Shown: positions 1 through 64,000 of the stretch, piece after piece | Layout: every line of letters begins with the position of its first letter | Numbering within the stretch: the stretch's first letter is position 1 | Assembly: GCA_963798845.1 (NCBI GenBank) | Contig: CAWCUS010000001.1 | Location: forward strand, 736,001 to 800,000 | Direction of reading: 5' to 3' | Origin: an uncultured Gemmatimonadales bacterium | Lineage (GTDB): Bacteria > Gemmatimonadota > Gemmatimonadetes > Longimicrobiales > RSA9 | DNA length: 64,000 bases | The notes under the pieces: model-generated | Seen by the model: the letters and a program-made list of their open reading frames with translations, nothing else | Told to the model about the DNA's origin: nothing | Database searches by the model: none | Program-made: the position numbers and the translations under genes

Positions 1-862
1 CGTCCGGGGTGGACTGGAGCGGGCGACGACGCTGTCGCACGCCCATTGGAGGGAGGTGGAGCGCGCGCTCGGCGCGGACACCGGTGACGCCATCGTCGTG
101 GTCTGGGCGCCGGAGGCCGACGCGGACACCGCGGCGAGAGAGATCCTGATCCGCGCGCGCGAGGCGCTGGCGGGCGTCCCCGCCGAGACGCGCCAGGCCC
201 GCGCCGACGGCACCACCGGCTTCGAGCGGATCCTCCCCGGCCCCGACCGAATGTACCCTGACACGGACACGCCGCCGCTCCCGATCTCCGACGTGCTGGT
301 GGCTGAGGTCGTCGCCGAACTGCCCGAGACGCCGTGGGCACGCGCGGACCGCTACGTCGGCCTGGGGCTCGACCCCGGTGCGGCGCAGCGCCTCTCCGTG
401 GCACCCTGGGCCGACCTGTTCGACGACGTCCGGCCCGCAGCCGGCGACACGGCCCGGACCGTGGCCCGGGCGCTCCAGCACCGCCTCCCTTTCCACTCCC
501 GAAGACACGCCGCGCCGCCCCCGTCCGCCGACCGCCTCGCCACCGTGGTCCGAGCGCTCGAGTCCGGGGTGCTGCTCCCCGGCGCCATTGAGCCGGCGCT
601 GGACGCGCTCGTGCTGGAGCCGGAGACGAGGGCCGGAGCGGTCGTCGCCCGCTTCCGCGCGTCGCCCGATGCGAGGAAGGCCGTGGCGTCGCGGATCGAG
701 GAAGCGGCCGCTCGGGCGCGCAACGAGGGCCCGCCCGATCCCGAGGCGGCGCTGCGCCGCGCCATGGGCGAGGTCATGCGCGGAGTCCGGGGGCGGGTGG
801 ACGCCGCGGACGTGCGCCGACGCGTCGTCGCCGCGCTCGGATTCGAAGTGGAGGCGGCGTGA
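1..862 (+). CDS. gatE: Glu-tRNA(Gln) amidotransferase subunit E (archaeal type), 5'-truncated by window edge
   Basis: Frame open from the window start. GVPAETRQARADGTTGFERILPGPDRMYPDTDTPP matches the GatE GVP-ETR...PG..RMYP-TD-PP signature. C-terminal YqeY-like tail AMGEVMRGVRGRVD. Stop overlaps gatD start. Confidence 0.88.
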   Translation, partial: VRGGLERATTLSHAHWREVERALGADTGDAIVVVWAPEADADTAAREILIRAREALAGVPAETRQARADGTTGFERILPGPDRMYPDTDTPPLPISDVLVAEVVAELPETPWARADRYVGLGLDPGAAQRLSVAPWADLFDDVRPAAGDTARTVARALQHRLPFHSRRHAAPPPSADRLATVVRALESGVLLPGAIEPALDALVLEPETRAGAVVARFRASPDARKAVASRIEEAAARARNEGPPDPEAALRRAMGEVMRGVRGRVDAADVRRRVVAALGFEVEAA

Positions 863-2250
863 TGAGCGCGACGGAGACCGGCGGCTATCGCGGACCGGCC
901 TGGGCGGCCATGCAGCGCTTCGGCATCACCGTGTGGTGCGAAGTGCGGGCGCGCACCACGCGCGGCGAGTTCATCGGACTGGTGCTGCCGCGCTCCGAGA
1001 CCAGCGACGACCTCCACCTCGTCCTGAAGCTCGGCTCCGGCTACAACGTCGGCCTCCGCCACGACACGATCCTCGAGCTGGAGAAGCTCGGGTATCGCGA
1101 GGCCCACTACAGGATCCCCGAGAAAGCCTTCCCCGTCACGCCCGACCTCCCGCGCGTCAAGCTGCTCGGCACGGGCGGCACCATCGCATCCCGGCTCGAC
1201 TACCGCACGGGCGCCGTCATACCCGCGTTCACCCCCGGCGAGCTGTACGGCTCGGTCCCGGAGCTGGCCGACGTGTGCAATCTGGAGACGGAGAAGCTGT
1301 TCGGCGTCTTCAGCGAGAACATGGGGCCCGAGCAGTACATGGTGCTGGCCGAGAAGATCGGCGAGGCCATCCGCGACGGCTACGACGGCGTGATCGTGGG
1401 TCATGGCACGGATACCATGCACCACACGGCCGCGGTCCTCAGCTTCATGGTCCAGGACCCGCCCGTCCCGGTGATCCTCGTGGGCAGCCAGCGCTCCTCC
1501 GACCGCCCGTCCTCCGACGCGGCCCGCAACCTCATCAACGCCGCATGGGCCGCCGGCCACGGGCCCATCGCCGAGGTCATGGTGTGCATGTTCGGCCCCA
1601 CCTCCGACGTGTACAACCTGCTCCACCGCGGCACGCGCGTGCGGAAGATGCACAGCTCCGTGCGAAGCACGTTCCGCACCCTGGGCGACATCCCGCTCGC
1701 CATGGTGGAGCGCGGCGCGCTCACCCCGCTCAAGGACGACTGGAAGCCCCGCCGCGACGATCGCGACGTCACCATCCGGCCCGCGTTCGACCCCCGGGTC
1801 ACCCTCGTCTACTACTATCCGGGGATGCAGCCGGACGTGATCGACGCGCTGGTGGGGTGCGGCTACCGCGGCATCGTGCTGGCCGGCACCGGCCTCGGCC
1901 ACGTCAACCGTCTCATCTATCCGGCGCTGGAGCGGGCGAGGGACGCGGGCGTGCAGGTCTACATGACGCTCCAGACGTTCTGGGGCTTCGTTCAGATGCA
2001 CGTCTACGAGACCGGCCGCGAGATCCTGGAGCTGGGCGTGGTGCCGCTCGCCAACATGCTGCCCGAAGTGGCCTACGTGAAGCTCGGCTGGGCGCTGGGC
2101 CTCCATCCCGATGACCCCGCCGCCGCGCGGGCCCTCATGACCGCCACGCTCGCCGGCGAGATGACCGAGCGCGAGCCGCACGACGGCTACCTCATCCTCC
2201 AGGGTGGCGTCCCGGAGGTTCAGGCGGCGCTCTCCGGCTTGTGGAGATGA
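859..2250 (+). CDS. gatD: Glu-tRNA(Gln) amidotransferase subunit D (GatD N-terminal domain + asparaginase-type glutaminase)
   Basis: GatD N-domain motif LVLKLGSGYNVG, then TGGTIASRLDYRTGAV, HGTDTM, GSQRSSDRPSSDA and RKMHSS; the catalytic Thr/Thr/Asp/Lys equivalents are present. Start may be ATG 862. Confidence 0.93.
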   Translation: MMSATETGGYRGPAWAAMQRFGITVWCEVRARTTRGEFIGLVLPRSETSDDLHLVLKLGSGYNVGLRHDTILELEKLGYREAHYRIPEKAFPVTPDLPRVKLLGTGGTIASRLDYRTGAVIPAFTPGELYGSVPELADVCNLETEKLFGVFSENMGPEQYMVLAEKIGEAIRDGYDGVIVGHGTDTMHHTAAVLSFMVQDPPVPVILVGSQRSSDRPSSDAARNLINAAWAAGHGPIAEVMVCMFGPTSDVYNLLHRGTRVRKMHSSVRSTFRTLGDIPLAMVERGALTPLKDDWKPRRDDRDVTIRPAFDPRVTLVYYYPGMQPDVIDALVGCGYRGIVLAGTGLGHVNRLIYPALERARDAGVQVYMTLQTFWGFVQMHVYETGREILELGVVPLANMLPEVAYVKLGWALGLHPDDPAAARALMTATLAGEMTEREPHDGYLILQGGVPEVQAALSGLWR

Positions 2251-2392
2251 GCGGAAGGGCGCGAAGAACCTGATGAGGGTGTCGGAATGGCGGTTCACTC
2301 GCTCCCTCCGGGGGCGCCACCGAGGTGGTCCGGCGCACCGTTCCCGGCTAAGTTCCTGGCCGTTCAAGGCCCCGGCAACGAAGAACGGACCG

Positions 2393-4969
2393 ATGACGAA
2401 TACATGGCACCCGCGGGCCGGCCGCGCTGGCCTGGCCTCGCTTCTCGTTCTGGCCGCGTGCGCGGCGCCCGTCACCCCGTCCCCGGAGCCGGCGACGCCC
2501 GGCGCGGCAGGGGCGGATGAGGCGGCATGGGACACCGTGTCCCGGACGCTCCCCACCGGTGTGACGCTGGATCCGGCGGGTGACGCGGTCCCCGTGGGCA
2601 GCTTTCCGCTGGCCTTCACGCTCGCGCCAGACCCACGGTACGCGGTGACGATCCTGAGCGGGTGGCGTGAGCAGGGCCTGGAGGTGGTGGACCGGGAGGC
2701 CGGGCGCGTGGTGCAGAGAGTGGCGCAGCCCGCGGCCTTCCTGGGCCTCGCCTTCTCTCCCGACGGCCGCACGCTGTTCGCGTCGGGCGGAAACCAGGAC
2801 GTGATCTACCGCTACGACTGGGGCGCCGACCTGCTGACCTTCCGCGACAGCATCGTCCTCGCCGCGCCGAACCGGTCCGTCGGCCACCTCCCCGGCGAGC
2901 CCATGACGCCGGGCCGGCCGCAGCAGGTCGGGCTTCACTTCCCCGCCGGCATCGCCCTCTCCCCCGACGGGGATCGGCTCTATGTCGCGGAGAACCTGGG
3001 GGACCTGCTCGCGGTGGTGGACGTGGGTAGCGGCCGCGTGGTCCAGCGCTTCCCGGCCGGGCGCTACCCGTACGGCGTGGTGGTCGCGCCGGACGGGACG
3101 GTGTACGTCTCGGCGTGGTCGCAGTCCACGGTGGCTGTGTTCGTGCCGACGGAGGACGGGCTCGAGCCCGATGGCGCCATCATCGTGGGACGCCACCCGT
3201 CGGCCATGGTGCTGAGCGAGGATGGGAGCCGCCTCTTCGTGGCGTCGGCCAGCACCGACCGCGTGGCCGTGGTGGACACGCGCGAGCGCCGGCTGATCAC
3301 GGAGCTGCTCGACCCGGCGCCGCACGGGCCCGGCGAGGGGAGCACGCCGAACGCGCTGGCCCTGTCGAAGGACGGTCGGCGGCTCTTCGTCGCCGAAGCG
3401 GACAACAACGCCGTGGCCGTCTTCGACCTCTCCTCCCGCACCGCCGGGCTGCGCTCAGGGCTGGGGCGCGACCTTCTTGCGGGGCGGATCCCTGCCGACT
3501 GGTACCCAACGGACGTCGAGATCCGCGGCGACACCCTCCTCACGCTGTCGGCCAAGGGGCTCGGCACGCGGCCCAACCCCGAGCTGCCGCAGCCCGGGCA
3601 GGCGCGCCGGCTCAGGCAGGTGGAGGAGAACTACACGCTGGGGCAGCTGGACGGCACGCTCCGCACTGTCCCGGGCGGCGCTGCGCTGCGCGGCGGCGAC
3701 CTGCGCCGCATGACCGCTCGCGTCGTGGCGGCGAACCACTGGGACCTCCCGCGCCGGGGCGCCTCCGCGGCCTACCCGCCGTTCGAGCACGTGATCTACG
3801 TGATCAAGGAGAACCGGACGTACGACCAGGTGTTCGGTGACATGCCGGAGGGCGACGGCGACTCTTCGCTGGTCTTCTTCCCGCGCGAGGTCTCGCCGAA
3901 TCACCACGCCCTGGCCGACCGCTTCGGTCTGTTCGACCGCTTCTTCGTGAACGCGGAGGTGAGCGCGGACGGGCACAACTGGTCCACCGCCGCCTACGCG
4001 AGCGACTACGTGGAGAAGACGGTCCCGTCCAACTACGCCGGGCTCCGCCCCTCGTACGACTACGAGGGCACGAACCGCGGCTTCGCCAACATCCCGCCGG
4101 AAGGCGAGGACGTCGCCGAGCCATCGCAGGGCTACATCTGGGACCTGGCCAACCGCGCGGGCATCACCTTCCGCAACTACGGCGAGTTCGTCATCCCGGA
4201 GGACGTGGATCTGGACGACCCAATGCCGGAGGGGTACCGCGGCGTGAAGCCGTTCCTCGCCGTGCACACCAACCCGGACTACGCCGGCTTCGACATGAAC
4301 ATCCCGGACCAGGACCGCGCCGACGTCTTCCTGCGCGACCTCCAGGAGTTCGAGCGCACGGGGGAGATGCCGCAGCTCATGATCCTGCGGCTCCCCAACG
4401 ACCACACGGCGGGTGGCCGGGCGGGCGCGCCCACGCCGGAGGCGTACATGGCGGACAACGACCTGGCTCTCGGCCGCATCGTCGAGGCCGTGTCCCGCTC
4501 TCGGTTCTGGAAGAGCACCGTCTTCTTCATCCTGGAGGACGACGCCCAGAACGGCCCGGACCACGTGGACTCCCACCGCTCGCCGCTGCTGGTGGTGTCC
4601 GCGTACGGGCGCCCGGGCGTGAGCCACCGGTTCGCCAACACGACGGACGTCATCGCCACCATGTCGGACATCCTGGGCATGGGGAGTCTCTCCCAGTTCG
4701 ACCACTACGGCCGCCCGTTGCGCGGCATCTTCGCGGACCGACCGGACCTGGAGCCGTACACCGCGCTGGTCCCCGCCGTCGACCTGGACGAGCGCAACGC
4801 CATCGACAACCCGGGCGCCGACGCCTCCCGCCACATCGACCTCCGATTCGAGGACAGCGTCGACGACATCCTCTTCAACCGGATCCTGTGGGCCATGATC
4901 AAGGGGCCGGACGTGCCCTACCCCGGGACCACGCGCATGCCCGTCCTCGAATGGCAGAGGTCGCGCTGA
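2393..4969 (+). CDS. Lipoprotein: YVTN/YncE beta-propeller fused to a phosphoesterase (alkaline-phosphatase superfamily) domain
   Basis: Lipobox LAAC; repeated ALSPDG.RLYVA propeller blades; YVIKENRTYDQVFGD, SADGHNW, LPNDHT and EDDAQNGPDHVDSHRS motifs. Start set at ATG 2393. Confidence 0.85.
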   Translation: MTNTWHPRAGRAGLASLLVLAACAAPVTPSPEPATPGAAGADEAAWDTVSRTLPTGVTLDPAGDAVPVGSFPLAFTLAPDPRYAVTILSGWREQGLEVVDREAGRVVQRVAQPAAFLGLAFSPDGRTLFASGGNQDVIYRYDWGADLLTFRDSIVLAAPNRSVGHLPGEPMTPGRPQQVGLHFPAGIALSPDGDRLYVAENLGDLLAVVDVGSGRVVQRFPAGRYPYGVVVAPDGTVYVSAWSQSTVAVFVPTEDGLEPDGAIIVGRHPSAMVLSEDGSRLFVASASTDRVAVVDTRERRLITELLDPAPHGPGEGSTPNALALSKDGRRLFVAEADNNAVAVFDLSSRTAGLRSGLGRDLLAGRIPADWYPTDVEIRGDTLLTLSAKGLGTRPNPELPQPGQARRLRQVEENYTLGQLDGTLRTVPGGAALRGGDLRRMTARVVAANHWDLPRRGASAAYPPFEHVIYVIKENRTYDQVFGDMPEGDGDSSLVFFPREVSPNHHALADRFGLFDRFFVNAEVSADGHNWSTAAYASDYVEKTVPSNYAGLRPSYDYEGTNRGFANIPPEGEDVAEPSQGYIWDLANRAGITFRNYGEFVIPEDVDLDDPMPEGYRGVKPFLAVHTNPDYAGFDMNIPDQDRADVFLRDLQEFERTGEMPQLMILRLPNDHTAGGRAGAPTPEAYMADNDLALGRIVEAVSRSRFWKSTVFFILEDDAQNGPDHVDSHRSPLLVVSAYGRPGVSHRFANTTDVIATMSDILGMGSLSQFDHYGRPLRGIFADRPDLEPYTALVPAVDLDERNAIDNPGADASRHIDLRFEDSVDDILFNRILWAMIKGPDVPYPGTTRMPVLEWQRSR

Positions 4970-5071
4970 TTTCGTGATTCCGCCCGCCGGCCATGTCACC
5001 GGCGGCCCCGGCTGCCACGACCCCCGCCACCCTCGTCCAGCACGCCCGTCAGGCGTTGCGTTAGGCAGCGC

Positions 5072-6736
5072 TCAATCCCCCAGCATCTCCATCTCCACGG
5101 CCGCGCGAGGAGTCCGGAGCAGCAACACGAGCGGCAGAGAGATCACGAACAGGACCGTGACCAGCGCGAACACGTGGTTGTACGCCAGCACCGCCGCCTG
5201 GCGCAGGAACGAGAGGTTCAGCAGCTGGAGCGCCCTCGCCCTGGCCGTGGCCAGGTCCATCCCCCGCGCCTGCATCCCGGCCGTGGCCCGCGCCAGGAAG
5301 TTGACGGTGGCCGGGTCGAACGCGGTGGCGTGCTGGCCGAGGATGGCGTGGTTGCGCGACATGGAGCGAGTCAGCGACGTGGCCGCCGCCGCGATCCCGA
5401 CGCTCCCGGCCACCTGCCGCACCACGTTGTAGAGCCCGGTCGCCTGCGTCATCTTCGGGCGCGGTATGGTGGCGAGCGCCGCCGTCGACAGGGCGACGAA
5501 GATCAGCGCGAAGCCCACGCCCTGCCACAGCTGGGGCCAGAAGATGTCCCAGAAGCCCACGTCGATGGTCAGGTGAGACAGCTCCCAGAAGGAGTAGGCG
5601 CTCACGGCCAGCCCCGCGCCGACCAGCACTTTCGGCCCCAGCCGGTTGTAGACGCGGCCGCCCAGCGGCATGATCACGGCCATGGCCAGGCTGCGCGGGA
5701 TCAGCGCCTCGCCCGAGAGCATGGCCGTGTAGCCCAGCAGGTTCTGGAGGAAGAGCGGGAGCAGGAAGAGCGACCCGTACAGCCCCATCCCCAGCACCCC
5801 GCCGATCACCGTTGCGGAAGTGAACGAGCCGTTCTTCAGGATGCGCAGGTTCACCGCGGGGCGGTCCGTGTTGAGCTCGTGCCAGATGAACAGCAGCATG
5901 CCCACGATGCCCATGAGGGCCAGGCTGATGATGAAGCTGGACTCGAACCAGTCGTTCCGCTGCCCCTCCTCCAGCATGAGCTGTAGCGCGCCCAGCCCCA
6001 TGGCCAGCAGCGCCAGCCCCGTCCAGTCGATCCGCCCCTTCTCCCGTACCAGGTAGTGCGGGTCGCGGATGAAGCGCGTGACCAGCATCACGTTCAGGAT
6101 GCCGATCGGGACGTTGATGTAGAAAACCCACGGCCACGTGTAGTTGTCCGTGAGCCACCCGCCCAGCGTGGGGCCGATGGCCGGCGCCACCACGACGCCC
6201 ATCCCGTAGATCCCCATCGCCATCGCCTGCTCCTCCGCCGGGAACGTCTCCCGGAGGATCGCCTGCGATACGGTCACGATCACCCCGCCCCCGATCCCCT
6301 GGAGCACGCGGAAGATCACCATCACCGGCAGCGTGCGCGACACGCCGCACGCCATGGAAGCCAGCGTGAAGAGCGCAACGCTGAAGATGTAGAAGTTCTT
6401 GCGGCCGAACCGGCTGCTGAGCATGCCGGTGATCGGCATGATGATCACCTGCGCCAGGATATAGCCGGTCACCACCCAGGTGATCTGCTCCACGGTCGTG
6501 CCCAGCGTGCCGGTCATGGATGGGAGCGCCACGTTCACGATGCTGGAGTCCAGCACGGCCATGATCGTCCCCGTCAGCACCGTCCCGGCCACCAGCCACT
6601 TGTGGTGCTCCATCTCCTCCACGGCCGCGTCCGGTACCGCGTGCGACGCTGCCGTTGCGGGCCCGGCCGGATCGGGCGACAACGGCGCGCCAGGCTCGCC
6701 GGACCCCCCACCCATCCCGTTCACTCCTTCCGCCAT
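5072..6736 (-). CDS. emrB: DHA2-family (EmrB/QacA) MFS efflux permease
   Basis: MAVLDSSIVNVALP, APAIGPTLGGWLTD.Y.WPWVFYINVPIG and MLEEGQRNDWFES; lies after emrA-like and tolC-like genes. Confidence 0.92.
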   Translation of the reverse strand: MAEGVNGMGGGSGEPGAPLSPDPAGPATAASHAVPDAAVEEMEHHKWLVAGTVLTGTIMAVLDSSIVNVALPSMTGTLGTTVEQITWVVTGYILAQVIIMPITGMLSSRFGRKNFYIFSVALFTLASMACGVSRTLPVMVIFRVLQGIGGGVIVTVSQAILRETFPAEEQAMAMGIYGMGVVVAPAIGPTLGGWLTDNYTWPWVFYINVPIGILNVMLVTRFIRDPHYLVREKGRIDWTGLALLAMGLGALQLMLEEGQRNDWFESSFIISLALMGIVGMLLFIWHELNTDRPAVNLRILKNGSFTSATVIGGVLGMGLYGSLFLLPLFLQNLLGYTAMLSGEALIPRSLAMAVIMPLGGRVYNRLGPKVLVGAGLAVSAYSFWELSHLTIDVGFWDIFWPQLWQGVGFALIFVALSTAALATIPRPKMTQATGLYNVVRQVAGSVGIAAAATSLTRSMSRNHAILGQHATAFDPATVNFLARATAGMQARGMDLATARARALQLLNLSFLRQAAVLAYNHVFALVTVLFVISLPLVLLLRTPRAAVEMEMLGD

Positions 6737-6737
6737 G

Positions 6738-7865
6738 TCAGCCCGTGCTCACGTGCACGACCACGCTCATCCCGGGGCGCAGCGGACGGTCCGACCCGCA
6801 CCCCTCGCTCACCCGGATTCGAACGGGGACGCGCTGCACCACCTTCGTGAAGTTCCCCGTGGCGTTGTCCGGCGGGATCAGCGAGAACTGCGACCCCGTC
6901 GCCCCGCTGATGCTCGCCACCTCACCGCGCGCCCTGCACCCGCCGTACGCGTCCACCTTCAGCTCCGCGGCCTCGCCTGGCCGGATGTCGCCCAGCTGCG
7001 TCTCCTTGAAGTTGGCGGTCACCGTGATCCCGGAGTCGGCAACCACGGTCATCACCGGCTGCCCGGGCTGGAGCAGCTGCCCCGGCTCCGCCGACCGCTT
7101 CGCCACCACCCCGGTCACCGGGGCCCCGATGCGCGCGTGCGAAAGCTGTAGCCTGGCGTTCTCCACGGCCGCCTGCGCCGCCTTCAGCCGCGCTTCGGCC
7201 TGGCGCACGCCCGCCTGCGCCGTCTGCACGCCCGCCCGCGCGGCCAGCCGCTGCTGCTCCAGCGACCGCAGCGTGGCCCTCGCCGATTCCGCCGCCGCTT
7301 CCGCCCCGTCCAGCTGCTGCTGCGACACGATCTGCTTCTCCGCCAGTCCCCGGATCCGCTCCAGGTCCCGGTCCGCCTTCGACGCCGACGCCTTCGCGGC
7401 CGCGATCTGTGCGCCCAGCGCTTCGCCCTGCCGCTGCGCCTGCTCCACCTGGGACTCGGCCTGCCCCGGCACGCCGTCACCCCCCGCCGCCGCCCGCGCC
7501 GCCGCCAGCTCCGCCTCCACCTGGTCCAGACGCTGGCGCAGCTCCACGTCGTCCACCAGCACCAGCGTCTGCCCCTCCGACACGTGCTGGTTCTCCTCCA
7601 CTCCCACGCTCTTCACGTACCCGCCCACCTTCGCCAGCACGGGCACCAGGTGGCCGGCCACGTACGCGTCGTCCGTCGACTCGTGCGACGACGCGTACCG
7701 CCACCGCATCACGCCCCAGATCGCCACCGCCACCAGCAGCACCCCGGCCACCGGCACCACCCACCTGCGCTGCCCGTTCCGGGGCGGCCCACCCGCGGGC
7801 GCATCCTTCCTGCCCTCCGCCATTGCCTCGCTCCTGTCCCCATCGTCCTTCGGTCCGTTCGCCAT
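6738..7865 (-). CDS. emrA: HlyD/EmrA-family periplasmic adaptor
   Basis: ESTDDAYV, coiled coil, ANFKETQL and ATGSQFSLIPPDNATGNFTKVVQRVPVRI; start overlaps the TolC stop. Confidence 0.92.
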   Translation of the reverse strand: MANGPKDDGDRSEAMAEGRKDAPAGGPPRNGQRRWVVPVAGVLLVAVAIWGVMRWRYASSHESTDDAYVAGHLVPVLAKVGGYVKSVGVEENQHVSEGQTLVLVDDVELRQRLDQVEAELAAARAAAGGDGVPGQAESQVEQAQRQGEALGAQIAAAKASASKADRDLERIRGLAEKQIVSQQQLDGAEAAAESARATLRSLEQQRLAARAGVQTAQAGVRQAEARLKAAQAAVENARLQLSHARIGAPVTGVVAKRSAEPGQLLQPGQPVMTVVADSGITVTANFKETQLGDIRPGEAAELKVDAYGGCRARGEVASISGATGSQFSLIPPDNATGNFTKVVQRVPVRIRVSEGCGSDRPLRPGMSVVVHVSTG

Positions 7866-9238
7866 CAGCGCAGCTCCCCCGCCTTGCCCTCCGCGGCCCA
7901 CAGCGCCACGCGCGCGCCGCGGGAGGCCGCGACCGCGTCCACGTACGCACTGCGGGCGTCGCTCAGCCGCAGCGCCGACTCCGTCACCTCCGCGCTGCCG
8001 GCCACGCCCGCCTCGAAGCGCTCCTGCGCCTGACCGTACTCCTCCTGCGCCAGCTCCAGCCTCGACCTCGCCGCCGACACCTGCTCTTCGGAGTCCGACA
8101 GATCGAGCAGCGCGGCACGGACCTGGAGCGCCACCTGCTCCCGCAGCTCGTGCCGCTCCGCTTCCAGCAGCGAGACCTGCGCGTGCTCCTCATCCAGACG
8201 CGCGCTGGTCCGGAAGCCCGAGAACGCCGGCACCGACACCCGCACCGACCAGTCGTACGTGTTCAGCAGGTGCTGCTCCTCCCTCCCGATCCAGCCGTCA
8301 TCGGCGCCCAGGGACACCCGCGGCAGACGCTCCGCCCGCACTGCCGAGACCGCGTGCGATGCCGCCTGGATCCGCTGGTCCAGCGCCACCACGTCGCTGC
8401 GGCGCGCCAGCGCCGCGGCCACTGCGGCATCCACGTCCTCTCCCACCCCCGACGCCCCCGACACCACCGTGTCCACCAGCACCACCGGCCGGTCCAGCGG
8501 CAGGTCCAGTGACCGCAGCAACGCCAGCCTGGCCTGCGATGCCTGGTTCCTCGCCCCGATCAGCTTCGCCTGCATGGTCGCCAGCTGCGCTTCCGCACGC
8601 GTCACGTCCAGCTTCACGCCCACGCCCGCGTCGAGCAGGTTCTTCGCCGTCCGCACCAGGTCCCGCGCCAGCGACATGTCCTCCCGCACCGCCGCCATCC
8701 TCGACTCCGCCTGCAGGCCCCGCACGTACGCCCTCGCCGCGCCCGCGGCCAGCGACTCCCGCGTCGCCGCCGTGCTGCTGCGCGACGCGGCGAGCGCCGA
8801 CTTCGCCGAGCGCACGCGCTCCACCGCGCTCCAGTCGAACAGCGTCTGCGTCAGTGTCGCCCGCACGTCGGGCGTGCCGATCGGCCCGATCACCTGCCCG
8901 TTCGGGTCGAACAGGGGCGGCTCACCGGGTGGGGACGGGAAGTCGATCCCGAACGTCGCCGTGTTGAAGCTCCGCTGCCCGTCCTGCGCCGTGAGGCCGA
9001 CCTGCGGGAGCAGCGCCGAGCGCGCCTGAGTCACCCTCGCCGCCGCCTGCACATCCCCCAGCTGCGCCATGTCCAGCCGGGCCCCGCGCTCCGTGGCCAT
9101 CCTCACCGCGTCCCCCAGCCGCAGCCGCAGCGTGTCCGGCGCGCCCCCGCTCTCCTGCGCGCACACCGGCGCCGCACCGGCCGCGGCCAGGGCCAGCACC
9201 GCTGCGCCCGATCTCAGAACGCCCGTCCTCCTCCTCAC
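7865..9238 (-). CDS. TolC-family outer-membrane efflux protein
   Basis: Signal peptide after a GTG overlapping the TetR stop; ARSALLPQV and RAERLPRVSL outer-membrane-efflux repeats; helical repeat pattern. Confidence 0.88.
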   Translation of the reverse strand: MRRRTGVLRSGAAVLALAAAGAAPVCAQESGGAPDTLRLRLGDAVRMATERGARLDMAQLGDVQAAARVTQARSALLPQVGLTAQDGQRSFNTATFGIDFPSPPGEPPLFDPNGQVIGPIGTPDVRATLTQTLFDWSAVERVRSAKSALAASRSSTAATRESLAAGAARAYVRGLQAESRMAAVREDMSLARDLVRTAKNLLDAGVGVKLDVTRAEAQLATMQAKLIGARNQASQARLALLRSLDLPLDRPVVLVDTVVSGASGVGEDVDAAVAAALARRSDVVALDQRIQAASHAVSAVRAERLPRVSLGADDGWIGREEQHLLNTYDWSVRVSVPAFSGFRTSARLDEEHAQVSLLEAERHELREQVALQVRAALLDLSDSEEQVSAARSRLELAQEEYGQAQERFEAGVAGSAEVTESALRLSDARSAYVDAVAASRGARVALWAAEGKAGELR

Positions 9239-9870
9239 GCCTCGCCTCCGCGTATCGCCGCCATGTAGAAGTCCAGCAGCTGCTGCAGCACCGTCTCGTC
9301 GTCCAGCCCGCCCAGCGATTCCATGAACTCCGGGCGCGCGCACCACACGGCGTGCTTGATCAGCAGCGCCAGCAGCATGCGCGCCCGCGCCGCGGCGTCG
9401 CCCGGCGAAAACTCGCCCCGCTCCACTCCCCAATCGAGCAGCGACTCCACGCCCTCCATGACCGGGCGGCGGACCTCCCGCACATACTCGCGCACCAGCT
9501 CCGGGAACGCGTTCGCCTCCGCCTGGACCAGCCGGTGCACCGGGTCGAACTCCGGCGACCGGACCTGCGCCCAGATCACCGAGATCAGGTCCTCCAGTGA
9601 CACCGTGGCGCTCTCCCCGCGCTCCACCCCGGCCACAGCCTCCCGAATCCCCCGCACCCGCCGGTGCATTACTTCCGTGAACAGCTCCGTCTTGCCCGGG
9701 AAGTACAGGTAGATCGTCGCCTTCGAGACCCCGGCCCGCGCCGCGATGTCCTCCACCCGCGCCGCCTCCAGGCCCCGTTCGCTGAACTCCGCCAGCGCCG
9801 CGTCCAGGATCTGTCCCGGCCGCTGTTCCGGCTGCCGCCGCCAGCGCGGCTCGGTTGCCCGTTCCGTCAT
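9235..9870 (-). CDS. TetR/AcrR-family transcriptional regulator
   Basis: ILDAALAEFSERG...VEDIAARAGVSKATIYLYFPGKTELF helix-turn-helix; first gene of the efflux operon. Confidence 0.93.
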   Translation of the reverse strand: MTERATEPRWRRQPEQRPGQILDAALAEFSERGLEAARVEDIAARAGVSKATIYLYFPGKTELFTEVMHRRVRGIREAVAGVERGESATVSLEDLISVIWAQVRSPEFDPVHRLVQAEANAFPELVREYVREVRRPVMEGVESLLDWGVERGEFSPGDAAARARMLLALLIKHAVWCARPEFMESLGGLDDETVLQQLLDFYMAAIRGGEA

Positions 9871-9887
9871 GCGTGCCCTCCCGCGGA

Positions 9888-9909
9888 ACTAACTGACCGG
9901 TCATTTAGT
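9888..9909. promoter_or_regulatory. Candidate TetR operator (22-bp imperfect palindrome)
   Basis: ACTAACTGACC|GGTCATTTAGT: 11-bp arms with one mismatch, AT-rich, 18 bp upstream of the tetR start. Confidence 0.65.
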
Positions 9910-10104
9910 AGACGCGCAAGCTAATGCCCCCGGGACCTGACGTGAAGCCCCGGCGCCGCAACGGACTGCGGAGCGCCGGCGGGCCCGGGGCGCATGGATG
10001 CGACGGCCGATCCGCGTCGCGCGCGTGGCCGTCGCTCCCCATATTGACGCGCGGCGGTTTCCTCCGGCGAGGCGCGGCCGATGGTCTCTGGGGAGGGCGG
10101 TGGG

Positions 10105-10806
10105 ATGACCGAAGCGTCGGGTTTCCGCATCGTTCCCGCGTTCCGCCGGTGGGCGCGGGAGTTCGTCATCATCGTGCTGGGCGTGCTGGTGGCGCTCTGG
10201 GTGGACGGCTGGTACCAGCGCCGCGCGGATCACGAGCGGGAGCGGGTGGACCTCGAGCAGCTCCTGGCTACCACGCGCGAGAACGAAGTCCGTGTCATGG
10301 TCGCCCTGCGCGACGACAGCAGCGCGCTCGCGTCGGCGACTCGACTGCTGACGCTCGTTCACTCGTCGCGCCCGCTCCCCCCCGAGGACACGCTCGGCCG
10401 TCTGCGCAACGACGCCTTCCACTTCTCCGTGTTCTTCCCCATGACGGGGACGTACGCGGCCATCGCGCAGACGGGCGACCTGGGGCTGATCCGGAACGAC
10501 TCTCTGCGGGCGGCGGTGGCGGCTTATTCCGGCGTGCTGGAAGGCACGGCGCAGCAGATCGAGGACTGGACGGACACCTTTCACCGCAACGTCGAGGAGC
10601 TGATCCGGACAGTCCCCATCGGCGGAATCTACGGCGCGGCGTTCGGCGAGGCGGCCGGCGCCGGTGTCTGGCGCTCCGCCGCGCTGCAGCGCGCGCTCCT
10701 GCTCCAGCAGATCATCTCCGCGAATCGCGTCCAGGACCTCCGCCTGCTCCTGGAGCAGACGCGTTCGCTGCGCGCGTCCCTGGAGGCCGAGCAGGCCGGG
10801 TTCTAG
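10105..10806 (+). CDS. Hypothetical protein with one N-terminal TM helix (DUF6090-like start)
   Basis: EFVIIVLGVLVALWVDGW...RE pattern followed by a helical soluble domain; coding-like codon bias. Confidence 0.65.
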   Translation: MTEASGFRIVPAFRRWAREFVIIVLGVLVALWVDGWYQRRADHERERVDLEQLLATTRENEVRVMVALRDDSSALASATRLLTLVHSSRPLPPEDTLGRLRNDAFHFSVFFPMTGTYAAIAQTGDLGLIRNDSLRAAVAAYSGVLEGTAQQIEDWTDTFHRNVEELIRTVPIGGIYGAAFGEAAGAGVWRSAALQRALLLQQIISANRVQDLRLLLEQTRSLRASLEAEQAGF

Positions 10807-11099
10807 CCGCGCCCCGCCGGGGGCCGCCAGTCGTGCTCCGCCGCCACCGGTCCGGTGATGACGTAGATGCGGGCGAAGCTGTGCTTCCGGCAGAAGAGGG
10901 TGCGCCGGGATGCGTCCACGCCCCCGTCGTCGTGGAGCATGGTGTGCCACCCGGAGTCCACCAGCGCGCACCCTTCCGGGCACGCGGTGACGACGTCGTC
11001 GCCCGGAGTCCAGGGCAGCGCCTCGAGGTCCGCGTAGGCGGAAACCTTCCGCCACTGGGCCTCCAGGTCCTTCAGCAGATCCTTCATCAGATCGTCCAT
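10803..11099 (-). CDS. Small hypothetical protein with Cys/His motifs
   Basis: 98 aa, non-low-complexity; CPEGC and FCRKH motifs; convergent 4-bp overlap with the neighbour. Confidence 0.55.
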   Translation of the reverse strand: MDDLMKDLLKDLEAQWRKVSAYADLEALPWTPGDDVVTACPEGCALVDSGWHTMLHDDGGVDASRRTLFCRKHSFARIYVITGPVAAEHDWRPPAGRG

Positions 11100-11212
11100 G
11101 TCCGATTCGTTGTGACAGGGCCCCGGGCCGCCGGTACAGGAAACCTACGGGGCGGCGCGGCCGGCGGACAGGCGCGGTCGCAGCGAGGCCATCACGGTGT
11201 CAGGCCGGCCGG

Positions 11213-11635
11213 TCAGTCGAAGATGTCGGCGAAGATGAGGATCGCTCCGGTGACCACCGTCCCGATCGCGGACTCGATCCAGTAGCCGGTGCTGAACGGC
11301 GGGGTCGCGACGAGGATCGCCGCCGGCTCCCCGGCCCGCACCACCACCCGCTCGGTGTGGTCGATCGCCTGCTTCCGCCGCCCTTCTGAAGCCGTGACCG
11401 TCACCTGGCGCTCGCCCGCCGGGATGCCGCTGATCTCGACCCGCTCGGTGAACCTGTCCTCGACGACGAGCGACCCGTCCACTCGGACGCTCACGGACCG
11501 GATCGGCTCCGTGAACCGGACGATGACCGTTCCCGTCGAACCCGGGCTCGGCGTCTCCGGATACCGGGCCTGCACGTTCGACGCGCACGCCGAGAGGACC
11601 ACCGCCAGCACCAACGACACGATTGGCTTCTTCAC
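11213..11635 (-). CDS. Hypothetical lipoprotein with a C-terminal TM helix
   Basis: AGGAGG ribosome-binding site, GTG start, lipobox LSAC; beta-rich PEGA-like middle; hydrophobic C-terminus. Confidence 0.7.
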   Translation of the reverse strand: MKKPIVSLVLAVVLSACASNVQARYPETPSPGSTGTVIVRFTEPIRSVSVRVDGSLVVEDRFTERVEISGIPAGERQVTVTASEGRRKQAIDHTERVVVRAGEPAAILVATPPFSTGYWIESAIGTVVTGAILIFADIFD

Positions 11636-11777
11636 CGCGCTCTCCCTCCTGGTGAGCGTGTGGATCTCGAACATCGAAGCTGTCGGGTGGGGCGACCCCG
11701 AATATGCCGGCCGCCGTGGGGGTTCACAAGCGATCGCTGGGCGCAGGCATGAGACTGACGGGGCGGTGCAGCGCCCG

Positions 11778-12431
11778 TCACCCGTCGTCGCGCAGCGTGT
11801 CCATCGGGTCGACGCGCGCGGCTCCCCAGGCGGGGAGCAGCGCGGCGGCCATGGCTGCGGCGGCGAGGACGAGGGCGGCGGCGGCGAGGGTGCCGGGGTC
11901 GCCGGGCGTGACGCCGTAGAGGAACCCGGCGAGCAGTCGCGTGGTCGCCAGGGCGAGGGCGACGCCGAGCCCCAGGCCCAGGGCGACGAGGACTCCGGCC
12001 TCTCCGGCCACCATCGCCAGCACCCTCCGCCGTGCCGCGCCGAGCGCCATGCGGATGCCGATCTCGCCGCGGCGGCGGGTTACGGCGTAGGCGAGGGTCC
12101 CGTAGAGCCCGATCACGGCGAGCAGCAGAGCGAGGGCGCCGAAGAAGGCGGACAGCGTCGCCAGGAGCCGCGGCCGGGCCAGCGACGCCGAGAGCTGGTC
12201 CGCCAGCGTGGTGATGTCCACCGTGAGAGCGGGGCTCACTCCGGCGACGGCGTCCTTCACCTCCGGGATGAGCGCCCCGGGATCGCCGAAGCCTCGGACC
12301 TCGAGGATCAGGTCGGGCGGCGCGTCGTCGCTCTGAGCGAAGGGGATGAACGCGGTGGGAGGCGGCTCCTCCGTCAGGGAATTGTACTTCACGTCGCCCA
12401 CCACGCCCACGACTTCGATGGGGTCTCTCAC
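11778..12431 (-). pseudogene. C-terminal fragment of an ADOP/MacB-FtsX-type ABC permease
   Basis: Begins mid-domain at EVVGVVGDVKY; FGALALLLAVIGLYG...RRRGEIGIRMALGA...ARVDPMDTLR. About a quarter the length of the intact paralogue at 25233, with no homologous N-terminus upstream. Confidence 0.7.
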
Positions 12432-12533
12432 GGTCAGGTGAGCTACTGGGAAACGGCGGCGCTGGAGGAGGAAAGCCGGGTGCCGGCGCTGCTGAAGCGG
12501 CTGCGCTCGACGTGGGTGGAAGTGCTGCCGTCG

Positions 12534-12698
12534 TCAGCGGAGGGAGAGCTGGAGGCCGACGGCCACGGCGTGGCGTCCGGTGCCGCCGAGGACGAAGAGG
12601 TGCCAGACCGCGTGGTCGTAGCGCCGCGGCGAAGGGTACAACCGCGTCCCCGCCGTGTGGGCCTCGCCGCCGGGCAGCAGGCAGGAGATCGCCGCGAC
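12534..12698 (-). pseudogene. Degenerate C-terminal fragment of a hemolysin III/PAQR-family membrane protein
   Basis: LLPGGEAHTAGTRLYPSPRRYDHAVWHLFVLGGTGRHAVAV resembles the family C-terminus (GG..YT.G..FY......HA.WH.FVL.G...H); upstream part absent. Confidence 0.6.
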
Positions 12699-12724
12699 CA
12701 CTGGCGTCGGTGTTTCGGCCCAGT

Positions 12725-12880
12725 GGTCGGTTTTCGGGCGTGGAGGCCGCTTATCAAACACTCGATCGACCGCCGCCAGAGCGAAGGGTCGGTTTCCGGC
12801 GCTGAGACGCGGAAACCGACCACCGGGCGAGCTGGCACCGCCGACTGGTCGCTTCCGGCCCCCTCCGGGCTCCACGCCTG
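12725..12880. repeat. REP-like palindromic cluster A (GGTCG...CGACC units at about 60-62 bp spacing)
   Basis: GGTCG starts at 12725, 12787 and 12847; unit 12787-12821 has perfect 12-bp arms GGTCGGTTTCCG / CGGAAACCGACC. Confidence 0.6.
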
Positions 12881-12949
12881 ACCCCGCGTCCGGTCTTCCT
12901 CACCTCTCGATCACGCTGCGGGCACCGGCCCCCCGGCTCCCCATCGCGG

Positions 12950-13687
12950 CTAGACGGCGTGCACGGGCTCGCGCCTCGCCGGCTCCGCCGGCCGCCGCAC
13001 CCCGCGCGCCAGCAGGTACACCGTGAACGAAAGCTCCCCGATCACGGCGGGCACCAGGACGATGTTGGCCAGGACGTCCGCGTGCTGGGGCGCCAGCAGG
13101 TTGCCGAAGCTGTCGACCAGATAGCCGGCGCCGGCCAGGGCGAGGAGCGCGCCGAGGATGGCGGGGAAGTAGTCGGCCTTCCACACCAGCCAGCCCAGCA
13201 CGACGAGGTGGAAGCCGAAGAAGAGCTGCCAGATCAGCACGCCGAACTCCCGGCTCTCGAGCGCCAGCATCGCCAGCGCCTGCAGCTGCTCCGGCCGGAA
13301 CGCCTCCAGGTACGTGGCCCCGCCGAGCAGCGCCAGCGCGAATATCCCGCCGAGCAGGTTCACGCCCTGGATCACCGCCTCGCCCAGCCGCGCCGACGCC
13401 GCAACCAGCGCCGCGCCCCGACTCACCGGCCGCGTGAGCAGGTAGAGCAGCACCGTCAGCGCCACTTCCACCAGCACGATCACGCCGTCCACGGCGACGC
13501 CGGCGCGCAGCAGCCCGCCGGACGCCGCCACGTTCGCCGCCGTGGCCGCCGCGTCGCCGGCCACCAGGATCCGGCCGGGGACGTACATGATGCTGAACGG
13601 CCCCAGGAAGAAGAGGGCGAGGTAGAGGACGCCAGCGAAGCGCGCGGTCCGGGACAGGGCACGGACGTCGGTGGGGGCGTCGGTCAT
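12950..13687 (-). CDS. DUF4386-family membrane protein
   Basis: ARFAGVLYL, ILVAGDAAATAANV, LFFGFHL..LGWLV, VIGELSFTVYLLARGV. Confidence 0.8.
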   Translation of the reverse strand: MTDAPTDVRALSRTARFAGVLYLALFFLGPFSIMYVPGRILVAGDAAATAANVAASGGLLRAGVAVDGVIVLVEVALTVLLYLLTRPVSRGAALVAASARLGEAVIQGVNLLGGIFALALLGGATYLEAFRPEQLQALAMLALESREFGVLIWQLFFGFHLVVLGWLVWKADYFPAILGALLALAGAGYLVDSFGNLLAPQHADVLANIVLVPAVIGELSFTVYLLARGVRRPAEPARREPVHAV

Positions 13688-13983
13688 GGACTGGCTCCGG
13701 GTCGGGGGATCGGGTCCGCGGCTCCACGGGGTCGATGCGCGTCTGGGCGCGCTCCGGGCGACAATACGCCCCCGGCCCGCGCAGGCCAACCCGCTCGTCG
13801 TTCCGCTGTCTCCGGTCTGGGGTACGGCCGTCGGCGGAGTGTGGGAGTGGCGATCCGGCGTTTCAAGCGGCGGAATCCCCACCCCGTCTGTAACGATGCG
13901 GCAGGGTCGCGCGTCTGCGAAGTATGTCGGCCTGTGGGGGTACCTGCGCCGACGATCTCACCGTGGAAGAGGGGAGCGCTGCC

Positions 13984-14559
13984 ATGCGAGCGATGCTGCA
14001 CGCCACGCTGTTCGTCCTTGTTCTTTCGTGCGCCCCGTCCGCTGTGGCGGCCCAGAGCTACGCCACCGACCAGGGGTCCGTGATCCTGGGCGGCTCGGGG
14101 AGCTGGATGAGCCGCGGCGGGGATGCCAACGAGAACATGGGCGGGGACCGCGTGAACACGCTGACGCTGAATCCCTACGTCCTGTATTTCATGTCGCCGG
14201 GGCTGGGGATCGGCGGCGACCTGGTGCTGTCGCGAACGGCGCAGGGGGACAGCCACGCCACCACCGTGGGCGTGGGGCCGACGGTCGCCTACTACTTCGG
14301 CGGACCGGACGCCAGCACCCGGCCGTTCGTCGAGGGCAACGCGTCCTATCGGTCATCCACGGCCGATTTCGGTGGCGGCTCCGACACGGCTACCGGCTAC
14401 GGCTTCGGCGCCGGGGTGGGCGCGGCGTTCATGCTCTCGCCCACCGTCGCGCTGACGGTCGAGGGCGTGTACCAGTGGGAGCGCCTGTCGTTCAACGACG
14501 TGGACATCGACGGCAACGGGATCGGCATCCAGCTCGGGATCGCGGCCTTCCTGTTCTGA
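13984..14559 (+). CDS. Outer-membrane beta-barrel protein (OmpA-TM/porin-like, about 8 strands)
   Basis: Signal peptide ending AAQ, alternating beta-strand pattern, C-terminal Phe. Confidence 0.8.
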   Translation: MRAMLHATLFVLVLSCAPSAVAAQSYATDQGSVILGGSGSWMSRGGDANENMGGDRVNTLTLNPYVLYFMSPGLGIGGDLVLSRTAQGDSHATTVGVGPTVAYYFGGPDASTRPFVEGNASYRSSTADFGGGSDTATGYGFGAGVGAAFMLSPTVALTVEGVYQWERLSFNDVDIDGNGIGIQLGIAAFLF

Positions 14560-14592
14560 GCGGCGGGGGCCGGCGGGCGACCGGTCGCCGGC

Positions 14593-15369
14593 TCAGGCGG
14601 TGTAGCCGCCGTCCACCAGGAGGTCGGTGCCGGTGATGTAGGAAGCGTCGTCCGAGGCGAGGAAGAGGATGGCGGCGGCGACCTCCGCCGCGTCGGCGAA
14701 TCGGCCGAATGGCGTGCTCGCGGCGAGGGCTTCATACGCCCCGCCCTCGCCGTGCTCCCGCATCATCTCCTGGAAGAACGGCATGGCGTGCCAAAGCGGC
14801 GTGACCACGCCGGCGGGTACCACGGTGTTGACGCGGATGTGGTGGACCGCGCACTCCACGGCCACGCTTTTCGCGAAGTGCTGGAGCGCCGCCTTGCTCG
14901 AGCCGTAGGCGCTGGCGCCCGCGCTGGCCTTCACGCCGGACGCGGACGACACGAGGACGATGCTCCCGCCCCCGCCGCGCTCTTTCATGGCGCGGATCGC
15001 GTGCTTTGTTCCCAGGAACGCGCCGTCCAGGTTCACGGCGTGGACGTGGCGCCATTCCTCGAGCGACATCTCGTCCACCGGCTTCGCGAAGGAGATCCCG
15101 GCGCTGGCGACGAGCACGTCCAGCCCGCCCCAGGCCTCCACCACTTCGACGATCGCGGACTCCCAGTCGGCCTCCCGCCGCACGTCCAGCACGCGGGCGA
15201 AGCCGTCCCCGCCCCGGTCCCGAATCGCGGTGGCCACGGCCTCGGCCTTGCCGCCGTCCAGGTCGGTGACCGCCACGCGGGCGCCCTCGGCCGCGAACCG
15301 CTCCGCCGTGGCGCGCCCGATCCCCGAGCCCGCGCCGGTCAGCAGGGCGGACTTCCCTTCAAGCCGCAT
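14593..15369 (-). CDS. Short-chain dehydrogenase/reductase (classical SDR)
   Basis: TGAGSGIG, YGSSKAA, ILFLASDDASYITG. Confidence 0.93.
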   Translation of the reverse strand: MRLEGKSALLTGAGSGIGRATAERFAAEGARVAVTDLDGGKAEAVATAIRDRGGDGFARVLDVRREADWESAIVEVVEAWGGLDVLVASAGISFAKPVDEMSLEEWRHVHAVNLDGAFLGTKHAIRAMKERGGGGSIVLVSSASGVKASAGASAYGSSKAALQHFAKSVAVECAVHHIRVNTVVPAGVVTPLWHAMPFFQEMMREHGEGGAYEALAASTPFGRFADAAEVAAAILFLASDDASYITGTDLLVDGGYTA

Positions 15370-15522
15370 CTTCCGCCTCTCTCACCCGTGTCCGTGTCCG
15401 TCCGCCGTGCCCGGGTCCGGCGTTTGCCGGAGGTGGTGCCGAAGCTCTGAGGCTCCGGCCTGGTCCGGGAAGATCCTGACACGCCAGACGGAGCACGGGC
15501 ACGGACACGCAGAGCCGCGGCG

Positions 15523-18057
15523 CTACTCGCCCGGGTGGTAAACCCGCTCCGTGTGCCCCTTCAGCTGCGTCGGGTAAAAGTACACGTCGCGCAGGCTGCC
15601 CATGGCGTAGATGGCCGCCTCGTCGTCGAAATGGGGCGAATCGGGGTGCCCGCTCTCGCCACCGGCCGTCAACGCCCTCGCCCTAACGCTGTCGCCGAAC
15701 TCCACCACGGCCACGAAGCTGTTCCCGCTGGTGCCGTACCACTTCTTCGTGTCCGGGTACGGGCGGGCGCCGAACGACGCCAGCGAGCCCCACACCGCGG
15801 ACGTGAACGGGACAGGGATGCTGTGGGCGTCGTCGTCGAAATGGGGCCCGATGTCGGGGGAGATGCGCTGGAAGCGGTTGATGTGCCCCCACGGCGTCTC
15901 CCACGCGCCGAAGTCTGCGTCGAGCCGGTCCACGGCATCGGAGAGCGACGACAGCAGCAGCGACGCTGGCGCCCGGTCGGCCACCCAGCGCGGCGGCGAC
16001 ATGGAGTCCGGGCGGTCCGTGGCCCGGTACGCTTCGCGCAGCATGGCGGTGCCCCAGAACACCGCGAGCGACGTGGGCACGGAGCTCACGCCCCAGCGGT
16101 GGTCCCACTGGCGCAGCCGCGCGATCGGACCGGCGAGCTTCGCGCGCAGCGTGTCGTCGGCGGGGAGCGCGTCGTACGCCTTCAGCAGGGACGGGATCGT
16201 GACGGCGAACCAGGGCAGGAAGCTGTCGAAACCCAGCTCCGTGAGCGTCGCCCGGGTGAACGGGTCGTGGTCCGGGAGCAGCTTCAGCGCGTGCAGTCCG
16301 CGCGCGGTCTCGTAGCGACCGCGCTCCACGTACTCCGGGTAGTCCTCGCGCACCGGACTGTCCGGCCCCGCCGCGGACCACGGCCAGTTGTTGGAGTTGT
16401 AGACCCAGCCCACGTCCGGGTTGACGGCGTTGGGCGTCTCGTCGATGGAGAGGACGCCGTCGTACGAGGTCTTCGGGTCGTCGCCCGGGACCGGCTGGTT
16501 CCAGTCGAACGCCGTGTCGCGCCGGGGGATGTAGTTGGAGTGCAGATAGGCAATGTTGCCGGACGCGTCGGCATAGACGGTATTGTTCGACGCGTTCGTG
16601 TGCAGCTTCATGATGTCCAGGAACGCGTCCAGGTCCTTCGCCTTCGTGCGCGTGTACGACTGCGTCAGCGCGTCCACCGGGCTCCACATCAGGCTCACCG
16701 TCTGCCACTTGTCCCCGTTCCGGGCGACGACAGGCCCGTGCTGTGTGTAGTAGACCGTGAACCTGCGCTCGGCCGTGGAGCCGTCGCCGGCCCGGTACTG
16801 GATGGTCACCGGCTTCGTCGCCATGGGCAGGTCGCGGCCGCCGTAGCGGTGGAACATCCGCCCGCCCTTCTCCACCACGGTCTCGTCGAACCAGTCAATG
16901 TTGTCCACCCCGCTCGACGTGTGCATCCACCCGGCCGTGCGGTTGAAGCCCTGGTAGATGAAGAACTGCCCCCACGTCACCGCGCCGTACGCGTCCAGCC
17001 CCTCGTCGCTCGTCATCTGGAGCTCGCTCCGGAAGTAGAACGACGTGTGCGGATTGATGAAGAGCAGCGCGTGGCCGTCCAGCGTCTTCTTCGGCGCGAT
17101 GGCGAACCCGTTCGACCCCCGCGGCTCCCCGTCCGCGGCCCTTTGCTCCTGCTGCTCGAGGTAGGCGACGAGCGCTGAGGCCGGCGACGCGGCCCGGGCT
17201 GGCTGCGCGGGCCCCGCGGCGTTCGCGGCCGCCACGGCGTTCGCGGGCCCGACGGCGTTCGCGGGCGCGACGGCGTTCGCGGCCGCCGACGGCGTTCGCG
17301 GGCCGCGACGGCGTTCGGGGCCCCGGCGGCGTTCGCGGCCGCGACGGCGTTCGCGGGCCCCGGCGGCGTTCGCGGCCGCGACGGCGTTCGCGGGCGCGAC
17401 GGCGTTCGCGGACCCGGTCGTCCGCTGGCCACCGGGGGCGGCCGAGCCCGTCGTCGCCTGGCTGCCGTAGAAGTCCTCGAGGCCCCGGAGGTCGATGCGC
17501 TCAATGTCGCCGCCGATGCTCCCCTCCGTGAACGAGAGCGCCATCCACGGCTCGTAGCGCTGGATGGTGGTGCGGTCCGCGTCGGGGTGCTTGTAGAGAT
17601 AGAAGTTCAGCCCGTCCGCGAACGCGTCCATGAGCTTCTTGAGCGACGCGGGGCTTCTCGCGTACATGGCCTTCAGCGAGTCCGGGTCGGCGTACATGCG
17701 CGACCGCAGGTCGAGCCAGATCCCGTCCTCGCCCGTGGCCAGGGCGGTGCGGCCAAGCGCGAATGCGTAGTTGGCCTCGATGCGCGGGTAGTCGTCCTCT
17801 GCCTGGGCGTACTCCATGCCGAACACCGCGTCGGCGTCGGTGGAGGCGCGCACGTGGGCGATGCCCCAGTCGTCGCGCGTGATGGTGACGCGGGCGGCCC
17901 TGGCCTCCCAGCGCGCGGTCTCCTCCGGAGACGGAGCGGCGGCTCGGGCGCTCGACGATGATGCCGCGCCCGCCTGGGCCCGGGCGGGGGGTGGTGCGGC
18001 CAGACTCGAGAGGGCCAGGGTCGCGGCGGCCACCACGGCCGGGATGAGCTTCTTCAT
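15523..18057 (-). CDS. Penicillin acylase family (S45) Ntn hydrolase, exported
   Basis: Signal peptide MKKLIPA; ITRDDWGIAHV; beta-chain N-terminus G|SNGFAIAP (Ser at 17113-17115); NPHTSF; GWMHTSS. Confidence 0.9.
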   Translation of the reverse strand: MKKLIPAVVAAATLALSSLAAPPPARAQAGAASSSSARAAAPSPEETARWEARAARVTITRDDWGIAHVRASTDADAVFGMEYAQAEDDYPRIEANYAFALGRTALATGEDGIWLDLRSRMYADPDSLKAMYARSPASLKKLMDAFADGLNFYLYKHPDADRTTIQRYEPWMALSFTEGSIGGDIERIDLRGLEDFYGSQATTGSAAPGGQRTTGSANAVAPANAVAAANAAGARERRRGRERRRGPERRRGPRTPSAAANAVAPANAVGPANAVAAANAAGPAQPARAASPASALVAYLEQQEQRAADGEPRGSNGFAIAPKKTLDGHALLFINPHTSFYFRSELQMTSDEGLDAYGAVTWGQFFIYQGFNRTAGWMHTSSGVDNIDWFDETVVEKGGRMFHRYGGRDLPMATKPVTIQYRAGDGSTAERRFTVYYTQHGPVVARNGDKWQTVSLMWSPVDALTQSYTRTKAKDLDAFLDIMKLHTNASNNTVYADASGNIAYLHSNYIPRRDTAFDWNQPVPGDDPKTSYDGVLSIDETPNAVNPDVGWVYNSNNWPWSAAGPDSPVREDYPEYVERGRYETARGLHALKLLPDHDPFTRATLTELGFDSFLPWFAVTIPSLLKAYDALPADDTLRAKLAGPIARLRQWDHRWGVSSVPTSLAVFWGTAMLREAYRATDRPDSMSPPRWVADRAPASLLLSSLSDAVDRLDADFGAWETPWGHINRFQRISPDIGPHFDDDAHSIPVPFTSAVWGSLASFGARPYPDTKKWYGTSGNSFVAVVEFGDSVRARALTAGGESGHPDSPHFDDEAAIYAMGSLRDVYFYPTQLKGHTERVYHPGE
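17206..17410 (-). repeat. Intragenic 18/19-bp tandem repeat (ANAVAx) x11 in the acylase spacer
   Basis: Eleven units ending CGGCGTTC on the + strand; three are 19 bp, giving a net +3 that keeps the frame. Confidence 0.9.
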
Positions 18058-18474
18058 GAACGGCTCCGGAAGGCGATTCGGCGTCAGGGTACGGCCTCGA
18101 TCCGACAGGACGATATGACGGCGCGACGGAGAGACGTCAAGGCGGAACGGCAATGGAGGCGGCAGGGGTCCCGTCGAGGGCCACGGGCGGCGCCGACTCC
18201 TGGAAACCCCCGCCCCCGCCACCACGGACCGGGTGCGGCGGTGGTTTTCGGCACATGGTACGGGAAACGCCCGAGGGGGTGAGGGCGCCGGAGCGGCCCC
18301 GGGCGTTTACCTGACTATTTGTGCACAACGCCCGTCCCGTCCCGGGAACCCGCGCGGCCGCGGGACTTGTTCGCACGCCGCCGCCCCGCCGCGGCCGCCA
18401 TGCTTGTAGACGGCGGACGCTGGCGTTAGCGTGGTTCCCGGCGAACCTCGCTGCACGCGTTACCGGAGGAATCC

Positions 18475-18888
18475 ATGCGCAACCGAGCGGCCGTCGCGGC
18501 GCTGGGGATGGCCGCGGTCCTGACGATCCTCGCCTGCGGCTCGGACAGCACCGGGCCGGACAACGGCGCGCCCAACGTCCCGGTGATCGGCAACGGGCCG
18601 AACGCGTTCGGGTTCGCCGTTCTCGCGGACGGGCTGACGCTCGACCGGACGTACCAACTTTCCTTCACGAGCGACTCCAGCAGCATCGGCCTGGCGGTGT
18701 CCGGCTACGGCGGCGGGGCGGGCACGTTCGAGCTGTTCGACGAGGCTCACGCGCTCCTTTTCGCCCGTCCCCTCAACGGCAACATCGCCGAGGGCCAGGC
18801 CGACGTTCGCGTCGGCCGACCGGCGGAGGTGCGGCTCCGTTTCACCGGCTACACGGGCAGCGTCGCCATAGGTGTCAACGGCGATTGA
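18475..18888 (+). CDS. Hypothetical lipoprotein
   Basis: GGAGG ribosome-binding site, lipobox ILAC, beta-rich mature domain. Confidence 0.75.
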   Translation: MRNRAAVAALGMAAVLTILACGSDSTGPDNGAPNVPVIGNGPNAFGFAVLADGLTLDRTYQLSFTSDSSSIGLAVSGYGGGAGTFELFDEAHALLFARPLNGNIAEGQADVRVGRPAEVRLRFTGYTGSVAIGVNGD

Positions 18889-18894
18889 GACCGT

Positions 18895-21549
<2,655 letters not shown>

Positions 21550-21747
21550 GGGCTTTCCCCTGTCGACGGATCGGACGAGCGCGCCCGGCCACCACGCCGG
21601 GCAGAGGCCGGGTACCCCTTCCATGGGACGAAGGTTCGCCCTTCGGCCGCGGGTCTCCGCCGCCGGGGTGGGCGGCGAGCTCGGCGGCCGGGTCGGCGGC
21701 TGGCGATGCGGGCCGGCCCGATGCGCGGGCGGCGCTCGTCGCCCGGA

Positions 21748-23133
21748 TCAGAACCCGGCGGTGAGCAGCTGCGTGGCCACGCCTGCGGCGAAGCCCAGGA
21801 GGATGGCCCAGGTCCACCGGAGGTGGCCCATGAAGGTGTAGGTGTTCCGGGCCTGTCCCATGAGCGCGACGCCGGCCGCGCTGCCGACCGAGAAGAGGGA
21901 GCCGCCGATCCCGGCGGTGAGCGTCACCAGCAGCCACTGCCCCTCGTCCATCGTGGGGCTCATCTGGAGCACGGAGTACATGACCGGGATGTTGTCCACG
22001 ACGGACGAGAGGAGCCCGACTGTGACGTTCGCGGCCGTGGGCCCGAACGAGCCGTAGAGCCACTGGGAGGCGAGGGCGAGATAGCCCAGGGTCGCGAGGC
22101 CGCCCACGGCCATGATCACGCCGTAGAAGAACAGGAGCGTGTCCCATTCGGCGCGCTTCAGCAGCCGGAACACGTCGAAGCTCGCGTCGGCGGGTGCGCT
22201 CTCGAACAGCGAGAACGGTGAGCTCGGGTCGAAGAAGAAGCCGGAGCCGTTCCCCCTCGGCACGTCCCCTTTCCGACGGACTCCCCAGCCGAACACGTTC
22301 AGCACGGCCAGCCCCGTCATCATCCCGATCACCGGCGGCAGGTTCCAGGCATGTCGGGAGTAGACGGTCCCCGCCACGGTCAGGACGAAGAGGGCGACCA
22401 CCTCCAGCGCCCCCGGCTTGAGCGGCTCCCCGGCGGCGGACGTGGTCGGGCGCCCGGCGGGCACCGCCGTCTGCATGAGCAGCGCCGGGACGAGCCAGCT
22501 CACGAGGGCGGCCGGAAGGATGTGGAAGAAGTCTCCGAACGGGAGCATGCCGGCCTGCCAGACCATGAGCGTCGTCACGTCGCCGAAGGGGCTGAACGCG
22601 CCCCCCGCGTTGGCGGCGACCACCACGTTGACGAGGGCGGCCAGGAGGAACTTGGGCCGCTGGCCCGCCACGGCCACGACCACCGAGCCCACCACGAGGG
22701 CGGTGGTCATGTTGTCCACGATCGGGGACAGGACGAACGCGAGGGCGCCGGTGATCCAGAACACGGCGCGCAGCGACAGGCGACGGCGCAGCAGCCAGGC
22801 GCGGAGCGCCTCGAACACGTTCCGCTCCTCCATCGTGTTCACGAACGTCATCGCGACGAGGAGGAAGAGAAACAGCTCGCCGAAGTCCGTCAGCTGCCGC
22901 CGCACCGCCTCCGCCGCGGCGTCCGGATACCCGAGCACGGTGAACGCGTGTGCCACGAGCAGCCAGATGATGCCCGCGGCCAGCATCACCGGCTTGCTCT
23001 TCCGCAGCTGGAGCGGCTCCTCCAGCAGGACGAGAACGTAGGCGACGACGAAGATCCCGACCGCGACGAGACCCACCGGGCTCGCCACCAGGTCCATCTG
23101 CGGCCCCGTCAGCAGGGCGGACATGGCGAACAT
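21748..23133 (-). CDS. nhaD: NhaD-type Na+/H+ antiporter (IT superfamily)
   Basis: LRKSKPVMLAAGIIW, AANAGGAFSPFGDVTTLMVWQ, DTLLFFYG, GGSLFSVGSAAGVALMG. Confidence 0.88.
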   Translation of the reverse strand: MFAMSALLTGPQMDLVASPVGLVAVGIFVVAYVLVLLEEPLQLRKSKPVMLAAGIIWLLVAHAFTVLGYPDAAAEAVRRQLTDFGELFLFLLVAMTFVNTMEERNVFEALRAWLLRRRLSLRAVFWITGALAFVLSPIVDNMTTALVVGSVVVAVAGQRPKFLLAALVNVVVAANAGGAFSPFGDVTTLMVWQAGMLPFGDFFHILPAALVSWLVPALLMQTAVPAGRPTTSAAGEPLKPGALEVVALFVLTVAGTVYSRHAWNLPPVIGMMTGLAVLNVFGWGVRRKGDVPRGNGSGFFFDPSSPFSLFESAPADASFDVFRLLKRAEWDTLLFFYGVIMAVGGLATLGYLALASQWLYGSFGPTAANVTVGLLSSVVDNIPVMYSVLQMSPTMDEGQWLLVTLTAGIGGSLFSVGSAAGVALMGQARNTYTFMGHLRWTWAILLGFAAGVATQLLTAGF

Positions 23134-23399
23134 GCTGTTCTATTCCCGCAGACGGCGGCTCCGCGACCGGGCCGCCGCGCTTGGCTGCTATCCATTCCGA
23201 CCGCCGTCCGTTCGGCGGCGGGACAGAGGAAGATGGCGAGTCTGCCGCGAATGGAAAGGGCAGACGGTGTCCGACCTGCGCGGTGAGCCCGCCGCAATCA
23301 GGGTCGGCCGCCTCACGCCCGCGCTGGACGGTCCAGCAGGGTTCCTCTACCTTTTGGCCTCCAGGCCCACGGCAAACTACCTGTCAGAAAGGCGACGTC

Positions 23400-24974
23400 A
23401 TGAGAAAGGCCGGTACGCCCGCGCTCCTCCTCGCGGCGCTCATGGTTCCTGCGGGCGTTGCGGCCCAGCAGGGGCGGCCCGAAGTCCAGGTCCGTCACGA
23501 GAACGGCGCCGCTGCGAAGAAGGACGCGGACGTCAAGCCGGAGCAGGTGACCACGCAGCACTCGGCCACCATCGGCGGCCAGAAGATCGACTATGACGCC
23601 ACCGTCGGCGACATCATCCTCCGCGACGACGACGACAACCCGACCGCGGCGCTGTACTACACCGCCTACGTGCGGCGCGGAATCTCCGACACGAGCGGTC
23701 GGCCGCTGGTGTTCGCGTACAACGGCGGGCCGGGCAGCGCGTCGATCTGGGTGCACATGGGGGCGTTCGGGCCGAAGCGCGTGGCGGTGCCGGACACCAC
23801 CCACGCGCCGCCGCCGCCCTACCCGCTCGAGGACAACCAGTACAGCCTGCTGGACGTGGCCGACCTGGTGTTCATTGACCCGGTGGGCACCGGCTTCAGT
23901 CACCCGCTCGGCGACGCCACCGGGAAGGACTTCTGGGGTGTGGACGAGGACGCGCGCTCGCTGGCGCAGTTCGTCACGCGCTGGCTGAGCGAGAACGGGC
24001 GCTGGAACTCGCCGCGCTACCTCATTGGCGAGAGCTACGGCACCACGCGCTCCGCAACGCTCGGCAACCTGCTCCAGCAGCGGGAGAACGTGGATCTGAA
24101 CGGCATCGTGCTGGTCTCCGCCGTCCTGGACTTCAGCACGATCACGTTCCAGCCGGGGAACGAGATGCCGTACATCACGTACCTGCCTTCCTACGCGGCC
24201 GTGGCGTGGTATCACGACGTGCTGCCGGAGAAGCCGATCGAGCTGCGGCCGTACCTGGCGGAAGTGGAGCAGTTCGCCACGGGCGAGTACGCCCACGCCC
24301 TCCTCGCCGGCTCCGACCTGGACCCCGCGGAGCGGGGCCGCGTGCTGGACCAGCTGGCCAGGTACACGGGCCTGGACCGCGACTACCTGGACAGGGCGGA
24401 CCTGCGCGTGGACGCCAGCGAGTTCGAGAAGGAGCTCATGCGCGAGCACGGCCTCGTGGTCGGCCGCCTGGACGCCCGCTTCACCGGCCCCACCGGGGAC
24501 CTGCTCGCGGAACGCGCGCCGTACGACCCGCAGTCGTCCGCCATCAGCTCAGCCTACACGTCGCTCTTCAACGAGTACATGCACGATGAGCTCAAGTTCG
24601 GCCGGGACAGGGTCTACCAGGTGAGCGGGAACGTGCGCCCGTGGAACTGGACGCACGGCGCGACGCGCGGCTGGCCCGGCTACACCAACGTGGCGACGGA
24701 CCTGGCCCAGGCCATCACGCAGAACCCGAAGCTCCACGTCATGCTCGCTTCCGGGCTTTTCGACCTGGCGACGCCGTACTTCGCCGCCGAGTACACCATG
24801 GACCACCTCGGCCTCCCCGCGAACCTGCGCGGCAACATCCGCGAGGAGGAGTACGAGGCCGGGCACATGATGTACGTGAACCCGCAGTCGCTGGCCAAGC
24901 TGAAGACGGACATCGCCAGCTTCATCGCGCAGACCAGCCGCGCGCCGGCAGCCGTCGCGGCAGGGGCGAGGTAG
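23400..24974 (+). CDS. S10-family serine carboxypeptidase, exported
   Basis: FAYNGGPGSAS, DLVFIDPVGTGFS, GESYG nucleophile, DLATP, YEAGHMMY. Confidence 0.92.
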   Translation: MRKAGTPALLLAALMVPAGVAAQQGRPEVQVRHENGAAAKKDADVKPEQVTTQHSATIGGQKIDYDATVGDIILRDDDDNPTAALYYTAYVRRGISDTSGRPLVFAYNGGPGSASIWVHMGAFGPKRVAVPDTTHAPPPPYPLEDNQYSLLDVADLVFIDPVGTGFSHPLGDATGKDFWGVDEDARSLAQFVTRWLSENGRWNSPRYLIGESYGTTRSATLGNLLQQRENVDLNGIVLVSAVLDFSTITFQPGNEMPYITYLPSYAAVAWYHDVLPEKPIELRPYLAEVEQFATGEYAHALLAGSDLDPAERGRVLDQLARYTGLDRDYLDRADLRVDASEFEKELMREHGLVVGRLDARFTGPTGDLLAERAPYDPQSSAISSAYTSLFNEYMHDELKFGRDRVYQVSGNVRPWNWTHGATRGWPGYTNVATDLAQAITQNPKLHVMLASGLFDLATPYFAAEYTMDHLGLPANLRGNIREEEYEAGHMMYVNPQSLAKLKTDIASFIAQTSRAPAAVAAGAR

Positions 24975-25232
24975 GACCCGGCCGGGACCCGGCGGGCACC
25001 GGGTGCCCGGCCGGAGTCCGGGTCTCCAGGCGCGCAGGCGGGGCCGGCGCGCTGTCGCGGAACTGGGAAGGCTGCGTCCGGTCCCGGAGCGAACGGGTGG
25101 CGCTCCCGGGCCCTCACCAGTCGGCCCAAGCTGTTGCGGTGAAAGGACATCCGGTCGGCGTTCCGGGCAGGCACGCTCCTTCCCCTCAGTCCGATCCGTG
25201 ACCCTGTGCCCCTGACCCGGACCGAACGATCC

Positions 25233-27656
25233 ATGCTCACTGCCGTCTTCACCTCCCTCCGCGACGCCGCCCGCGGCCTGCGCCGCTCGCCGGGCTTCAC
25301 TGTGGTGGCCGTGCTCTCGCTCGCGCTGGGGATCGGCGCCGGGGCGTCCATCTTCTCGCTCGTGGATGCGCTGGTGCTGCGGCCCGTGCCCGGGGTGGCG
25401 GACCCGGCCAGGGTGGTGGAAGTGACTGGCGAATCGTTCACGTACCCGGCCACGCGCGACTACATCGACGCGGTCGGCTCGGCGAGGCTGACGGGGTTCG
25501 CTCCGCGCTGGGTGGCGCTGACCACGGGCGGGGAGGCGGAGCGGGTGGAAGTGGTGGCGGTCACCGGCGACTACTTCGGGGTCCTGGGCGTCCGCCCGGC
25601 CCGGGGCCGCGCGCTCGGGGCCGCGGACGACGAGCCGGGCGCCCCCCTCGCCATCGTGCTGTCGGATGCGGCGAGCCGGGAGCGGTTCGGCGGCGCTGCC
25701 GATGTGGTGGGGCGGACCGTGTCGCTGAACGGCCAGGCGTTCACCGTGGTCGGCGTGGCCCCGGCGGGGTTCCGGGGCACGCGGCTCGGCACGCGCCCGC
25801 TGGGATGGGTGTCGGTCCGGAGCTGGGCCCAGGTCAAGCGCGGCGCCTACGTGGGGCTGGACGTGGAGGGGCGGGGCTGGAGCTGGCTGCGGATCGCCGG
25901 CCGGCTGGCGCCGGACGCGGGGCCGGGCGCCGTCGCCGCCGAGATGGATGCAGTGGCCCGGCGCGAGATCGAGCGCTTCCCCGACGCCGTGCCCCCGACG
26001 CCGCCGGCGCTGCGCGTGGTCCCGATCGCGGCGGCCGCCGCGGGGCTGGACGGCAGCCGGGCGCTGAAGCGGTTCGGCGGCGTGCTGCTCGCGGCCGTCG
26101 GGCTGGCGCTCCTCATCGCGTGCGCCAACATCGCCAACCTCATGCTCGCCCGCGGCGCGCGCCGCCGACAGGAGCTGGCCGTGCGGCGGGCGCTGGGCGC
26201 GAGCCGCCGGGGGCTGGCGCTTCGTACGCTCACGGAGAGCTCGCTGCTGGCGGCCCTCGGCGTCGGCTTCGGCATCCTCCTGGCGACGTGGGGCGTCGCG
26301 CTGCTCGCGGCCCTCACCCTCCCCGGGGGCATCGACGTGGGCGCCCTCGGTGTGCACGTGAGCGCGCGCGTGGTGGCGGTGTCGGCAGCCATGGGCGCGA
26401 TCACCGCCCTGCTCTTCGGCTCCGTTCCCGCGCTGCGCAGCGGCTCCGCGCCGGCGGCGAGCGCCCTCGGCGCCCGCGGCGCCACCGGCGGAGCGCGGGG
26501 TGCGCGGACGAGGGGCGCCCTGGTGGCCACGCAGGTTGCGCTCTGCCTGGTCCTGCTGGCGGGGGCGGCGCTGCTCCTGCGCAGCCTGGGCGCGGCCATG
26601 CGCGAGGATCCGGGCTTCGACGCGCCGAGGCTCGGGGTCCTCGAGGTGGACCTGGGCAACTCCGGCTACACGCCCGAGCACGTGCGCGCCTACATGGACG
26701 CCGTGCGCGGCCGCGTCGCCAGCGATCCCGGCGTGGAGGCCACGGCGTGGATCTCCATCTCGCACCTGACCGCCGACGAGAACGTGGAGACGTTCACGCT
26801 CGACGCGCCGGGGGCGGCAGGCGCGCGCGACGTGCCGGCCACAGAGATGGGGCTGGTCGGTCCGGGGTACTTCCCCGCGAGCGGGACGGCGCTGCTGCGC
26901 GGGCGTGGCTTCGACGAGAACGCAACGGAGCCGGAGGCGGTGGTGAGCCGGGCGTTCGCCGAGCGCTTCTCGCCGGGCCGGGACCCGATCGGCCGGGCCG
27001 TCTTCATGGGACCGGGACGCGCGACCATCGTCGGCGAGGCGGAGGACGTGGCGCTGCACGGCCCCGGCACCGTGGTGGCTCCGTTCGCCTACCTCCACGT
27101 CCCAGACGCGACGCCCGGCGGCGTCGCCAGCCTCCTGGTGCGCACGCGCGGCCGCCCGGACCGCGTCCTCCCGGGCATCGTCCGCACCGCCGCGGACGTG
27201 GACGGGACGCTTCCGATCCGCGCCGTGTCGCTGGCCGAGCGGCTTCGTGACCTGCTCGCGCCGCAACGCGTGGCGGCCATCCTGTTCACGGTCTTCGGGC
27301 TCCTCACCCTGGCCCTGGCAACCACCGGCATCTACGGCGTCATCTCCTACGCCACAGCCCAGCGGAAGCAGGAGTTCGGCATCCGCGTCGCGCTCGGCGC
27401 CTCCACCCGCGCCGTCGCCGCCATGGTCGTGCGGCAGGGGATGCGCGCCGTCGCCGCCGGCGCAGCGGTCGGACTCGCCGGGGCCTGGGTCGCCGGCCGC
27501 ACGCTGCGGAGCCTCCTCTACGACGTCGCCCCCTCCGACCCGCTGGCCCTCGGCGCCGCCGTCGCCCTCCTGGCCCTGGCCGCCATCGCCGCCCTCCTGG
27601 TGCCCGCCATCCGCGCCGCCGCCGCCGATCCCGCCGCCGCGCTCCGAGAGGAGTAG
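25233..27656 (+). CDS. ADOP-family duplicated ABC permease (MacB_PCD + FtsX, twice)
   Basis: [56 protein letters not shown]. Confidence 0.9.
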
Positions 27657-27818
27657 CCAGCCCCTACCGTCGGACTGGCGGCACCCGCCTTCACGTCCTG
27701 CGTTCCTCGGCCACGTTCTCGCCGGGCACCTCGGGCCCATCCTGCGGCCTTCTTTGCGCGCCTCCCCCTTCCGCCCCCATACTCCCGGGACAACGCCAGA
27801 AACCCCTGGAGGCACCCC

Positions 27819-29855
27819 ATGCGCCGTAGCGCCATCGCCACGCTGGCCCTCGTCCTCGCCACAGCCGCGAACGTCTCCGCCCAGCGACCCAACAAGCCCG
27901 TGCTTCACGGGCAGCACTGGGTGGCCATCACCGGGAAGCCGCTCGCCGCCACCGCCGGCGCGCGCATCTTCCAGGAGGGCGGCAACGCCGTCGACGCCGC
28001 GTGCGCGATGCTCGGCTCCGTGACCACCATGTGGGACGTGCTGAGCTGGGGCGGCGAGACGCAGGCGCTGATCTACAACCCGAACACGGGCAAAGTGATC
28101 GGCATCAACGCGCTGGGCGTGGCGCCCACCGGGGCGACCGCGGAGTTCTACCGCTCGAAGGGCTACGACTACCCGCCCGAGTACGGCCCCCTGGCGGCGG
28201 TGACGCCCGGCACACCCGGCGGGCTCATGACCATGCTCGCCGAGTACGGCACCATGAGCCTGGCGCAGGTGCTCGCGCCCGCCATCGAGCTGGCCGACGG
28301 CTACCCCATCGAGGCCCAGACCGCCAACTCCATCGAGCGCGCCAAGGACCAGATCAAGGAGTGGCCCTACTCGAAGGCCGTCTTCCTCCCCCACCTGGGC
28401 GACGCGGCCCGCGAGGCCCCGTCCGCCGGCGAGATCTTCCGCCAGAAGGACCTCGCCGCGACGCTGCGCAAGCTGGTGGCCGCGGAGAAGGGAGCGCTGG
28501 ACGCCGGGAAGAGTCGCAAGGAGGCGATCTACGCCGCGTACGACCGCTTCTACAAGGGCGACATCGCGCAGGAGATCGTCCGGTCGGTGCGCGAGCAGGG
28601 CGGCCTCTTCACCATGGACGACCTCGCCAAGTGGCAGGTGCACATCGAGGAGCCGGTCCACACCAGCTACAAGGGGATCGAGGTCTACAAGCTGACCCAC
28701 TGGGTGCAGGGCCCCGTCATGCTCCAGACGCTGAACATCCTGGAGAACTTCGACCTGAAGAGCATGGGCTACAACAGCGCCCGCTACATGCACACGCTCT
28801 ACCAGGCCATGAACCTGGCGTACGCCGACCGCGACTTCTACTACGGCGACCCGTACCTCCCGCCCGAGGAGCCCATCGAAGGGCTGCTTTCCAAGGACTA
28901 CGCCCGCGAGCGCGCGAAGCTCATCGACCCGGACCGCAACGACCCCGACGTACGGCCCGGTGACCCGTACCCGTTCATGGGCAAGACCAACCCCTACACG
29001 GAGCTCCTCGCCGGCTGGCATACGACGACCCGGTTCGGCGACCACGGCAAGCCCACGACCACCGCCGCCGCCCGCGCCGGGTCCGCAGCCGGCGCCGCAG
29101 CCGACGCCGCGGCCGGGGACGAGTTCGGCGCCGCAGCCAATGCCGCGGCCGGGGACGAGTTCGGCGCCGCAGCCAATGCCGCGGCCGGGGACGAGTTCGG
29201 CGCCGCAGCCGATGCCGCTGCCGGGGACGAGTTCGGCGCCGCAGCCGACGGCTTCGCCCCGCCCGGCTTCTTCGCCGGCACCACTTCCATCCAGACCGCG
29301 GACGACGACGGCTGGGTGGTCTCCGTCACCCCCAGCGGCGGCTGGGTGCCCGCAGTCATCGCCGGCCACACCGGCGTCGGCCTGAGCCAGCGCGCCCAGA
29401 GCTTCGTGCTGTACGAGGCGGAGGACCCGTTCAACGTCATCCAACCCGGCCAGCGGCCCCGGGCCACCCTCACGCCCGGACTCGCCATGAAGGATGGGAA
29501 ACCGTACCTGTCGTTCGCCGTCCAGGGCGGCGATACCCAGGACCAGAACCTCCTCCAGTTCTTCCTCGACGTGGTGGAGTTCGGCATGGACGTCCAGGAG
29601 GCGACCGAGGCCGCGAACATCAACAGCTACCAGATGCGCAGCTCCTTCGGGACGCACGAGTCGGAGCCCGGCCGCGTGACGGTGCAGGCGCAGACGTCCC
29701 CCTGGGTCCTCGACCAGATGCGCCACATGGGCTACCGCCTCGACCTCCAGGAGCGCACCTCCGGCCCCATCAACGCCATCTTCTTCGATCGGGAGCACGG
29801 CACGTTCTGGGGCGGTTCCAGCGATTACGGGGAGGACTACGGCATCGCCTGGTAG
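27819..29855 (+). CDS. Gamma-glutamyltransferase-family Ntn hydrolase, exported
   Basis: GGNAVDAA, FYKGDIA, G|TTSIQTAD (nucleophile Thr at 29280), PGQRPRATLTP, GGDTQDQ. Confidence 0.92.
   Translation: MRRSAIATLALVLATAANVSAQRPNKPVLHGQHWVAITGKPLAATAGARIFQEGGNAVDAACAMLGSVTTMWDVLSWGGETQALIYNPNTGKVIGINALGVAPTGATAEFYRSKGYDYPPEYGPLAAVTPGTPGGLMTMLAEYGTMSLAQVLAPAIELADGYPIEAQTANSIERAKDQIKEWPYSKAVFLPHLGDAAREAPSAGEIFRQKDLAATLRKLVAAEKGALDAGKSRKEAIYAAYDRFYKGDIAQEIVRSVREQGGLFTMDDLAKWQVHIEEPVHTSYKGIEVYKLTHWVQGPVMLQTLNILENFDLKSMGYNSARYMHTLYQAMNLAYADRDFYYGDPYLPPEEPIEGLLSKDYARERAKLIDPDRNDPDVRPGDPYPFMGKTNPYTELLAGWHTTTRFGDHGKPTTTAAARAGSAAGAAADAAAGDEFGAAANAAAGDEFGAAANAAAGDEFGAAADAAAGDEFGAAADGFAPPGFFAGTTSIQTADDDGWVVSVTPSGGWVPAVIAGHTGVGLSQRAQSFVLYEAEDPFNVIQPGQRPRATLTPGLAMKDGKPYLSFAVQGGDTQDQNLLQFFLDVVEFGMDVQEATEAANINSYQMRSSFGTHESEPGRVTVQAQTSPWVLDQMRHMGYRLDLQERTSGPINAIFFDREHGTFWGGSSDYGEDYGIAW
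29091..29249 (+). repeat. Intragenic 36-bp tandem repeat (GAAA[D/N]AAAGDEF), 4 full copies plus a partial
   Basis: Four near-identical in-frame 36-bp units at 29091-29234 plus GAAAD. Confidence 0.93.
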
Positions 29856-29859
29856 GCGG

Positions 29860-30261
29860 CCGGCGGCAGGTTGCAGGCGCCAGGGTGCGGGGCAGGCGGC
29901 GCGCGTGAGGGTCCGGAGGCAGGCGGCGGACGGCAGGGCCGGAGGCAGGCGGCGGGTTGCAGGCGCCAGGGCGGCGCGCGGCACGCGGCGGGGTGCAGGC
30001 GGCAGGCTGCAGGTGCCAGGGCGCGGGGCAGGCGGCGGACGGCAGCGCCGGAGGCAGGCGGCGCCGGCGAGGGGCAGGCAGGACCCCGAGGCCGAACGGA
30101 GCGCCGGGCGGCAGGCGCCGGCGGCAGGTTGCAGGCGCCCAGGGTGCGGGGCAGGCGGCGCGCGTGAGGGGCCGGAGGCAGGCGGCGGACGGCAGGGCCG
30201 GAGGCAGGCCGCGCCGGAGAGGGGCAGGCAGGACCCCGAGGCCGAACGGAGCGCCGGGCGG
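29860..30261. repeat. Composite GCAGGC-rich intergenic repeat
   Basis: Block at 29860-29950 recurs at 30118-30209; block AGGGGCAGGCAGGACCCCGAGGCCGAACGGAGCGCCGGGCGG occurs near 30070 and 30220. Confidence 0.8.
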
Positions 30262-30304
30262 CCCCGCCGGATTCCGCCCAAACGACCCTGCCAGTCGTTC
30301 AATC

Positions 30305-30440
30305 GGTCGATCGGAGGCGCATAGCGCCGGAAATCGACCACCCGGCCAGGGCTCGAGCCCACGAATGGTCGGATTGGGGCCCTGAGAGCCGGAAATCGAC
30401 CATTCGAGCCGCGGCGCCCCTTCATCAGGTCGGTTCCCGG
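30305..30440. repeat. REP-like palindromic cluster B (35-bp GGTCG-N25-CGACC units)
   Basis: Units at 30305-30339 and 30367-30401 share GCCGGAAATCGACCA; a half-unit starts at 30428. Confidence 0.6.
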
Positions 30441-30467
30441 GGCCCGGCGACGCCTCCTCACGCCTTG

Positions 30468-30873
30468 ACCCCACCCGCCCGACCGCCACCCGCCCCACCG
30501 CCACCCGCCCCGACCCGCCCGCCCCAACCCACCCGCCCCGACCCGCCCGCCCCAACCCACCCGCCCCAACCCACCCGCCCGACCGCCACCCGCCCGCCCC
30601 CCGACCCGCCCCGACCGCCACCCGCCCCGACCCGCCCGCCCCACCCGCCCCGACCCGCCCGCCCGCCCCAACCCCCCGACCCGCCCCCCGACCGCCACCC
30701 GCCCCGACCCGCCCGACCCGCCCGCCCGACCGCCACCCGCCCCTACCCGCCCGCCCGACCCGCCCCACCCGCCCCGACCTGCCCGACCCAACCCCACCCG
30801 CCCCGACCGCCCACCCGCCCGCCCCAACCCACCCGCCCCAACCCCCCCGCTCCACCACCCGCTCCGCCGCCCC
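30468..30873. repeat. C-rich degenerate minisatellite (CCCGCCCCGA-like), almost T-free
   Basis: About 400 bp of CCCGCC/CCGACC/CCACCC/CCAACC variants. Confidence 0.85.
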
Positions 30874-30963
30874 GCGCGCGGCAACGCGTCCGGCCCGGCT
30901 TGCCGACCCTCCGGGTTCCGGAGCATGTTCCTCCCTGGACACCATCCGACGGAGGAATCCACT

Positions 30964-33192
30964 GTGGGACCTCGCCGCCCGCGCCGTTCCGAATCCGCTC
31001 ACGCCGCACCCGCCCTCCATGTCGGCCGCGTCGCCCGGGCGGTGCTTCGCGCCGGGTTGCCCGACGAGCTCCGTTTCGTCCTCGTGGTGGGGCTCGGCGC
31101 CGCTCTGGGGGCGTGCGCGCGCGGACCGACTGCGGACCGCGCCGACGCCCTGACCGGTGACTGGGACTGGTACCGGACCATGGGCACGGAGCCGATCGGC
31201 GGCTTCGAGGGGAGCCGCCGCATGGCGTTCGCCCACTTCGAAGGCACGGACGCCGCGAAGGCGTGGGTTCGCCATCGCTCGGACACCCCGATGTACGGCG
31301 TGCGCGAGGTGCGCCTGGACGGCGATTCGCTGCTCCTGACGCTCGCCGCGCCGGGGAGCGGCGCGCCCGCGTCCGCGGTGGAGGCGGGGCCGGGGGAGGC
31401 GCCGTCGTTCCGGGGGGTGGTCCACGGGGACACCATCGTCGGCCTGCGCTACCGGGGCGCCGAGGCGGTGGAGCGGGTGCGGCTGCTGCGGCGGTCGTCG
31501 ACGCCGGACTACGAGCCGTACACCTCGCTCTGGGGTGATCGCAGCTCCGTGTCCGACTCCTCGTACGACGTCGTCATCGACCCGGCCGTCCCCATGCACG
31601 CGCGGGACGGCACGCTGCTCATGAGCTTCGTGGGCCGGCCGGTGGGCGACGGTCCGTTCCCGATCGTGATGGAGCGGACGCCCTACCTGCGCTGGGACAC
31701 GGCCGCGGCGCGGTTCTGGGCCGCGCGGGGCTACATCTACGTGAAGCAGGACGTGCGCGGCCGCGGCGGGTCGGACGGCGTGCTGGACATGAACGCCGGG
31801 CAGATGGAGGACGGCTACGATGCGGTGGAGTGGGCTGCGTCGCTGCCGGCGTCGAACGGGAAGGTGGGCATGGTGGGTCGCTCGAACCCGGGTCTGTACG
31901 CCTGGTACGCGGCCATCGCGCAGCCGCCGCACCTGGCGGCCATCGCGCCGGCGGTGGCCACGGCGGACCCGGTGCGGCTGGTGCCGTACATCGACATGGT
32001 GTTCTCCCCCACCATCGTCCCCTGGCTCTGTCTCACGGCCATCAAGGACCAGCTGAGCGACATGGGGCCGGTGAAGGAGGTGGAAGCGTTCAACCACCTG
32101 CCGGTCATCGACGCCGACACGATGGCCGGGTGCCCGCGTCGCCAGTTCTGGCTGGACTGGTTCGACCACCAGACCCGGGACGACTACTGGAAGCGGCTGG
32201 GCGTGGAGAACCACCTGGACCGGGTTCGCGTCCCGGTGCTCGGCATCGCCGGCTGGTACGACGACGCCCGGGGCACCATCCGCAACTACGAGGTAATGAG
32301 CCGGCTCCCGGAGCACCCGCCGCTGCGCGTGGTCATGGACGCGGGCGCGCACAAGGGGATCGACTACGTCCACGGGCATTTCGGCCCGCGCGCGCGCATC
32401 GATCCCCGGCTGCTCCAGCTGCGCTGGTTCGACCGCTGGCTGAAGGGCGTGGACAACGGCGTGGACCGCGAGCCCGCGCTCGACCTCTTCATCATGGGCG
32501 ACAGCGCCTGGCGGCAGGAGCGGGAATGGCCGCTGGCCCGCACCCGCTTCACCCGCTACTACCTCCACTCCCACGGCCCGGCCAACACGTCGGCGGGCGA
32601 CGGCTGGCTCGACACCGTCCCGTCCGCCGCCGAGCCGGAGGACACGTTTACGTATGACCCCGGCGACCCCACGCCGTACCTGGTGGACGCGCGCGAGCTG
32701 GAGCTGGCGCTGAACGAGGACTACGCCCCGGTCAACGCCTCACGCCGCGACATGCTGGTGTTCGACTCGCCGCCGCTCGAGCACGAGCTGGAGCTCGTCG
32801 GCCCCATCACCGCCACGATCTGGGCCGCTACCGACGCCCGCGACACGGACTGGCACGTCATGCTCCTGGACCTCGGGCCCGAGGGTGAGGCGAGGCGGAT
32901 CCAGGATGGGATCGCCCGCGCCCGCTTCCGGACCGGCTTCGACAGTCCGGAGCTGCCGGAGCCCGGCCGCGTCTACCGCTACGACATCGACCTCTGGTTC
33001 ACCGGGCTGGTCCTTCCGCCCGGGCACCGCATCCGCGTCACGGTGGAGTCGGCGGCGTTCCCGAAGTACGACCGGAACCTCAACACGGGTGGCGACAACG
33101 AGCGCGACACGGTGTACGTGGCCGCGCACCAGCGTATCTTCCACGATGGCGGGCACCCGTCGTTCGTGACGGTGCCCGTGATCCCCCGCTAG
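30964..33192 (+). CDS. CocE/NonD-family (S15) hydrolase with an extra N-terminal domain
   Basis: MHARDGTLL, ERTPY, QDVRGRGGSDG, GRSNPG nucleophile elbow, GWYDD, C-terminal PepX domain. GTG start after GGAGGA. Confidence 0.9.
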   Translation: MGPRRPRRSESAHAAPALHVGRVARAVLRAGLPDELRFVLVVGLGAALGACARGPTADRADALTGDWDWYRTMGTEPIGGFEGSRRMAFAHFEGTDAAKAWVRHRSDTPMYGVREVRLDGDSLLLTLAAPGSGAPASAVEAGPGEAPSFRGVVHGDTIVGLRYRGAEAVERVRLLRRSSTPDYEPYTSLWGDRSSVSDSSYDVVIDPAVPMHARDGTLLMSFVGRPVGDGPFPIVMERTPYLRWDTAAARFWAARGYIYVKQDVRGRGGSDGVLDMNAGQMEDGYDAVEWAASLPASNGKVGMVGRSNPGLYAWYAAIAQPPHLAAIAPAVATADPVRLVPYIDMVFSPTIVPWLCLTAIKDQLSDMGPVKEVEAFNHLPVIDADTMAGCPRRQFWLDWFDHQTRDDYWKRLGVENHLDRVRVPVLGIAGWYDDARGTIRNYEVMSRLPEHPPLRVVMDAGAHKGIDYVHGHFGPRARIDPRLLQLRWFDRWLKGVDNGVDREPALDLFIMGDSAWRQEREWPLARTRFTRYYLHSHGPANTSAGDGWLDTVPSAAEPEDTFTYDPGDPTPYLVDARELELALNEDYAPVNASRRDMLVFDSPPLEHELELVGPITATIWAATDARDTDWHVMLLDLGPEGEARRIQDGIARARFRTGFDSPELPEPGRVYRYDIDLWFTGLVLPPGHRIRVTVESAAFPKYDRNLNTGGDNERDTVYVAAHQRIFHDGGHPSFVTVPVIPR

Positions 33193-33263
33193 GCAGCGGG
33201 GGACGGCGGCGGGACAGGGCGACGGCCAGCGGCAGGCCGCGCATGAAAGGAGGACGTCCACCC

Positions 33264-33800
33264 ATGCATGGCAATGAGCGGCTGCGTCGGGACCGCCTGC
33301 GCGCGTTCGGGATCGCGATCGCGGCCGCGGCGGCGATCTCGGCGTGCGGTTCGGGCGATGGCACGGCCCCGGAGATCCGCGCCGGCGAATGGAGCGAGGC
33401 GCCCGCCGACCCCTCGCTGCGAGTCCTGGCCACGGACCCCGCCTTCGGTCCGGGCGCGATGCGCCAGGTCGTGCGCTCCGGCGAGGACTGGTCCCGTATC
33501 TGGGACGAATGGCAGGCCGGCCGCTACCCCCCGGCGCCGCTCCCGGACGTGGACTTCGCCGATGAGATGGTGCTGGTCGCGGCCATGGGCAGCCGGCCGA
33601 GCAGCGGGTACGGCATCATGATCGACTCGCTGCAGGACCTGGGGAGCGAGCTCGTCGCCCACGTCCGGACACTGAGCCCCGCCTCCGGGTGCGTGGTGCT
33701 CACCGTCATCACCCGCCCGGCCGTGGCGGTGGCGGCGCCCGCCAGCGACGTGCCGGTCCGCTTCGCCGAGCACCCCTACGTGCACCGCTGCGACGACTGA
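33264..33800 (+). CDS. Lipoprotein with a PrcB C-terminal-like domain
   Basis: AAAGGAGG ribosome-binding site, lipobox ISAC, PLPDVDFADEMVLVAAMGSRPSSGYGIMI. Confidence 0.75.
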   Translation: MHGNERLRRDRLRAFGIAIAAAAAISACGSGDGTAPEIRAGEWSEAPADPSLRVLATDPAFGPGAMRQVVRSGEDWSRIWDEWQAGRYPPAPLPDVDFADEMVLVAAMGSRPSSGYGIMIDSLQDLGSELVAHVRTLSPASGCVVLTVITRPAVAVAAPASDVPVRFAEHPYVHRCDD

Positions 33801-33872
33801 CGGCGGCATGGTCCCCGGGTCCCCTGTAACGACCGGGGCCCGGAGCTCCGGATCCCGAGCTCTGCGATGACG

Positions 33873-33912
33873 AATCGCCCACCTCCCGGACTGGTGCCGG
33901 GAGGGGGCGATT
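33873..33912. terminator. Probable bidirectional hairpin terminator
   Basis: AATCGCCC-A-CCTCCCGG / CCGGGAGG-GGGCGATT stem between convergent genes; T-tail weak. Confidence 0.55.
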
Positions 33913-33970
33913 TCGCCAGGTGCTGCGTCGGCTTGGCGCCGGGTGCAGCGTCAGTCAGCCGCGCTGCCGG

Positions 33971-34759
33971 CTACATCCCGGAAGTGCCGGAGTCCGGCGA
34001 CATGCCCGAGCCGGTCGTGCCCATGTCCGAGCTGCCCATCCCCTGCAGCGCCTGCTGCAACGGGTGCTGGTGCGTGCTCGTGACCTGGCCGCTCAGGATC
34101 TGCTGGGCGGTGACCTGCTGGCCGTAGTAGTTCTGGTTCCGCTCGTCATCGAAGTTGATGTCCGTGGCGCCGAGCGACACACCGGCGAAGGCGCCCTCGG
34201 TATCCGACCACAGAACGACGTCGCCCTTGCCGACGTCAGCCTGCGAACGAGCGTTGTAGTCCACCAGCGTGAAGCCGGAGTTCGCGTTCAGGGAGAACGT
34301 CACGTCGCCCTTGAACTCGTTCACGGCCTTGTCGGTCATCAGGAGCATGGCGATCTGGCCGCCCGTGCCGCCGATCTGCGCACCCACGCTGACCCCGCCA
34401 ATGTCGTAGAACGCCGGGTTGCTCCACTGGCCGTTCTCATGCGACATCAGCACGCCCTGCCCGCCCTCCGCGCCCACCACCACGGCGCCCTTGCCGTAGT
34501 CTGGCACGATGAACACGCCCTTGGCCTGGTCCAGCAAGCTCCACAGCTCCTGGTCCGAGCGCATGTTCTGGACTGTGTTCGCAGCGTTGTTCAGCAGGTC
34601 CATGGCCTCCGGCGCGGCGTTCTCCGTCGGCGTCTCGGCCGGCTGCTCGCTCGCGGCCGGAGCCTGCTGGGTCTCCGTGTACTCGTCGTTGTCTCCGCCG
34701 CCGCAAGCGCCGAGCGCCACTACGCACGCGGCCAGCGCCGGTATTCCGATCCGCTTCAT
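33971..34759 (-). CDS. SYLF/Ysc84 lipid-binding domain lipoprotein
   Basis: Lipobox LGAC; AKGVFIVP, VVGAEGGQGVL, WSNPAFY.IGGVSVGAQIG, GAFAGVSLG, NQNYYG. Confidence 0.88.
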   Translation of the reverse strand: MKRIGIPALAACVVALGACGGGDNDEYTETQQAPAASEQPAETPTENAAPEAMDLLNNAANTVQNMRSDQELWSLLDQAKGVFIVPDYGKGAVVVGAEGGQGVLMSHENGQWSNPAFYDIGGVSVGAQIGGTGGQIAMLLMTDKAVNEFKGDVTFSLNANSGFTLVDYNARSQADVGKGDVVLWSDTEGAFAGVSLGATDINFDDERNQNYYGQQVTAQQILSGQVTSTHQHPLQQALQGMGSSDMGTTGSGMSPDSGTSGM

Positions 34760-34893
34760 CGTCGATCCTCCGTTTTCGAGAGGCGTTCCGTCGTGAATTC
34801 GTCCACTCGTATACGCAGTGCGTGTGCCACCGGAACGGGCCACCCCCTGTTCCGCCCCCCGCGCTTCCGATTTCTCGGGGGTTGCGTCGGCGA

Positions 34894-35814
34894 TCACCGC
34901 TCCACTGGGAGGTCGGGGTGCCGGCTCCAGTCCAGGAAGGAGCCGTCGTACAGGCGCGCCGTGTAGCCGAGGTAGCGTGCCACGTAGTAGAGGAAGCTGG
35001 CCTCCATTCCCGTCCGGCAGTACGCCACTATCGTGTCCCCCGGCTCCGCCCCCGCCCCACGAAACAGCGCCCGGAGCGTGCCCGCGTCCTTCAGCCGAGG
35101 CCGATCCAGCGACACGATGGTCCGGTGCCAGTCCAGGTCGTGCGCACCCGGAATGTGGCCGGGGCGCGGCACCCCTTCGCCCGCTACCTGTCCGCTGTAC
35201 TGGTCCGCCCCCCGCGCGTCCAGCAGCACCACTCCCGGGTGCGTCCGGTGCTCCTCCACCCACGCCGCGTCCACCACCCGCCCGGGCTGCGCCTTCCCCC
35301 CTACCGACCCGGGCGACCCTCCCGACCCTGCCGATGTCGCCGACGCCTGCGTCCCGCCGCTCAGCCCACGCCCCTCTTCGCGCCACACCCTCTCTCCTCC
35401 GTCCAGCAGGGCCGTCCGGCCGCCGAGGCCAAGGACGTCCAGCGTGACGAAAGCGCGCGCCGCCGCGAGAGGGGCCCCGTAAACCACCACGCGCGACGAG
35501 TCCGACACGCCCTCGCCGCCGTACGCCGTCCGCAGCCTCGCAATCGAAGGCACCTGGTTCGTGAGCCCGCCGCGGGACACCGCGATCTGCTTCACGTCCA
35601 GGAAACGCGCGCCCGGGATGTGCTCCGTGGCGTAGCTCGCGCTGTCGGTGCCCACCTGGAGCACCACCACCCACGGGTCCTCCAGGTGCGCCGACAGCCA
35701 CTCCGGCGAGATCGCGACCTCCTGTGCCGTTCCCCCTCCGCCGCAACCCGTCAGCGCGAGCGCGCCGGTCGTCAGCAACGCCAGCCCCGCGAAGCGCTCC
35801 AGCACCGATCTCAT
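34894..35814 (-). CDS. Tandem-rhodanese sulfurtransferase, predicted lipoprotein
   Basis: Lipobox LTGC; HIPGA twice; active-site YCRTG; LYDGSFLDWS. Confidence 0.9.
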   Translation of the reverse strand: MRSVLERFAGLALLTTGALALTGCGGGGTAQEVAISPEWLSAHLEDPWVVVLQVGTDSASYATEHIPGARFLDVKQIAVSRGGLTNQVPSIARLRTAYGGEGVSDSSRVVVYGAPLAAARAFVTLDVLGLGGRTALLDGGERVWREEGRGLSGGTQASATSAGSGGSPGSVGGKAQPGRVVDAAWVEEHRTHPGVVLLDARGADQYSGQVAGEGVPRPGHIPGAHDLDWHRTIVSLDRPRLKDAGTLRALFRGAGAEPGDTIVAYCRTGMEASFLYYVARYLGYTARLYDGSFLDWSRHPDLPVER

Positions 35815-36172
35815 GACCCTCCCATCCGGATGATCGCCGTTCCACTCGAGCGGCGCCCACGCCGCCGCCCGGCGCCCGGTCTCCACGCCCCTGCCCGGTG
35901 CTCCGCCGCCCGCACGATCCAAGCCCGAGTTCCCCGTCCGCACGTGTGCCGGGGACCGATCGCGCACCTTGGGTGTTCATCTGACCCACGGGTCATTAAC
36001 ACTACCCGCCGGGTCGGGCGTCATGCACGGCAGGGGACGCGGCGGGGCGGCCGGTCCCGCTGGGACGGACTGAGAACGGGCTGGAGAACGGAGCCGGGAT
36101 GGGAGAACGGGTGTGGGCCGGGTCGAGGGACGAGCGGGCGGCGGGTGCGGAGCGGGGGGCCGGAACGTGGCG

Positions 36173-37381
36173 ATGAACAGGCTGGCGGACGTGCTCGGGG
36201 CGAATCGGGTGGTGGTCGCGCTGACCACGGCCCGGCTGGCGGATGCGCTGGGGAACAGCATTCTGTTCGTGCTGCTCCCGCTCTACGTGACGCGTGTGGC
36301 GCGCGGGTCGGGGATTCCGACGGAGATCGTGGTAGGGGCGCTGATCTCCGTGTACGGATTCGTGAATGCGGCGATCCAGCCGTTCACGGGGGCGTGGGCG
36401 GACCGGCTGCACCGTCGCAAGCCGCTGATCGTGGGTGGGCTGGTGATCATGGCGGCGGCCACGCTGTCGTTCGTTTGGACGGCGAACCTCCCGGGGCTGT
36501 TCGCGATCCGGCTGTTCCAGGGAGTGGGCGTGGCGATGACGGTGCCCACGTCCATGGCGCTCATGGCGACCGCGACTCAGCACGGCACGCGTGGCGGCTC
36601 GATGGGGATCTACACGACCGGCCGGATGATCGGGCTCGCGGCGGGGCCGCTGCTGGGCGGGTACCTGTATGACCACTTTGGCTTCGAGCCGAGCTTCTAC
36701 CTGGCGGCGGGCCTGCTGGTGCTTGGCGCGATCCTGGTGTGGCAGTGGGTGAAGGAGGTTCCGTCGCAGGTGGACCGGTCGGGAGCGCCCTTCCGCGTGT
36801 TCGACCGTTCGCTGCTGTCGGCGGGCATCCTGGGGGTGGCGCTGGCCACGTTCGTGATGGCGACGGCGTTCACCATGATGGCCACGCTCGAGCCGGAGTT
36901 CATCCGCCGGCTGCACGGTACGGCGTTCGGGTTCGGCGTGGCGTTCAGCTCGCTCATGGCCGCGCGACTGGTGCTCCAGGTGCCGTTCGGGTCGCTCTCC
37001 GACCGGATCGGCCGCAAGCCGTTGATCGTGGCGGGGCTGGTGCTGATGGCGCCGACGACGGCGCTGCTGGGCCTGGCCGGGTCCATGTTGCAGCTGTCGC
37101 TGTATCGCGTGTTCCAGGGCGCTGCATCGGCGGCGATCGCCGCGCCGGCGTTCGCGCTTGCGGCGGACCTGACCACGGCCGGCGGCGAGGGTCGGCAGAT
37201 GAGCATGGTGACGCTGGGTTTCGGCCTGGGCCTGGCCACCGGACCGCTGCTGGCGGGCTTGCTGGGCGCACTCTCCTTCGAGCTGCCGTTCGTCGTGGGC
37301 GGGGTGCTGTCGCTGGCAGGCGCCTGGGTGGTCTTCCGCTGGGTCCCCGAGACGGTGGTCCGGCGGGGCGCGCCGGTCTGA
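36173..37381 (+). CDS. MFS transporter (DHA1-like)
   Basis: Motif A twice (GAWADRLHRRK, GSLSDRIGRK); about 12 TM segments. Confidence 0.9.
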   Translation: MNRLADVLGANRVVVALTTARLADALGNSILFVLLPLYVTRVARGSGIPTEIVVGALISVYGFVNAAIQPFTGAWADRLHRRKPLIVGGLVIMAAATLSFVWTANLPGLFAIRLFQGVGVAMTVPTSMALMATATQHGTRGGSMGIYTTGRMIGLAAGPLLGGYLYDHFGFEPSFYLAAGLLVLGAILVWQWVKEVPSQVDRSGAPFRVFDRSLLSAGILGVALATFVMATAFTMMATLEPEFIRRLHGTAFGFGVAFSSLMAARLVLQVPFGSLSDRIGRKPLIVAGLVLMAPTTALLGLAGSMLQLSLYRVFQGAASAAIAAPAFALAADLTTAGGEGRQMSMVTLGFGLGLATGPLLAGLLGALSFELPFVVGGVLSLAGAWVVFRWVPETVVRRGAPV

Positions 37382-37442
37382 GACCGCCCGGCAGCGGGCG
37401 CCGAGCAACGGCGACCCCGCGGACCTCGATCCGGCGGCCGGC

Positions 37443-38621
37443 TCACCCGGGCGCGGGGAGGCGGAGCGCGAACGTGGCGCCGGGACGGTCGGTCGGCTCC
37501 ACCTCCAGCTCGCCGTCCATGAGGCCGGCGACGGCGCGGGCGAGGGAGAGGCCGAGGCCGAAGCCGGACCCGGTCTCGGTCAGGCGGCGGTAGGGCTGGA
37601 AGATGTCGTCGGAGTGCGCGGGGTCGATCCCGGGTCCCTGGTCGTGCACGCGGATGGTCACGCGTGCAGGCGGGCGCGGCTCCCGGGCCGCGTCGACGCG
37701 GATGGTGGTGTGGGCCGGGGAGAACTTGATGGCGTTGTCGAGCAGCTGCACGAGCACCTGCCGGAGGCGGTGCTCGTCGGCGATGACGTCCAGGTCGTCG
37801 GCGACCTGCACCTCCAGGTCGACCTCCGCCTGCTTCGCGGGGAACGCCACCACCTCCAGGCTCGCCTGTGCAACCGGGCGGAGCGGGAGGGGGTGGCATT
37901 CGACCGTGAGCCGCCCCGCCGTGGCCAGCCCCAGCTCGAGGGCGTTGCCCACCAGCGTGTCCACGTGGCCGATCAGCGTCTCGAGACGGCTCACGGCCGT
38001 TTCCTGGCCGTCCGTGAGCGGGCCGTACACGCCGGTGCGGAGCAGGTGGAGGTAGCCGCGCATGGAGCCGAGGGGCGAGCGCAGGTCGTGGCCGACCATG
38101 CGCAGCGCCTCCTCGCGCCGCGATCCCTGCGTCTCCAGCTCGTTCAACCGCCGCTGCATCCCGGCCGCCGTGGTCTCCCGGCGCTCCCCCTCCAGGGCGA
38201 CGGAGGCCTGGTCGGCGAGAGCGGAGAGCAGCCACTCGTCCCGCTCCGCCGCAGGCCGGTCCTCCGGCAGGAGCACCGCCAGCAGTCCCGTCACGGCACC
38301 GCGCACCACGAGTGGCACGCCCAGGAATTGCTCCCTCGCTCCCGGCCCGAACACCGAGCTGAGGCGCGAGATCAGCGTCTCGTCGAGCGGCTCGCGGAAC
38401 CGCTCCATGATGGCTTCATCCACGCCCCTCGCGGCCCGGATGTGGAGCAGACCCTCCTCGTCCGGGAGCATCAGCACGGAGCGCGGCGCGTCGAGAAGCG
38501 CCTGGGCGGTCTCGACGGTGATGTCCAGCACCTCGTCCACCGACGCGGCATAGGTGAGGGCGCGGCTCGCGGCCGTGAGGCGGTGCAGCGCCCCTGCGGC
38601 GCCCTGCGAGCTATCACTCAC
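37443..38621 (-). CDS. Cytoplasmic GAF-domain sensor histidine kinase
   Basis: GAF domain (FLGVPLVVRGAVTGLL), H-box GHDLRSPL, N-box LLDNAIKF, DQGPGI, GFGLGL; no TM segment. Confidence 0.92.
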   Translation of the reverse strand: MSDSSQGAAGALHRLTAASRALTYAASVDEVLDITVETAQALLDAPRSVLMLPDEEGLLHIRAARGVDEAIMERFREPLDETLISRLSSVFGPGAREQFLGVPLVVRGAVTGLLAVLLPEDRPAAERDEWLLSALADQASVALEGERRETTAAGMQRRLNELETQGSRREEALRMVGHDLRSPLGSMRGYLHLLRTGVYGPLTDGQETAVSRLETLIGHVDTLVGNALELGLATAGRLTVECHPLPLRPVAQASLEVVAFPAKQAEVDLEVQVADDLDVIADEHRLRQVLVQLLDNAIKFSPAHTTIRVDAAREPRPPARVTIRVHDQGPGIDPAHSDDIFQPYRRLTETGSGFGLGLSLARAVAGLMDGELEVEPTDRPGATFALRLPAPG

Positions 38622-40041
38622 GACCGCTGGCTCCGGCTTCCACTCTGATCCCGCCCGCCCCGATGGTGAACGGGAACCCGCCCAGCGGGTGGTCGATCCC
38701 CCGCGCTTTCACGACGCGGAGCATCCGCCGGGGCGGGTCGGTCTCGAGGTCGGTGTGCAGCGAGATCAGCACGTCCGAGAGGGTGCTCAGGCGTGACTCC
38801 TGGGCCCCCTGCTGCGGATAGGTGGGGGGCCGCCTGGCCTCGAGGGTCATCACGGTGGTGATCCCGCTCGCCCCGAGGTGCTGGACGATCGAGTACAGGT
38901 AGTCGTGGAACCGCTCGTCGCTGGCCGCCGCCAGCCGGAGATCGCCGAGCGCATCGAGAACAATGCGGCGGATCCCCTGCTCGCGGATCGCCGCGAACAT
39001 GCTCACCACCACGGAGTCGATCTGGAGCTCCACGGGCGACGCGTACTGGAGATGCAGCCCGCGTCTGCGGTATTCCGCCAGGTCGACGCCCAGTGCGGAG
39101 ATCGTGCGCGCCAGCTGTGTGGGGTTCTCCTGGAAGTTGAGGACGAGCGCCGGTTCCCCCTGCCGCACGCCGTCGAGGGCGAAGCTCAGCGCGAACGTGG
39201 TCTTCCCGGCCCCCGCCTCGCCGACCACGATCGCGGTGCTCCCACGCCAGAACCCGCCACCCAGCAGCCTGTCGACTCCGGCGATGCCGGAAGAGACGCG
39301 TTCCTGCGCCATGTCATAGGCCAGGGGCCTGTCCGGCGTCACCAGACGGGGGAACACGTGGAGGCCATCCGCCGAGATCGTGAAAGCGTGCAGACCCTCC
39401 CGATAGCTGCTCCCGCGCAACTTCAGGACGCGCAGGTAGCGCTCGTCCCTCTTTCCCGACCCGTGCCGCGCCAGCTGGATGATCCCGTCCGCCACCGCGA
39501 ACTCCGGGTACTCGGGCACTTCCTCTTCCGAGTACTCCCCGACCAGGAACGTGGTGATGTCGTAGCCCGCCAGCAGGCCGCCCAGTTGCGCCGTGAGGCG
39601 GCGCACGTCCAGGGGCGACTCCGCGAGATCGTGCAGCGCCTTGAAGGAGTCCACCACGAGCAGCTTCGGGCGCAGCTCCCGGATGAGCTCGCCCACGTGC
39701 CGAACCAGGTAGTCGATCCCCTCCGCCAGCAGCTCCTGGCTCACGTCCTGGTAAACGACCGAGCCCAGCATCTTCGACTCGTCGTAGAACCGGAACGTCT
39801 GGAGGTAGGTCAGCACCTTCGCCTGCGGCTCCGCCAGCGTGGAGATGTACACCACCGGGCGATCCCCGCCCGCGTTCGTGAACAGGATCTGCTGGGCCAG
39901 GATCGTCTTGCCCGTGCCCGGCTGACCCATGATGATGTTGATGGAGTTCGACGGGAACCCGCCATTCACCACTGCGTCCGCTTCGGTGTGACCCGTCGAG
40001 ATCCGATCCAGCTCCAGCACGCCGTCCACAACCTCAGCCAT
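38614..40041 (-). CDS. KaiC-like double-domain RecA-superfamily ATPase
   Basis: Two Walker A motifs (GQPGTGKT, GEAGAGKT), Walker B VVDS and VLDA, LRVLKLRG, VFPRL linker, C-terminal LSTLSD. Confidence 0.9.
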   Translation of the reverse strand: MAEVVDGVLELDRISTGHTEADAVVNGGFPSNSINIIMGQPGTGKTILAQQILFTNAGGDRPVVYISTLAEPQAKVLTYLQTFRFYDESKMLGSVVYQDVSQELLAEGIDYLVRHVGELIRELRPKLLVVDSFKALHDLAESPLDVRRLTAQLGGLLAGYDITTFLVGEYSEEEVPEYPEFAVADGIIQLARHGSGKRDERYLRVLKLRGSSYREGLHAFTISADGLHVFPRLVTPDRPLAYDMAQERVSSGIAGVDRLLGGGFWRGSTAIVVGEAGAGKTTFALSFALDGVRQGEPALVLNFQENPTQLARTISALGVDLAEYRRRGLHLQYASPVELQIDSVVVSMFAAIREQGIRRIVLDALGDLRLAAASDERFHDYLYSIVQHLGASGITTVMTLEARRPPTYPQQGAQESRLSTLSDVLISLHTDLETDPPRRMLRVVKARGIDHPLGGFPFTIGAGGIRVEAGASGRE

Positions 40042-40444
40042 CGGATCCTCTCTTCACTTCGAGCAGCTCCTGGACCGTCTGCACGAGCGATTGTTCCGCC
40101 AGCGGCTTGCGCAGGAACGCGTCCGCCCCCGCCTCCCGGGCCCGCCCCGCGGCGGCAAGGATGCTGAAGATGAGCACCGCCGTGCCGTTCAGCTCGGGGG
40201 CCTGCTTGATCCGTCGGCACACGGAAAGCCCGTCCAGCTTGGGGACCAGGATCTCCGTGATCACGAGATCGGGATGCCGGGAGCCAACCAGCACGAGCGC
40301 GGCTTCACCGTCCGTGGCAAACTCGACGGCGAAGCCCGCTTCGCGGAGGAAATAGCCCTCCAGCTCTCGAACCTGGGGATCGCGCTCGACGACGAGGATG
40401 ACTGCGGTTCCGCCGCCGGCGTCGCGCGCCGAGGGATTGCTGAT
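40034..40444 (-). CDS. Single-domain receiver with Glu at the phosphoacceptor position (pseudo-receiver)
   Basis: ILVVERD, DGEAAL, PDLVITEILVPKLDG, GADAFLRKP. Start uncertain: GTG 40546 or 40489, or ATC 40444 after GGAGGGGAG. Confidence 0.85.
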   Translation of the reverse strand: MSNPSARDAGGGTAVILVVERDPQVRELEGYFLREAGFAVEFATDGEAALVLVGSRHPDLVITEILVPKLDGLSVCRRIKQAPELNGTAVLIFSILAAAGRAREAGADAFLRKPLAEQSLVQTVQELLEVKRGSDG

Positions 40445-40569
40445 TGCTCTGCTCCCCTCCGAGGGAAGACTTGGAGTGCGGCAACGCACAAGATTGATTC
40501 GAACTCCGCCCGTCCGCAAGCGTGCGACAGGCCCGCGACGGTTCACTGCATTTCCGTTACCATTCCGTC

Positions 40570-41481
40570 ATGCCGACCCCGTTCCCACCCGTGCCGCCCC
40601 TCGTCGGTCCGCTCGTCGAGCTGCTCCGCGGCCGTGCGGTCGTGGTGCTCGCGGGCGCGGGGTGCAGCACGGAGTCGGGGATCCCGGACTACCGCGGGCC
40701 GGAGGGGAGCCTGCGCAGGCGGACACCGATGCCGTACCGACAATTCGTCCGGGACGGCGCTGCCAGACAGCGATACTGGAGCCGGAGCGCGATCGGGTGG
40801 CCACGGTTCTCGGCGGCCAGGCCGAACCCGACGCACCGGGCCCTGGCGGCGCTCGAGGCGAGCGGGACCGTGCGCGGCGTCATCACGCAGAACGTGGACG
40901 GGCTCCACCAGGCGGCGGGCAGCCGCAGGGTGGTGGAGCTGCACGGGTCGCTGGCGCGCGTGCGCTGCCTCGAATGCGGCGCCACGGTGGCCCGTGACGT
41001 GCTCCAGGACCGGCTGGAGCACGAAAACGCCGCGTGGTTCCTTCGGCTCCGCCGCGCACCCGAGGGGAGCGCCAGCGAAGCGGCGCCCGATGGCGACGCC
41101 GATCTCCGCATCCCCGTCGACGACTTCCGGGTCCCTGGGTGCGGCGAGTGCGGGGGCGTGCTGAAGCCCGATGTCGTCTTCTTCGGCGAGAACGTGCCGA
41201 CGGGACGGGTGCAGGAGGCGTGGGATCTGTTCGGGGAGGCCGCGGTCCTCCTGGTGGTCGGCTCCTCCCTGACAGTCTACTCCGGCCGCCGCTTCATCTA
41301 CCGCGCGCAGCGGGACGGCGTCCCGGTAGCCGTGGTGAACCTCGGCCGCACGCGCGCCGATGACATCGCCGCAGTGAAGGTCGACGGCCGCACCGGCGAG
41401 GTGCTGCCGCGCCTGGCCGTCGCGCTCGCGCCCGGCGCCGTGACCGGCGGTCTCGATCGCACGCCCACGAGGATGAAATGA
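40570..41481 (+). CDS. NAD-dependent protein deacylase, class II sirtuin (SIRT4/CobB2-like)
   Basis: GAGCSTESGIPDYRG, RQRYWSRS, TQNVDGLH, ELHG, two CxxC motifs, KPDVVFFGE, GSSL. Confidence 0.93.
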   Translation: MPTPFPPVPPLVGPLVELLRGRAVVVLAGAGCSTESGIPDYRGPEGSLRRRTPMPYRQFVRDGAARQRYWSRSAIGWPRFSAARPNPTHRALAALEASGTVRGVITQNVDGLHQAAGSRRVVELHGSLARVRCLECGATVARDVLQDRLEHENAAWFLRLRRAPEGSASEAAPDGDADLRIPVDDFRVPGCGECGGVLKPDVVFFGENVPTGRVQEAWDLFGEAAVLLVVGSSLTVYSGRRFIYRAQRDGVPVAVVNLGRTRADDIAAVKVDGRTGEVLPRLAVALAPGAVTGGLDRTPTRMK

Positions 41482-42458
41482 TGGACATGGACGAGCTGCA
41501 GCGCCGGATCAACGGGTTCCGCGAGAGTCGGGCGCTCCTCACCGCCATCGAGCTCGACCTCTTCACTGCCGTGGGTGGTGGCGCCGGCGCGGCTGCGGTC
41601 GCGGGTGAGCTCGGGACGGACCCGCGCGCCACGGAGGCGCTGCTCAACGCCGTCGCGGCCATGGGAGCCCTCGAGAAGGAGGGCGGGGTGTTCCGCAACA
41701 CGGAGACCACCCGCTCGCACCTGGCGGCGGGCGGCGAGCACGACTCCCGCGCCGCGCTCATGCACGCCGTCCACCTCTGGCCGCGCTGGTCCACGCTCAC
41801 CGAATGCGTGCGCGAGGGGACGTCGGTGCTGAGGCGGACAGGCGCCGGCCGGGACGCGGAGTGGACGGAGGCCTTCATCGCCGCCATGCACCGGAACGCC
41901 GCCGGGCGGGCGCCGCGCGTGGTGGCGGCGATCGGGGTGGAAGGCGTGCGGCGCGTGCTGGACGTGGGCGGCGGCTCGGGCGCGTACGCGATCGCGTTCG
42001 CGCAGGCCGAGCCCGGTCTCGCGGCCGACATCCTGGACGTGCCCGACGTGGTCCCCATCGCACAGCGCCACATCGACGAGGCGGGTCTCGGCGCGCGCGT
42101 GCGGCCGCGCCCTGGCGATTTCCGGACCGATGACCTGGGCCGGGACTACGACCTGGTCTTCCTGTCGGCGATCTGCCACATGAACGGGCCCGACGAGAAC
42201 CGGCGGCTGCTCGGACAAGCGTTCGAGGCGCTGGCGCCGCGGGGCCGCGTCGTCATCCAGGACTTCATCCTGGAGCCGGACAAGACCGCGCCCGAGGTGG
42301 GGGCTTTGTTCGCGCTCAACATGCTGGTGGGGACCCGGTCCGGGAGCTCGTACAGCGAGCCCGAGTACGCGGAATGGCTCCGGGATGCAGGGTTCGTGGA
42401 GGTGCGGCGGGTGCCGCTGTCGGGTCCGACGGACCTGATGGTGGGCCAGCGGCCCTGA
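41478..42458 (+). CDS. SAM-dependent O-methyltransferase (dimerisation + Methyltransf_2 domains)
   Basis: [34 protein letters not shown]. Confidence 0.88.
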
Positions 42459-42510
42459 AGCCGTTGCGCCGCGGCTGGCTCGCCGCTCCCCCACCGCACA
42501 TATTCCTGCC

Positions 42511-43686
42511 ATGGCGAGCGTGCAGCTGAAGGATGTCCGGAAAGTGTATGGCGGCGCCGACGGCCAGGTGGCCGTGGTCGGGGCGACGTTCGACGTGGCG
42601 GACGGCGAGCTCGTGGTCCTGGTCGGCCCGTCGGGGTGCGGCAAGAGCACCACGCTGCGCATGATCGCCGGCCTGGAGGCGGTGACGTCCGGCGAGATCC
42701 GGATCGGCGACCGCGTGGTGAACGACGTTCCGCCCCAGCATCGCGACATCGCCATGGTGTTCCAGAGCTACGCGCTCTACCCGCACATGTCCGTGCGGCA
42801 GAACCTGGCGTTCGGGCTGAAGCTGAGGAAAACGCCGAAAGCCGAGATCACCGAGCGTGTGAGCCGCGCGGCCGGGATCCTGGGCATCGGCGAGATCCTC
42901 GATCGCAAGCCCGCCCAGCTCTCCGGCGGCCAGCGCCAGCGGGTGGCGCTCGGGCGCGCCATGGTGCGCGACCCCCGCGTATTCCTGTTCGACGAGCCGC
43001 TCTCCAACCTGGACGCCAAGCTGCGCGTCCAGATGCGCGCGGAGCTGGCGGCGCTGCACCGGCGCCTCGGCGCGACCATGATCTACGTCACGCACGACCA
43101 GGTCGAGGCCATGACGCTCGGCGACCGCATCGTGGTGCTGAGCGACGGCGTGATCCAGCAGATCGATACTCCCCTGGCGCTCTACGAGCGACCCAGGAAC
43201 CGCTTCGTCGCCGGCTTCCTCGGCAGCCCCGCCATGAATTTCGTCGAGGGGCGCATCGTCGACGACGGGGGGCCCCGCTTTGCCGCGGACGACGACGCGT
43301 TCGTCCTCCCGCTTCCCCCGGGCTGGCACCGGTCGCTCGCCGGCCGCGACGTCCGCCGCGTCACCCTCGGCGTACGCCCCGAGAACGTCTTCGTCCCGGC
43401 CACCGCCGGGGCGGCGGGGCGGGACGGAGCGGAGCGGGGGTCGGGAGGCGGACGGGGTCCGGAGTCGGGGGCCAGCACCGACGCCGCCGAGATCCCGGTT
43501 CACCTCGAAGTGCTCGAGCCGCTCGGAAACGAGGTCTTCATCCACGCCACCACGGGCCCCCACCGCATCACGGCGCGCGTGCCGCCGCAGGAGCTGCCGC
43601 CGGCGGGGAGCGCCGCCACGCTGGCGCTGGACCTCCGCAGGCTCCACTTCTTCGACGGCGAGACGGGGGAGGCGCTGGCGGCGTGA
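42511..43686 (+). CDS. Carbohydrate ABC transporter ATP-binding subunit (MalK/UgpC family)
   Basis: [42 protein letters not shown]-terminal TOBE domain. Confidence 0.95.
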
Positions 43687-45026
43687 GCGAGCCGCTCCGC
43701 GCCCCGCCGGACTTCCTCTGGGGCGCGGCCACGTCCGCGTACCAGGTCGAGGGCTCCCCGCTGGCCGATGGCGCCGGTCCCGGCATCTGGCACCGCTTCA
43801 GCCACACGCCCGGCCGCACCCGCCACGGCGATACGGGCGACGTGGCGTGCGATCATTACCGTCGCTGGCGGGAAGACGTCGCGCTCATGCGGGAGCTGGG
43901 GCTCCAGGCCTATCGCTTCAGCATCGCGTGGGGCCGTGTCCTCCCGGACGGCGCGGGCAGGGTCAACGCGGCCGGACTCGCCTTCTACGACAGGCTGGTG
44001 GACGCGCTGCTCGAGGCCGGGATCCGGCCCATGGTCACCCTGTACCACTGGAATCTCCCGGCCGCCCTGGACGACCGCGGCGGGTGGCTTAGCCCGGATG
44101 CAGCGGACTGGTTCGCCGACTACGCCACCACCGTCTTCCGCGCCCTGGACGACCGCGTGACGCTCTGGACCACGCTCAACGAGCCGTGGGTGGTCATGGA
44201 CGGCGGTTACTTCCAGGGCAGCCTGGCCCCCGGGCACCGGAACGTGTACGAGGCGCCCGTCGTCACGCACAACCTCCTGCGCGCCCACGCCGCGGCCGTT
44301 CGCGCGTACCGCTCGGAGGGGCGCAACGAGATCGGGCTGGTTGTGAACCTGGAGCCGCAGTACCCGGCTACGGACGGGGAGCCGGACCGGGCGGCGGCCG
44401 CGCGCATGGACGCGTACATCAACCGGCAGTACCTCGACCCGGCGCTCCTCGGCCGATATCCCGCCGAGCTCGGTGAAGCGTTCGGCGATGCGTGGCCCGA
44501 CCACGACAAGGCGGACGTGGCGGCGCTGGCCGAGCCGATCGATTTCCTGGGCATCAACTACTACACCCGGCGCGTCACCCGCAACGACCCCGCCGGCGGG
44601 CTGCTGCGGACGGCGCGCGTGCGCCAGCCGCGGAGCACCCACACGGAGATGGACTGGGAAGTCTACCCCGACGGGCTCAGGCGAACGCTGGACATGGTGG
44701 TCGACCGCTACGGCCGGGATCTGCCGCTCTTCATCACCGAGAACGGCGCCGCGTTCTACGACCCGCCGACCGCCCCCGACGACGCGCTCCCCGACCCGCT
44801 CCGCGTGGACTACCTCCGGCACCACATCCGCGAGGTCCTGGAAGCCGCCCGCGACGGCATCCTCCTGCGCGGCTACTTCGCCTGGTCGCTCCTCGACAAC
44901 TTCGAGTGGAGCCATGGCTACTCCAGGCGCTTCGGCCTGGTGCACGTGGACTTCGCCACGCAGCGCCGCACCCTGAAGGCGAGCGCGCGCTACTACGCGG
45001 GCGTCATCGCGGGGGCGGGGGTGTAG
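43683..45026 (+). CDS. GH1 beta-glucosidase
   Basis: [19 protein letters not shown] (acid/base), ITENG (nucleophile), [12 protein letters not shown] start overlaps the ATPase stop. Confidence 0.95.
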
Positions 45027-48000
45027 GGGCGCGCCGCGTCATCGCCCAGCGCGACCTCCAGCTCGTGGGCAGCGCCGTCGGCCGGGAGCGGCACCTCGGG
45101 CACCCCGTCGCTCACCGCGACCGCCTGTCCGTCGAGCCAGGCCCGCGTCACGCCGTCCTCCCTGCGCACACGGATCCGCAGCTCGCCCCTGCCGCCGGGG
45201 ATCCGCCACGTGATCCTGAACCCCGGCCAGGCCGCGGGGATGCGCGGGCGCAGCCGGACGCGGTCACCGCCACGCACCTCCAGTCCGAGCACCGACTCCA
45301 GCGCGACGCGGAACATCCACGCCGCCGAGCCCGTGTACCACGTCCACCCGCCCCGCCCCACGTGCGGCTCCTCGCCGTAGACGTCCGCAGCCACCACATA
45401 TGGCTCCACGCGGTAGCGCATCACCTCTGACGGCGAGCGGGCGTGGGTGACCGGGAGAAGCATCTCCAGCAGCGGCGCCGCGCGCTCGACGCGGCCGGCC
45501 TCCGCCAGCGCCCGCACGGCCCACAGCACGCCGTGCGTGTACTGGCCCCCGTTCTCCCGAACGCCGGGGACATACCCCTTGATGTAGCCGGGGTCGTGGG
45601 GCGTGCGGTCGAAGGGCGGGGTCAGGAGCCGGATCAGCCCGTCCTCCTCCGACACCAGCTCCCGTTCCAGCGCGTCCAGCGCCCGCTCCGCCCGCTCCGC
45701 CGGCGCCACCCCGGAGATCACCGCCCAGGCCTGTGCGATGGCGTCGATCCGGCACTCGTTGCTCGCGGACGAGCCGATCGGGTCGCCATCGTCGTAGAAC
45801 GCGCGCCGGTACCATTCGCCGTCCCAGCCGGCGTCGTCGAGGGCCCGCTCCAGCCCGGCCAGGTGATCGACGTAGCGATCCGCGCGCCCGGTGTCGCCCC
45901 GCCCGCGGCAGAGTGGGATCCAGCGCCGGAGGATCGTGGCCAGGAAGAAGCCGAGCCACACGCTCTCGCCTCGCCCCTGGTGACCCACCCGGTTCATCCC
46001 GTCGTTCCAGTCGCCGGAGCCGATGAGCGGCAGGCCGTGGCTGCCGCTGGTGAGCGAGCGGTCGAGGGCGAGGCAGCAGTGGGTGTAGAGGTCGGCGTCA
46101 TCGGACGTCCGCTCCGGGCGCATGAACGCCTCGTCCTCCGCCGGCTTCAGCTCGCGCCCGCGGACGAACGGCGCCCGCTCCGCCAGGATGGCCTCGTCGC
46201 CCGTGACGTCCAGGTAGAACCCGGTGACGTAGGGCAGCCAGAGCAGGTCGTCGGAGAAGCGGGTGCGGACGCCGGCGCTCGCGGGCGGGTGCCACCAGTG
46301 CAGGACGTCGCCTTCCGGGAACTGGTGGGCGGCGTGCAGCATGATCTGCGCGCGCGTGGTCCCCGGGTCCGCGTAGATCAGGGCGGCCGCGTCCTGGAGC
46401 TGGTCCCGGAACCCGAACGCGCCGCCGGACTGGTAGAACGCTGAACGGCCGCGCAGACGGCACGTCACGTCCTGGTAGAGCAGCCAGCCGTTGAGCATGA
46501 GGTCCAGTGCCGGCGACGGCGTCTGGACGCGCAACCGCCCCAGCACGTCCTCCCACGCCGCCTCCACCTCCTCCAGCGCTTCGGTCACGGCGCCGGGCTT
46601 CCGATAGCGCTCGATCATCTCGCGCGCTTCCGGCTCGGACCCTGCCTGGCCGAGGAGGAACCCCACCTCCACGGTCTCCAGCCCGCCTACCTTCAGCGGG
46701 ATCTGCAGCGCAGCGCCCGCGTCCTCCCCCCGTGCCCGCTCCGCCCGCACGTCCTCGCCGGACCGCACCAGCTCCGGAGCCACCAGGTCGCACCGCGGGC
46801 CGAGGAAGGCCCTCCCGTCCGCGCTGGCGAGGACGGCACCGTCCGGGAGCGCAGCCACCACGGCGGCGAACGCCACGGCGTCCTCGAAGTCCTCGGTGGC
46901 CGGGTTCCGGGCGAACACCGCGCCCGTCCGGACGTCGGGCCAGGCCCGCACGTGCCGTCGTGCCTCCGGCCCGGCGCCGAGGACCCACTCGGCGTAGGCG
47001 AACACCGACAGTGAGCGGGGGCGGCGGGTCCGGTTCCGGAGCCGCACGCGCACCAGCTTCACCGGATCGTTGGGCGCCACCAGCTGCCACACGTCCTCCT
47101 CGAGGGCGCGTCCCGTGTGACTGTGGTGGGTGTAGCCGAAGCCGTGGCGCGTCTCGTAGCTGCCCGCTCCGGGGCACGGCCCGGGCAGCGGCGACCAGAA
47201 TTCGCCGTCGTCTTCGTCACGGAGGTACACGGCCTCCCCGTGCGCGTCGGTGACCGGGTCGTTCCGCCAGGGCGTCAGCCGATTGAGGCGGCTGTTCCCC
47301 GCCCACGTGCACCCCGCGCCGGTCTCGGACGCGATGAACCCGATCCGCTCGTTCGCCACCACGTTCACCCACGGCACCGGCGGCAGCGCCAGCAGTCCCG
47401 GCCCCTCGCCGAGCCGGATCACGTACTCCCGCCCGTCCGGCGAGAACCCGCCGTGGCCGTTGAAGAAGAGCAACCCCTCGCCCGGCTGCCGCGGGGGCTG
47501 GCCGGCGGCCGAGGGCCGCGCGGGCCGCACGTCCCGCACCCCCTCCGTCGCCTGCGCGCCGAAGCGGGCCAGGAGCGCGGGCCCGCCGTTCGGCCCGGCG
47601 GCGGGGGTGGTGGTGGGCGGGAATGCGCGGTCACACTCGCGCGCGGTGGAAAACGGGTCGGCCGCGAGACGGGCGTCATCCGGCGATCGCCCGGCAGCGA
47701 GGACGGCCGTGAAGGCGGCGGATCGCCCGGGCTCGAGCACGACGGCCCTGCGCAGGCAGAGCGCAGGGTCGAGCACGCTCCCCACCGTGCCCGAGAGCGC
47801 CACGCGTCCCGGACGCAGCGCCACGGGATCGGCGGCGCTGTGGCCCCGGCCGAGGAAGCGGGCGCGGTCCGTCTCCCGCTCCGGCTCGTCGCCGGCGTCC
47901 GAGTGCGGGACGAGGAGGTGGACGGCGCTCCATGCCGGATCATCCGGGGATCGCGGCCTTCGCCGGGCCAGCAGGCCTTCCACCGCCGACAGGTAAGCGG

Positions 48001-48454
48001 TCTCGACGAAGAGCTTCGAGAACGCCGGGTGGCTCTCGAACGCCTCCGGCCGGTCCAGCGCCACCGGGACGAACGTGGTCACCTCCAGCCGGCGGGGTCG
48101 GTCCGAGCGGTTGGTCAGCGTCATGCGACGCAGCTCCGCCGCGCCGTCTGCGGGCAGCGCCAGCTCCATCACCGTCTCCACGCCGTCGTCCGTCCGCAGC
48201 AGCCGTGGCGCCGCGCTCTCCAGCCACGCGCCGTAACGGTCCGGGCGGAGCGCCCCGGGGCGGAGTCCCGCGCTCCAGTGCTCGCCTGTGTCCAGGTCCC
48301 GGACGTAGATGGCCACGCCACCACACCCGGTGTTGGCGCCGTTCCCTTCCGCCACCGCGATCTCGTCGAACGCGGACCAGCCGCCGCCCAGCGGGTCGAG
48401 CCGGACGGCGAAGTGGCCGTTGTCCAGGACGCGGGCGGCGGGCGCGTCGCTCAT
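44993..48454 (-). CDS. GH94 glycoside phosphorylase resembling the C-terminal region of cyclic beta-1,2-glucan synthase (Cgs/NdvB)
   Basis: Two beta-supersandwich domains (ETDRARFLGRG...LSGTVGSVLDP; FFNGHGGFSPDGREY) plus catalytic barrel (FYQSGGAFGFRDQLQD, GDWNDGMN, ENGGQYTH, GGWTWYTGSA). Confidence 0.9.
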   Translation of the reverse strand: MSDAPAARVLDNGHFAVRLDPLGGGWSAFDEIAVAEGNGANTGCGGVAIYVRDLDTGEHWSAGLRPGALRPDRYGAWLESAAPRLLRTDDGVETVMELALPADGAAELRRMTLTNRSDRPRRLEVTTFVPVALDRPEAFESHPAFSKLFVETAYLSAVEGLLARRRPRSPDDPAWSAVHLLVPHSDAGDEPERETDRARFLGRGHSAADPVALRPGRVALSGTVGSVLDPALCLRRAVVLEPGRSAAFTAVLAAGRSPDDARLAADPFSTARECDRAFPPTTTPAAGPNGGPALLARFGAQATEGVRDVRPARPSAAGQPPRQPGEGLLFFNGHGGFSPDGREYVIRLGEGPGLLALPPVPWVNVVANERIGFIASETGAGCTWAGNSRLNRLTPWRNDPVTDAHGEAVYLRDEDDGEFWSPLPGPCPGAGSYETRHGFGYTHHSHTGRALEEDVWQLVAPNDPVKLVRVRLRNRTRRPRSLSVFAYAEWVLGAGPEARRHVRAWPDVRTGAVFARNPATEDFEDAVAFAAVVAALPDGAVLASADGRAFLGPRCDLVAPELVRSGEDVRAERARGEDAGAALQIPLKVGGLETVEVGFLLGQAGSEPEAREMIERYRKPGAVTEALEEVEAAWEDVLGRLRVQTPSPALDLMLNGWLLYQDVTCRLRGRSAFYQSGGAFGFRDQLQDAAALIYADPGTTRAQIMLHAAHQFPEGDVLHWWHPPASAGVRTRFSDDLLWLPYVTGFYLDVTGDEAILAERAPFVRGRELKPAEDEAFMRPERTSDDADLYTHCCLALDRSLTSGSHGLPLIGSGDWNDGMNRVGHQGRGESVWLGFFLATILRRWIPLCRGRGDTGRADRYVDHLAGLERALDDAGWDGEWYRRAFYDDGDPIGSSASNECRIDAIAQAWAVISGVAPAERAERALDALERELVSEEDGLIRLLTPPFDRTPHDPGYIKGYVPGVRENGGQYTHGVLWAVRALAEAGRVERAAPLLEMLLPVTHARSPSEVMRYRVEPYVVAADVYGEEPHVGRGGWTWYTGSAAWMFRVALESVLGLEVRGGDRVRLRPRIPAAWPGFRITWRIPGGRGELRIRVRREDGVTRAWLDGQAVAVSDGVPEVPLPADGAAHELEVALGDDAARPYTPAPAMTPA

Positions 48455-49272
48455 CCCTTCACGCTTCCGGCCATGATCCCCTGCACGTAGTAGCGCTGGA
48501 GGAGGAGGAAGACGAGCATGACGGGGAGCACGGTGAGGACGGACCCCGCCATCATCAGCTCCGTGTCCTGCGCGTGCTCCCCCACCAGGCTCGCCAGCGC
48601 GACCGGGAGCGTGTACTGCGACTCGTCGCTGAGCACGATGAGCGGCCACATGAAGTCGTTCCACGTGCTCAGGAACGTCCAGATCGCCAGGGTGGCGAGC
48701 ATCGGGACGATGTTCGGGAGCACCACCGACCGGTAGATTCGCAGCTCCCCCGCCCCATCCATCCTCGCCGCGTCCAGCAGGTCGTCCGGGATGGCCAGCG
48801 CGTACTGGCGGATGAGGAAGATCCCGAAGATGCTGGCCAGGCCGGGGATGATGACGCCCCAGTACGTGTTGATCAGGCCCAGCTGCTTCATGATCAGGAA
48901 GAGCGGGAGCATGGCCACCTGCACCGGAACGACGAGCCCCGCCGAGAGCACGCGGAAGAGCGGCTTCCTGGCGCGGAATCGCAGCTTCGCGAAGGCGTAC
49001 CCGGCCATCGAGTTGATGACGAGGGAGAGGATGGTCACGGTGCCCGCGATGATGGCGCTGTTGAGGAAGTAGCGGCCGAGCTGGAGCCGCGTGAACAGCG
49101 CACGGTAGTGCTCGAACGTGAAGTGGCTCGGGAAGAACCGGGGTGGATACGTGTTCGCCTCGCCTGTCGGCATGAGCGATGCCGACACCATCCACGCCAT
49201 AGGGAGCAGCGCCAGCACGGCCCCGGCGGCCAGCACCACGTGGAGCAGGACCGACTTCCAGCGCCCGGTCAC
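48451..49272 (-). CDS. Carbohydrate ABC permease (MalG-like)
   Basis: SMAGYAFAKLRF, DLLDAARMDGA (EAA loop), WNDFMWPL. Confidence 0.93.
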   Translation of the reverse strand: MTGRWKSVLLHVVLAAGAVLALLPMAWMVSASLMPTGEANTYPPRFFPSHFTFEHYRALFTRLQLGRYFLNSAIIAGTVTILSLVINSMAGYAFAKLRFRARKPLFRVLSAGLVVPVQVAMLPLFLIMKQLGLINTYWGVIIPGLASIFGIFLIRQYALAIPDDLLDAARMDGAGELRIYRSVVLPNIVPMLATLAIWTFLSTWNDFMWPLIVLSDESQYTLPVALASLVGEHAQDTELMMAGSVLTVLPVMLVFLLLQRYYVQGIMAGSVKG

Positions 49273-50237
49273 GTCTCGGCCCTCCGCTGCAGCCGGAACT
49301 GGAGGAGCGTGAACACGAGAATGACGACGAACAGGACGAAGGCGATGGCGGCGGCAAAGCCCATGCGCCACCAGCGGAAGCCCTCCTCGTACATGTACAG
49401 CACGACGCTCGTGGTGGCGCGAAGAGGGCCGCCCTGCGTCATCACGTACGGCTCGGCGAACAGCTGGAAGTAGCCGATCATGGTGATGACGGCCACGAAC
49501 AGGAGCACCGGCGCGAGGGCGGGAAGCGTGACGTGCCAGAAGCGGCGAACCGCGCTCGCCCCATCGATCCGGGCAGCTTCGTACAGCTCCTCGGGGATCG
49601 CCTGCAGCCCGGCGATGAAGATCAGCATGTTGTAGCCGAAGTTCTTCCACACGGCCATCACGATGATCGCCGGCATGGCCCAGTGCGGATCCCCCAGCCA
49701 GTCGATCGGGCCGATCCCCACGAGCCCGAGCGCGTAGTTCAGCAGGCCGTAGCGGGTGTGGTAGAGGTACCGCCACACGATCGCCACGGCCACCAGCGTG
49801 GTGACGAACGGCGCGAAGTAGACCGTGCGGAAGAACGTCCGCAGCCGCACCACCCGCACGTTCAGCAGCAGCGCCGCACCCAGGGACACCGCGATCGAGA
49901 GCGGGCCGCCCACCAGGGCGAAGTAGAACGTGTTCTTGAGCGCGGTCCAGAAGAGCGGCGTGTGCAGCAGGCGGGTGTAGTTGGCCAGACCCACGAAGCG
50001 AACGTTGTGCGGGTCCGCGATGCCGTAGATGTCGAAGTCCGTGAAGCTCAGGATCAGCGCCGCGACGACCGGGAGGAAGAAGAAGAGGCCGATGAGCCCC
50101 AGCGCCGGCGCGAGAAAGCCGTAGGCCGCCTTCGAGCCCTCGGGCGAGGCGCCCCGCCACGGCCACGGGCGGCGCCGCGGCCGCGGAGCCGGCTGGCGCA
50201 TGTCGGCCGTCCCCGTGGCCACCGTCGTCTCGCTCAC
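49269..50237 (-). CDS. Carbohydrate ABC permease (MalF-like)
   Basis: FVGLANY, LQAIPEELYEAARIDGA, FQLFAEPYVMT. Confidence 0.93.
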   Translation of the reverse strand: MSETTVATGTADMRQPAPRPRRRPWPWRGASPEGSKAAYGFLAPALGLIGLFFFLPVVAALILSFTDFDIYGIADPHNVRFVGLANYTRLLHTPLFWTALKNTFYFALVGGPLSIAVSLGAALLLNVRVVRLRTFFRTVYFAPFVTTLVAVAIVWRYLYHTRYGLLNYALGLVGIGPIDWLGDPHWAMPAIIVMAVWKNFGYNMLIFIAGLQAIPEELYEAARIDGASAVRRFWHVTLPALAPVLLFVAVITMIGYFQLFAEPYVMTQGGPLRATTSVVLYMYEEGFRWWRMGFAAAIAFVLFVVILVFTLLQFRLQRRAET

Positions 50238-51541
50238 GGCCTGGACCCCCGGGACAGCATCCAGCGCCGCTTGTCCAGGATCCGGTCCACGTCCCGGTCC
50301 AGCCCCGCCAGCGTGCGGTCGATCCCCGTCTCCCCCCGGATCGCCGACTCCGAAGACTCCAGCACCTGCGTGGCGATGTTCTCCCACTCCGGCACTTTCG
50401 GCAGCGGCTCCACCCGCTCGAGCTGGGTCCGGAACGCCGCCGCGTAACGGTTCTCCGCCAGCTCGGGCGACTCCCAGGCCTCCCGCACCGCGGGCAGGTC
50501 CCCGGTCTCCTGGTAGAAGCGTACCTGCTGCGCCGGCCGGGACAGGAACTCGATCAGCCGCCACGCCGCGTCCGAGTGCTCGCTCCCGCGGAAGAGGACC
50601 AGGCTGGATCCGCCAGCCATCGAGATCCCGGGACCATCGGGCCCGGGGAGTGGGGCGGTGGACCAGTCGTCCTGGAGCTCCGGCGGGAGCCGACGACTGA
50701 ACTCGCCGATGTTCCACGGCCCGCTGATGTACATGGCGATGTTCCCGCGCGCGAACTCCTGGTACAGGTTCGCGATCTCCGTGTTGGAGAGCGCGGGCGC
50801 CAGGCTGTCGCGGAAGAGCCCTACGTAGAACTCGAACGCCCGCCGGAAGCGAGGCCCCTCGAAGTCGCCGCGCGTGCCGTTGTCCTGCAGCAGCGGCGCC
50901 CCGGCCTGCATCCCGAAGATGACCGGCTGCGCCCATTCGTTGATCGGAAGCAGAACCGGGTACTGGCCGGGCCCCATTCGCCGCCGCAGCCGCTCCATCG
51001 CCTCCCGCCAACCGGCCCACGTTTCCGGCATCCGATCGTAGCCCACCGCGGCGAGCAGGTCCGTGCGGTAGAACAGCACGCGGGTGTCCACGTACCACGG
51101 GATCCCGTACAGGGTCGTGTCGATGACGTTGGTGGCCCAGATCCCGGCGAAGAAGCGGCTCCGCTCCACCCCGCCCGGGCGCGCCACCCGCCCTCCCAGC
51201 GACTCCAGCGCGTGCAGCGCCGAGAACTCCGGCACCCACGTGTTCCCGAGCTGCGCCACGTCCGGCGTCGAGCCGCCCACCACCGCGGTCAACAGCTTCT
51301 CGTGCGCCGCGGTCCAGGGGATCTGCTGCACGGTCACGCGCACGTCGGGGTTCGCCGCCTCGAACTCCCGCACCAGCGCCTGCACCACCTCCCCTTCCCT
51401 CCCCATCGCCCAGAAGCGCAGCTGTGCCGGACCTTCGTCCCCGCCCGCGCAGCCCGAGAGGAAAAGCAAGCCGGCGAGACCCGCGGCCGCGGCGGAGCGC
51501 GCGCGCCGGGCACGCCCCCGGCTGCCAGCACGAAGCTGCAT
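50234..51541 (-). CDS. Sugar ABC transporter substrate-binding lipoprotein
   Basis: Lipobox LSGC; FWAMGREG, QQIPWTAAHEKLLTA, GIPWYVDTR. Confidence 0.92.
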   Translation of the reverse strand: MQLRAGSRGRARRARSAAAAGLAGLLFLSGCAGGDEGPAQLRFWAMGREGEVVQALVREFEAANPDVRVTVQQIPWTAAHEKLLTAVVGGSTPDVAQLGNTWVPEFSALHALESLGGRVARPGGVERSRFFAGIWATNVIDTTLYGIPWYVDTRVLFYRTDLLAAVGYDRMPETWAGWREAMERLRRRMGPGQYPVLLPINEWAQPVIFGMQAGAPLLQDNGTRGDFEGPRFRRAFEFYVGLFRDSLAPALSNTEIANLYQEFARGNIAMYISGPWNIGEFSRRLPPELQDDWSTAPLPGPDGPGISMAGGSSLVLFRGSEHSDAAWRLIEFLSRPAQQVRFYQETGDLPAVREAWESPELAENRYAAAFRTQLERVEPLPKVPEWENIATQVLESSESAIRGETGIDRTLAGLDRDVDRILDKRRWMLSRGSRP

Positions 51542-53043
51542 CAGCACCGCCCTTCCAGCCACCCGCCGGTGAAGCCGGCACGGCACAGGCCGCGCACGAT
51601 GTAGGGGCTCTCGCGCATGAGGCTCCAGATCAGGCCGCTGCTGTGGTTCTCGAGCAGGAGCAGGATCGGCCCCTGATCGATCCCCAGGTACTGGTCGTCG
51701 AACCAACCCACCCCGGGGACGATCCGACCCGCGCCCACGAGCACCGACGCGTCCGTGAGCGTTGGGTTGAACGCGTCCCGGAAGCCGTACTCCCCGTAAA
51801 GGTGGCTCCCGTAGCGATGCGCCATGTCCCAGAGCGCGGGGATGGCCGCCTCCGGGGCGAACGGCACCGACCCCGCCGCCGCCGCCGGAGCCAGCGTACC
51901 GTCGTCCCGGACGGCCGTGGCGGCCGCGCCGCGCGCCCAGTAGCCATGGAACGTGCGGGTTCCACCGCCCACCGTGGCGGTCATCTCCCCAGGCCCGTCG
52001 CTCGCCGTCAGCCCCCAGCCGACGGCTCCATATCCGAGCCAGTCTCCCGGGTTGTCCGTCGCGTACCTTTGCTGCGCCAGGGCGGCGCGGCGAGAGTTCT
52101 CGAAGTAGTCGATCCCGTGCTCTTCCATGTAGGCGTCCCGGATGCCGCGGAAGTCGACCCAGACGTGGGAATACTGGTGTCCGAAGAGCGGTGCGAAGTT
52201 CACGTGGAGCTGACCGTAGTAGGACGCCCACTGGTACCCGCGCGTCCAGGCCGCCCACGCCGCGGGGTCGACCGGGTGGGTCGGTGAGCCGAGGGCCAGG
52301 ATGTACAGGATCATGGCCTCGTTGTAGCCGACCCAGTCGTACTGGCTGAACCCGGCTTCCGGAGACCATGCCAGTGCGACGAGGGGCGGGCGCGGAGAGG
52401 CCCAGTCCCATTCCACGCGCCGGTAGAGCGAGTCGGCGAGGGATCGGATCTCCACCTCATCGCCTGCATCCGCATCGAAGTACTGCTGCGCGGCCAGCAC
52501 GCCGGCCATGAGCAGCGCAGTATCGATGGTGGAGAGCTCGGTGGTGCCGTAGCGCTCCCCCATCCCCATGTCCAGGAAGTGATAGAAGAAGCCGTGATGG
52601 GAGGTCACTCCCGACGTTCCCGGACCCTCGGGCGCCGCCGCCAGGAAGCGGAGCGTGGCCAGCGCGCGCGCAGCCGCGGTGGCCCGGTCCACCCAGCCCC
52701 GCTCCACGCCGACGGGGTACGCCGTCAGCGCGAAGCCCACGGCAGCGATGCTGGCGAACGGCGGCTCCGGCCAGCGGTCGGGGGCGAGGCCGGTGGCGGC
52801 GTCGGTCGTCTGCCAGAAGTAGTCGAACGTGCGCGCCTCGATCTCGTCCAGGAACGCGGCCGTGTCGACCGCAGTGGTGTCCACGGGCGGCCCGGTCCCG
52901 CCTGCGTCGGTCCTCGAGCACGCGGCGACGCTCGAGGATGCCAGGACCGCCAGCAGCGCCAGCGTGCCCCGCCCAGGCCGGCGGGGCCGCAAGAACCGAA
53001 CGCCGCCCCCGGACGGCCCGGGGACGACGTTCTGTCGCTTCAC
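51541..53043 (-). CDS. GH144-like endo-beta-1,2-glucanase (glucoamylase/DUF3131 family), lipoprotein
   Basis: RTFDYFW, GLAPDRWP, SIAAVGFAL, GFFYHF, ELSTIDTALL, GYNEAM, PLFGHQYSH, GIDQGPI. Confidence 0.85.
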   Translation of the reverse strand: MKRQNVVPGPSGGGVRFLRPRRPGRGTLALLAVLASSSVAACSRTDAGGTGPPVDTTAVDTAAFLDEIEARTFDYFWQTTDAATGLAPDRWPEPPFASIAAVGFALTAYPVGVERGWVDRATAAARALATLRFLAAAPEGPGTSGVTSHHGFFYHFLDMGMGERYGTTELSTIDTALLMAGVLAAQQYFDADAGDEVEIRSLADSLYRRVEWDWASPRPPLVALAWSPEAGFSQYDWVGYNEAMILYILALGSPTHPVDPAAWAAWTRGYQWASYYGQLHVNFAPLFGHQYSHVWVDFRGIRDAYMEEHGIDYFENSRRAALAQQRYATDNPGDWLGYGAVGWGLTASDGPGEMTATVGGGTRTFHGYWARGAAATAVRDDGTLAPAAAAGSVPFAPEAAIPALWDMAHRYGSHLYGEYGFRDAFNPTLTDASVLVGAGRIVPGVGWFDDQYLGIDQGPILLLLENHSSGLIWSLMRESPYIVRGLCRAGFTGGWLEGRC

Positions 53044-53068
53044 GATCCGGCTGCGGCATCCCGCCGCA

Positions 53069-54980
53069 TCAGTAGCCGGGATTCTGCGTCAGTCCCGCGA
53101 TGGTCACCTCACCCGCCGGGATCGGGAACAGGGTGTTCCGATCGGCGAACGAGAATGGGCGTGCACCCGGCCGGGAGAGCCCGGTCCGCGCAGGTGAGGG
53201 ACTCCATCACCTGCGCCGCCCGCCCCTGACGGACGATGTCGAAGAAACGGTGCTGCTCCATGGCCAGCTCGGACCGGCGCTCGTGCCAGATCGCGTCCAG
53301 AAGGCCCTGACCCGCGGCGTTCACGTCCGGCAGCAGCGCCACCACGGGCACCTCCACGGACATGGGCGTCGCGCTCGGCGACCCCCCGGTCGGATCCATC
53401 ACGCGCATGAAGTTCACCGTCGCGGTGCCGCCCGCCGACAGGCTCTCCACCGCGTTCACGTACGACGCCATGTCCGTGATCGGCATCCCTTCCACCGACG
53501 TGATCACGTCCATGGTGTCCACCTGCACCGGGATCGGCGACAGGGCGCCGTTGTTCGTCGAGGCGAAGCTGCGCAGCCCGGCCGCGTACGCCTGCGTGGT
53601 CGGGTTCACGAACCGGACGAAGACCCTGCTGTCGGTGGACAGGCCCAGCTCCGATGCGATGTCGTTCGCCAGCGTCTCAGGCTGGAAGCCCAGCGTCACC
53701 GTGCGGCTCCCCCTCGCCCGCTGGCGCACCATGTTCAGCCACATCTGCGCCTGACCGTCGTTGCCCGTGCGCTGCGCCGCTTCCGCCCCGATCAGCAGCA
53801 CGTCCGCGTACCGGATCAGGCGGATGTTCACCCCGCTGTTCCCGTTGCCGCCCGGGTTGCTCACCGACTGCGCCACCTTCTGATTGTACCGGTTGTTCAG
53901 CATGTTCGGGTTCTTGTAGACCACCAGCCCGCTGCCGTCCGGGAGAAGCTCCCACGGGTACATGATGGTGGCCTCGAGACGCGGGTCCCCCGGCTCGTAC
54001 GACGACTCCAGACCCGGCGCCGGCGTATTGAAGCCCCACCCGAGGTTCGGCGTCCCGCGCACGCCCTGCACCTCCGCGTACTGCGAAGCGCCGCCGGACG
54101 GGCCGTTGTTGCCGCCCTCCAGCGCGATGGTCTGCACGGAAAACACCGACTCCGACGAGTTCTCGCCCGCTGGCGAGAAGATCCCGGCATAGCTCGGGTA
54201 GAGCGAATACTCGCCGGAGCTGATCACCGCCTGCGCCTGCGTGAGCGCTTCCTGGTACTTCCCTTCGTACAGGTACACCTTCGCCAGCAGCGCCTGCGCC
54301 GCCCCCTTCGTGGCCCGGCCCATGTCCGCGGCGCTGTAGGCGGAACGAACCGGCAGCGCGTCAATGGCGTCCAGCAGGTCCTGCTCGATCTGCGCGTACA
54401 CCGCTTCCGCCGTGGCCCGGTCCTGGTAGTACTCTCCCGGCTTGAGCGGCGCCGTGATCAGCGGCACGCCGCCGAACGAGCGCACGAGGAAGAAGTAGTA
54501 ATAGGCGCGCAGGAACTCGTTCTCGGCGACGAGACGCGCGCGCAGCGTCGCGTCCATGTCGATGTTCGGTATGTTCTGGATCGCCACGTTCGCCCGGTAG
54601 ATCCCCTGGTAGTAGCCCTGCCAGGTGTCGTTGAACGCGCCGTTTCCGGGGTCGAACACGATGGCGTCCAGCTCGCCCAGGAACCCGGCGTCGGACGGCG
54701 TGCTCCCCTTCGTCGCGTCGTCCGAGGTGATGTCGGTCATCCCGAGATAGGCGAAGACATGCACCTGCCAGTTCCGCAGCATGGCGTAGGTGGCGTTCGT
54801 AGCCTCCTTCGCCTGGTCCGCCGTGGTGAAGAAGTTCTCCGTGGTCAGCTGCCCCTTCGGCTCGGTCGTGAGGAAGTCGCTGCAGCCGACGAGGCCGAGG
54901 ACGACGACGAGGGGCAGCGCCCGCCGCATCAGCATCCTCCTCGACCCGCGGGTCCCGCCAATTCGATCGTTCATGGTCAT
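53069..54980 (-). CDS. susD: SusD/RagB lipoprotein with an inserted PDZ-like domain; 1-nt frameshift near 53155
   Basis: Lipobox LVGC; FLRAYYYFFLVRSFGGVP, GRATKGAAQALLAKVYL, IRYADVLL, ERRSELAME; the canonical end LFPIP...LTQNPGY* lies in the adjacent frame (stop 53069-53071). Confidence 0.88.
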
Positions 54981-54999
54981 CACCTTGCGCGGTTCGAGT

Positions 55000-57900
55000 T
55001 CAGAACGTCAGGTCGAGGCCGACCGTCAGGATCCGCGAGGGCGGGTACACGCCGCCGAACGTGTCGATCCCGCTGGCGATCACGCTCCCGTTGGCATTCG
55101 TGACCTCGGGCGTGTAGCCGCTGTAGTCCGTCCACGCGAACAGGTTGGTGGCGCTCACGTAGATTCGCGCCATGTCCACGCCCATCCGCTGCGACATCTC
55201 CTGCGGCACGCGGTAGCCCAGTCTGGCGCTGTGCACCTTCAGGAAGGACCCGTTCTCGATCCAGCGGTCCGATGACTGGTAGTTGTGCCCGGCGTTCGTG
55301 ATGCGCGGCTCCGTGTTGCTCGTCCCCTGCCCGGTCCAGCGGTCGAGGAAGCTCGTCTCGAAGTTGTCGACGCCGAAGCGCACGGACTTCTTCGCGTTGT
55401 AGACCTCGTTCCCCGCCTGCCCGCTCAGCCCGAACCCGAAGTCGAAGGAGCCCAGCTTGATGTTCGCGTCGAAGCCGTAGATCACGTCGGGGATCGGAGA
55501 GCCGATGTACGTCATGTCCTCCGTGTTGATCACGCCGTCCCCGTTCAGGTCCGCGTACTTCAGGTCCCCGGGGTGCTCCACGCCGCGGTTCGGAGAGCTG
55601 TTGATCTCCTCCTGAGTCTGGAACACGCCCGCCACCTTGTAGCCCCAGAACGAGCCGATCGGGTGACCCACCTCGGTCTTCGTCGTGTACGGGATCTCGT
55701 TGATCAGAGCCCCGCCGAAGATCTCCTCCCGTCCCTGGCCCAGCGCCAGGACCTCGTTCTTCACCGTGGACCCGTTCCCCGACAGCTCCAGCGTCACTCC
55801 GCCCACGTGGCCAAACCACGTCAGCGTCCCCTCCACGCCGGAGTTCCGAACCTTCGCCGCGTTCACCGTCGGCTCGGTGTTCACTCCCACGTACTTCGGG
55901 ATCGGCACCTGCACCAGGATCCCGTCCGTGGTCCGGTTGTAGTAGTCCACAGTCCCTTCGATCCGGCCGCGGAAGAGCGCGGCGTCCACGCCCACGTTCG
56001 TCTGCGTCGTCGTCTCCCACTTCACCTGCGGGTTTGCCAGCGCCACGGGCGCGGCCCCGATCACGAGCTGATCGCCCAGCACGTAGTTCAGGTTGCCCGT
56101 CACCTGCGCCACGGCCGGGTAGGCTCCGATCTTGTCATTGCCGATCTGCCCCCAGCTGGCCCGGAGCTTCAGGGCGGAAATGGCGTCCATTCCCTTGAGG
56201 AAGTCCTCCTGCGCCAGGTCCCAGCCCAACGCGAGCGACGGGAACCAGCCGTAGCGGTTGTCCGGGCCGAACCGCGACGAGCCGTCCACGCGCAGCGATC
56301 CGGTGAACAGGTACCGGTCCATGAGCGTGTAGTTCGCCCGGAACAGGTACGACAGCATCTTCCAGTCGTACGCGGAATTGAAGTTCGTCTGCCCGGCCTG
56401 CGAGCCGGCGTTCAGGTACCACAGGCTCTGGTCCGAGCCGGCGATGTCCACGCGGGCGCCGCCCACGTCCTCGTAGGAGTACGACTGCGCCGTGATCCCG
56501 CCCAGCAGCGTCAGCCGGTGCACGTCCGAGAGATAGTTCCAGGTGAGCGTGTTCTCCCACAGCCAGTCGTCCGTGTTGTTGAAGCGGACGTTCAGGTCGG
56601 ACTGCGTGTTCTGCTGCGTCGGGGAGACCACGTAGACCGGCACGAACGTGCGCTCGTCGTAGCGGTCGTAGTCCAGCCCGAAGCTCGTGCGGAACGTGAA
56701 GTTGTCCAGGAAATGCGCCTCCCCGTACACGTTCCCCACCAGACGCTGTGAGCCAGCCTGGTTGTTCGTGTAGAAGACCGTCGCCGCCGGGTTCCCCGCC
56801 GAGGACAGCGTCATCGGGTTGAACTCCCCGTCCGCCCCCCGCGGCGCGACCGTCGGCGCCGCCTGGTAGACCTGCGACAGCACGTTCGGCGCGATCTGGT
56901 TGTGTGTGTTCGAGAAGTTGAGGTTGTGCCCGATCGTGATCGCGTCCGACAGTCGGTAGTCGTTGTTCAGCCGCAGCGTCACCCGGTCGAACGTCGAGTG
57001 TGGCACCACGCCCGCCTGCTTGATGTAGTTGCCGCTGAAGTAGTACGTGATCCGGTCGGATCCCCCCGACGCGGTGAGCTGGTAGTTCTGGATCGGCGCC
57101 GAACGGAAGATCTGGTCCTGCCAGTTCGTGCTGGGCCCGCTGTACCCGTTCGGGAACGGCAGCGGGTTCCCCTCGTTCGCCGCCAGCTCGTTCGCCAGCT
57201 GCGCGTACTGCTCCGCGTTCGCAAGGTCGATCCGGTGCAGCACGCTCTGCGTGCCCGCGTACGCGTTCACACGGTACGTCGTGCCGCGCGATTCACTCCC
57301 CTTCTTGGTCGTGATCAGCACCACGCCGTTCGCGCCCCGCGACCCGTAGATCGCCGTGGCCGACGCGTCCTTCAGCACCTCCACCGACGCCACGTCCTCG
57401 GGCGTCAGGAAGTCGATGTCATCCACGAACATCCCGTCCACCACGTACAGCGGCGAAGCGTCGTTGAGGGTGCCGATCCCCCGGATCCGCACCACCGCCC
57501 CGGCCCCCGGCTCCCCCGACGTGGGCGTCACCTGCACCCCCGCCACCTTCCCCTGCAGCGACGCCACCACGCTCGGCGTGGCCACCTCCGTCACCTCGCT
57601 CCCCTCCACCGTGGAAACCGAGCCGGTGACGTCCCGCTTCTGCTGCGAGCCGTACCCCGTAACCACGATCTGGTCGAGGGCGACCGCCGACACCTCCAGC
57701 GCCACGCTCACCTCCGCCTGCCCGTTGATCGGCACCTCCCGCTCCGCGTATCCGATCAGCGAGAACACCAGCGTATCGCTCGCGCTCGGCACCCGGAGCG
57801 TGTACTGCCCCTGCCCGTTCGTCAGCACGCCGATCGGTGTTCCTTTCACGATCACGTTGGCGCCCGGCAGCGGCTGCCCGTTCTCCGCCGAGGTCACGGT

Positions 57901-58047
57901 CCCCACGATCCGCGCCTGCTGCGCCCCTGCGGGCTGAGTCGCCAGCAGCAGCGCCAGCAACGTCGGCCCGAGCCCCGCCCACCATCGGCCTCGCGCCCCG
58001 CGCGACGGCCGCGCCATGCCTGGCGCCCTCCGGACTTCCATGGTCAT
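55000..58047 (-). CDS. susC: SusC/RagA TonB-dependent outer-membrane transporter
   Basis: CarboxypepD-like N-domain, VVTGYG, PLYVVDG, VLKDASATAIYGSRGANGVVLITTKKG, DGSSRFG, KWETT; C-terminal Phe. Confidence 0.95.
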   Translation of the reverse strand: MTMEVRRAPGMARPSRGARGRWWAGLGPTLLALLLATQPAGAQQARIVGTVTSAENGQPLPGANVIVKGTPIGVLTNGQGQYTLRVPSASDTLVFSLIGYAEREVPINGQAEVSVALEVSAVALDQIVVTGYGSQQKRDVTGSVSTVEGSEVTEVATPSVVASLQGKVAGVQVTPTSGEPGAGAVVRIRGIGTLNDASPLYVVDGMFVDDIDFLTPEDVASVEVLKDASATAIYGSRGANGVVLITTKKGSESRGTTYRVNAYAGTQSVLHRIDLANAEQYAQLANELAANEGNPLPFPNGYSGPSTNWQDQIFRSAPIQNYQLTASGGSDRITYYFSGNYIKQAGVVPHSTFDRVTLRLNNDYRLSDAITIGHNLNFSNTHNQIAPNVLSQVYQAAPTVAPRGADGEFNPMTLSSAGNPAATVFYTNNQAGSQRLVGNVYGEAHFLDNFTFRTSFGLDYDRYDERTFVPVYVVSPTQQNTQSDLNVRFNNTDDWLWENTLTWNYLSDVHRLTLLGGITAQSYSYEDVGGARVDIAGSDQSLWYLNAGSQAGQTNFNSAYDWKMLSYLFRANYTLMDRYLFTGSLRVDGSSRFGPDNRYGWFPSLALGWDLAQEDFLKGMDAISALKLRASWGQIGNDKIGAYPAVAQVTGNLNYVLGDQLVIGAAPVALANPQVKWETTTQTNVGVDAALFRGRIEGTVDYYNRTTDGILVQVPIPKYVGVNTEPTVNAAKVRNSGVEGTLTWFGHVGGVTLELSGNGSTVKNEVLALGQGREEIFGGALINEIPYTTKTEVGHPIGSFWGYKVAGVFQTQEEINSSPNRGVEHPGDLKYADLNGDGVINTEDMTYIGSPIPDVIYGFDANIKLGSFDFGFGLSGQAGNEVYNAKKSVRFGVDNFETSFLDRWTGQGTSNTEPRITNAGHNYQSSDRWIENGSFLKVHSARLGYRVPQEMSQRMGVDMARIYVSATNLFAWTDYSGYTPEVTNANGSVIASGIDTFGGVYPPSRILTVGLDLTF

Positions 58048-58126
58048 TGCGTCCATCTCCTGCTCTGGATGGTGTGAAATGGCCCCACCCCGCCCGATCA
58101 CCCCTGCCGCTGCGGGCGCCAACCCG

Positions 58127-59128
58127 TCACCTCGCTCCGCACGAGCGGCGGATCACCAGCGTCGTCTCCACCACCTCGTGACGCGGCTTCCGCAACCCCC
58201 CTCCCTCCAGCGCCGACAGCAGCAGCGCCACGGCTCGCTCCCCTACTCCCGTCAGGTCCACGTGCACCGTCGACAGCGGCGGCGTCACGTATCTCGCCGT
58301 CGGTATGTCGTCGAATCCCGCCACCGCTATGTCACCTGGCACACGGAATCCCGCCTCCTGCAACGCGCTCAGCGCGCCCACTGCCATCGAGTCGTTCGCC
58401 GCGAACAGCGCCGTCGGCGCCCGCTCCAGCGCCACCAGCCGCCGCGCCGCCTCGTATCCGCCGGACTTCGTGAAGTCCGACACCACCTGCCACTCCCCCC
58501 GACCCTCCAGCCCCGCATCCGCCAGCCCCTGCCGGTATCCGGCCTGCCGCTCCGCCGCATCGTGGTTCGACGGGTCCCCACCGATCAGGGCGATCCGCTC
58601 GTGCCCCAGCAACGCCAGGTGCCGGACCATCCCCTTCGCCCCCCCGAAGTTGTCCACGTTCAGCGTCGCGAACCGCCCATCCACAGGCGCCGAACTCACC
58701 AGCACCGCCGCCAGCGACACCGGAACCACCCGCTCCAGCTCCGCCGGCCCCATCTCCGGAGACATCAGGATCAGACCGTCCACCCGACCCCGCATCGCAC
58801 CCAGCGCCGCCGACACATCCGCTCGCGCCGCGTGCGACCCCGACAGTATCAGGTGGTAGCCCGCGGCCCGCGTCGCAGTGTCGATCCCCCGGATCACTTC
58901 CGAGAAAAACTCCCCGTACAGGTCCGGCAGGATCACCCCCACGTTCGTCGTCCGCCGCGTGCTCAGACTCCGAGCCGCCCCGTGGGGCGTATACCGCAGC
59001 GTCGAAGCCGCCTGCTCCACCCGCACCCGCGCAGACTCGCTCACCGGCCCGCTCCCGTTCAGAACGCGCGACACGGTCGCTACGGATACACCGGCCTCCC
59101 GCGCGACATCCCGAATGGTGGCGGTCAC
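58127..59128 (-). CDS. LacI-family transcriptional regulator
   Basis: TIRDVAREAGVSVATVSRVLN, FAANDSMA, VPGDIAVAGFDD, PPLSTV. Confidence 0.95.
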   Translation of the reverse strand: MTATIRDVAREAGVSVATVSRVLNGSGPVSESARVRVEQAASTLRYTPHGAARSLSTRRTTNVGVILPDLYGEFFSEVIRGIDTATRAAGYHLILSGSHAARADVSAALGAMRGRVDGLILMSPEMGPAELERVVPVSLAAVLVSSAPVDGRFATLNVDNFGGAKGMVRHLALLGHERIALIGGDPSNHDAAERQAGYRQGLADAGLEGRGEWQVVSDFTKSGGYEAARRLVALERAPTALFAANDSMAVGALSALQEAGFRVPGDIAVAGFDDIPTARYVTPPLSTVHVDLTGVGERAVALLLSALEGGGLRKPRHEVVETTLVIRRSCGAR

Positions 59129-59152
59129 GGCAACGGCGGGGCTCGAGGTTCA

Positions 59153-59201
59153 TGTAAACGTTTTCAGAAAACGGTTACAGCACGGCCGCTCACCCTGTCA
59201 A
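59153..59201 (-). promoter_or_regulatory. Tandem LacI-type operators with an upstream TTGACA -35 box
   Basis: TGTAAACGTTTTCA (59153-59166) and AGAAAACGGTTACA (59166-59179); TTGACA on the minus strand at 59196-59201; -10 box unclear. Confidence 0.7.
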
Positions 59202-59343
59202 GAGCCACGTTCCCGGGCCCCTCCGACGCGGCCCCGCCGCTCCGCCACCGCCTCTCGACCGCCGACCGGGACGTGCAGCCCGCCACCCGCCGCCGGCCGG
59301 CCACCGTGGCGGCGGCCACGCCACGGCCCTACCCTGCATTCTC

Positions 59344-61170
59344 ATGCGCACCCGAATCCTCCCGAACCTCGTGCTCGTCGCGGCCTCCGCGGCCTGGTCG
59401 CCGGTGGTCGCGCAGTCGGCCGCCCCGCGGACGTACGCCAACCCGGTGGACCTGGACTACCGCTACAGCCTTCCGCGCGAAGGGGAAGGGAGGTCGTTCC
59501 GGTCCGGGGCGGATCCGGTGATCGTGCGTCAGGGCGAGGACTACTACCTGTTCGTGACGCGCTCGGGCGGGTGGTGGCACTCGAAGGACCTGGCGGACTG
59601 GCAGTTCGTGGAGCCGAGCCTGTGGCCGGAGGACGGCATCGTCGCGCCGGCGGCGCTGTCGGTGCGGGACACGCTGTACCTGATGGCGTCGGCGACGTCG
59701 CCGCACCCGATCTACTTTTCGACGTCGCCGTCGTCGGGGGCACTCGAGATCTACAATCCGGCGCTGGCCTCGCCGCCCGGGATGCTGACGGTGACGGAGG
59801 AGCAGGCGGAGCCGGGCCCGACGCCCGGGGCGATCCCCCCCGGCCCGTGGGACCCCGACATCTTCCATGACCCGGACACCGACCGCTGGTACCTGTACTG
59901 GGGGTCGTCGAACTACTACCCGGTGTACGGCGTGTCGCTGGACAAGTCGCGGCGCCTGGCGACAGGGGACAGCGTTCGCGCGTTGTTCGCGCTGGACCCG
60001 GATCGGCACGGGTGGGAGCGGTTCGGGGAGAACCACACCGACCCGCGGGCGCCGTTCGTGGAGGGGTCGTGGATGACGAAGCACGGCGGCCGCTACTACC
60101 TCCAGTACGCGGCCCCCGGGACGGAGTACAACGTGTACGCGAACGGAACGTACGTGGGCGATGCGCCGCTTGGGCCGTTCGAGTACGCGCCGTACAACCC
60201 GGTCGCGTACAAGCCGGGCGGCTGGCTGACGGGGGCGGGGCACGGCAACACGTTCCAGGACGCCCACGGCAACTGGTGGAACACGGGGACGGGGTGGATC
60301 GGGATCAACTGGCACTTCGAGCGGCGCGTGGTGATGCACCCGGCCGGGTTCGACGAGGACGGGCAGATGTACGTGGACACCCGCTTCGGCGACTTTCCCC
60401 ACTGGATCCCGGATCGCCTTTGGAGCGACAGCTCCACGTTCACCGGGTGGATGCTCCTCTCCTACCGCAAGCCGGCGCGGGCGACGTCGGCGCTCGACAC
60501 CTTTCCGGCCTCGAACCTGACCGACGAGGACCCCCGCACGTTCTGGGTTGCCGAGCAAAACGCGGCGGGGGAGGGCGTGATGCTGGACCTGGAGCACGCG
60601 CGCATGGTGCGGGCCGTGCAGGTCGACTTCGTCGATTACCGGTCGGACATCTTCGCGGGCGACTCCACGTCCGCGGCCAGGTTCCGGATCCTCGCCTCGA
60701 TGGACCGCGTGCAGTGGACGACCATCGCCGACCTGAGCCACGAGACGCGCGACCGGGCCAACCCGTACATCGAGCTGCGGGAGCCGATGCGCGCCCGCTG
60801 GATCCGCTATGAGCACATCCGCTCGCCGACCGCGTACCTCGCCATCAGCGACATCCGCGTCTTCGGCAACGGAGACGGGCCCCCGCCACCGGCGCCCGCG
60901 CACGTCGACGCCCGCCGGGACGCCGACCCGCGCAACGCGTTCGTCACATGGGACGAGGTTCCCGGAGCCGTGGGCTACAACGTGCTCTGGGGGATCGCGC
61001 CCGACCGGCTGCACGAGACGTATCAGCGGTTCGCCGACCAGCCGCAGCCGCTGGAGATCCGGGCGCTGACCGTCGGTCAGGACTACTGGTTCGCCGTGGA
61101 GGCGTTCGACGAGAACGGCGTTTCGACCACGACCGGGCCGGTGCACGTGCCGGCTGCGGCCGGCCGGTAG
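59344..61170 (+). CDS. GH43 glycoside hydrolase with F5/8 (CBM32-like) and FN3 domains, exported
   Basis: Signal peptide; YANPVDLDY, GADPVI, WDPDIF, FVEGSWM, GAGHG; discoidin-like and FN3-like C-terminal domains. Confidence 0.88.
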   Translation: MRTRILPNLVLVAASAAWSPVVAQSAAPRTYANPVDLDYRYSLPREGEGRSFRSGADPVIVRQGEDYYLFVTRSGGWWHSKDLADWQFVEPSLWPEDGIVAPAALSVRDTLYLMASATSPHPIYFSTSPSSGALEIYNPALASPPGMLTVTEEQAEPGPTPGAIPPGPWDPDIFHDPDTDRWYLYWGSSNYYPVYGVSLDKSRRLATGDSVRALFALDPDRHGWERFGENHTDPRAPFVEGSWMTKHGGRYYLQYAAPGTEYNVYANGTYVGDAPLGPFEYAPYNPVAYKPGGWLTGAGHGNTFQDAHGNWWNTGTGWIGINWHFERRVVMHPAGFDEDGQMYVDTRFGDFPHWIPDRLWSDSSTFTGWMLLSYRKPARATSALDTFPASNLTDEDPRTFWVAEQNAAGEGVMLDLEHARMVRAVQVDFVDYRSDIFAGDSTSAARFRILASMDRVQWTTIADLSHETRDRANPYIELREPMRARWIRYEHIRSPTAYLAISDIRVFGNGDGPPPPAPAHVDARRDADPRNAFVTWDEVPGAVGYNVLWGIAPDRLHETYQRFADQPQPLEIRALTVGQDYWFAVEAFDENGVSTTTGPVHVPAAAGR

Positions 61171-61234
61171 CGGGCCGCAGCGGCCCTCTCGGGGGCGAGC
61201 GTCGCGGTGCCCGCGCGCGTCGCGGTGCCCGCGC

Positions 61235-61699
61235 TCAGGTGCCGCCGGCGTGGCCGCGCTTGGTCGTGATCAGCACCACTCCCGCCGCGCCGCGCACGCC
61301 GTACGGGGCCGTCTCGCTGATGTCCTTGAGGACGCGGATGGTGGCGATGTCGCCGGGATTGAGCCAGTCGAGCCCGCGTCCCGGCGCGGTGTGGATCGGA
61401 AGGCCGTCCACGACGTACAGGGGGTCGCGGTCACCGGCCTGGGTGCCCGGAGGCCACACGCGCACGGCGATGCCGCCGCCCGGCAGCTGGATCACCCGCA
61501 CCCCGGGGAAGTGCCCCTCCATGAGCTGTTCGACGCGCACGGCGGAGCTGCTGCGCGTCTCCATGGTGTCCACGACGACTCCCCGGGAGGCCACCTCCTC
61601 CGCGTTGCCATCCCCGCGGGTGGCCCGGTTGTGACACGCAGTCACGAGCAGGACCGCGCCGATCGCCGTCGCAGCCGAAACCGAGACGCTTCGATCCAT
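61235..61699 (-). CDS. Stand-alone TonB-receptor plug-domain lipoprotein
   Basis: GGAGG ribosome-binding site, lipobox VTAC; PLYVVDG, IRVLKD...YGVRGAAGVVLITTKR, then stop; no barrel. Confidence 0.85.
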   Translation of the reverse strand: MDRSVSVSAATAIGAVLLVTACHNRATRGDGNAEEVASRGVVVDTMETRSSSAVRVEQLMEGHFPGVRVIQLPGGGIAVRVWPPGTQAGDRDPLYVVDGLPIHTAPGRGLDWLNPGDIATIRVLKDISETAPYGVRGAAGVVLITTKRGHAGGT

Positions 61700-61814
61700 C
61701 GGGACCTCCAGGCGGGAGAGACGAGCGGGGAGCGCGATCGTGTCGCGGCACTCTCTCCAATCTAAACGTCTCGGACGTGTCATCCGATACGGTGCAGGCG
61801 CGCGCGGGGATGCG

Positions 61815-61954
61815 ACCCGCCCCGGCGGCGCTTCACCCGCGCCGGCGGCGCCTCACCCGCCCCGGCGGCGCTTCACCCGCGCCGGCGGCGCCTCACTCTC
61901 CCCGGCGACGCCTCAGCCGCCCCGGCGGCGCCTCAGCCGCCCGGACGACGCCTC
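61815..61954. repeat. 20-bp tandem repeat x7 (ACCCGCSCCGGCGGCGCYTC), degenerating rightwards
   Basis: Units every 20 bp from 61815; intergenic, downstream of the sulfatase. Confidence 0.9.
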
Positions 61955-61971
61955 AGGCGCCGGCGTATCCT

Positions 61972-63420
61972 TCAGCCGCCCGGCTTCAGGCGCTCGTTGG
62001 CCTGCCAGTCCCCTCTCCGCACCGGGATCTGCATCCCGCCCGTGGCCTCGAGCCGGTCGTAGAGCCGGTCCCGCATCGCCTTCACCGTATCCTGGTAGGT
62101 GGGGACGTAAATCAGGTTGTGCTGCTCCAGCGGGTCGTTCTCCAGGTCGTAAAGCTCGTTCAGGTCCCATACGCCGTGGTACGTGATGTACTTGAAGCGG
62201 TCGCCGCGCAGCGCGAAGGTGGTGGGCGTGTGCGGGAACGCATACTCCCAGTAGTACTCGTAGAGCATCTCCCGCGGCGCGCTCGCCGCTTCACCGCGCA
62301 GGACCGGGAGCACGGAGGCGCCGTCCACTGTCCACGGGATCTTCACCCCTGCGAGCTCCGCGATCGTGGGGGCGATGTCGATGTTGCGGACCATGGCGTC
62401 CGTCGAGGTGCCTGGCGCGATCCACCCCGGCGCCCAGGCGATCATCGGGATGCGGATGGATTCCTCGTACGCGTTCCGCTTGTCGATCAGGCCGTGCTCG
62501 CCCAGGAGGAAGCCGTTGTCGCTCATGTAGAGGACGAGCGTGTTCTTCGCCAGGCCGCTCTTCTCCAGGTAGTCCAGGACCTGCCCGATCGTCCGGTCGA
62601 GGTCCAGCAGCGTCTCGGCGTAGCGGCGGTAGAACTCGTCGAAGTCCATCTGCCCCTGGTACGGGTACGCCACGCCATGCCACCCGTACCGCTGTGCCTC
62701 CACCCAGTGCGGCTTGTCCCGGTAGTTGGACTCGGTGTTGGCCATGGTGGGAGGGTACGGGATGTCCACGCCCGCGTACTTCCCCGAGTCCTGCGGCGAC
62801 GGAACGAACTCGGCGTGCAGCGCCTTGTGGGAGAGCTGGAGGTAGAACGGATGGCTGTCCCCCTTCTGCTGCTCGAGCCACTGGATGGCGTAGTCTGTGA
62901 GGATGTCCGTGGTGTAGCCTTTCGCCTGGACATGGTCGCCGTCCACGTTCAGCGTCGGATCCACGTAGACGCCCTGCCCGGGAAAGCTGACCCACCGGTC
63001 GAATCCGGGCCTGGGGTCGTCGGTGTGCTCGCCCATGTGCCACTTGCCGATGAAGGCCGTGCGCCACCCCGCCTCCTGGAGCAGCTCGGGGAAGGTGTGG
63101 GTCCCGGGCGGGGGCGGTGTGGTGTTGTCCACGATGCCGTGCCGGTGCGCGAGCTGCCCGGTGAGGATGGACGCGCGGCTCGGAGAGCAGAGCGACGTGG
63201 TCACGAACGCGTTCCGTATGTGCAGCCCTCCCGCCGCCATGCGGTCCAGCGCCGGGGTGTGCAGGAAGTCCGGCGCGCCTTCCATGAAGCTCAAGAAATC
63301 GTAGCGGTGGTCGTCGCTCACGATCAGGATCACGTTGCGCGGTTGCGCCTGCGCGCACAGGGGTGAAGCGGCGCCCGCCGTGGCGAGCAGGGTGAGGAGG
63401 CCGGCGGCCGGTCGTCTCAT
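61972..63420 (-). CDS. Cys-type (formylglycine) S1 sulfatase, exported
   Basis: PRNVILIVSDDHR, LCSPSRASILTG, IGKWH, SDNG, DKRNAYEES. Confidence 0.93.
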   Translation of the reverse strand: MRRPAAGLLTLLATAGAASPLCAQAQPRNVILIVSDDHRYDFLSFMEGAPDFLHTPALDRMAAGGLHIRNAFVTTSLCSPSRASILTGQLAHRHGIVDNTTPPPPGTHTFPELLQEAGWRTAFIGKWHMGEHTDDPRPGFDRWVSFPGQGVYVDPTLNVDGDHVQAKGYTTDILTDYAIQWLEQQKGDSHPFYLQLSHKALHAEFVPSPQDSGKYAGVDIPYPPTMANTESNYRDKPHWVEAQRYGWHGVAYPYQGQMDFDEFYRRYAETLLDLDRTIGQVLDYLEKSGLAKNTLVLYMSDNGFLLGEHGLIDKRNAYEESIRIPMIAWAPGWIAPGTSTDAMVRNIDIAPTIAELAGVKIPWTVDGASVLPVLRGEAASAPREMLYEYYWEYAFPHTPTTFALRGDRFKYITYHGVWDLNELYDLENDPLEQHNLIYVPTYQDTVKAMRDRLYDRLEATGGMQIPVRRGDWQANERLKPGG

Positions 63421-64000
63421 GGTCCCTCCAGGCGGAAATGGAGCTGCTGCGTGTCCGCGGAGCTGCCGCCGATGAACACGGTGAACTCGCCGGGCTCGGT
63501 GACGCGGCGCATGTCCGGGCCCCAGAACCAGAGGTCGTCCGGCCCGATCGTGAAGCGCGCCGTCTCCGACTGCCCCGGCTCCAGCAGGATCCTGCGGAAG
63601 CCACGGAGCTCCTGGACCGGGCGGGTGATGCTGGCGACGTCGTCGCGCAGGTACAGCTGGACCACCTCGGCACCGGCGCGCTTCCCCGTGTTCGTCACCG
63701 TCACTTCGACCGTGACGCTGTCCCCCATGCCGATGGCCGGCTGGCTGAGCCGCGGCGTGCCGTATGAGAACGTGGTGTAGCTGAGCCCGTAGCCGAACGG
63801 GTAGAGCGGCGTCCACGGGAGGTCGATGTACTTGGACGTGTAGTGGTTCGCGGAGTCCGGCGGGCGGCCCGTGTTCTTGTGGGCGTAGTAGATCGGGACC
63901 TGCCCCGTCGCCCGCGGGAACGTGATCGGCAGCTTCCCCCCCGGGTTCACGTCGCCGAACAGGACATTGGCCACGGCCGGGCCCATCTCCACGCCAAGGA
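63417..64000 (-). CDS. GH3 beta-glucosidase (BglX-like), C-terminal part; 5' end beyond the window
   Basis: LFGDVNPGGKLPITFP, PLYPFGYGLSYTTF, NTGKRAGAEVVQLY, ELRGFRRI (Fn3-like domain). Confidence 0.92.
   Translation of the reverse strand, partial: LGVEMGPAVANVLFGDVNPGGKLPITFPRATGQVPIYYAHKNTGRPPDSANHYTSKYIDLPWTPLYPFGYGLSYTTFSYGTPRLSQPAIGMGDSVTVEVTVTNTGKRAGAEVVQLYLRDDVASITRPVQELRGFRRILLEPGQSETARFTIGPDDLWFWGPDMRRVTEPGEFTVFIGGSSADTQQLHFRLEGP

Follow-up and report, generated by a model that had tools for sequence, protein, structure and literature searches.

The window analysed here, a 64-kb (64,000-nucleotide) stretch of DNA from a Gemmatimonadales bacterium, opens with the end of gatE followed by the whole of gatD; the two genes make up an operon with translational coupling, and their host is a diderm bacterium of high GC content. 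GatDE is described as restricted to archaea in reviews dating from 2021 and 2022 (PMC9499178, PMC8007984), but hundreds of bacterial species-level genomes carry an intact gatE-gatD operon, and the archaea-only premise is therefore contradicted: GatDE is an old trait common to a large clade of bacteria. The explanation that we favour, and hold to be rather probable taken as a whole, is that the pair is the coupled GatDE operon of this old bacterial clade, that it goes back to an old exchange involving an Asgard-related lineage, and that its product acts as a Glu-tRNA(Gln) amidotransferase. The features concerned are as follows, in window coordinates.

2..862, plus strand: 3' part of gatE, comprising the C-terminal 286 codons and the stop codon TGA at 860-862.
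248..268, plus strand: RMYPDTD motif of GatE, seen in the translation and aligning with "rmypetd" of 1zq1_C and "rmyletd" of 2d6f_C.
850..854, plus strand: GGAGG, a putative Shine-Dalgarno-like site read from the sequence, within the 3' end of gatE and 7 nt upstream of the ATG of gatD.
862..2250, plus strand: complete gatD, 462 aa from ATG 862 to TGA 2250, with an in-frame GTG at 859 as alternative start.
964..1089, plus strand: GatD-specific N-terminal domain (Pfam PF18195 GatD_N, E 2.3e-10, 40.1 bits, cutoff 25.7).
1171..1182, plus strand: TGGT, in which T107 aligns with T101 of 2d6f_A.
1402..1416, plus strand: HGTDT, in which T183 and D184 align with T177 and D178 of 2d6f_A.
1642..1653, plus strand: RKMH, in which K262 aligns with K254 of 2d6f_A.
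2251..2392, no strand: spacer of 142 nt up to the next gene (ATG 2393), marking the end of the operon.
7865-9904, minus strand: neighbouring gene for a TolC-like outer-membrane efflux protein.
53109-54983, minus strand: neighbouring gene for a SusD-like protein.
55000-58122, minus strand: neighbouring gene for a SusC-like TonB receptor.

Of gatE, only the C-terminal codons are present because the window begins within the gene, the 5' two thirds of which lie outside. The two genes are adjacent and co-oriented, and the gatE stop codon (TGA 860-862) shares its A with the gatD start codon (ATG 862-864), giving the overlap that the initial annotation had described, of 1 nt, or of 4 nt if translation starts at GTG 859. 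The gene that follows gatD encodes a lipoprotein-like beta-propeller/phosphoesterase protein (beginning MTNTW...LAAC) with SGL, Lactonase and Phosphoesterase domains, and a scan of positions 1-3000 for promoters and terminators gave no terminator-like and no sigma-70-like site. The neighbours are plainly bacterial and include the TolC-, SusC- and SusD-like genes; third-position GC is 0.91 in gatE and 0.95 in gatD as compared with 0.80-0.96 in the neighbours, which bears out the earlier remark that the codon style matches. An assembly error that joined archaeal DNA to a bacterial contig, or a contig placed in the wrong bin, is hardly credible in view of the uniform composition, the recovery of the gatE-gatD operon with bacterial genes on either side in 80 independent records, and the length of the contigs involved (888,928 bp for the one bearing the window GatD and 892,488 bp for the one bearing a 93%-identical relative).

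The database copy of the window GatD (P0001) has the same length of 462 aa, and its assignment is supported by two family models, TIGR02153 gatD_arch (478.5 bits, cutoff 324) and NF003217 (470 bits, cutoff 310; PRK04183), whereas the type I asparaginase subfamily model asnASE_I reaches 357.9 bits, below the score of the GatD model. Pfam recognizes GatD_N, Asparaginase (PF00710) and Asparaginase_C (PF17763), and the matches to GatD structures are 1zq1_A at E 4e-111 and 2d6f_A at E 2.4e-110. All the motifs that had been named for GatD, namely its N-terminal domain, TGGT, HGTDT and RKMH, were thus located intact. T101 of 2d6f_A is the residue that we take to be the catalytic Thr nucleophile, and T177, D178 and K254 are presumably the residues of the triad. 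Their counterparts T107, T183, D184 and K262 do not vary in any of the 106 GatD sequences compared (84/84 bacterial and 22/22 archaeal-labelled), and by alignment the window GatD has both the Thr nucleophile and the Thr-Asp-Lys triad stated for GatD in PMC2330236. The type I L-asparaginase AnsA of E. coli has the same catalytic-domain fold and motifs, but the window GatD differs from it in having GatD_N, a higher GatD-model score and coupling to gatE, and in trees AnsA falls outside the whole of GatD, at the end of a very long branch.

For the gatE fragment, the NCBIfam GatE model NF003107 gives E 4.2e-39 over model positions 359-621 of 630, the score of 134.5 bits being that of 286 residues set against a full-length cutoff of 456 bits, while the best GatB model reaches 36.7 bits. 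The fragment also aligns with residues 368-619 (of 633) of 1zq1_C at E 9.4e-25 and residues 352-609 (of 619) of 2d6f_C at E 1.1e-19. These alignments cover the C-terminal helical region and the YqeY-like tail and are weak over the last 150 residues; Pfam, its tail model included, assigns no family to the fragment, so that of the GatE motifs noted earlier the RMYP-TD element is directly visible and the YqeY-like tail is based on GatE alignments alone. In relatives, identity to the window proteins is 50-54% over this part of GatE and 80-84% in GatD. The cradle common to GatB and GatE, together with the inserted AspRS-like domain that has no counterpart in GatB, falls outside the window and is seen through one relative, L028, whose full-length GatE scores 458.4 bits (cutoff 456) and 404.8 bits (cutoff 319.55) with the models TIGR00134 / PRK04028, aligns with residues 2-615 of 619 of 2d6f_C, and carries PF02934, the cradle family shared by GatE and GatB, over residues 48-501 for a model of 277 positions. 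Taken together, the profile comparison proposed in the initial annotation supports identification of the pair as GatE and GatD rather than GatB and an ordinary asparaginase.

The bacterial pair resembles archaeal GatDE as known from Methanothermobacter thermautotrophicus (2D6F) and Pyrococcus abyssi (1ZQ1), with the same two subunits in the same domain order. GatD combines the N-domain with a type I asparaginase fold bearing the Thr/Thr-Asp-Lys residues; for GatE, the L028 alignment takes in the cradle, the insertion, the helical region and the tail; and the genes are adjacent and overlapping. Bacterial GatCAB catalyses the same class of reaction, and its GatB subunit is a paralogue of GatE with the catalytic cradle in common; in the present pair, however, the glutaminase is the asparaginase-like GatD and not the amidase GatA. 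No GatC was found in the window with Pfam and NCBIfam profiles, and when the window and the best 80 loci were searched by tblastn for genes resembling gatB, none turned up besides gatE, a result that would be expected by chance and has no bearing on whole genomes.

How often such a pair occurs in bacterial genomes had been left unanswered, and the answer is often. A scan with a GatD pattern over a collection holding one genome per species yielded 600 matching stretches, and GatD was confirmed in at least 591 species-level genome stretches (591/600); more than 120 clusters at the 90% identity level have at least 80% identity to the window GatD. By record title, the best 80 loci comprise 74 Bacteria, no archaeon and 6 without a resolved domain, these labels being titles that can be wrong for metagenome bins. 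The titles within the bacterial GatDE clade include Gemmatimonadota, Krumholzibacteriota, Eisenbacteria, Fibrobacterota, Calditrichota and Ignavibacteriota/Kapabacteria, and further Latescibacteria, Fermentibacteria, Cloacimonadota, Zixibacteria relatives, Aminicenantes and others, and the named close matches to the window GatD are all Gemmatimonadota (4/4). Best hits and tree position make it probable that the host, too, belongs to Gemmatimonadota. Of the best 80 loci, 75 have gatE immediately before gatD, three have no upstream DNA, and two have upstream DNA without gatE. Beyond the pair itself no conserved synteny was found across these 80 loci; generic ABC ATPases, present in 14 of them, and sigma-54 activators, present in 13, are the next-largest real neighbour families, and a further three large clusters consist of antisense ORFs over gatE and gatD. 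The relatives' loci contain bacterial neighbours such as gltX, glnS, RecO, RodZ, FtsX, sigma-54 activators and TonB receptors.

Because GatDE is widespread among bacterial relatives, it is not a transfer private to this genome. Taken literally, the earlier suggestion of an ameliorated archaea-to-bacteria transfer would be a recent acquisition by this one genome, since ameliorated; in its favour is that GatDE is elsewhere described as archaeal (PMC9499178, PMC8007984). Such an acquisition is contradicted by the distribution scan and the GatD trees and is very improbable: the window GatD is nested among Gemmatimonadota-labelled sequences (96, from the 97- and 197-row trees) within a clade to which at least 80 bacterial genomes at species level belong, it shares only about 45% identity with its best archaeal relatives, and the third-position GC of the two genes equals that of their neighbours.

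The part of that suggestion which fits the GatD tree is an interdomain exchange. In a tree of 65 rows, for which the ultrafast bootstrap had not settled (correlation 0.971), the bacterial sequences form a clade with support of 100/100, apart from all archaeal-labelled sequences, an Asgard-labelled clade has 99/93, and the two are joined at 100/98; trees of 97 and 197 rows give the same picture. The remaining GatD diversity is represented in these trees by 22 sequences without taxon names, for one of which (P0128) an Atlas look-up pointed to Archaea. When the best tree is rooted with asparaginases, the bacterial and Asgard-labelled GatD fall inside this other diversity, and the nearest relatives of the bacterial clade thus appear to be Asgard-labelled GatD. 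The most economical history would be a single ancient exchange, with an Asgard-related lineage on one side and an ancestor of these bacteria on the other, after which the genes stayed resident for a long time. As an AU test did not reject attaching the outgroup to the stem of the bacterial clade (delta lnL 6.35, p 0.174), the direction of transfer is inferred and not proven.

This same test permits a history of vertical inheritance, in which the last common ancestor already had GatDE, this bacterial group kept it and other bacteria lost it, and the presence of GatDE in LUCA was indeed proposed by Sheppard and Soll, as cited in PMC9499178. However, the best tree pairs the bacteria with Asgard-labelled GatD inside the other GatD diversity, and if the root lay on the bacterial stem, Asgard GatD would become the first of the archaeal lineages to branch off. 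In addition, internal branches are very short in the bacterial clade as compared with the archaeal ones, and the bacterial titles seen span only a limited set of phyla. Vertical inheritance is accordingly improbable, and an old exchange remains the history that we prefer.

With respect to function, the enzyme encoded by the window is probably a Glu-tRNA(Gln) amidotransferase, as would be expected from family membership. By analogy with its family, GatD would hydrolyse glutamine or asparagine by means of the Thr nucleophile and the Thr-Asp-Lys triad, and GatE would phosphorylate the Glu of Glu-tRNA(Gln) and then amidate it to give Gln-tRNA(Gln); the glutaminase activity of GatD would be expected to depend on GatE and Glu-tRNA(Gln). 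Archaeal GatDE reads the A1-U72 pair of tRNA(Gln), and U1-A72 is normal for bacterial tRNA(Gln) (PMC2330236); in this host GatDE would need to accept bacterial tRNA(Gln). The archaeal indirect pathway goes with a tRNA(Gln) that combines A1-U72 with a D-loop to match. Scans for tRNA(Gln) genes gave none in the window and none in the best 80 loci.

The relatives' loci bring GlnRS into the picture. A glnS gene (TIGR00440, 660-708 bits, cutoff 425.8) is the direct neighbour of gatE-gatD in six of the best 80 loci and is found no more than 9 kb away in one more; it is immediately downstream of gatD in L009, L011, L013, L024 and L028, and in L022 a glnS-YqeY fusion of the Deinococcus type (NF011291, 1059 bits) is immediately upstream of gatE. 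No glnS lies within the 64-kb window. The adjoining GlnRS in six related loci indicates that at least those hosts keep the direct route, and, with glnS in at least seven of the 80 GatDE loci, the indirect route is dispensable in principle there; the adjoining glnS is at the same time a reason for regarding the enzyme as probably a Glu-tRNA(Gln) amidotransferase. Archaea are without GlnRS (PMC9499178), a trait of the archaeal indirect pathway that the relatives with glnS do not share. In relatives with glnS beside gatE-gatD, GatDE would serve as a parallel or corrective path next to the GlnRS route. Coexistence of GlnRS with a tRNA-dependent amidotransferase has a parallel in Deinococcus, Thermus and Bdellovibrio, which keep GatCAB alongside GlnRS (PMC4206432); in those bacteria GatCAB serves asparagine formation, whereas here the amidotransferase is GatDE and stands in one operon with glnS.

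A second difference from the archaeal systems is that the adjacent GluRS is of bacterial type. In L009 and L013 a gltX gene lies divergently upstream of gatE-gatD (443 and 438 bits, cutoff 290), and both of these full-length GluRS have Arg at the position aligned with R358 of Thermus thermophilus GluRS. Arg at this position is typical of a discriminating GluRS, and on that reading Glu-tRNA(Gln) would not be made by the adjacent enzyme. No non-discriminating GluRS, the enzyme that supplies Glu-tRNA(Gln) in the archaeal indirect pathway, was found in the window.

These observations speak for a rival explanation, in which bacterial GatDE has been repurposed and has ceased to serve Gln-tRNA(Gln), acting on another aminoacyl-tRNA, most plausibly Asp-tRNA(Asn), which is the role of GatCAB where GlnRS exists, or only as a corrector of mischarged tRNA. 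Besides the glnS neighbours and the discriminating-type Arg, the long stem of the bacterial GatD clade (0.48 changes per column, with short branches inside the clade) and the fast divergence of the GatE tail are consistent with this. Nevertheless, archaeal GatDE is specific for Glu-tRNA(Gln) (PMC2330236), the recurrent operon link is to glnS and gltX and not to aspS or asnS, GatD and GatE pass equivalog models (for full-length GatE, in L028), and the argument from a discriminating GluRS falls if a second, non-discriminating GluRS is present elsewhere in the genome. We therefore regard repurposing as unlikely, although it is the most serious of the competing explanations, and retain a Glu-tRNA(Gln) amidotransferase as the probable identity of the enzyme.

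Public annotation already names gatE and gatD, and for the window alone the result is the correct annotation of a known gene pair. A literature search by title and abstract found no paper on a bacterial GatDE clade; subscription journals lie outside its coverage, and a description may exist there. The wider significance lies in the archaea-only premise, which underlies arguments about how GatDE and archaeal tRNA(Gln) evolved together and about the content of LUCA (PMC9499178, PMC8007984).

A more far-reaching joint reading, which we put forward tentatively as possible but doubtful, is that GatDE is no archaeal signature but an old monophyletic Asgard-sister bacterial lineage fixed across much of a Fibrobacterota-Chlorobiota-Bacteroidota-like radiation, and that in Gemmatimonadales it works in one operon with GlnRS, beside a discriminating-looking GluRS, in a job other than the textbook one. 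If this were true, candidate roles would be the synthesis of Asn-tRNA(Asn), the clearing of mischarged Glu-tRNA(Gln), or a module with a GlnRS-family enzyme, and GatDE would have needed to adapt to the identity elements of bacterial tRNA, with U1-A72 in place of A1-U72.

Finally, bacterial GatDE offers a natural experiment, in which an enzyme tuned to A1-U72 finds itself in cells with bacterial tRNA(Gln) and GluRS. The Asgard-sister position of its GatD provides a dated-looking link between the domains, and the operon shared with GlnRS poses a testable question, namely whether the two routes are redundant or the substrate of GatDE has changed.

In the first 2250 nucleotides of the window, a bacterium encodes true GatDE, as the initial annotation had proposed. 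The two genes are as follows:

2-862 (TGA 860-862), forward strand: gatE, C-terminal 286 residues, open in frame +2, matching NF003107
862 (ATG; or GTG 859) to 2250 (TGA), forward strand: gatD, with model, Pfam and structure matches

About two-thirds of gatE lies upstream, the gene being cut by the window edge, and the remaining fragment matches NCBI model NF003107 (E = 4.2e-39, 134.5 bits, model positions 359-621 of 630), against only 36.7 bits for the best GatB model. It aligns with GatE in the solved archaeal structures (1zq1_C 368-619, E = 9.4e-25; 2d6f_C 352-609, E = 1.1e-19), and the GatB structure 3kfu_F is a marginal match (E = 5.9e-4). A Pfam search of the 286 residues returned no family, so the tail, which had been called YqeY-like, is recognisable solely as part of GatE. 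GatD carries the Pfam domains GatD_N, Asparaginase and Asparaginase_C and exceeds the cutoffs of TIGR02153 (478.5 bits against 324) and NF003217 (470 against 310), both scores lying above the 357.9 bits it reaches on the type I asparaginase subfamily model; it matches 1zq1_A (E = 4e-111) and 2d6f_A (E = 2.4e-110). Every motif named at the outset lies where expected, and T107, T183, D184 and K262 align with T101, T177, D178 and K254 of 2d6f_A, which we take to be the four catalytic residues. GatD is described as using a Thr nucleophile and a Thr-Lys-Asp triad (PMC2330236). Read directly, the sequence also bears out the proposed gene overlap: the gatE stop and the gatD ATG have one base in common, with GGAGG 7 nt upstream. 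A scan of positions 1-3000 found neither terminator-like nor promoter-like sites. Compared with the closest relatives, the GatE tail is 50-54% identical versus 80-84% for GatD, which points to much faster evolution of the tRNA-binding part than of the glutaminase.

The host is a bacterium, and by composition gatE and gatD look native there. The window has 72% G+C throughout, and third-position G+C is 0.91 in gatE and 0.95 in gatD versus 0.80-0.96 in the other 35 filtered ORFs, in keeping with the earlier remark that codon style resembles the TolC and SusC neighbours. In the database this GatD is carried by an 888,928-bp contig, and a GatD 93% identical to it by an 892,488-bp contig. Downstream of gatD come a lipoprotein-like beta-propeller/phosphoesterase, peptidases and the following features; glnS and gltX (GluRS) were not found within the 64 kb.

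5072-9904, reverse strand: efflux cluster (MFS transporter, HlyD-like adaptor, TolC-like outer-membrane protein, TetR regulator)
37443-38621, reverse strand: GAF-HisKA-HATPase histidine kinase, overlapping the next gene by 8 nt
38614-40041, reverse strand: KaiC-like double-domain ATPase
44993-63999: sugar-utilisation cluster (GH94-type 1454-aa protein, solute-binding protein, glucoamylase-like protein, SusD-/SusC-like proteins, LacI regulator, GH43 with discoidin domain, sulfatase)

The 679-aa ORF given for TolC overlaps the TetR ORF (9235-9870), so the true TolC start is probably further downstream. Three forward-strand ORFs (10081-10806, 11289-12881 and 18475-18888) match no Pfam family at E <= 1e-5 and are coding-like in codon composition.

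Hundreds of bacterial members, this one included, make up a coherent clade related to Asgard GatD. Homology searching gave at least 8000 homologues of the window's GatD with E <= 0.001; across the best 120 clusters identity to it is 80-100%, and their four organism-named rows (three Gemmatimonadetes/Gemmatimonadota, one Longimicrobiales) are all already called GatD. In GTDB r232, scanned with one genome per species, GatD was confirmed in at least 591 stretches (591 of 600 among the matches listed), and the best 80 loci (given L numbers below) are 64-84% identical to the window's protein. None of these 80 has an archaeal title; 74 are Bacteria and six have unresolved 'bacterium' or Candidatus names. 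Labels comprise Gemmatimonadota (16), Bacteroidota, Bacillota and Ignavibacteriota (6 each), Planctomycetota (5), Krumholzibacteriota (4), Myxococcota and Fibrobacterota (3 each), Eisenbacteria, Acidobacteriota, Pseudomonadota and Calditrichota (2 each), and single or unranked names, among them Latescibacteria, Fermentibacteria, Cloacimonadota, Elusimicrobiota, Aminicenantes, Kapabacteria, Zhuqueibacterota and Aegiribacteria. Several of the labels given to automatically named bins probably cannot be trusted; in trees the bins concerned lie beside Aminicenantes- or Zhuqueibacterota-labelled ones. Of the rows retrieved by a search from P0123, a representative protein from the homology search, the 11 that name an organism are all bacterial (Zixibacteria, GN15, 'FCB group' bacterium, Ignavibacteria, Celaenobacter, Bipolaricaulota, 'bacterium').

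The representative library contained 9276 matches to the window's GatD at E <= 0.001 and 449 at E <= 1e-30; among those listed, a handful exceed 50% identity and the others lie at 34-46%. A FastTree of 197 rows (the window, 77 of the 80 loci after dropping three partial matches, and 119 of 150 listed representatives, 31 falling outside 400-520 aa) placed all bacterial rows with representatives P0121, P0123 and P0172 in one clade (100). Its next relatives are P0124 and P0125/P0127, whose profile gave 22 organism-named rows, all archaeal: 20 Asgard (Sigyn-, Hod-, Prometh-, Hermod-, Odin- and Heimdallarchaeota, 'Asgard group'), one Bathyarchaeota and one Thermoplasmata. Mixture-model trees were rooted on E. 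coli AnsA. With 97 rows the bacteria form a single clade (SH-aLRT 100); with 65 rows (20 bacterial, 22 archaeal-labelled, 22 representatives without organism names, and the outgroup), where the bootstrap is not fully settled, support is 100/100 for bacteria, 99/93 for the Asgard-labelled clade, 100/98 for the two together and 100/96 on adding P0128, whose nearest Atlas clusters are archaeal, deeper nodes being without resolution. Sequence comparison thus strongly favours the unrooted bacteria-Asgard pairing. Of the ameliorated archaea-to-bacteria transfer first proposed, the archaeal affinity stands; the direction we infer from the restricted range among bacteria, the shortness of branches within their clade and the presence of GatDE in, to our knowledge, all archaea. 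A tree with the outgroup moved onto the bacterial stem is only 6.35 log-likelihood units worse and is not rejected (AU test, p = 0.174).

The gene pair is conserved as a unit. A tblastn search using full-length GatE from L028 places gatE immediately before gatD in 72 of the best 80 loci, and ORF clustering adds three truncated copies, giving 75. Three of the other five (L026, L029, L053) have no DNA upstream of gatD; L035 (gatD 6515-7915) and L041 (3008-4324) encode intact GatD (494 and 527 bits) preceded by a YbgF/CpoB-like protein and a peptide-binding ABC protein, and their gatE may lie elsewhere in the genome. One representative, P0122 (943 aa), joins GatE model positions 5-457 of 630, without the helical or tail part, to a complete GatD, and is either a true fusion protein or an artefact of gene calling or of a frameshift. 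ORF clustering found no further gene family conserved around the pair in the best 80 loci. The recurring link is to glnS (GlnRS), which lies directly downstream of gatD in five loci:

L009 7938-13163; L011 922-6037; L013 7944-13032; L024 810-4495 (glnS cut by contig end); L028 7911-13145: gatE-gatD-glnS operon, Gemmatimonadota-like
L022 5572-11353: GlnRS-YqeY fusion just upstream of gatE
L005 8564-9967; L012 11412-12854; L016 11206-12765: glutamine-synthetase-family gene downstream of gatD (GS-like, 138-151 bits)
L056 1650-3149: glutamine-synthetase-family gene upstream of gatE (510 bits)
L044 1-1392: the same, grouped by sequence clustering only

In L011, L013 and L028 glnS overlaps gatD or starts within a few bases of it, and the L013 and L028 products reach 685-708 bits against the TIGR00440 cutoff of 425.8. 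The L022 fusion lies 33 nt from gatE (NF011291, 1059 bits, cutoff 681), and L016 has glnS about 9 kb from the pair. Bacterial-type gltX is divergently upstream in L009 and L013 (443 and 438 bits, cutoff 290), with tRNA-Ser(GCU) between; L011 and L024 carry tRNA-Ser and a truncated start of gltX. A glutamine-synthetase-family gene adjoins the pair in five of the 80 loci, and among the four scored only that of L056 passes the GlnA cutoff (429 bits).

All 84 bacterial and all 22 archaeal-labelled GatD sequences share the same catalytic residues. Bacterial GatE, where full-length, retains the GatE architecture across 2d6f_C residues 2-615 of 619, and the pair is coupled in nearly all loci. Together these observations point to an active amidotransferase that is strongly constrained. 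Its recurrent operon association with glnS and gltX connects the enzyme with Glu/Gln-tRNA metabolism, and from that tie the most likely reaction would be conversion of Glu-tRNA(Gln) to Gln-tRNA(Gln), a reading we hold with moderate confidence. Three points argue against a plain copy of the archaeal pathway. GlnRS occurs in at least seven GatDE carriers among the best 80 loci. The adjacent GluRS (L009 3870-4382 and L013 6310-7635, both reverse strand) has an Arg aligned with R358 of Thermus thermophilus GluRS ('AIRGRCRT' and 'TRERARTT', respectively), presumably the mark of a discriminating enzyme. The third is tRNA(Gln) identity: archaeal GatDE reads A1-U72 and bacterial tRNA(Gln) has U1-A72, according to the same review (PMC2330236); tRNA scans found no tRNA(Gln) gene in the window or the best 80 loci. 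On these grounds a shift to another substrate, for example Asp-tRNA(Asn), or else a function in correction, is a serious though less likely alternative, with Gln-tRNA(Gln) formation the preferred reading.

A search of the open literature by title and abstract found no paper on bacterial GatDE. Public pipelines already name these bacterial proteins GatD, so the novelty lies in biology left unremarked, not in annotation. Overall, GlnRS can share an operon with GatDE, which bears on the physiological role of bacterial GatDE.
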